Assembly (NCBI GenBank): GCA_018883325.1
Contig: VEQH01000059.1
Coordinates: 1-28,022 of the forward strand
DNA length: 28,022 nt
Direction of reading: 5' to 3'
Source of the DNA: Flavobacteriales bacterium
GTDB lineage: Bacteria; Bacteroidota; Bacteroidia; Flavobacteriales_D; Crocinitomicaceae
Below the pieces are notes generated by a model that worked only from the letters and a program-made list of their open reading frames with translations, searched no databases and was not told the origin of the DNA. Within the stretch, counting starts at the first letter, position 1. Each line of letters begins with the position of its first letter. A program made the position numbers and the translations under genes. Below are positions 1 through 28,022 of this stretch, piece by piece.

Positions 1-535
1 ACTCTGAATTGTCTTCTGAAAGCCCTCCTGCGGGAACGATCATGTGAATATGAGGGTGGTAGCTGAGTGTTTGTCCCCAAGTATGTAAAACTCCAACTGC
101 GCCATATTTTGCCCCTAAATAGTTTGTATTTTTAGCACCTTGAGTAATGGCTTTTGTTGCTGCATAAAAAAGTAAATTATAGGCTTCTTTTTGATTGATA
201 TAAAACAATTTGTTCAGACATTCAGGAATGGTAAATACCAAATGAAAGTACTTGACTGGCGGTAGATTTCCAGAGAGTTTATCAATCCATTTTTCCTTTT
301 TTACAAACTGACATTTTGGACAGTGTCTGTTCCGACAAGAGTTATAAGCTTGCTTGGTATGCTTACATTTATCACATATCTTTAAATGTCCACCAAGTTG
401 TGCGGTTCGACATTTTAGAATATCGTTGAAAGCTTTTTTTTGAACATCAGTAAATTTCTTTTGATGTTCTTCAAAAAAGTTAGCTCGAGTAGCAAAAATG
501 GATGCTATCTCCACCTTTGAACGCTTGTTAGACAT
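1..535 (-). CDS. IS91-family (Y2 HUH, rolling-circle) transposase. Only the N-terminal ~178 aa are present; the 3' end runs off the window.
   Basis: This ORF is missing from the ORF track because it is cut by the window edge. My minus-strand translation from the ATG at 535-533 reads MSNKRSKVEIASIFATRANFFEEHQKKFTDVQKKAFNDILKCRTAQLGGHLKICDKCKHTKQAYNSCRNRHCPKCQFVKKEKWIDKL...YFHLVFTIPE...GAVGVLHTWGQTLSYHPHIHMIVPAGGLSED. It shows the CxxC..CxxC zinc-binding N-domain followed by the HPHIH (HUH) block typical of IS91/IS801-type transposases. Confidence 0.85.
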   Translation of the reverse strand, partial: MSNKRSKVEIASIFATRANFFEEHQKKFTDVQKKAFNDILKCRTAQLGGHLKICDKCKHTKQAYNSCRNRHCPKCQFVKKEKWIDKLSGNLPPVKYFHLVFTIPECLNKLFYINQKEAYNLLFYAATKAITQGAKNTNYLGAKYGAVGVLHTWGQTLSYHPHIHMIVPAGGLSEDNSE

Positions 536-540
536 AGATT

Positions 541-1413
541 CTACACGTTCATTCCTTCCAAGGGAGAGATAACACTTTTTAGGTTTACATTCGTAAGATG
601 TAGATAAACGGAGGTGGTTTTCAAGGAAGTGTGTCCCAAAAATTCTTGAATCAATCGAAGGTTTACTCCTGCTTCCAAAAGGTGCGTTGCGAATGAGTGA
701 CGAAGTGTATGTGCCGAGACATCCTTTGAAATACCTGCTCGCTCTGCGCTTTGTTTGACAATGTAATCAAGTGTTCTATCAGAAATCATCTTTCCTTTTT
801 CACCATTTGGTTCAAAGAGATATGTCGATGGTCTTTCTAACTTGAAATAAGTCCTCAAAAGTTTTAGCGCTTTTGGAGAAAGAATTGTTTGTCGATCTTT
901 TCTTCCTTTTCCTTGCGTTACATTCACCACCATCCTCTGAGAATCAATTGCTTTAGGATTCATTTGGAGTAGTTCCATTTTACGCAAACCCGCTGAATAC
1001 ATTAATGTTAGCATTGCTCGATGCTTGATATTTCTGGTGTTCGAAATCATACTTTCCACTTCTCGGACGGAAAGTACGGTAGGTAGTTTTTTCTCCCTTC
1101 TTGGTCGTTTGATAATGATTCCCTTCCAAGGTTGTTTTAGCACGTCTTGAACAAAAATCTTGAATGCACTAATGTGTTGATTGATATAGGAAGTGGATTT
1201 TTTGTCGATTGCAAGTTGTTGATGCAAATACTTCTTTAATTCATCCTCAGAGATTAAACTTAGTGGTTTTCCTAGCTTCAATTCCATCAATTGCATGCAA
1301 TCACAATAAGCGTCGATAGTGTTGATGGTGTAATTTCGATACTCTAATTCAAATCGAAGCTTTTTGACATCTGTCGATAATTCTCTTTTCATACTGATAA
1401 ATTTTAAGTTCAA
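541..1413 (-). CDS. Tyrosine-type site-specific recombinase/integrase (XerC/D-like, phage integrase family)
   Basis: The 290-aa ORF has an N-terminal SAM-like core-binding region. Its C-terminal catalytic signature reads ...AMLTLMYSAGLRKMEL...HTLRHSFATHLLEAGVNLRLIQEFLGHTSLKTTSVYLH, which supplies the R..HxxR..Y residues. The stop codon (541-543) lies 5 nt upstream of the transposase ATG (535). Confidence 0.9.
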   Translation of the reverse strand: MNLKFISMKRELSTDVKKLRFELEYRNYTINTIDAYCDCMQLMELKLGKPLSLISEDELKKYLHQQLAIDKKSTSYINQHISAFKIFVQDVLKQPWKGIIIKRPRREKKLPTVLSVREVESMISNTRNIKHRAMLTLMYSAGLRKMELLQMNPKAIDSQRMVVNVTQGKGRKDRQTILSPKALKLLRTYFKLERPSTYLFEPNGEKGKMISDRTLDYIVKQSAERAGISKDVSAHTLRHSFATHLLEAGVNLRLIQEFLGHTSLKTTSVYLHLTNVNLKSVISPLEGMNV

Positions 1414-1433
1414 CTTAAAAGTATCTGAGAATT

Positions 1434-1451
1434 ACCGATTGTCAAATCGGT
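1434..1451 (-). promoter_or_regulatory. Perfect 7-bp stem / 4-nt loop hairpin about 20 nt upstream of the integrase ATG. It may be an operator, an IS-internal structure or an end structure.
   Basis: The sequence is ACCGATT-GTCA-AATCGGT (1434-1440 / 1445-1451). Read on the minus strand the loop plus flank spells TTGACA. No function can be assigned. Confidence 0.25.
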
Positions 1452-1565
1452 TTAGTTCAACTTTTATATACTCGAAACAAATCTTCGCATAGCATTTAAC
1501 ACTATGTAAGCTTGTCGAAAGTTTATTTCGCATCTATCTTCTTTCAAATATATCTAAAAAATGGA

Positions 1566-1941
1566 AGAGTTAGAATTAAATTTAAAATGTAAAATTGTGA
1601 ATTGAAAGTTGATAGTTGAAAGTTTTTCTTCGAGTAGTAAACCTCAATCAAGCATCAAAACTTCTTTCTTCGCGTTAAAATACAAACTCTCATCCACCTT
1701 CCGTCCTCCTCTGACGGAGTCTGATACTCGTCAGAGTCGTCAGACTTCAAAGGATGAAAGCAAATCTCACTTCGAAGTAATGCTATAACAAGATTTTTAT
1801 TCGAGTTATGAATCCCAACCAAAAACCAAAAATCAAGAATCAAACATCAAAAATCTTTTCTTCGCGTTATGAATCCTAATTCAAAATTCAACATTAACAC
1901 TTCGGTAGACTCAGTGCAAGAAATTAAGCATTAAAAATTCA
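1566..1941 (+). repeat. Mosaic intergenic repeat locus 1, same family as loci 2 and 3
   Basis: It contains the shared modules AAAATGTAAAATTG, TTCTTCGAG/TTCTTCGCG punctuation (1626-1634, 1666-1674, 1858-1866) and TTATGAATCCTAATTCAAAATTCAACATTAACACTTCGGTAGACTCAGTGCAAGAAATTAAGCATTAAAAATTC. These match 16515-16570, 16880-16980 and 17050-17157. A unique, GC-richer insert sits at about 1686-1795. The locus runs into the TGA stop (1939-1941) of the vWA gene. Confidence 0.85.
1709..1745. other. Nested or alternative hairpin structure inside the unique insert of repeat locus 1
   Basis: CTCTGACG (1709-1716) pairs with CGTCAGAG (1729-1736), an 8-bp perfect stem with a 12-nt loop. Alternatively GTCTGA (1719-1724) pairs with TCAGAC (1740-1745). 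TCGTCAGA occurs twice in tandem. No U-tract follows on either strand, so this is not a classical terminator. Confidence 0.4.
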
Positions 1942-4017
1942 ATAACTCCCCAAATATCTTCTCAAAAACCACTCGCCAGCAAGTAAAAGAAAAAGTAATA
2001 GAAAAATGGAAAAATAATCCATAAGGTCGTTGAAAGCCGTTTCTTCGTATTGAACGTTGGCAATATCTTCTCTTTTTTCAATAGCTGAAAGTAAAGATTC
2101 ATATTGATTCAATTGGTAGAACTTTCCGTTAGATTGTTTTGCAAGTTGCTTCAAAACACCATGATTGGCAGTTGTTTCAGATTTTTCAATTTGAATATCT
2201 TCCACTACAAAATAACCTTGCTTCGTGTAGGTTTTTCCATCGTAGGAAGTTTTTGCCGACCAATTGTATTTTCCTGCTTTAAGTTTACCCAATGAAAGTT
2301 TGTAAGATGAGCCAAAAACACCAAACTGCGAACGATAGACTTTACCATTTTCAGCAGTAACTTTCATATCAATCAACGGTTTTGTTATTGCTTCCAACGA
2401 AGCGTTGTAGAACGAAGCGTTAACAATCACATCTTCGTCAATTGTGAAGCGTTTTTGAAATTCGACACGCAAACCTGCGCCTTGTTGTTTCACCAATAGG
2501 TAATTAAAGATTTTACTCCACAAATCTTTAAAAGCATCGTGCGTTCCCGTTCTGACAAAATCATTTAATTTCCAACGCCATAATCCTTCACCGTAAAGCA
2601 CACCTGAGCGCAAGTCGTTTTGTTGTAAGAAAAACAATAATGGTTCTTTTTTACGAATTTGTCCAATGCGTTGATGCAACAAGATTTCTGCATTTCCATT
2701 CATTTTCAAACTTCCAAACTTGCTTTTCAGAGGTGGATAATACATTAAAGCATCTGCCACTTTATCGTCAATTTCAAACGATGAAAAACTTGGATTTAGA
2801 AATGCTTGATTATCGTCCGTTTGGTTTCCTGCAGCTGCTGCAAGTCCAAGATTCAACTTTGAAAGAACTCCATTCGATGTATTTGGACCAATCACAAAAA
2901 ACAAAGGAATTTTCTTCGATTGAATTGCATCTAAAGCCGATTGGTCAAAATTAATTCCGGGTTCGTGCCAAATCACTAAATTAACCTTGTCTAAAGATTT
3001 ATTCCAATCTTTCAAAATTAAACTTTCCGCCTCGATGTTTTCGTTTGCGTCCAAAACATCTTTCAAAGCTGCAACATCAGGATGCGGTGCTCCAGCCAAA
3101 AGCAAAACTTTACTGCGGGCATCAATCACTTCAATGTAAAAAGTACGCGTATTGTTTTTCAGCGTGTATTCGTTATCAATTGCTTCGAGTTTGACAGTGT
3201 AAGTTTGAAATCCTGGTTTTGTGGCATTTAAAACAAAATTTGCTTGCTGAAAATCGCGTTTGCCATTTTTGTATTGAACCACCTGATTAGCAACTTTTTG
3301 TCCATTTTGAAAGATCGAAATATTTACACTGCGAGCGCCGATTTTAAAAGATTCTAAATCAACTTCAACAGGGAAATCATTTTTCAAAAAAGCAATGTCA
3401 TTGACTGTAATATTTCGAATTAAATGATCTTTTTTAGGAGTTGTGTCCCCAACTGCAAGTGTGAAAACTGGCGTTAAACTAATTTTTTCTGCCGCATAAC
3501 TTGGATTGGCACCAACGTTGTAATTTCCATCTGAAACAAAAGCAATTCCACCAATATTGCGGTTATAATAATCGACATTGATTTTTTCAAACCCCAATTC
3601 CAAGGCAGAGCTATTTTCTTTAAAGCTTGGAATATCAGAACCTACTTCAGTTCCAACGGTCATCGTAACTAATTCAAAACGCTCAGCATATTTCTCCTTC
3701 AATTTGGCAAGAAAATCCGTTGTGTTTTTTCGAACACTTCCGCTGTCTTTGTAATTCAACATAGAAGAAGAATTGTCAATGAGCGTTATAAAAACAGGTT
3801 TCTCTTCGCGGTAATTCAAAGATTGAACAATGAGTCCGAGCAGTAAAATACCAATAAGTGCCAAGGATGAAAAGCGCAAAACACGCAAAATCCATTGATA
3901 ACTCGGTTTAACTTCCGCAAACCAACCTTTATTTTGATAGTGAAAATAGGTAATTCCAGCTGCAACAAGTACGATTGGAATTAACCACCAAATAGAAAAA
4001 TCAGAAATTAGATGCAT
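1939..4017 (-). CDS. vWA-domain membrane protein with a BatA-like N-terminal double-TM domain and a C-terminal TM anchor
   Basis: The 692-aa ORF has an N-terminus with two TM helices (WWLIPIVLVAAGITYF...; FSSLALIGILLLGLIV). These are followed by a MIDAS-like motif VFITLIDNSSSM (DxSxS). The C-terminus is a hydrophobic anchor plus basic tail, FSIFLLLFLLLAGEWFLRRY. Confidence 0.75.
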   Translation of the reverse strand: MHLISDFSIWWLIPIVLVAAGITYFHYQNKGWFAEVKPSYQWILRVLRFSSLALIGILLLGLIVQSLNYREEKPVFITLIDNSSSMLNYKDSGSVRKNTTDFLAKLKEKYAERFELVTMTVGTEVGSDIPSFKENSSALELGFEKINVDYYNRNIGGIAFVSDGNYNVGANPSYAAEKISLTPVFTLAVGDTTPKKDHLIRNITVNDIAFLKNDFPVEVDLESFKIGARSVNISIFQNGQKVANQVVQYKNGKRDFQQANFVLNATKPGFQTYTVKLEAIDNEYTLKNNTRTFYIEVIDARSKVLLLAGAPHPDVAALKDVLDANENIEAESLILKDWNKSLDKVNLVIWHEPGINFDQSALDAIQSKKIPLFFVIGPNTSNGVLSKLNLGLAAAAGNQTDDNQAFLNPSFSSFEIDDKVADALMYYPPLKSKFGSLKMNGNAEILLHQRIGQIRKKEPLLFFLQQNDLRSGVLYGEGLWRWKLNDFVRTGTHDAFKDLWSKIFNYLLVKQQGAGLRVEFQKRFTIDEDVIVNASFYNASLEAITKPLIDMKVTAENGKVYRSQFGVFGSSYKLSLGKLKAGKYNWSAKTSYDGKTYTKQGYFVVEDIQIEKSETTANHGVLKQLAKQSNGKFYQLNQYESLLSAIEKREDIANVQYEETAFNDLMDYFSIFLLLFLLLAGEWFLRRYLGSY

Positions 4018-4022
4018 CGCTT

Positions 4023-4030
4023 CAAAAATA
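4023..4030 (-). promoter_or_regulatory. Bacteroidota -7 box TATTTTTG, 5 nt upstream of the vWA ATG
   Basis: The minus-strand sequence reads TATTTTTG-AAGCG-ATG, an exact match to the TAnnTTTG consensus of sigmaA-type Bacteroidetes promoters. Confidence 0.45.
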
Positions 4031-4203
4031 GTTAGAATAAAGAAAAGAAGCGAAATTTAATTTGTGAGGAATTTTAAAATTTCACAAAAATGAAGGATCG
4101 AATGAAGGAAATCTGAGTAAACGCTTTCATGCTGGTAGATTTTCTTCCAGAGCTATTACGCGGTCTATTTTCAGTCAAAAAGACTACTTGTGTGGGTGTT
4201 TCA

Positions 4204-4233
4204 GCGAAAATGCTTCGCATTTTCGCATTTTTA
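4204..4233 (+). terminator. Intrinsic-terminator-like hairpin in the ClC leader or divergent intergenic region
   Basis: GCGAAAATGC-TTC-GCATTTTCGC forms a perfect 10-bp stem with a 3-nt loop (4204-4226), followed by ATTTTTA (4227-4233) on the plus strand only. No plus-strand CDS lies upstream. The hairpin sits 139 nt before the ClC ATG at 4372. Confidence 0.5.
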
Positions 4234-4358
4234 TCCATTGAAAAGTCCTTCCGAGTAAAGCGAGGAATCTTCTGGTACGTTTGTGAATATTCAAAACCAA
4301 ACAAATAATTGAATCAAGCTAAAATTAGAATTAACTTTTATAGCTTATTATGTTGGTG

Positions 4359-4366
4359 TATCTTTG
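4359..4366 (+). promoter_or_regulatory. Bacteroidota -7 box TATCTTTG, 5 nt upstream of the ClC ATG
   Basis: The sequence reads TATCTTTG-TTGAA-ATG(4372), an exact TAnnTTTG match. Confidence 0.45.
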
Positions 4367-4371
4367 TTGAA

Positions 4372-6159
4372 ATGGTTACTTTTAAAAATATACAAAAAAA
4401 ACTTGAGGAAGGGATTTACTTAATTAAATCAAAGTTAAGTCGCCGACAGTTTATTTTGTTTTCAAGTGTTGTTGTAGGTGCATCCTCCGCTTTTGCTGCA
4501 ATAGTCTTAAAACGCTTTGTTCACGTCATTTTTGAATTTGCAACACATAATCGCATTTCAAACTACAAGTTTTTCTATTTGCTGCTACCGATGATTGGGA
4601 TTTTCTTAACTGTTTTTGTTATTGGAAAATTCCTTGGAGGTTCATTAAGCAAAGGTTTGGCTCAAATTCATTCAGCAATTGCCAAAAAATCGAGTTTCAT
4701 GCCAAGACGCAATATGTTTGACCAAGTTTTGACAAGTTCCTTGACTGTTGGATTTGGTGGTTCAACTGGGTTAGAAGCTCCGATTGTTATTACTGGTGCG
4801 GCCTTTGGTTCCAACTATTCCAAAACCTATCGCCTTAATTACAGCGAGCGCACTTTGTTATTAGCTTGTGGAATTTCAGCGGGAATTGCTGCGGCTTTTA
4901 ATGCACCGATTGCAGGCGTACTTTTTGCACTTGAAGTTTTATTGGTGGACATCAGTATTTCAGCATTTACACCTTTGATTATTGCATCTGCAACAGGCGC
5001 ATTGATTTCAATTATTACGTTGAATGATTCGATTCTATTGAACATTAAATCGACTCAAAATTTTAATTATTGGAACTTGCCGTTTTATATTTTACTTGGG
5101 GTTTTCGCTGGATTAATTGCAGTTTACCATACGCGAACATTCTTCAATATCGAGCATTTCTTGTCAAAACGAATCAAGAAACCAATCTGGCGAATTTTAC
5201 TTGCTGGTTTTGTCTTAGCAGCTTTAATTGCAGTTTTCCCTCCGCTTTTTGGTGAAGGTTATCAAAGTATTAAATTACTCGCTGACAAGCATCCACAGGA
5301 ATTATTCACTAACTCAGTTTTTCAGTTTTTGAATTCAAATGAATTAGTTGTAATTGGTTTTGTTGGCTTACTAGTTTTTTTGAAGTCAATTGCAACAGCA
5401 CTAACAATTGGTGGTGGTGGAAACGGTGGAAACTTCGCTCCTTCTTTATTCATTGGTGCTTATCTTGGTTTTTTTATTTCGAGAATTGTCAACTATTTCA
5501 AAATATCCGAATTGCCAGAAGGAAATTTCACACTAGTTGGAATGGCAGGAATTTTAAGTGGTTTGTATCATGCTCCTCTGACTGCGATATTCCTAATTGC
5601 TGAAATAACTGGTGGATATTCCTTGATGATTCCATTAATGATCGTTTCTTCCATCAGTTTTGCTGTTTCAAAATACTTTGAGCCTTTTTCGATGGATGCA
5701 AAAAACTTGGCAAAAAAAGGAGAAACTTTCACAACTGACAAAGATTTTAATGTACTCACAACCATAAAAACAATTGAATTAGTTGAAAAAGATTATCCAC
5801 ATTTATCGCCATTTGGAACCTTGAGAACGCTCGTTGAAGTCGTTTCGCAATCGAAAAGAAATGTCTTCCCAGTAACTGACGAAAATGAAAATTTAATGGG
5901 CGTTGTGCTTTTGGATGATATTCGTGAAATCATGTTTAAACAAGATTCGTACGACAGCGTTCAAATTAAAGAATTGATGCGAATGCCTTTAGCAATCATC
6001 CAATCTGACGAAAATATGAACCAAGTAATGAAGTATTTCGATGAAACAGGAGCTTGGATTCTCCCCGTTGTAAAAGACTATAAATTTGTTGGTTTTATTT
6101 CAAAATCCAATGTTTTCTCAGGCTACCGAGAAAAATTAAAAGATCATACGATTGAGTAG
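4372..6159 (+). CDS. ClC-family chloride channel / Cl-/H+ antiporter with two C-terminal CBS domains
   Basis: The tracked ORF is 4309-6159 and opens with TTG. I prefer the in-frame ATG at 4372 (MVTFKNIQKK...) because of the promoter box just upstream. ClC motifs present are GGSTGLEAP (the GxEGP-type motif with the gating Glu) and GGNFAPSLFIGA (GxFxP), with about 10 TM helices. The C-terminal ~140 aa has a CBS-pair pattern (VFPVTDENENLMGVVLLDDI... and AWILPVVKDYKFVGFISKSNV). Confidence 0.9.
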   Translation: MVTFKNIQKKLEEGIYLIKSKLSRRQFILFSSVVVGASSAFAAIVLKRFVHVIFEFATHNRISNYKFFYLLLPMIGIFLTVFVIGKFLGGSLSKGLAQIHSAIAKKSSFMPRRNMFDQVLTSSLTVGFGGSTGLEAPIVITGAAFGSNYSKTYRLNYSERTLLLACGISAGIAAAFNAPIAGVLFALEVLLVDISISAFTPLIIASATGALISIITLNDSILLNIKSTQNFNYWNLPFYILLGVFAGLIAVYHTRTFFNIEHFLSKRIKKPIWRILLAGFVLAALIAVFPPLFGEGYQSIKLLADKHPQELFTNSVFQFLNSNELVVIGFVGLLVFLKSIATALTIGGGGNGGNFAPSLFIGAYLGFFISRIVNYFKISELPEGNFTLVGMAGILSGLYHAPLTAIFLIAEITGGYSLMIPLMIVSSISFAVSKYFEPFSMDAKNLAKKGETFTTDKDFNVLTTIKTIELVEKDYPHLSPFGTLRTLVEVVSQSKRNVFPVTDENENLMGVVLLDDIREIMFKQDSYDSVQIKELMRMPLAIIQSDENMNQVMKYFDETGAWILPVVKDYKFVGFISKSNVFSGYREKLKDHTIE

Positions 6160-6289
6160 GATTAAAAAGACTAAGGTTTTTTTCTTTTTACTAATGCATC
6201 ATTTTCATTCTGTTTCTGAATTCTTTCCCATTCAATTTTTAAAAAGTATATCCAATCAAAATAATTCTAGATTAAAAGCGTTTAGCTTC

Positions 6290-6297
6290 TATCTTTG
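6290..6297 (+). promoter_or_regulatory. Bacteroidota -7 box TATCTTTG, 6 nt upstream of the receptor ATG
   Basis: The sequence reads TATCTTTG-CGTTCA-ATG(6304), an exact TAnnTTTG match. The TTG start used by the ORF track (6295) lies inside this box. Confidence 0.45.
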
Positions 6298-6303
6298 CGT
6301 TCA

Positions 6304-8934
6304 ATGAAACAACTTTCTGTCCTATTTTTTCTTTTACTGTCCTTTTCATCGTTTAGTCAAAATGTACGCGTTGTAGGAATGTGCACCGGAAAAAATGGTA
6401 AAGCGCTTGAAAATGTGCTCGTTGTTTCAAAAACAAAACCCGTACAAAGCACTTTTACCGATTCAATTGGACGCTATGCTTTCAATTTTAATTTAAACGA
6501 CACGATTACTTTTATTTATTCAATCGATGGGCTGCGAGAAACTCAAACTATTGTTATCAATCAACAAGGCAGTCAAGAATTGCCAATAATTAGTTTTCCA
6601 ATTTTACAGCAGACAGAAGTAGTTATTTCTCAAAATAAAATAGATCCTTTTGTTTTGGAAAAAATGCCAACTGTTGACGCACAAAAAATTACGGGAAGCG
6701 TTGAACGCACTTTAACCTTAACAACAGCTGCGACTTCAAACAATGAGTTAACTACCAATTACAATGTTCGCGGTGGAAATTACGACGAGAATTTGGTTTA
6801 TGTAAATGGATTCTTAGTTTTTCGTCCTTTTCTTACACGAAGTGGTCAACAAGAGGGTATGAGTTTCATTCATTCGGCATTGGTAGAAGATGTTCGATTT
6901 TCTGCAGGAGGTTTTGATGCGCAATTTGGCGACCGATTGAGTTCAGTTTTGGATATAACTTATAAAACTCCTCAGAAATTTAACGCATCAGGTTTGGCTT
7001 CTTTGTTAGGTGTTGAAACGCACGTTGAGCAAGAGGTAAATCATCGTTTTAATTATTTGGTCGGAGCGCGTTACCGTTCAAATGGTTACTTTTTAAATTC
7101 ATTGCCGACTAAAGGTGCGTATAATCCTGTTTTTGCAGACGCTCAAATTTTAACAAACTACAACCTAAGTGAAAAGTTAGTGCTTTCATTCTTAGGACAT
7201 TATTCATCAAACAATTTTAGGTTTAGTCCTCAAACTTCAGAAACCGATTTTGGAACAGCAAACGAAGCTTATTCTTTCCGAATTTATTTTGACGGCTCTG
7301 AACAAACGCGTTTTCAAACAATGATGGGAGGTTTGTCGCTGAAATACCAAGCTTCAAAAGATACAAAATTGGATTTTTATGCTTCTGCTTTTAATACCGA
7401 CGAGCGCGAGTATTTTGACATTCAAGGACAATATTACATCAATGAACTAGAAACCGATCCTTCAAAAGAGGAATACGGTGATTCTGTTGCAGTACTTGGA
7501 ATTGGAACTTTTTTAAATCACGCACGCAATCGGTTGAATGCAACAATTTTAAGTGTTTATCACAACGGAGAGCATAATTTTTTCTCTGGTTTTACCAACG
7601 ATGAAAAAACAAAATTTAAAAGTTCTGTTTTGAAATGGGGACTTCAATTTCAACAAGATAACTTCAATGATAAATTGAGTGAGTGGAAAATGATTGATTC
7701 AGCAGGATATAGTTTACCACAAGTAAATAACAATGAAGTTGAATTATTTGAAACAATCAAAGGCGAATTGTCAATTCATTCTTATCGACTTTCAAGCTTT
7801 TTACAATTGAATAAAAGTTGGTCTCACACCAAGAAAAATTACTTGGTTTCCTTAGATCAAAAAATAAAAGTTGGCGACAAAAAAGAGAAAAAACATTACG
7901 AAGAAGTCATTCGCGAATCAAGTGATAAATTCGCCTTAACCGTCGGACTAAGAAGTGGTTACACAGCCATTAATAATGAATTTTATTTAACACCGCGCGT
8001 TTCTGTAAGTTATTTCCCAAGATTATACATGGTTCGAAATGAGCGCGTTGCAAGAAGAAATTTATCGTATCGTTTTTCTACTGGTTTGTATTATCAACCG
8101 CCATTTTACAGAGAATTTAGAACTTTTGACGGGCAATTGAATACCAATGTAAAAGCTCAAAAATCTTTTCATGCGGTGGCAGGTACAGATTTCTTCTTCA
8201 ATATGTGGAACCGTGAACAACCGTTCAAATTTACTGGTGAATTGTTCTACAAATATTTATGGGATGTGAACCCGTATGAAATTGAAAACGTGCGCACAAG
8301 GTATTACGCTGAAAACAATGCTGTTGCCTATGCCTATGGAATCGATGCCAATATTCACGGTGAATTTGTAAAAGGAATCGAATCGTTTTTCAAATTTGGA
8401 ATAATGTCAACCAAAGAAGATATTATTGGCGATTCGTACAAGGAATTTTACAATGCCGCTGGCGAAAGAATCATATTTGGTTTTAGTGAAGACCAAGTTG
8501 TGGTGGATAGTGCAACGATTTATCCGGGATATATTCCTCGACCAACAGATCAATTATTTACGTTTGGAGCTTTAGTTCAAGATCAAATGCCAGGTTTGGA
8601 GAATTTTACGGTTCAAATGGGAATGCAATTTGGTTCACGTTTGCCTTATGGTCCACCTGATTACACGCGCTACAAAGATACTTTGCGCATGAAATCGTAT
8701 TTTCGTGTTGACTTGGGAATGTCTTACAATTTGATTGACACCAAAAAAGATAAAAAGACATTTTGGAATAAAAACTTTTCAGAGGCAGTTATCTCATTGG
8801 AAATTTTCAATCTTTTGGGAATCAACAATGTACTCTCTAAACAATGGATTCAAGATGTGGAAGGAAAATACTATTCCATTCCAAATTATTTAACCTCAAG
8901 AAGATTTAATTTAAAGTTGATAGTAAGACTTTAG
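6304..8934 (+). CDS. TonB-dependent receptor-like outer-membrane beta-barrel (CarboxypepD_reg N-domain plus plug)
   Basis: The tracked ORF is 6295-8934. The ATG at 6304 gives a clean signal peptide, MKQLSVLFFLLLSFSSFSQ. A Cna/CarboxypepD_reg-like domain follows (VRVVGMCTGKNGKALENVLV), then a plug-like stretch NYNVRGGNYDENLVYVNGFLVFRPF. The long remainder is Y/F/N-rich with alternating beta-strand pattern. Confidence 0.8.
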   Translation: MKQLSVLFFLLLSFSSFSQNVRVVGMCTGKNGKALENVLVVSKTKPVQSTFTDSIGRYAFNFNLNDTITFIYSIDGLRETQTIVINQQGSQELPIISFPILQQTEVVISQNKIDPFVLEKMPTVDAQKITGSVERTLTLTTAATSNNELTTNYNVRGGNYDENLVYVNGFLVFRPFLTRSGQQEGMSFIHSALVEDVRFSAGGFDAQFGDRLSSVLDITYKTPQKFNASGLASLLGVETHVEQEVNHRFNYLVGARYRSNGYFLNSLPTKGAYNPVFADAQILTNYNLSEKLVLSFLGHYSSNNFRFSPQTSETDFGTANEAYSFRIYFDGSEQTRFQTMMGGLSLKYQASKDTKLDFYASAFNTDEREYFDIQGQYYINELETDPSKEEYGDSVAVLGIGTFLNHARNRLNATILSVYHNGEHNFFSGFTNDEKTKFKSSVLKWGLQFQQDNFNDKLSEWKMIDSAGYSLPQVNNNEVELFETIKGELSIHSYRLSSFLQLNKSWSHTKKNYLVSLDQKIKVGDKKEKKHYEEVIRESSDKFALTVGLRSGYTAINNEFYLTPRVSVSYFPRLYMVRNERVARRNLSYRFSTGLYYQPPFYREFRTFDGQLNTNVKAQKSFHAVAGTDFFFNMWNREQPFKFTGELFYKYLWDVNPYEIENVRTRYYAENNAVAYAYGIDANIHGEFVKGIESFFKFGIMSTKEDIIGDSYKEFYNAAGERIIFGFSEDQVVVDSATIYPGYIPRPTDQLFTFGALVQDQMPGLENFTVQMGMQFGSRLPYGPPDYTRYKDTLRMKSYFRVDLGMSYNLIDTKKDKKTFWNKNFSEAVISLEIFNLLGINNVLSKQWIQDVEGKYYSIPNYLTSRRFNLKLIVRL

Positions 8935-8972
8935 TTTTCTGATTGAAGATAAATAAGATTACTAGCGCTAAA

Positions 8973-9632
8973 TCAACGTCCTCCAAAAATAGAACTACCC
9001 ACGCGAACCATTGTACTCCCTTGCTCAATAGCAAGTTGATAATCGCCACTCATTCCCATCGAGATTTCTTTGAATGAATCATCGTTTTGAAAAAATGAAT
9101 TTTTAAGTCTTGTAAAAATCGCCTTCAACTGCGAAAATTCAGCCCTAACAACTGATTCGTCATCCGTGAAAGATGCCATACCCATAACGCCAACAACGTG
9201 GATATTGTTAAAGCTTTTGAATGTATCGGATGTCAATAATTCAACTGCTTCTTCGAAGTCTAAACCAAATTTAGTTTCTTCTTTGGCAATGTAAAATTGA
9301 AGCAAAACTGAAATTACTCGCTGGTTTTTTGCGCCTTGTTTATTGATTTCAGCTAATAGTTTTAAACTGTCCACTGAATGAATTAAATGAACATACGGAG
9401 CGATGTACTTCACTTTATTTGTTTGTAAATGACCAATCAAATGCCACTGAATATCTTTCGGAAGCACTTCCCATTTTTCAGTCATTTCTTGCACTTTATT
9501 TTCACCAAAATGGCGTTGACCAGCTTGATAAGCTTCCAATAAATCACTTACAGGTTTTGTTTTGGAAACAGCAACTAAACAGACATTTGCTGGAATCGCT
9601 TTTTGAATTTCAGCTAATTTTTGGGAAATCAT
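8973..9632 (-). CDS. yggS: YggS-family pyridoxal-5'-phosphate homeostasis protein (PLPBP/COG0325)
   Basis: The 219-aa ORF carries VAVSKTKP (PLP lysine), RHFGENKVQE, WHLIGHLQTNKVK and SMGMSGDYQLAIEQGSTMVRVGSSIFG. Confidence 0.9.
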   Translation of the reverse strand: MISQKLAEIQKAIPANVCLVAVSKTKPVSDLLEAYQAGQRHFGENKVQEMTEKWEVLPKDIQWHLIGHLQTNKVKYIAPYVHLIHSVDSLKLLAEINKQGAKNQRVISVLLQFYIAKEETKFGLDFEEAVELLTSDTFKSFNNIHVVGVMGMASFTDDESVVRAEFSQLKAIFTRLKNSFFQNDDSFKEISMGMSGDYQLAIEQGSTMVRVGSSIFGGR

Positions 9633-10864
9633 TCGCTTATTGAATAAATTGTTAAACCACTTCTTAATTTTGGTTCAACCCAAGTGGATTTCGGTGGCAT
9701 GTTCATTCCGTGGTCGGCAACTTTTTTCACTTGTTCAATCGTTGCTGGAAAAAGCACAAATCCAACTTGGAATTTACCTGTTTCTATTTTCTGTTCCATC
9801 GATTGCAGTGATTCAACTCCTGGCACAAATTCTATTTGATCACTCGTTTTCAAATCTTCTATGCCTAAAATTGGAGTTAGAATCAATTCCGTTAACAAAT
9901 CAGAATCCAAGGATTTCACAGGATGCTCGTCTTCAATTAAATAATCGAAAGGAATAAATAGGAACCATTTATTTTTCAGACATATATGAATTTGATGATT
10001 TTCAGCAGGGTGACAAGCGGCTTCTAATTGCGTCAAAGTTCCAAGTGCTTTGAGTGCATGAAGAAAACTTTCCTCTTCGTAACCATTTAAGGTTTTTACC
10101 AAACGATTAAATTCCAAAATCTTTAGTCGATTTTCTTCGACAAAAAAGGAAAGGAAGTATTTCGCACTTTCGTTTGGCGCTCCGTTTCTCTTTTCAAGTT
10201 CGTCAAATAAACGTACAGAAGAAGCTGAACGGTGGTGACCATCTGCAATGTAAAGTGCTTCGATTGCCTCAAAAGCGTTTTTTAAAACCAAGCTGTTATT
10301 TTCAGACAAAACCCACAACTCATGTTTAACACAATCAGTCGTAGAAAACTCGTATTCTGGACGCGCCTCGGTGAATTGAAAAAGCATTTGCTCAAGCTGT
10401 TCATTTCCTTTGTAAGAAAGAAGCACAGGCTCTGCATTGAATCCAACGATATCCAAATAATTGGTAAACATTGTTTCACGAGAAGTTAAAGTGGCTTCGT
10501 GCTTTTTAATTTTATCCGATTTATATTCCGCAACACTTGCACCAGCAATAATTCCAGTGAAAGGATGGCCATTTTTTGTTTGGCGGTAAATATAAATTCG
10601 AGGCGTTTCCTCTTGTATTAAAATTCCTTTTTCTACAAATTCTTCATAGCGCTTTTTAACTTGTAGAAAACGTTCTGTGGAATTTGGTTTTGTTTTCACA
10701 TCGTTTCCAAACTCTGGATTAATAATGTGTAAAAAGGTAAACGGATTATCCTCTAATTTCGCTTTAAGTACATTTTTTTTATACGAATAAAAAGGTCTCG
10801 TTGCAACTAAATGTACTTTGTCACGAACTGGTCGTACCGCTTTAAAAGGAGCAATTTCAGCCAT
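9629..10864 (-). CDS. DUF1015-family protein
   Basis: The 411-aa ORF starts MAEIAPFKAVRPVRDK...ATRPFYSY and contains the YIADGHHRSAS block characteristic of DUF1015. Its TGA overlaps the yggS ATG (ATGA at 9632-9629). Confidence 0.8.
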   Translation of the reverse strand: MAEIAPFKAVRPVRDKVHLVATRPFYSYKKNVLKAKLEDNPFTFLHIINPEFGNDVKTKPNSTERFLQVKKRYEEFVEKGILIQEETPRIYIYRQTKNGHPFTGIIAGASVAEYKSDKIKKHEATLTSRETMFTNYLDIVGFNAEPVLLSYKGNEQLEQMLFQFTEARPEYEFSTTDCVKHELWVLSENNSLVLKNAFEAIEALYIADGHHRSASSVRLFDELEKRNGAPNESAKYFLSFFVEENRLKILEFNRLVKTLNGYEEESFLHALKALGTLTQLEAACHPAENHQIHICLKNKWFLFIPFDYLIEDEHPVKSLDSDLLTELILTPILGIEDLKTSDQIEFVPGVESLQSMEQKIETGKFQVGFVLFPATIEQVKKVADHGMNMPPKSTWVEPKLRSGLTIYSISE

Positions 10865-10867
10865 TGA

Positions 10868-13210
10868 CTAGAATTTATAACTCAAACCAAAACTTGGTAG
10901 AATAGGGAATTGATAGATTTCTTCACCTGTAACACGGTTCACGTAGAAAATATTATTTCTACCGTAAACATTTGTTACACTTGCGATTAATTCCATTGAA
11001 GTTTTGTTTTTGAAAACAAATTGTTTTTTGAAAGTCACATCCAAACGGTGGTAAGCAGGTAATCTTTGACTGTTGAAAGAACCTAGTAATGTTGAAGTTG
11101 TCGTTGGATTATTGGTTACGTAATCTGTAGTTACACCACCTTGGAAAGTTTCTCCTTGGTAGAATCCTGCATTTGGTGTAAATGGTAAGCCTGAACCTAA
11201 ATTCCATCTTACGTTAACCTCGTAATCCTTTTTCTTACCAAACAAATAAGAACCCACTAAATTGATGTTGTGTCTTCTGTCGAACACAGGAAAATATTCA
11301 ATGAATCCATCCCAACGTGTGTTTTTACCCAATGAATAAACACCCCATAAAAACCAACGATCTTTGTTGTATTTCACTAAAAAGTCAACACCATAAGATT
11401 GACCTGATTCAAGGATAAAGTCCTTTTTGAAAACATCGTCAATTTGTTCAAATTGTGCAACATCTTCGTAAAGTTTGTTTTGGTTGATGTTACTTAATTG
11501 CGAGAAGTATTTGTAGTAACCTTCAACATTGAAAGTGATGTTTTTCCCTAAATCATATTCAAAACCTAAAATTGCATGCCAAGCATATTGCAATCCATTT
11601 TTTGTGTTTTTAATCTTTTGAAATTCATTTACAAATTGTTCTTGTACGTTCGTTGGTGCTGATAATAAACCATTGAATAAATTCACAACATCTTTGTCAG
11701 AAGAAGCTGATGTAAAGTTTTGAGAGAAACGTCCACCTGAGAACTTGAATCTTAAATTTTCGTTGGCGTTGTATTTCAAACCAAGTCGAGGTTCAGGAGA
11801 AATCGTATTTAGAGAAGCATAAACTTGCACACGCATTCCTGCTTGAATAACCCAACGATTGGTAACTTTTCGGTAATTGAAATAAGTTCCGATTTCTGTT
11901 GTAAAGTTATTCGCTTCGATTTTTCTTTTTGCCTCGTTGTAAGTAACGAATTGCGTATTGAATCCACTTAAATTGAAACCGTAATTCATTTCACTTTCGT
12001 TTTTCAAAAAGACACTAAAATCGAATCCAAGGTCGAATCCTCCGATTTTTGAAAAACGTGGCTCCAATGCTGTTTCAGCGAATGTTGTTTGGAAATTACT
12101 TCCGTTTACATGACCACGAATAAAAATTGGCGAACCGCTAGGAACCATTAAAAAGTTGATTCCTCCACCTGATGCATCCCAATTCAAATCGGCAACAGAA
12201 TAATTTACACTGTCTTGATTGTGAAAACCAAATGCACTAAATTTTGAACCTCCGTCAGCCGTAAATGTTACCTTACCATATAAATCTGTAAAGTTGAAAG
12301 GCAAACCATTTCCATCGTTGATACGTGGATAAAGTGTTTTTGAAGTGTAGTCTAACAAACTGTGTTTTGCAGAAAAAATATACGAACCTGCTCTTGGTGA
12401 ACCATCTGCATTTTTCTTACCAATTGGACCTTCCAACACTAATTTTGCTAAGAATGGAGAAGCCGAAACTTTCCCTCCAAATTCTTGTCTGTTTCCATCG
12501 CGGTAAGTAATATCCATAACAGATGAAATTCTTCCTCCGTATTTAGACTCAAAACCTCCTGTGTAGATGTCCACATTTTTTACCAACTCAGTCTCAAAAA
12601 TCGAGAAGAACCCGATAGAGTGAAACGGATTGTAAACTGTCATTCCATCTAATAAAACTTTGTTTTGAATGGGCGTTCCTCCACGAACATATAATTGTCC
12701 ACCTTGATCACCTGTTGTTACAACTCCCGGTGTCACACTAAATGCTCCAACAATATCGTTTTCAGCACCGTAGCTTGGGATACGCTCCAAACCTTTTTGA
12801 TCTAATTTCAACTTTGAAATCTCAATTTCAGTTCTTTTGGTCTTGTTATCAGCAGAAACTTTTACTTCGTCTAACTCTTTGACAACATCTTTCTTAATTA
12901 ATTCAAATTTAAGATCGTAGATTTTTTTACCTTCTTTGATTTCAACTTTTTGAATAGCAACTTCATACTTAAAGTTCTCAACTTTCAATAAAAAGTTTCC
13001 CTTTTCAAGTTTTGGAATTGAGAAAAATCCATTCAAATCGGTTACAGCTCCTGCCACAATTGAACTGTCTAATTTGAGAACTTTAATTTTCTCAAAGCTC
13101 ATTGGTTCACCGTTCGATTTATCGTATATAAATCCACGTACCGTGTAATCTTGTGAAAAACTTGTAAATGAAAGGAATACAAGTGTAATTAGCGAATAAA
13201 TTCTTTGCAT
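10868..13210 (-). CDS. TonB-dependent receptor (CarboxypepD_reg N-domain, plug, beta-barrel)
   Basis: The 780-aa ORF has the signal peptide MQRIYSLITLVFLSFTSFSQ and a CarboxypepD_reg-like domain YTVRGFIYDKSNGEPM. Plug motifs are GVVTTGDQGGQLYVRGGTPIQNKVLLDGMTVYNPFH, and the terminus is the aromatic ...GLSYKF. The stop lies 3 nt before the DUF1015 ATG. Confidence 0.88.
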   Translation of the reverse strand: MQRIYSLITLVFLSFTSFSQDYTVRGFIYDKSNGEPMSFEKIKVLKLDSSIVAGAVTDLNGFFSIPKLEKGNFLLKVENFKYEVAIQKVEIKEGKKIYDLKFELIKKDVVKELDEVKVSADNKTKRTEIEISKLKLDQKGLERIPSYGAENDIVGAFSVTPGVVTTGDQGGQLYVRGGTPIQNKVLLDGMTVYNPFHSIGFFSIFETELVKNVDIYTGGFESKYGGRISSVMDITYRDGNRQEFGGKVSASPFLAKLVLEGPIGKKNADGSPRAGSYIFSAKHSLLDYTSKTLYPRINDGNGLPFNFTDLYGKVTFTADGGSKFSAFGFHNQDSVNYSVADLNWDASGGGINFLMVPSGSPIFIRGHVNGSNFQTTFAETALEPRFSKIGGFDLGFDFSVFLKNESEMNYGFNLSGFNTQFVTYNEAKRKIEANNFTTEIGTYFNYRKVTNRWVIQAGMRVQVYASLNTISPEPRLGLKYNANENLRFKFSGGRFSQNFTSASSDKDVVNLFNGLLSAPTNVQEQFVNEFQKIKNTKNGLQYAWHAILGFEYDLGKNITFNVEGYYKYFSQLSNINQNKLYEDVAQFEQIDDVFKKDFILESGQSYGVDFLVKYNKDRWFLWGVYSLGKNTRWDGFIEYFPVFDRRHNINLVGSYLFGKKKDYEVNVRWNLGSGLPFTPNAGFYQGETFQGGVTTDYVTNNPTTTSTLLGSFNSQRLPAYHRLDVTFKKQFVFKNKTSMELIASVTNVYGRNNIFYVNRVTGEEIYQFPILPSFGLSYKF

Positions 13211-13278
13211 CTGTTTGATTAAGAGACCCCGAAATTAAGTAAATGTTATTACAAAAGAAAAGTTAATGAGCAATCGAA

Positions 13279-14664
13279 TTAATCTTTAACAATTCGATAG
13301 GTCTTTTTCCCTGAAAAACCTTCAATATTTACAAAATAGTTGCCTGATGAAAATTTTGATAAATCCATAGAAACGTTTGCATCACTCGATTCAATTGAGA
13401 AGATTGGTCTTCCACTTAAATCCAACAAGGTGTACGTTGCTATTTTACCACTTAAATTATTGATATTCAAAATATTTGAAACAGGATTGGGATATAATTT
13501 AAAAACAATAATGTTTTCATCAATTCCAACGCCACTTCCACCGTTTGAGTAAGCGTAAGCAGGACTTGTAACACATCCATATTGGTAAGTTACTTTCACA
13601 GTGTAGTTACCATCTTGCGTTGCAGTGTAAGATTGACTTGTAGCATTGTTTATTGGTGAATTATTGAAATACCATTGGTAACTAATTCCTGTTGTTGAAG
13701 CAGTCAAAACAGCCCCATTCGCATTGATTGAAACTGCTGCAACACTTGGACAAGTTGAAATTCCATTTGTTCCAGTTGTAGATGTTAAAGCTGTTTGAAA
13801 ACTAGTGTAAGCTTCACAATTTTCATTTAAAATATAATCTAGCCAAGGGTCTAGAATCGTGTAAGTAAGTTGCTGTTGTTGTGCTCGATCGATAGCGATA
13901 TCAGGAGAAGAAGTTCCTTCGCCGAAATCACAATTGAAGTTTGTTTGTGCAAAATAACAATGTCCTCCACCAACAATATTCACGAAATTCTTACAAGAAC
14001 TTGCTAAACCGTTATAAATTGGTGTATGGTGCTCTGCTGCTGGTGTAACACCGTCGGCTGTACCTGAAAAAATAAGTGCAGGAACAGTAACGTCTGGCGC
14101 AGCTAATGTTGCTTCTGGGTCTGTTTCAGCAGGTGCTAAACCAACGATTCCAACGATATTTGTGTTGTTTGCCGAAGCTAAGATTGTTGCTCCACCACCC
14201 ATTGAGTGACCCATTATCATTGCTCTTTGTTTGATTTTTCCGTTGAAAATGGAACCTGCCGTTGAGTTCAATGCCAACATCTTTTGAGAAACTTGTCGTA
14301 AATCCGTTCCGAAATCTGCATGACTTGGACTTGGAATCAAACCACCTTCTGTTCTCGGAAAAGCAAGAATGTAGCCTTTTGCCGCATATCGTTGCCAAAT
14401 GTTGGTGTACGCATCCCACGCCATTGCGAATCCATGGCCAAAAGTTATGACTGGAAATTGTCCTGAAACTAAAGGTGTGTTATCTCCAGCACTTGTCGCA
14501 GGGTAATAAATTTCAGTTTGAATTTGTCTTCCAGGGCCACCACCTGAGCCTGTACCACCCGTTCTTCCTGGATCGTTAAAGGTAATTGTTGTGTGCCCAA
14601 CTTGGTATTGAGCTGTTAAATTCAGACTGATAAAAACTGAAAATAAAAATAAAATCTTGTTCAT
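13279..14664 (-). CDS. Secreted alpha/beta-hydrolase of the cutinase/PETase-like (dienelactone-hydrolase-fold) type, followed by an Ig-like domain and a type-A T9SS C-terminal sorting domain
   Basis: The signal peptide is MNKILFLFSVFISLNLTAQ. The nucleophile elbow is IMGHSMGGGATILAS, the Asp block is PALIFSGTADGVTPAAEH, and the His block is NIVGGGHCYF followed by a Cys pair. The C-terminus ...FKLYPNPVSNILNINNL...GKKTYRIVKD fits the T9SS type-A CTD pattern. Confidence 0.8.
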   Translation of the reverse strand: MNKILFLFSVFISLNLTAQYQVGHTTITFNDPGRTGGTGSGGGPGRQIQTEIYYPATSAGDNTPLVSGQFPVITFGHGFAMAWDAYTNIWQRYAAKGYILAFPRTEGGLIPSPSHADFGTDLRQVSQKMLALNSTAGSIFNGKIKQRAMIMGHSMGGGATILASANNTNIVGIVGLAPAETDPEATLAAPDVTVPALIFSGTADGVTPAAEHHTPIYNGLASSCKNFVNIVGGGHCYFAQTNFNCDFGEGTSSPDIAIDRAQQQQLTYTILDPWLDYILNENCEAYTSFQTALTSTTGTNGISTCPSVAAVSINANGAVLTASTTGISYQWYFNNSPINNATSQSYTATQDGNYTVKVTYQYGCVTSPAYAYSNGGSGVGIDENIIVFKLYPNPVSNILNINNLSGKIATYTLLDLSGRPIFSIESSDANVSMDLSKFSSGNYFVNIEGFSGKKTYRIVKD

Positions 14665-14716
14665 AGTTTGATTTTTTGAGTTTCTAAAAATAGCTATTTT
14701 TTGCGACTTGTGGGTT

Positions 14717-16261
14717 TTAACTCATCGCCCAATTGCTTCTATCCAAACTTCTGTATTGAATTGCTTCTGCAACGTGTTGAGCTTTAATTCGTTCAGAACA
14801 TTCCAAATCGGCAATTGTTCTTGCAACTTTTAAAATTCGATCATAAGCGCGCGCAGACAAGCCCATTTTTTCCATCGCATTTTTCAAAATCTTTTGACTG
14901 GATTCATCAACTTTACAATGGATATCAAACTCATTTTTTGACATTTGTGCATTGCAGTGAATTCCTTCTTGTTGCTGATAACGGCCTTTTTGTAAATCCC
15001 GCGCTTTCTCCACTCTCGCCCTGATTTCTTTACTGCCCTCCGAGGGAACATCATTCGATAATTCATCAAAAGAAACGGGCGTAACTTCCACGTGAATATC
15101 AATCCGATCGAGTAAAGGTCCAGAGATTTTATTCAAGTATTTCTGAACGACACCCGGGCCGCAAACGCACTCTTTTTCAGGGTGATTGTAATACCCACAC
15201 GGACAAGGATTCATAGCAGCAACCAACATAAAACCCGCAGGATAATCAATTGAAAATTTTGCGCGGGAAATATTCACAACTCTATCTTCCAAAGGTTGAC
15301 GCATAACTTCAAGCACTTGACGCTTGTATTCTGGAAGTTCATCCAAGAACAAAACGCCATTGTGTGCCAATGAAATTTCTCCGGGCAAGGGATAACTTCC
15401 GCCTCCAATTAATCCAATGTCTGAAATGGTGTGATGTGGTTTTCGAAAAGGACGTTGCGTTATCAAACCAACTTGACCTTTGACTTTTCCAGCAACGCTA
15501 TGAATTTTAGTTGTCTCCAAAGCTTCGTCCATGCTCATGGGTGGAAGAATGGTTGAAAGTCGTTTTGCCAACATTGATTTCCCTGCGCCGGGCGGACCTA
15601 TCAAAATGACGTTATGCCCTCCAGCAGCTGCGATTTCAAACGCGCGTTTAATGTTCATTTGTCCCTTCACGTCGCGGAAATCAACGTCGCAATTATCGAT
15701 TAAATATTCAAATTTCTTCAGTACATCAATCTCCGTTTTTTCTAATGAATTTTCCTCTTGATTGAAAAATGCTATTACTTCCGACAATTTTTCTGCACCA
15801 TAAACTTCCAAATCATTGACAACTGCGGCTTCTTGTGCATTTGCTTTTGGAACAATAATTCCTTTGAATCCTTCTTGTTTTGCTTGTAAAGCGATTGGTA
15901 AAATTCCTTTTGTGGCTTGAATCGAACCATCTAAGGATAATTCGCCAATGAGCAGGTATTTGTCTAACAAGTCAATTTGAACTTGGTCACTCACGGCTAA
16001 AATTCCGATAGCGATTGGCAAATCAAAAACAGAACCTTCTTTGCGAATATCAGCAGGCGCCATATTTACCGTTATTTCTTTCCCCGGAAATTTCAAATCG
16101 TTATTCTTGAAAGCAGCTTTGATTCGTTGCTGACTTTCTTTCACTGCGCTATCAGGTAAACCGACTAAATAAAAATTGACTCCGATTCCTAAATTTACTT
16201 CGATGGTGATGGTCGTCGCATTGATGCCAAACACAGTACTGGAGTAGGTTTTAACTAACAT
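14717..16261 (-). CDS. comM: YifB/ComM-family Mg-chelatase-like AAA+ ATPase
   Basis: The 514-aa ORF has a Lon-protease-like N-domain (FDLPIAIGILA), a Walker A motif ILIGPPGAGKSM, a Walker B motif GVLFLDELPE, and a C-terminal ChlI-like tail ending with the RAYDRILKVARTIADLE helix. Confidence 0.92.
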   Translation of the reverse strand: MLVKTYSSTVFGINATTITIEVNLGIGVNFYLVGLPDSAVKESQQRIKAAFKNNDLKFPGKEITVNMAPADIRKEGSVFDLPIAIGILAVSDQVQIDLLDKYLLIGELSLDGSIQATKGILPIALQAKQEGFKGIIVPKANAQEAAVVNDLEVYGAEKLSEVIAFFNQEENSLEKTEIDVLKKFEYLIDNCDVDFRDVKGQMNIKRAFEIAAAGGHNVILIGPPGAGKSMLAKRLSTILPPMSMDEALETTKIHSVAGKVKGQVGLITQRPFRKPHHTISDIGLIGGGSYPLPGEISLAHNGVLFLDELPEYKRQVLEVMRQPLEDRVVNISRAKFSIDYPAGFMLVAAMNPCPCGYYNHPEKECVCGPGVVQKYLNKISGPLLDRIDIHVEVTPVSFDELSNDVPSEGSKEIRARVEKARDLQKGRYQQQEGIHCNAQMSKNEFDIHCKVDESSQKILKNAMEKMGLSARAYDRILKVARTIADLECSERIKAQHVAEAIQYRSLDRSNWAMS

Positions 16262-16372
16262 TTCACTTTCGTTTTTAATTGTTTCTTAACATTAAGTTAG
16301 TGAAATAGTTGATTTCTGACAAGAAAAAGATTAATTTTTTGAAATAAAAATGGTTAGAAATTAAACAAACTG

Positions 16373-17160
16373 AGTTAAAAGTGAAGAGAGAAAAGTTAAG
16401 AGTGAGAAATGTGCTATTAAAAAATGAATTGAAAATGTAAAATTGAATGACAAATTCAGATTACTTCGGTGAAACGATTCACTAGAATTTTCTTCGACTT
16501 ATAAGCCTCAATTAAACATTAACACTTCGACGGACTCAGTGTGGGAAATTAAGCATTAAAAATTCGATTTTCTTCGACCCAAAATTTTTATTCAACATTA
16601 AGCATTAAAAATTCAACATTTAAATAGCTCAATAAAAAATGTTAACCACATAGAAACATAGAAAAAATAGAACCGCTTTGCGGAGAAAAGTTGAAATTAA
16701 ATACAAAATTCAACATAAAAAATTAACACTTCGAGAGGCTCAGTGTAAGAAGTTAAAAGTGAAGAGAGAAAAGTTAAGAGTGAGAAATGTGCTATTAAAA
16801 AATGAATTGAAAATGTAAAATTGAATGACAAATTCAGATTACTTCGGTGAAACGATTCACTAGAATTTTCTTCGAGCCAAAATCCCAATTCAACATTAAC
16901 ACTTCGGCACACTTCGACACACTTCGACGGGCTCAGTGTAAAAGCTCAGTGTAAAGGCTCAGTGCGAGAAATTAAAAATTCAAAATTCGATTTTCTTCGA
17001 GTAGTAAACCCCAACCAAAAATCAAGCATCAAAAACCAAAAATCCCTTCTTCGAGTTATGAATCCTAATTCAAAATTCAACATTAACACTTCGACACACT
17101 TCGACGGGCTCAGTGTAAAAGCTCAGTGTAAAGGCTCAGTGCAAGAAATTCAAAATTAAC
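16373..17160 (+). repeat. Mosaic intergenic repeat locus 2, immediately 3' of the giant gene
   Basis: It contains two identical 125-bp copies (16373-16497 and 16751-16875). TTCTTCGNG punctuation occurs at 16489, 16569, 16867, 16992 and 17047. ACTTCGRCAC is present at x3 (16901-16930) versus x2 (17088-17107), and GCTCAGTG-type units at x3 (16931-16965 and 17108-17142). The family homology ends at about 17157, 3 nt from the TAG of the giant ORF (17161-17163). Confidence 0.9.
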
Positions 17161-20100
17161 CTACGGTGGACTCAAAAAGATAATACTCGGCAAGGTAAAC
17201 GTGCTTATCGTACACGATTGGATGGAGCTTGGACAAGTAGTTGCGGTATTGGTTACAACAACAGAATAAGTTCCTGCGACGCCTGTGGAGAGACTTGGAA
17301 CGTTGCCCGGTGCTGGTACGCCACTTGGAACTGTCCATGCGTAAGAATACGTGCCTGCTGGGCTTGGGGTGGCGGAAACAGTTGTGGTGGTACCCGCACA
17401 AATATTGTTACAATTCACAGCAACTGTTGGACTTGGATTAATCGTTACAGTAGCGGTTGTAGCTGAATTTGTACAGCCTGCAGCATCTGTTGCGGTTAAT
17501 GTGAATGTACCTCCTGTTGACCCCATGGTTACAGTTGGACCTTGCGAGAAGGCATTTGGTGTAAAAGTTACACCTGCTGGACCTGTCCAAGAATAGCTTG
17601 TCATTCCTGCTGGGCCTCCTGTTAATGTCAATGTTCCAGCGATACAAGAGCTTGTGCTTGAAAGTGAAGCCGTTACGTTTGGCAATGCGTTAATGGTCAC
17701 ACTTGCTGTTGTTGTGAAAATCGGACAGCCATTTGCAGCTGGAAGTGTGTAAGTAACGGTGTAAGTTCCGTTTGTACTAGCGTTTGGTGTGATCTCTCCT
17801 GTTGTTGTATTAATTGATAAACCGCTTGGCGTTGCAGAGAAAGAACCGCCTGTTGTTCCACTAAAGTTTACACTTTGAACCGTTGTGATATTTCCACAGA
17901 ATGGCCCACTGTAACTGATGTTTGCCGTTGGCGCAGCGGTGATTGTTACTTGAGTAGTTACACTTACAGCTTGACAACCACCTGCAGCAGGAATGGAATA
18001 AGTTATAGTGTATGGACCTCCTGGAGTACTTGAACTTGGGGTAATTGTTCCATTGAGTGAATTAATTGTTAAACCACTTGGCGTTGCTGAATAAGTACCT
18101 CCTGAAGTTCCTGAGAAAGTTACTGTTTGCGCTCCAGTACTTGAACAGAATGGACTTCCAGAATATGAAATATTAGCTGTTGGTGCACTGATAATAGAAA
18201 CTGTAGCGGTAGCTTGAACTTGTGGACAACCATTTGCTGCTGGAATAATATATTCAACCGTATAATCTCCAACAGCGTTTTGATCGGGTGTAAATTCTCC
18301 TGAATTTGTATTGAAATTTACTAAACCTCCTCCTGTCCAATATGCTCCCGTTTGACTGCCTGTTGTGGTCAATGTTAATGAAGATGAAGTAGAAGAACTT
18401 ACACAAAATGCTCCACTAGAAAGCGATGCCGTTGGTGGATTTGTAATTGTTACTTGTACTGTATTACTTACAACAACAGAGGCACAGCTTGCAACAATTT
18501 TAACAAAATAAAAACCTGAAGAGGTAGGTGTAAAACTTGGAGAAGCACTTGGAGCACCTTGTGAAACTGCTGGACTTGAACAATCATCAGCATTTCTTCT
18601 AAACCACTCATAAGTTAATGAACCAGTTGAAGTTGCAGAAACAGTTAAAGGAGTTACGTTTCCTGCACAAGCATTAACAGCAACAGGTTGGGTAGTTATT
18701 GTTATTGGTTTGTAGGAATTAGGGGTGAAATCTACACCCGCGTAGCGATAGGTGGACGCTAATGTTTTTGTCCAATTGGCTGCTGGATTAGCAGCACCTA
18801 AATCTGTAAAAGATTGAAGTTGAATCCCAATTGCAGATGGAGAGGTGGTCGAATTCGCAGTTGTTGCATAGAGAATAGGATTTGTACCTGAATAATCCAC
18901 AACTAAACCTCTAGCAGTATTTCCCGTTATTTTATAGTTTTCAGCTATAGGCCAAGTTCCTGATGCTGTTTTATTAAATCTTAATACTCCTCTACGCGCA
19001 GCTGCAGATGAACCATCATCCGCCGTATAAATAGTACATCCATCAGGGCTAATTGAAAAATCAATGATATTATTACCTGTGTAACTAAAAATCAATGTAG
19101 CAGTTTGTCCTGTTGTTGTGGGTAAGCCAGAACCAATTTGGTAAATACCTCCGCTAGCTGCTTTCACAGAAACATATAAATTCCCATTAAAGATTTCAAT
19201 ATTTTGAGCATTTATAATTTGATTACTACTACAGATTTGAATTGGAGCTGAATTATTACCGTCAAAATACCAAACACCCCCGACAGGATTATTAGCATTA
19301 CCTCCTGCACAATAAAAACTATTTGCTTGAGGGCCAGGAATTGCACTTGTAAACCTAAGACCTAAATACGGTGATCCAGCAAGCGTAGAAAATGTCTCTG
19401 TTCTAACTGGGCTTGCAGAACCATTAAGTATAACTGTTTTTTTGGGATTAGCAGCTTCTGTTTGAGATGAAGGCGTTGATCCAGTTCCCGGCACAGCTAA
19501 CTGTCCGTTATAACTGTTCATGAAACCTATTAAATTTCCATTGGTAGAAAATGAACCATTTTGGGTTAATGTACCAGAAAAAGGTGCATGATTTAATATA
19601 AAACTCCCCGATCCACTTGGATTCCATTCATCAATTGTAACTGGCACTTGAACGTTTGTTGTAGAGGTTAAAGTTGTTGATCCATCACCTAGTTTATACA
19701 CAACTAAATTACATTCTTGAAAACTATTACAACCAGAATTGTAAGTTATGTTTGAACTGACATTGATCAGTCCTCCACATGCACCACTTGATATATTTGT
19801 TAAAGTCACAACAACATTTTCACCATTTAAAACAGTAGGATTTGTTAAAGCAATAGTCGCTTGTCCTGAACTATTAAGTACAACTGAATTCAAAGGTGTT
19901 GCTGTTGCACCTGTTACAGTATAAGAAACAGTTGCACCCGCTAAACCATTAATGGTAATTGAAGCACCCGAAGAGCATAATACAGGAGGAATACTTGAAA
20001 AAGTTGGATCAGCCACAGTTGTCGGAGCTGCATTAATTGTTACAGAAGTCGATGCAGGTGAAGGGCAACCCGCTGCATTTGTTACTGTAAATGTGTAAGT

Positions 20101-23100
20101 TGTTCCAGGAGCTAAACCACTGATTGTACCTGTTGTTCCTGTTCCAGTTGCAGTTACTCCACCTGGAGAAGCAGTTACAGTCCAAGTGCCCGATGAAGGT
20201 AAACCACTCAAGGCAACTGATCCTGTAGGAACAGCACAGGTTGGTTGGGTAACAGTTCCCGGAATCGGTGCTGATGGTGGTGGAGAAACAGTAACATTTA
20301 AAGTATTTGATGTTCCTGCACAACCATTCAGTGTTGGAATAATGTTATAAACTACTGTCACAACGTTTGAAGCTGTTAACACATCAGCGATTGTTCCTGT
20401 TGTTTGTACCGCAGTAGTTTCTCCTGTAACGTTGATGTTATTGGTAGCATTCCATTCAAATGTTGCACCACTCGGCGAAGAAGTCAATGGAATATTCAAA
20501 GCGACTCCACTACAAACAGTCACAGGCGTATTGGTAATTGTTGGCGGCGCAGTAATTTCCATAGTCACTACACTTGTTACACCCGTATTCGTACAACCGC
20601 CACCACTTTGATACGAAACACTCGTAATCGAATAAGTATAAATTGTTGCAGTACCTGTTGGAACTGAAAGCGGAGTCGTGTTATTTCCTGAAACGTTAAC
20701 AGGAGTTTGCGCAACGCCATTGATCGTATATGCAACAGTTATCGGCAACGATTGCGGATTTGTTACAGTTACAATTGGTGAAGCTGCATTTTGACACGCA
20801 CTTGCAACGCTTGTTGTTAAAGTGGCAGTTGGCGCAGGATTCACCGTAATTATTGCACTTCCACCAGACGATTGAGAACAAGGAGAACCACTTGTGTATG
20901 CAATACTTACTAAATTGTAAGTGAAAGTTCCTGGTGTTCCTGTTGCTACGGCTACATCCGTTGAACTATTTGCAGCAACAATCACAGTACTGTTTACGCC
21001 ACCAAGCGCATAAGTCATTACAACTTCCGCACTTGAGGTATTGGTGAAAGTTAAATTTGTTATACTACCTTGACAAACGGTTGCTGCGCCAGTCATTGTT
21101 CCTGTTGGCAATGGATTGACTGTTACAACAGCGCTTCCTGTTAATGGAGAACTACAAGCGTTAGCACCTGTATATTCAACACTTTCTAAGTTATAAGTAA
21201 AAGTACCGACAGCTGAAGGCGTAAATGTTACAGTTGAAGTAGCATTTGCACTGATGTTAATTGTTTGACTAGCACCTCCATTAAAATTGTAAGTAACAAC
21301 AACACCAGAAGTTAAACTTGGATTGCTAAAGGTTATCGTTGTTGGCGTTGCTGGATTTGTCAAACACAAAGTAGTTGTACCACTTATTGTTGCTGTTGGC
21401 GCAGGAAGCACGTTCAAAGTTGCAGTTTGTCCTGTCAAGGCACTAGAACAAGTACTGTAATTTGCATAAGATACACTTGTCAATGAATAGGTAAAAGTTC
21501 CTGACGGCGTTGTGTTGGGATAAATCGTGTAAGTTCCATTCGCTGGCACAAGTACCGTTGTTGCTGAACCACCTGTAAAAGTGTAAGTTACTTGTTCATC
21601 GTAGGGTCTTGGATTGGTAATTGTAAAACCAGTTGCATTTCCATTTTCACAGACAGTTTCAGCACCGAAAAGGGTTGCTGTTGGTAATTGCAACACAAGC
21701 ACGGAAATTGAACCTGAAACAGGCGACGGACAAGCATTCCCACTGGTGTAACTTGCTGATTCAAGCGTATAAACATAATTTCCAGCTGTAGAAGTAGGTG
21801 CAGTTACTGTGTTTGTTCCCGAAGCAGGAATAGTGATTGTATTTGGCGTTGATCCAATTGTATAGTTAACAGAAACAGCTGTTGAACTGAAATTTGTAAA
21901 AGTCACAGTTGGCGCTGTTGCACCTTGACAAACGGTTGCGTCACCAGTGATTGAAATGGACGGCGTTTGAATCACGGTTATCGTTGCAGAGCCCGTTGCT
22001 GTTGCCGAACAACCTGCACCGCTATTGAGCGCAACACTTACCAAGTTGTAAGTATATGTTCCAGTTGTCGCAGTTGAAACAGGAATAGTTCCCGTTGCAC
22101 CAGCTCCAATAACCATAGTTTGGTTGGGATTTCCTGTAAGATTGTAAGTTACAGTAACCGCAGCTGAGTTTGGATTGCTAATTGAAATATTGGGAGCTGA
22201 AGCACCTTGACAAACGGAAGCCGTTCCAGAAATCGTAACCGTTGGTAAGGGAACAACATTGAAAATTGCTGAACCAGAAGCTGTATTCGTACAACCACCC
22301 GGTGTATTGAAAGCAACTCCTGTCAAAGCGTAGGTAATTGTTCCACTTGTGGCGGTATTAACTCCGACAGTTGCTGTTCCATTTGCAGGTACAAGAAGCG
22401 GAGTGGCAGCAACACCATTTACGGTATATGAAGCAAGTACATCTGAAGCGTTTGTATTGGTAAACGTTACAATTGGCGAAGCTCCATTTTGACAAACAGT
22501 TCCACTTCCAGAAATGGTAACACTTGGTAAAGGCGTTATCGTAACAGTTGCTGTACCTGTTTGTGTCAAAGCACAACTGGGTGTTCCACTTTGAAATTGT
22601 ACAGTTGTTATTGTATAGGTATAAGTTCCAACGGTACTTGTTGGTACTAAAACGGTTGCTGTGCTGTTGCCATTTACCCCAACGTTAAAATTTTCTGGAC
22701 TTCCACCGTTAAGTGTACTGGTGTAATAGACTAAAACTTGATCCGCATTTGGATTGGTAAATGTAATAGTTGGTTGGGTTGCATTTTGACAGACAGTAGT
22801 TGTTCCAGAAATAAAAGCACTAGGCGTTGGGCGCACAGTAATGGTTGAGGAAGCTGTGATTGGAGAACAACCTGGAGGTGTATAAGTGACACCATAAGTT
22901 GTGGTTGAACCTGGTGTTACGATAATAGAAGTCGTTGTTTGTCCACCCGGCGACCAAAGATAAGTTCCACCACCTGAAGAAACAGTTGTCGATAAATTAA
23001 CAGATGTTCCACTACAAATCGTTGATGAAGGTGTTAAAGTTATTGTTGGAGAAGGCGTTACCGTTACCGTTACTTGCTGAGAACTTGGTCCACATGCGTT

Positions 23101-26100
23101 TGTATTCGAAATTGTATAAGTTCCTGAACCTACTGTTGTAGGGTTTCCAACAGAATACGTCAAAGGTCCATCTAATGTTGATGTTGGAGGAGGTGAAACA
23201 AGCGTGGTTAAATTTACATTTCCACAACTTGTAACACTGTTAGTTGTGAGCACTAAATTCGGAGCAACAGTTGTCACATTGATGGAAGTACCAGACAAGG
23301 TAGTATTTGCACAACCTGCTATTGTGTAAACACTTGTAATATTGTAAGAAACATCTTGCGTTGGTGTGACGCTAATCGTATGCGGATTGTTAGAAGTTGT
23401 AAAAGTTGTAGGAGTTGAACCACTTGCTGTTACAGTGTTGTAAGTTACTGTCCAAGGCGCACTACCAGTGAAAGTAAATGTTAAAGTAGAGGATTGATTC
23501 GTTACTGAACAAATATTTGATGGACTTGCGTTTACGGTAGCAGTTGGCGGGTTATTTATCGTTAAAACAGCTGAGTTCGAGTTTACTGTTCCACAAGGTC
23601 CAACAATGGTGTAACGGTAAAGATAACCATTCATTCCTGAGGTTACGCCTGTTAAAGAAAGCGTTGAAGTTGTAACACCAGCGTAAACTCCACCTTGTGG
23701 TACATTGTTCCAAGAACCTCCGTTGTCGGTACTAAATTGCCATTGACCATTGCTTCCTGGTCCTGTGACGTTGGAAGTGAAACTTGTGTTTCCTCCCACA
23801 CATACGCTTGCATTAACAGGTTGTGACAGAAAAGTATTAGGCTGAACAATTATGTTTAAAGTTACTGGCTGAAGTGGACCGCAACAAGAAGAAGTAATGT
23901 TCAAGTTAACTGCAAAAGTTAAATTCGTTGTACCTGTATTTGTGAAAGTAATATTTGTTGAACCACTTGTTGAAGATGCAATTGTTGCAGTTCCACCAGA
24001 GGGAGGATTTGTAACTGTCCAAGAATAAGTTAATCCACCTTGATTAATTGTAGAAGCTGTGAAATTTGCTGTTCCCGGACAAATCGTTGTAGAAGCTGTA
24101 ATGATTGAAGGAGTAGTTGTTGATGCAGCTATTAAAATATTAGTGAAACCTGTATAGTATGTAACATTTGTAGTAATTGTTTTTCTACCAATTGATGAAT
24201 ATTGAGTAGTTAAATTTCCACTTGCTGGCGAAGAACCCGTTCCAAAATTGGTAAAATTTGCAGCAGTTGCACCAGTATGTGTAATATTTGTATTGGTACA
24301 AGAGATGTTGGTAGCTGTAATTACAGGTTGTCCAGCTAGATTGAAATTGGTTATGCTTGTTGCTAAAGGAAGACTAGTACCATAAAAATAAACAGGTACT
24401 GAAACACCATTTCCACCATTTCCGCCTGTTCCACCAGCGCCACCAGCGCCACCAGCACCACCAGCACCACCTCTGTTACAATCACCATCACCGTTTGAAC
24501 ATGGATTTCCTGCGGCGAATGGAATAACTGGACCGCCTGTTCCACCAGCACCACCAGCGCCACCAGCGCCGCCTAATCCAAGTGCTCCTCCGTTTACAAA
24601 GCAATCTACAAGACTTCCGACTGGTGTTACGCAGTTATTTAAAAATAAACCAAAGGAGCTTCCTCCTCCAAAACCACCTGATCCTGCACCGCCTCCGCCT
24701 CCGCCGCCTGAACCACCAGAACCTCCACCACCAGAAGCTTTGCAACCATCATCATCGCATCCAGCACCACCTCCACCTCCTCCACCAGATCCACCAGTAC
24801 CTGCTGTTCCATTTGTACCATAAGATGGATTATAAAACCCTCCTGTATAGTTATTTGTAGCAAGTGTAATTCCTGGATTTCCTGGATTTCCTGGACTACC
24901 ATTACCTCCAGCACCACCATCACCTGGAGAACCTGCACCGTTACTACCCTCTCTAACACCTGCAATACCAGCACTTCCACCACCTGGTCCACTACCTGCT
25001 ATACCTGGATTTCCGTTTGTGCAATTGCTGTACTGATCATCTCCACTTGCGGATCCCCCTCTACCTCCTGCAAAACCATTTGTCGCTGAACCACCAATTA
25101 TTGCTGCATTTGCTCCACCTAATCCTGCGGTACCTCCGTTTCCATAAGCCCCTGGTCCGTCAGATTGACATAATACCAAACCTTGTGATGAATTACCTTT
25201 ACTTCCTGTAATTCCTGAGCCTCCATTAGTTCCTGCTGTACCAGGAGAACCGGCATACCCAGCACCTGCAGCACCTGGTAATATCTGACATCTTACTATA
25301 TCGTAGTTGGAACAATTTGTTAGATAAATACCATAAGTAGAAATCCCTTTTGGATAAGTTGGTGTTGCAGCTGGAGCAGCGGCAGTTGTAATTGTTAAGT
25401 CTTGTAACCTAAAATTACTTTGGTTCAAACCTTGTAATGCTACAAGTCTTCCAGCATCGGGTAAGCCTTCTGGGTTTAAAGCACTTCTTGTAATGGTCGT
25501 TGCCCCTGCTTGACTGGTTTTTGTCGTGTAACCCACGTTATAACCTCCTTCTATTGTCATTGCTGAACCAATAGAAAGAGGGTTATCAAGCGTATAGGTT
25601 CCTGTTTGTAATTTGATAATTGCATTGTTACACGCCGCGAGTAATATAGCATTTGCCAAAGTGGTAGGTGAACCCGCTGCTAATCCTGTACCTCCACCTG
25701 AAGGAGAGGCAAAAATCACATTACACGATGCTGGATTTGCAGATGGTCCTGAAACGGTTGTACTTGCCGTACCTGTACAGCCAGAAGCTGTAGTTACAGT
25801 AACTGTGTAAGTACCAATTCCTCTACCTGTCCAAACAGAAGAAGGAACGTTATTTTGAACATAAGTACCTGTGTTCCAATTATAAGAACAGCTTGAGCAA
25901 TTCACACCATTCACCAAAGAGGTAGCGGTCAAATCTACCGTTCCTCCAGAACAAACAATTGGATTTATTGGAGAAATACTTACCACAGGATTTGCAGCAA
26001 TTGTTACAGTTGTGCTTGTTGTTTTTGTACAGCCGCCATAAGTTACGGTAACGGTGTAAGTTGTTGTTGAGGATGGAGTTACAGTTGTTGAGGAAGTATT

Positions 26101-27150
26101 CGCTGAGTTCGACCAAGCGTAAGTTCCGCCCGATGTAGGTCCGGTTACACTTAAAGTTGTTGAAGCACCCGCACAAATTGTTGCAGAAGGATTTGCACTA
26201 GCGGTTACTGTTCCAAGGTGGTTAAAAGTAGTGCTTTGTCCAACTAATAAAGCATTTCCACAGCGGTCGAGCAAAGTATTTCCGTCATTTCCAACCTTTG
26301 ATGTTATGGTAAATTGCCCTGAACTTGTTGCGTTGTAGTAAACTTGAACCTGATTGGTTGTACCACCTGTTGGACATCCTACACCAATTGCAGAAGTAAT
26401 TGTTGGAGAACCTGGCCCAGAAATTTGAAAATCACTTCCATTTGCAGCTATGGAACCACAAGTCACATTTTCTGAAAGTGTGAGTGTTACATAATTGCCG
26501 TAACAATTGTCAGTAGAAGAAATAATTTGAGGTGCTGTAACATCCAAAAAGGAGGAAGTTCCAGAGAAAGTTAAAGTATATCCATTTTGATCTTGCGTAT
26601 AATTATCCACAATCAATGCGTACGTTTGACCAGCTGTAACGTTTAAACCATTTGATATTGGAGAACCTCCTGCACCAGTACCTTCAACAGCGCCACCGAT
26701 ACTACCAGCATTCATTCCTGTGTTACCATAAGTTCCCGAATAATTACAACGAACCGGTGTCATGTTCGGGATATTTGCACAAGAAGTTCCTGTCAAATCA
26801 TATAAAGCCCAATCGTAATCGTTTGCGGTATTGATATTGAAACCAAAAGAACCCGCTGTTTGAACTGTAAATACATACCAAACTGATGCACGTTCATTAG
26901 TGGTCAAACAAGAATTAAATACCTCTTGTGTTCCATAACCACTATAAGAATTTGGTTGTACATACGTTTGTTGACAAACAGGAATTGCACTAGAACAATC
27001 TTGCTGTGAAAAACCCACAAACGATTGAAAAACAAGAATTAAGAGCGCAAAAAAACCAACGCAACTAGACAATAATCTACTTGATTCATTAGATTTTTTG
27101 GAGAGAAATTTAGATATCAGTGATAGTTTAGTCAAAACTGTGTTCCACAT
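17161..27150 (-). CDS. Giant (3329 aa) modular cell-surface or adhesin-like protein. No recognisable T9SS C-terminal sorting domain is present, so it may be 3'-truncated.
   Basis: It is a single uninterrupted ORF with the signal peptide ...VGFFALLILVFQSFVGFSQQ. The N-terminal Cys-containing module (DCSSAIPVCQQTY...WYVFTV...DWALYDL) is typical of Bacteroidota CHU-large / type-B T9SS cargo. A beta-helix-like segment occupies about 25290-25730 and a Gly-rich/collagen-like core about 24400-25280. Many Ig/PKD-like modules follow, including 8 tandem ~95-aa units (about 20550-22830). A ~335-aa propeller-like module occupies about 18715-19720, and 3 x ~84-aa ISYSG..C modules occupy about 17690-18445. 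The protein ends ...CTISTFTLPSIIFLSPP* directly against repeat locus 2. Confidence 0.9.
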   Translation of the reverse strand: MWNTVLTKLSLISKFLSKKSNESSRLLSSCVGFFALLILVFQSFVGFSQQDCSSAIPVCQQTYVQPNSYSGYGTQEVFNSCLTTNERASVWYVFTVQTAGSFGFNINTANDYDWALYDLTGTSCANIPNMTPVRCNYSGTYGNTGMNAGSIGGAVEGTGAGGSPISNGLNVTAGQTYALIVDNYTQDQNGYTLTFSGTSSFLDVTAPQIISSTDNCYGNYVTLTLSENVTCGSIAANGSDFQISGPGSPTITSAIGVGCPTGGTTNQVQVYYNATSSGQFTITSKVGNDGNTLLDRCGNALLVGQSTTFNHLGTVTASANPSATICAGASTTLSVTGPTSGGTYAWSNSANTSSTTVTPSSTTTYTVTVTYGGCTKTTSTTVTIAANPVVSISPINPIVCSGGTVDLTATSLVNGVNCSSCSYNWNTGTYVQNNVPSSVWTGRGIGTYTVTVTTASGCTGTASTTVSGPSANPASCNVIFASPSGGGTGLAAGSPTTLANAILLAACNNAIIKLQTGTYTLDNPLSIGSAMTIEGGYNVGYTTKTSQAGATTITRSALNPEGLPDAGRLVALQGLNQSNFRLQDLTITTAAAPAATPTYPKGISTYGIYLTNCSNYDIVRCQILPGAAGAGYAGSPGTAGTNGGSGITGSKGNSSQGLVLCQSDGPGAYGNGGTAGLGGANAAIIGGSATNGFAGGRGGSASGDDQYSNCTNGNPGIAGSGPGGGSAGIAGVREGSNGAGSPGDGGAGGNGSPGNPGNPGITLATNNYTGGFYNPSYGTNGTAGTGGSGGGGGGGAGCDDDGCKASGGGGSGGSGGGGGGGAGSGGFGGGSSFGLFLNNCVTPVGSLVDCFVNGGALGLGGAGGAGGAGGTGGPVIPFAAGNPCSNGDGDCNRGGAGGAGGAGGAGGTGGNGGNGVSVPVYFYGTSLPLATSITNFNLAGQPVITATNISCTNTNITHTGATAANFTNFGTGSSPASGNLTTQYSSIGRKTITTNVTYYTGFTNILIAASTTTPSIITASTTICPGTANFTASTINQGGLTYSWTVTNPPSGGTATIASSTSGSTNITFTNTGTTNLTFAVNLNITSSCCGPLQPVTLNIIVQPNTFLSQPVNASVCVGGNTSFTSNVTGPGSNGQWQFSTDNGGSWNNVPQGGVYAGVTTSTLSLTGVTSGMNGYLYRYTIVGPCGTVNSNSAVLTINNPPTATVNASPSNICSVTNQSSTLTFTFTGSAPWTVTYNTVTASGSTPTTFTTSNNPHTISVTPTQDVSYNITSVYTIAGCANTTLSGTSINVTTVAPNLVLTTNSVTSCGNVNLTTLVSPPPTSTLDGPLTYSVGNPTTVGSGTYTISNTNACGPSSQQVTVTVTPSPTITLTPSSTICSGTSVNLSTTVSSGGGTYLWSPGGQTTTSIIVTPGSTTTYGVTYTPPGCSPITASSTITVRPTPSAFISGTTTVCQNATQPTITFTNPNADQVLVYYTSTLNGGSPENFNVGVNGNSTATVLVPTSTVGTYTYTITTVQFQSGTPSCALTQTGTATVTITPLPSVTISGSGTVCQNGASPIVTFTNTNASDVLASYTVNGVAATPLLVPANGTATVGVNTATSGTITYALTGVAFNTPGGCTNTASGSAIFNVVPLPTVTISGTASVCQGASAPNISISNPNSAAVTVTYNLTGNPNQTMVIGAGATGTIPVSTATTGTYTYNLVSVALNSGAGCSATATGSATITVIQTPSISITGDATVCQGATAPTVTFTNFSSTAVSVNYTIGSTPNTITIPASGTNTVTAPTSTAGNYVYTLESASYTSGNACPSPVSGSISVLVLQLPTATLFGAETVCENGNATGFTITNPRPYDEQVTYTFTGGSATTVLVPANGTYTIYPNTTPSGTFTYSLTSVSYANYSTCSSALTGQTATLNVLPAPTATISGTTTLCLTNPATPTTITFSNPSLTSGVVVTYNFNGGASQTINISANATSTVTFTPSAVGTFTYNLESVEYTGANACSSPLTGSAVVTVNPLPTGTMTGAATVCQGSITNLTFTNTSSAEVVMTYALGGVNSTVIVAANSSTDVAVATGTPGTFTYNLVSIAYTSGSPCSQSSGGSAIITVNPAPTATLTTSVASACQNAASPIVTVTNPQSLPITVAYTINGVAQTPVNVSGNNTTPLSVPTGTATIYTYSITSVSYQSGGGCTNTGVTSVVTMEITAPPTITNTPVTVCSGVALNIPLTSSPSGATFEWNATNNINVTGETTAVQTTGTIADVLTASNVVTVVYNIIPTLNGCAGTSNTLNVTVSPPPSAPIPGTVTQPTCAVPTGSVALSGLPSSGTWTVTASPGGVTATGTGTTGTISGLAPGTTYTFTVTNAAGCPSPASTSVTINAAPTTVADPTFSSIPPVLCSSGASITINGLAGATVSYTVTGATATPLNSVVLNSSGQATIALTNPTVLNGENVVVTLTNISSGACGGLINVSSNITYNSGCNSFQECNLVVYKLGDGSTTLTSTTNVQVPVTIDEWNPSGSGSFILNHAPFSGTLTQNGSFSTNGNLIGFMNSYNGQLAVPGTGSTPSSQTEAANPKKTVILNGSASPVRTETFSTLAGSPYLGLRFTSAIPGPQANSFYCAGGNANNPVGGVWYFDGNNSAPIQICSSNQIINAQNIEIFNGNLYVSVKAASGGIYQIGSGLPTTTGQTATLIFSYTGNNIIDFSISPDGCTIYTADDGSSAAARRGVLRFNKTASGTWPIAENYKITGNTARGLVVDYSGTNPILYATTANSTTSPSAIGIQLQSFTDLGAANPAANWTKTLASTYRYAGVDFTPNSYKPITITTQPVAVNACAGNVTPLTVSATSTGSLTYEWFRRNADDCSSPAVSQGAPSASPSFTPTSSGFYFVKIVASCASVVVSNTVQVTITNPPTASLSSGAFCVSSSTSSSLTLTTTGSQTGAYWTGGGLVNFNTNSGEFTPDQNAVGDYTVEYIIPAANGCPQVQATATVSIISAPTANISYSGSPFCSSTGAQTVTFSGTSGGTYSATPSGLTINSLNGTITPSSSTPGGPYTITYSIPAAGGCQAVSVTTQVTITAAPTANISYSGPFCGNITTVQSVNFSGTTGGSFSATPSGLSINTTTGEITPNASTNGTYTVTYTLPAANGCPIFTTTASVTINALPNVTASLSSTSSCIAGTLTLTGGPAGMTSYSWTGPAGVTFTPNAFSQGPTVTMGSTGGTFTLTATDAAGCTNSATTATVTINPSPTVAVNCNNICAGTTTTVSATPSPAGTYSYAWTVPSGVPAPGNVPSLSTGVAGTYSVVVTNTATTCPSSIQSCTISTFTLPSIIFLSPP
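24431..24471 (-). repeat. In-frame 9-bp tandem repeat (CCACCAGCR x4.5 on the plus strand, encoding GAG-type triplets) inside the giant gene
   Basis: The sequence is CCACCAGCG CCACCAGCG CCACCAGCA CCACCAGCA CCACC. A second block of 3 copies lies at 24542-24568. Together these encode GGAGGAGGAGGAGGTGG-type tracts. Confidence 0.9.
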
Positions 27151-27190
27151 TCTAGTTTAAGGTCAACGAATTTAAGAAATTTTAATAAAA

Positions 27191-27198
27191 CAAACTTA
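27191..27198 (-). promoter_or_regulatory. Candidate -7 box TAAGTTTG, 40 nt upstream of the giant-gene ATG
   Basis: The minus strand reads ...ATTAATAAGTTTGTTTTATTAAAATTTCTTAAATTCGTTGACCTTAAACTAGA-ATG, an exact TAnnTTTG match. No convincing -33 TTTG sits at the canonical spacing. Confidence 0.35.
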
Positions 27199-27302
27199 TT
27201 AATTCAATAATAATCAATTGAATCAAACGAAAAATGAATTTCTTTAAAAACAATAGATTCAATCAAGAACTAGATAACGTTTAATTTTTTAAAAGGAAGC
27301 CT

Positions 27303-28022
27303 TTGAAACTTCAAGTTAAGAGAGAAAAGATAAAAATGTGCTAATTAAGAAATGTGCTAATGTGCTAATTAATAAATGAATTGAAAATGTAAAATTGAAA
27401 ATGTAAAATTCAGATTTCGGTGAAATGATTCACAAAATTTTCTTCGCGTTAAAATCCTAATTAAAAATTAACACTTCGATGGGCTCAGTATAAGAAGTTA
27501 AAAGTGAAGAGAGAAGAGTTAAAAGTGAGAAGTGTGCTAATTAATAAATGAATTGAAAATGTAAAATTGAAAATGTAAAATTCAGATTGCTTTGATGAAA
27601 CGATTCGTTAATATTTTCTTCGAGCCAAAATCTTAATTCAACATTAAAAATTAACACTTCGATGGGCCCAGTATAAGAAGTTAAAAGTGAAGAGAGAAGA
27701 GTTAAAAGTGAGAAGTGTGCTAATTGAGGAATGTGCTAATTAATAAAATGAATTGAAAATGTAAAATTGAAAATGTAAAATTCAGATTGCTTCGATGAAA
27801 CGATTCGCTAAAATTTTCTTCGATTAGTAAAACCTAATCAAACATCAAACATCAAAAACTAAAACCCCTTTCTTCGCGTTAAGATTTATCAATAATTTCT
27901 TCGCGTTAAAATCCTAATTAAAAATTAACACTTCGATGGGCTCAGTATAAGAAGTTAAAAGTGAAGAGAGAAGAGTTAAAAGTGAGAAGTGTGCTAATTA
28001 ATAAATGAATTGAAAATGTAAA
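27303..28022 (+). repeat. Mosaic intergenic repeat locus 3, 5' of the giant gene, running off the window end
   Basis: It holds tandem units of about 177-190 bp, with TTCTTCGNG at 27440, 27616, 27806, 27869 and 27897. The unit core is TTAACACTTCGATGGGCTCAGTATAAGAAGTTAAAAGTGAAGAGAGAAGAGTTAAAAGTGAGAAGTGTGCTAATTAATAAATGAATTGAAAATGTAAAATTGAAAATGTAAAATTCAGATTGCTTYGATGAAACGATTCG. A 127-bp perfect duplicate links 27439-27565 to 27896-28022. The orientation matches loci 1 and 2. Confidence 0.9.

What the first reader, a model, noticed from the sequence alone, without database searches (positions are those of the whole stretch)
16373..28022. Unclassified mosaic repeat family in three intergenic loci, bracketing the giant surface-protein gene in direct orientation
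About 2 kb of this 28-kb window (about 1566-1941, 16373-17160 and 27303-28022+) is one AT-rich, non-coding repeat family. It is built from a fixed order of short modules. The order is TTCTTCGNG punctuation; ..AATCCTAATTCAA(A)ATT..; AACACTTCG; GGCTCAGTG; the nearly pyrimidine-free block AGTTAAAAGTGAAGAGAGAAGAGTTAAAAGTGAGAAG; TGTGCTAAT; AATGAATT; GAAAATGTAAAATT; then CAGATTRCTTCGGTGAAACGATTCAC. All copies point the same way, and the arrays sit directly 3' and 5' of the 10-kb giant gene. The spacing between punctuation motifs is irregular: 40/192 bp (plus a TTATTCGAG variant at 1797-1805), 80/298/125/55 bp and 176/190/63/28 bp in the three loci. This rules out CRISPR. No strong conserved palindrome is present, so it is not REP/BIME-like. 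No frame is conserved between copies. Such long repeat-filled spacers are unusual for a compact Bacteroidota genome. Possible roles include recombination substrates that allow deletion or exchange of the giant gene, an sRNA or leader family, arrays of protein-binding sites, or footprints of the neighbouring IS91-like element.
Basis: seen in the sequence. Interest (0 to 1): 0.72.

Follow-up and report, generated by a model that had tools for sequence, protein, structure and literature searches.

The report
Heptamer repeat arrays with REP-like hairpins
Three long gene-free spacers in this Crocinitomicaceae (Flavobacteriales) genome are fast-evolving, satellite-like arrays of degenerate 7-base repeats, studded with decayed copies of a small hairpin that is widespread in Bacteroidota; this is a variant of two poorly understood repeat classes, not a new kind of element.

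Summary
About 1.9 kb in three intergenic loci (1560-1940, 16373-17160, 27303-28022+) is one AT-rich, non-coding, co-oriented repeat family. It matches nothing in Rfam, the plasmid collection or the phage collection.

1. The arrays have a 7-nt periodicity. Lag-7 autocorrelation z is 5.5-7.8, and 3.3-4.4 in each non-redundant segment; controls show none. They are degenerate heptamer tandem arrays (roughly N-A-A-A-A-K-T) that were re-duplicated in larger blocks (125-nt exact copies 378 = 54x7 nt apart; units of about 183-200 nt).

2. The AACACTTCG..GGCTCAGTG module is a hairpin. It belongs to a family found in at least 41 Bacteroidota, Ignavibacteriota and other genomes and 97 viral-collection stretches. 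Stem covariation is very strong: all four Watson-Crick pair types at two stem positions, and 0 of 500 shuffles reach the observed score.

The strand-polar CTTCG "punctuation" (28 versus 1 on the opposite strand) matches the 5' half of that hairpin.

The arrays are absent from syntenic loci of sister species, differ between strains, and break short-read assemblies. Homologous modules lie downstream of giant-gene homologues on two other contigs.

Most likely these are slippage- and recombination-driven satellite DNA seeded with REP-like hairpins. Function is unproven. Closest precedents are the heptamer assemblages of MacGregor (2015) and CGTC/TGTC-tagged REPs.

The parts
1560..1940 (+). Array locus 1, between ORF692 (1939-4017, -) and the integrase gene (541-1413, -). 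It holds heptamer runs (TTGAAAG x3.3; CAAAAAT x5.1), CTTCG half-sites and one hairpin. A GC-richer insert at about 1683-1790 interrupts it.
   Evidence: (lag-7 z 5.5)
16373..17160 (+). Array locus 2, between the giant-gene stop (17161) and the ComM/YifB start (16261). It contains the exact 125-nt duplicate 16373-16497 = 16751-16875, whose copies are 378 = 54x7 nt apart.
   Evidence: (lag-7 z 6.4, lag-14 z 5.9)
27303..28022 (+). Array locus 3, upstream of the giant gene and cut by the window end. It shows higher-order units of about 183-200 nt (133-nt copies at 27433, 27616 and 27890; TRF period 200 x2.5 over 27360-27823).
   Evidence: (lag-7 z 7.8)
16919..16939 (+). REP-like hairpin ACACT-TCGACGGGCTC-AGTGT. 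An identical copy lies at 17096-17116, with further copies at 16726-16746 and 16522-16543. These are the four best window hits of a covariance model built only from unrelated viral-collection contigs.
   Evidence: 16.3 bits, E 0.019; E 0.032; E 0.86; fold -4.6 kcal/mol on the - strand
27471..27491 (+). Diverged hairpin copies ACACT-TCGATGGGCTC-AGTAT, with 4 of 5 stem pairs. Further copies lie at 27654-27674 and 27928-27948, and a related one at 1897-1917 (ACACT-TCGGTAGACTC-AGTGC).
   Evidence: (family D5); all score below the model's E<=10 threshold
16899..16964 (+). Tandemly duplicated hairpin halves: (ACACTTCGAC) x3 followed by (GCTCAGTGTAAAA) x2.6. The pattern recurs at 17086-17141 with 2 and 2.6 copies.
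   Evidence: periods 10 and 13, 95-100% matches
17161..27150 (-). The bracketed giant gene: 3329 aa with PKD-like, Ig-like and CHU_C-associated Ig domains. No Por_Secre_tail hit was found at E<=0.01.
27191..27198 (-). A TAnnTTTG match (Bacteroidota -7 box consensus, from my own knowledge) about 40 nt upstream of the giant-gene ATG. If real, array 3 lies upstream of the promoter and not in the 5'UTR.
   Evidence: consensus match only, about one expected per 2 kb
1497..1525 (+). Degenerate hairpin-like piece in the opposite orientation (ACACTATGTAAGCTTGTCGAAAGTT), between array 1 and the integrase gene.
   Evidence: 7.4 bits, E 3.7; weak
1..1413 (-). Neighbouring mobile-element genes: the N-terminal part of an IS91-like Y2 transposase (1-540, cut by the window end) and a tyrosine integrase (541-1413).
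   Evidence: Phage_integrase 5.3e-39; the translation shows a Zn-finger and the HxHxhV motif; family assignment from my own knowledge

Best explanation
The three loci are non-coding, satellite-like arrays with three layers. (1) The base layer is tandem heptanucleotide repeats, degenerated to a loose consensus N-A-A-A-A-K-T on the + strand (T-rich on the gene-sense strand). (2) Embedded in this layer are full copies, diverged copies and half copies of a small REP-like hairpin (NNNCT-TCGAnnnGCTC-AGNNN) that is widespread in Bacteroidota. The polar 'CTTCG' punctuation matches the 5' half of that hairpin. (3) Larger blocks (10, 13, 14, about 125, about 183-200 and 378 nt) were then re-duplicated within and between loci, giving the 'fixed order of modules'. 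Inferred mechanism: replication slippage, which favours 7-nt steps, plus unequal or ectopic recombination and gene conversion expand and homogenise the arrays. REP-type hairpins are carried along or seed the arrays. The arrays turn over quickly and mark rearrangement-prone spacers, and they are probably co-transcribed with the minus-strand genes as unstructured pyrimidine-rich RNA carrying weak hairpins. Shown here: the anatomy, the periodicity, the reality and distribution of the hairpin family, and the rapid turnover. Inferred: slippage and recombination as the driver, half-site ancestry, transcription, and any fitness effect.
For: Heptamer periodicity: lag-7 z is 5.5, 6.4 and 7.8, and lag-14 z is 3.7-5.9 in the three loci. 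Control intergenic DNA and CDS show none. The signal holds in every non-redundant sub-segment (z 3.3-4.4). The register is visible over more than 200 nt. TRF finds periods of 7 and 14 only in the arrays, while CDS repeats have periods of mostly 6, 9 or 12. Block duplication: an exact 125-nt copy at a spacing of 378 = 54x7 nt, and a period-200 array. Hairpin family: a pattern that left the five central bases free returned 41 genome loci, 33 of which carry ACAAG or ACAGG there and 32 of which carry the pairing GT. A further 97 stretches came from the viral collection. Stem pairs are Watson-Crick in 95/103 and 91/103 instances, with CG, GC, AT and TA all used. 0 of 500 shuffles reach the covariation score, and slid controls collapse. 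A model built from those instances ranks four locus-2 copies as its top window hits. The hairpin is REP-like in placement: flanking genes are co-directional or convergent in 108 of 113 intergenic cases and divergent in 5. Rapid turnover: sister-species loci (ComM 94-97% identical) have only about 100-140 nt upstream of ComM (a 5-heptamer mini-array), no giant gene and no array. A same-species Logan contig has a different array version. Same-species contigs L001 and L170 end at the array edges. Lack of structure: whole units fold worse than shuffles (z +1.1 to +1.3), and the + strand is 58-61% purine in loci 2 and 3. Precedent: Flavobacteriia have long intergenic 'assemblages of heptamer repeats' that are absent from close relatives and break assemblies (PMC4679880). 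Heptamer SSRs are over-represented in bacteria, which has been attributed to polymerase slippage (PMC4692102).
Against: Slippage alone does not explain the extreme strand polarity of CTTCG (28:1). It also does not explain why the same module order and orientation recur downstream of giant-gene homologues only about 70% identical in protein. Both could indicate selection or a directed mechanism. Exact purine-rich heptamer words (GTTAAAAGTGAAGAGAGAA) recur in unrelated metagenome contigs, which hints at a shared constraint. The window hairpins lack the (T)GAC tag and have diverged loops. Only locus-2 copies reach E<1 with the family model, so treating the CTTCG motifs as half-sites is an inference. 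The source genome was not in the searchable collections, so genome-wide copy number and placement are unknown.
Confidence: 0.55

Rival explanations
1. The arrays are functional cis-acting elements. On the gene-sense transcript (or as single-stranded DNA), the phased T-rich heptamers and polar CGAAG/hairpin motifs would form a landing pad for a protein with a footprint of about 7 nt (cold-shock or OB-fold protein, S1) or for Rho. This would set termination, stability or coupling of the giant adhesin gene and its neighbours.
For: The sense strand is unstructured and pyrimidine-rich. Motif polarity is strict and matches gene direction. The 3' linkage to giant-gene homologues is conserved on L184 and L185. 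The same heptamer words recur on unrelated contigs. MacGregor proposed Csp, S1 or CsrA as binders of heptamer repeats, with one CspB per heptamer (PMC4679880). No intrinsic terminator lies in the arrays, so another termination mode would be needed after a 10-kb gene.
Against: There is no expression or binding data. The arrays are absent at the orthologous ComM spacer of close relatives and vary between strains, which is unlike a conserved regulator. Array 3 probably lies upstream of the giant-gene promoter. The two N-terminal homologues examined have no arrays upstream.
Confidence: 0.2
2. The arrays are recombination substrates: direct repeats that bracket the giant gene so that it can be deleted, duplicated or swapped (cassette exchange or phase variation).
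For: The arrays sit in direct orientation on both sides of the gene. The locus is a synteny breakpoint relative to sister species, which lack the giant gene. MacGregor also inferred a rearrangement role. A 27-nt exact match between arrays 2 and 3 and a 39-nt match between arrays 1 and 2 are near the minimal length for RecA-dependent exchange (my own knowledge).
Against: Identity between the bracketing arrays is low (70-74% over 133 nt), so exchange would be rare. No strain lacking only the gene was found. Array 1 brackets nothing comparable. Any dispersed repeat is a passive recombination substrate, so this may be a consequence and not the function.
Confidence: 0.12
3. The arrays are footprints or non-autonomous derivatives (MITE-like) of a transposable element, for example the adjacent IS91-like/integrase unit or a REP-mobilising transposase.
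For: IS91-like and integrase genes abut array 1. The hairpin family is multi-copy and dispersed like REPs. Nested or half-duplicated hairpins (L037) could come from insertion into resident copies.
Against: No terminal inverted repeats or target duplications bound the arrays. Arrays 2 and 3 have no transposase nearby. A GIY-YIG gene seen inside one hairpin cluster occurs in only 3 of 170 loci. The literature names no dedicated transposase for CGTC-type REPs. Array lengths and contents differ at every locus.
Confidence: 0.05
4. The arrays encode a family of structured small RNAs or leaders.
For: They are intergenic, repeated and strand-polar, and the hairpin module shows covariation across taxa.
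Against: Whole units are less stable than shuffles on both strands. There is no Rfam hit even at E<=10. Only the 21-nt hairpin is structured, and it is weak here (-3 to -4.6 kcal/mol). No promoter or terminator signals frame a unit.
Confidence: 0.03

Closest known systems
Intergenic assemblages of heptamer direct repeats (TAACTGA and relatives) in Beggiatoaceae, Cyanobacteria and Flavobacteriia (MacGregor 2015, PMC4679880); cyanobacterial STRR heptamers (my own knowledge)
   Same: The period is 7 nt. The arrays are long intergenic mixtures of several related heptamers, absent from the same spacer in close relatives. Contigs break in the repeats, and function is unknown. The metagenome contig L045, retrieved with a window word, mixes GTTAAAA/GTGAAGA with GAACTGA-type heptamers.
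   Different: Here the heptamers are strongly degenerated (lag-7 identity about 0.4). They are A-tract type, not TAACTGA. They are organised into higher-order blocks shared by three loci and interleaved with hairpin modules and polar CTTCG motifs. They are not placed immediately upstream of start codons.
CGTC/TGTC-tagged REP superfamily (Di Nocera et al. 2013, PMC3733652)
   Same: For the wider hairpin family: a (T)GTC tag on one side in about half of the copies; the stem starts with A(T); total length is 21 nt; copies often form head-to-head dimers with differing stems; they lie mostly downstream of genes; no dedicated transposase is known.
   Different: The published families have 8-9 bp Watson-Crick stems and 4-5 nt loops. 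This family has 5 Watson-Crick pairs and a conserved 11-nt 'loop', readable as tandem G.A pairs, one closing pair and a pentaloop only by inference. The published list covers Chlorobi, not Flavobacteriia. The window copies lack the tag.
BIMEs (mosaics of REPs) in Enterobacteria
   Same: Both are intergenic mosaics of short modules that include hairpins, located between co-directional genes.
   Different: BIMEs alternate REP orientation with fixed short linkers and carry GTAG-tagged, GC-rich, strong palindromes. Here all modules are co-oriented, AT-rich, heptamer-phased and hardly structured.
Non-coding satellite families in prokaryotes (Subirana and Messeguer 2019, PMC6749651)
   Same: This is a non-coding tandem-repeat family present at several loci, which that survey found to be rare (seen only in Leptospira interrogans and Methanocella conradii).
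   Different: Those families have long, well-conserved units. Here a short 7-nt base period carries degenerate higher-order blocks.

Membership tests
Heptamer tandem-repeat arrays (long SSR / STRR-like / MacGregor assemblages) | Tandem periodicity of 7 nt in non-coding DNA | tested here: met
   Lag-7 and lag-14 autocorrelation z is 3.3-7.8 in all loci and sub-segments, with none in controls. TRF finds period-7 and period-14 rows only in the arrays.
Heptamer tandem-repeat arrays (long SSR / STRR-like / MacGregor assemblages) | Several related heptamers mixed within long intergenic spacers, variable between close relatives | tested here: met
   Register printout; sister loci lack the arrays; a same-species contig differs.
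Heptamer tandem-repeat arrays (long SSR / STRR-like / MacGregor assemblages) | Near-perfect unit identity, as in a classical SSR | tested here: not met
   Only short perfect runs exist (2.9-5.1 copies, 72-100% matches). Overall lag-7 identity is about 0.4.
REP-like hairpin family NNNCT-TCGACARGCTC-AGNNN(-TGAC) | 5-bp stem maintained by compensatory changes around the conserved 11-nt centre | tested here: met
   Family level. Window copies have 5/5 pairs at 16522, 16726, 16919 and 17096, and 4/5 at 1897, 27471, 27654 and 27928.
REP-like hairpin family NNNCT-TCGACARGCTC-AGNNN(-TGAC) | Significant match to a model built from independent members | tested here: inconclusive
   Four locus-2 copies are the top hits (E 0.019-0.86). 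The copies in loci 1 and 3 fall above E 10.
REP-like hairpin family NNNCT-TCGACARGCTC-AGNNN(-TGAC) | 3' (T)GAC tag | tested here: not met
   Window copies continue with TAA, CAA, GGG or CGA. 19 of 41 genome hits carry GAC, and 8 of 41 are of the same tag-less 'AAA' type.
CGTC-tagged REPs (Di Nocera 2013) | CGTC/TGTC tag, 8-9 bp stem starting with AT, 4-5 nt loop, CCA-like tail | tested here: inconclusive
   The tag, the AT start and the total length fit the wider family. A Watson-Crick stem of 8-9 bp is not present. The tandem G.A reading is an inference, supported only by a 6-fold excess of the GA..GA template over controls. The consensus figure of the paper could not be read.
GTAG REPs / BIMEs with RAYT | GTAG tag, strong GC-rich palindrome, alternating orientation, RAYT gene in the genome | tested here: not met
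   There is no GTAG tag; all copies are co-oriented; the folds are weak. The presence of a RAYT could not be tested without the genome.
CRISPR array | Identical direct repeats at a regular spacing with unique spacers | tested here: not met
   Spacings are irregular and the 'spacers' are themselves repeated.
MITE / IS end | Defined unit with terminal inverted repeats and target-site duplication | tested here: not met
   No inverted repeats bound the units. No match in the plasmid or phage collections. ISfinder was not available.
Any Rfam family | Covariance-model hit at the gathering score | tested here: not met
   0 hits at the gathering score; only chance snoRNA-type hits at E 0.85-8.6. The hairpin also gave no hit in 18 other loci.

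The most novel reading that the evidence does not exclude
The arrays are not junk. They would be a dedicated, strand-polar cis-element class of Bacteroidota: phased T-rich heptamers plus CGAAG/hairpin motifs on the sense strand would recruit a single-strand-binding factor with a 7-nt footprint, or Rho. That factor would terminate, insulate or tune very long T9SS adhesin transcripts. The small hairpin (5 bp, tandem G.A pairs, pentaloop, GTC tag) would be the recognition module of an as yet unidentified protein or mobilising enzyme shared across Bacteroidota and Ignavibacteriota.
Probability: 0.15. Interest if true: 0.8.

Novelty: new variant of a known kind. Interest (0 to 1): 0.5.

Why it matters
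Bacterial genomes are usually described as almost free of satellite DNA. Here about 7% of a 28-kb window is satellite-like DNA with a short base period, higher-order blocks and rapid turnover, placed at a synteny breakpoint next to a 10-kb surface-protein gene. This gives a concrete, testable case for three questions. Why are heptamer repeats over-represented in bacteria? Do such arrays drive rearrangement or regulate giant adhesin genes? What recognises the very widespread, covariation-supported 21-nt hairpin, which is absent from Rfam? On the practical side, these arrays explain contig breaks around giant genes in short-read Flavobacteriales assemblies.

Tried and rejected
- Rfam at gathering and permissive thresholds gave nothing relevant.
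- The source genome is not in genome contigs, and exact-protein look-ups returned only short Logan contigs. Genome-wide copy number and neighbourhood bias could therefore not be measured.
- GIY-YIG association: a GIY-YIG gene lies inside a hairpin cluster in Lutibacter flavus (L037), but tblastn found it in only 3 of 170 loci. Idea dropped.
- Other window modules as widespread elements: TTCGRTGAAAYGATTCRC gave only chance coding hits, and TTTTCTTCGAGCCAAAAT gave none in the viral collection.
- The TTCTTCGAG/CGCG modules do not fold as hairpins (0 kcal/mol).
- Structured-RNA reading of whole units: the z-scores are positive.
- Co-localisation of hairpins with heptamer arrays in other genomes: strong lag-7 arrays lie close to the hairpin in only about 5 of 41 loci (3 within 150 nt by the script's own count, 2 more about 220 nt away). 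After allowing for both being intergenic, I do not regard this as significant.
- Orientation of the purine-rich word relative to genes on the metagenome contigs was mixed and partly due to chance genic hits.
- Literature searches for the hairpin sequence found nothing.
- A full-length giant-protein search timed out, so the N- and C-terminal parts were searched instead.
- Bacteroidota-type promoter boxes are not enriched in the arrays.

Full report
**Setting.** The window has about 36% GC. Most genes lie on the minus strand: an IS91-like transposase fragment (1-540), an integrase (541-1413), a 692-aa ORF (1939-4017), YggS, DUF1015, a TonB-dependent receptor, a PETase-like T9SS cargo protein, ComM/YifB (14717-16261), and a 3329-aa PKD/Ig-rich giant protein (17161-27150). 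ComM homologues place the organism in the Crocinitomicaceae, order Flavobacteriales.

**Checking the observation.** The repeat finder confirms one co-oriented family in three intergenic loci:
- 133-nt copies at 16688, 27433, 27616 and 27890 (70-98% identity);
- an exact 125-nt duplicate, 16373-16497 = 16751-16875;
- a 59-nt module in six copies across all three loci;
- 88 nt at 90% identity between 1824-1911 and 17013-17100.

None of the five inverted pairs reported has both arms inside the arrays. GC falls to 0.26-0.32 with positive AT skew. Rfam gives no hit at gathering thresholds, and only chance snoRNA-type hits at E 0.85-8.6. The plasmid and phage collections give no match.

- Autocorrelation peaks sharply at lags 7 and 14 in all three loci (z 5.5, 6.4 and 7.8 at lag 7; z 3.7-5.9 at lag 14). 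A control promoter spacer, the non-repeat part upstream of the giant gene and a CDS show no peak.
- The signal persists in every non-redundant sub-segment (z 3.3-4.4).
- Printed in 7-nt register, the phase holds for more than 200 nt: GTTAAAA GTGAAGA GAGAAGA GTTAAAA GTGAGAA GTGTGCT AATTAAT AAATGAA TTGAAAA TGTAAAA ...; CCAAAAA CCAAAAA TCAAGAA TCAAACA TCAAAAA.
- TRF finds period-7 and period-14 repeats only inside the arrays, while coding repeats have periods of mostly 6, 9 or 12.
- The two exact 125-nt copies are 378 = 54x7 nt apart.

The 'modules' are therefore diverged heptamers that were re-duplicated as larger blocks. This resembles a higher-order satellite structure.

- I scanned one genome per species with ATTAACACTTCGNNNNNCTCAGT. 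It returned 41 single-copy loci in very diverse Bacteroidota, Ignavibacteriota and a few other genomes.
- The five free bases are ACAAG or ACAGG in 33 of 41 loci. The next two bases are GT, which pair with AC, in 32 of 41. GAC follows in 19 of 41. These are relatives, not chance hits.
- In Lutibacter flavus, ten copies occur in 8 kb as inverted pairs. The five flanking bases are complementary within each arm (AGTCT/AGACT; ACACT/AGTGT) but mismatched between arms.
- A scan of the viral collection that left the stem free (TTCGACARGCTCAGNNTGAC) gave 97 stretches. In 103 distinct instances the two free stem positions are Watson-Crick in 95 and 91 cases, using CG, GC, AT and TA.
- The count of structure pairs gives 0 of 500 shuffles reaching the covariation score, and the slid controls collapse.
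- The family is absent from Rfam, and I found no paper containing its sequence.
- Intergenic copies lie mostly between co-directional or convergent genes (108 of 113; only 5 in divergent spacers). There is a 2:1 bias for flanking genes to be antisense to the TTCGAC strand, which is the arrangement in the window. These instances are not all independent.
- On that gene-sense strand the centre reads CT-GA-G-[CYTGT]-C-GA-AG, which could form tandem G.A pairs, a closing pair and a pentaloop. This is my inference. It is supported only by a 6-fold excess of the GA..GA template over controls in unbiased loci, and by a second family (GTC-ATTCC-GA-C-TGGAA-G-GA-GGAAT in L186) with a swapped closing pair. 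The nearest-neighbour fold does not predict it.

**The window's hairpin copies.** A covariance model built only from the viral-collection instances ranks four locus-2 copies as its best window hits, all on the + strand: 16919-16939 and 17096-17116 (E 0.019), 16726-16746 (E 0.032) and 16522-16543 (E 0.86). The copies in loci 1 and 3 keep 4 of 5 stem pairs but have diverged centres and lack the GAC tag. Eight of the 41 genome hits share this tag-less 'AGTGTAAA' form. The window hairpins are weak, at -3 to -4.6 kcal/mol.

CTTCG occurs 28 times on the + strand in the arrays (14.8 per kb against 0.8 per kb elsewhere), and its complement occurs once. All three CTTCG contexts (TTTTCTTCGAG, AACACTTCGAC, GATTRCTTCGRT) match the 5' half of the hairpin. 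Tandemly duplicated halves are directly visible: (ACACTTCGAC)x3 then (GCTCAGTGTAAAA)x2.6 at 16899-16964, and again at 17086-17141. I therefore read the punctuation as hairpin half-sites. This is an inference.

**Structure and signals.** Whole units fold worse than dinucleotide shuffles on both strands (z +1.1 to +1.3). The + strand is 58-61% purine in loci 2 and 3, so sense transcripts would be unstructured and pyrimidine-rich. No intrinsic terminator or promoter consensus frames the units. A TAnnTTTG box at 27198 would put array 3 upstream of the giant-gene promoter (consensus match only).

**Evolutionary dynamics.**
- Sister-species contigs (ComM 94-97% identical) keep the ComM-PETase-TonB-DUF1015-YggS block. 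They have only about 100-140 nt upstream of ComM, a different upstream gene, no giant gene, no lag-7 arrays and no BLAST similarity to the arrays.
- Sequence homology upstream of ComM ends about 85 nt before the start codon. At that point the sister species carry a five-heptamer mini-array (GATTAAA AATTAAA CATTAAT AATTCAA AATTCTC), and the window carries 0.8 kb of array.
- A Logan contig (L001) with a 100% identical ComM has a different array version. L001 and a second same-species contig, L170, both stop at array edges.
- The arrays are therefore young, variable and probably multi-copy in the genome.
- Two JGI contigs carry homologues of the giant protein's C-terminus (71% and 69% identity). 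Both have, directly after the stop codon, sequences homologous to the window modules, in the same order and the same antisense orientation (77% over 75 nt, E 4.6e-10; 78% over 59 nt). Both are also heptamer-periodic (z 4.0 and 2.7).
- Two N-terminal homologues have no such arrays upstream.
- The 3' association with this gene family therefore recurs. Bracketing on both sides was seen only in this window.

**Literature.** MacGregor (2015, PMC4679880) described TAACTGA and other heptamer direct repeats in Beggiatoaceae, Cyanobacteria and five Bacteroidetes. These include long intergenic 'assemblages of heptamer repeats' in Gramella, Aequorivita and Elizabethkingia. They are missing from close relatives and break contigs, and the paper suggests roles in rearrangement or in binding of Csp, S1 or CsrA. 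Heptamer SSR excess in bacteria has been attributed to polymerase slippage (PMC4692102). Multi-locus non-coding satellite families are reported as rare in prokaryotes (PMC6749651). Di Nocera et al. (2013, PMC3733652) defined CGTC/TGTC-tagged REPs: stems of 8-9 bp starting with AT, loops of 4-5 nt, head-to-head dimers, and no dedicated transposase. The wider hairpin family resembles these in tag, AT start, total length, dimer habit and placement, but not in Watson-Crick stem length. Their Bacteroidetes/Chlorobi examples are Chlorobi.

**Conclusion.** The finding is real and larger than chance, but it is a composite of two known, poorly understood kinds of repeat: degenerate heptamer tandem arrays and REP-like hairpins. 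They are organised here in an unusual higher-order, strand-polar, multi-locus form.

The best-supported mechanism is expansion in place by slippage with a 7-nt step, plus unequal or ectopic recombination and conversion. Hairpins and their halves would be carried along or would seed the arrays. Rearrangement-proneness and assembly breaks follow as consequences (confidence about 0.55).

Three observations keep a functional cis-element reading alive (about 0.2): the strict polarity, the unstructured sense strand and the recurrent 3' linkage to giant-gene homologues. Cassette exchange, an IS/MITE origin and a structured sRNA are less likely.

Noticed in passing
L002-L042 and L073-L169 (e.g. L037:4380-5640, L108, L114, L120, L140): A 21-nt hairpin family, NNNCT-TCGACARGCTC-AGNNN-(T)GAC, is widespread in Bacteroidota, Ignavibacteriota and viral-collection contigs. 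Its stem covariation is textbook-quality (all four Watson-Crick types at two positions). It is often found as inverted pairs with different stems. It has no Rfam family and I found no literature hit. The reverse strand translates to the 'VTLSLSK / RHPELVEG'-type peptides that I recall from spurious ORFs (my own recollection).
   Followed up: partly
L002, L020, L022, L024 (Winogradskyella); L003, L015, L034, L036 (Aequorivita): The hairpin sits at the same, apparently orthologous, intergenic position with conserved flanks in four species of each genus. At these sites it persists over speciation times, unlike the window arrays.
   Followed up: no
L037:4600-4690, 4770-4810, 5430-5480: Composite 'nested' hairpins occur (GTCACACTCAGCTGAGCCTGTC[CTGAGCTTTGCCGAAGG]GTCGAAGTGT), as if one element lay inside the loop of another. 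This echoes the duplicated half-sites at window 16899-16964.
   Followed up: no
L037:4942-5253 (+): A 103-aa GIY-YIG nuclease gene lies inside a dense hairpin cluster (Pfam 4.9e-20). Homologues occur in only 3 of 170 loci, so there is no general association.
   Followed up: yes
window 1683-1790; L185:1440-1520: A GC-richer insert interrupts array 1 and has its own inverted repeats (CCTCTGACGGAG ... CTCGTCAGAG). A similar CCGTCAG...CTGACGG-type piece lies downstream of the giant-gene homologue on L185. It may be a second small element travelling with the arrays.
   Followed up: no
L186:60-180: Upstream of an N-terminal homologue of the giant gene lies a different hairpin of the same template (GTC-ATTCC-GA-C-TGGAA-G-GA-GGAAT) with a partner TGTCATAGAAATCGGAATGAC. 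The inner closing pair is swapped (C-G instead of G-C), which fits a superfamily with tandem G.A pairs.
   Followed up: partly
window 8935-16261 compared with L068-L071: Synteny differs from the sister species. They have a 958-aa WG_beta_rep gene between ComM and the PETase-like gene, frr/pyrH after YggS, and an 866-aa gene (plus ParDE or ORF6N) upstream of ComM. The window has none of these, so both ends of the ComM-YggS block are rearranged.
   Followed up: partly
window 25351-27150 (-): The first 600 aa of the giant protein correspond to a free-standing protein of about 650 aa, with no Pfam domain, in many Bacteroidota (45-62% identity over 90% or more of the query). This suggests the giant gene is a fusion of an N-terminal module with PKD/Ig repeat arrays.
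   Followed up: no
window 24404-24990 (-): There is a GC-rich (0.51) stretch of 9-nt repeats encoding Gly-rich GGA/GGT-type tracts inside the giant gene.
   Followed up: no
L047:1700-1790, L063:1-90: The purine-rich heptamer word GTTAAAAGTGAAGAGAGAA directly follows sequence that looks like a tRNA 3' end on two unrelated metagenome contigs. L053 has a pure (GTTAAAA)n run and L045 has more than 250 nt in perfect 7-nt register.
   Followed up: no
L039:437-531 (+): A Flavo-1 RNA (RF01705, 53.9 bits) lies on a Chryseobacterium MAG contig. It is unrelated to the hairpin at 2155.
   Followed up: no
window 1-1413 (-): An IS91-like Y2 transposase gene is preceded by a tyrosine integrase gene. This pairing is one I recall as common in Bacteroidota (my own knowledge). 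Its upstream end abuts array 1.
   Followed up: partly
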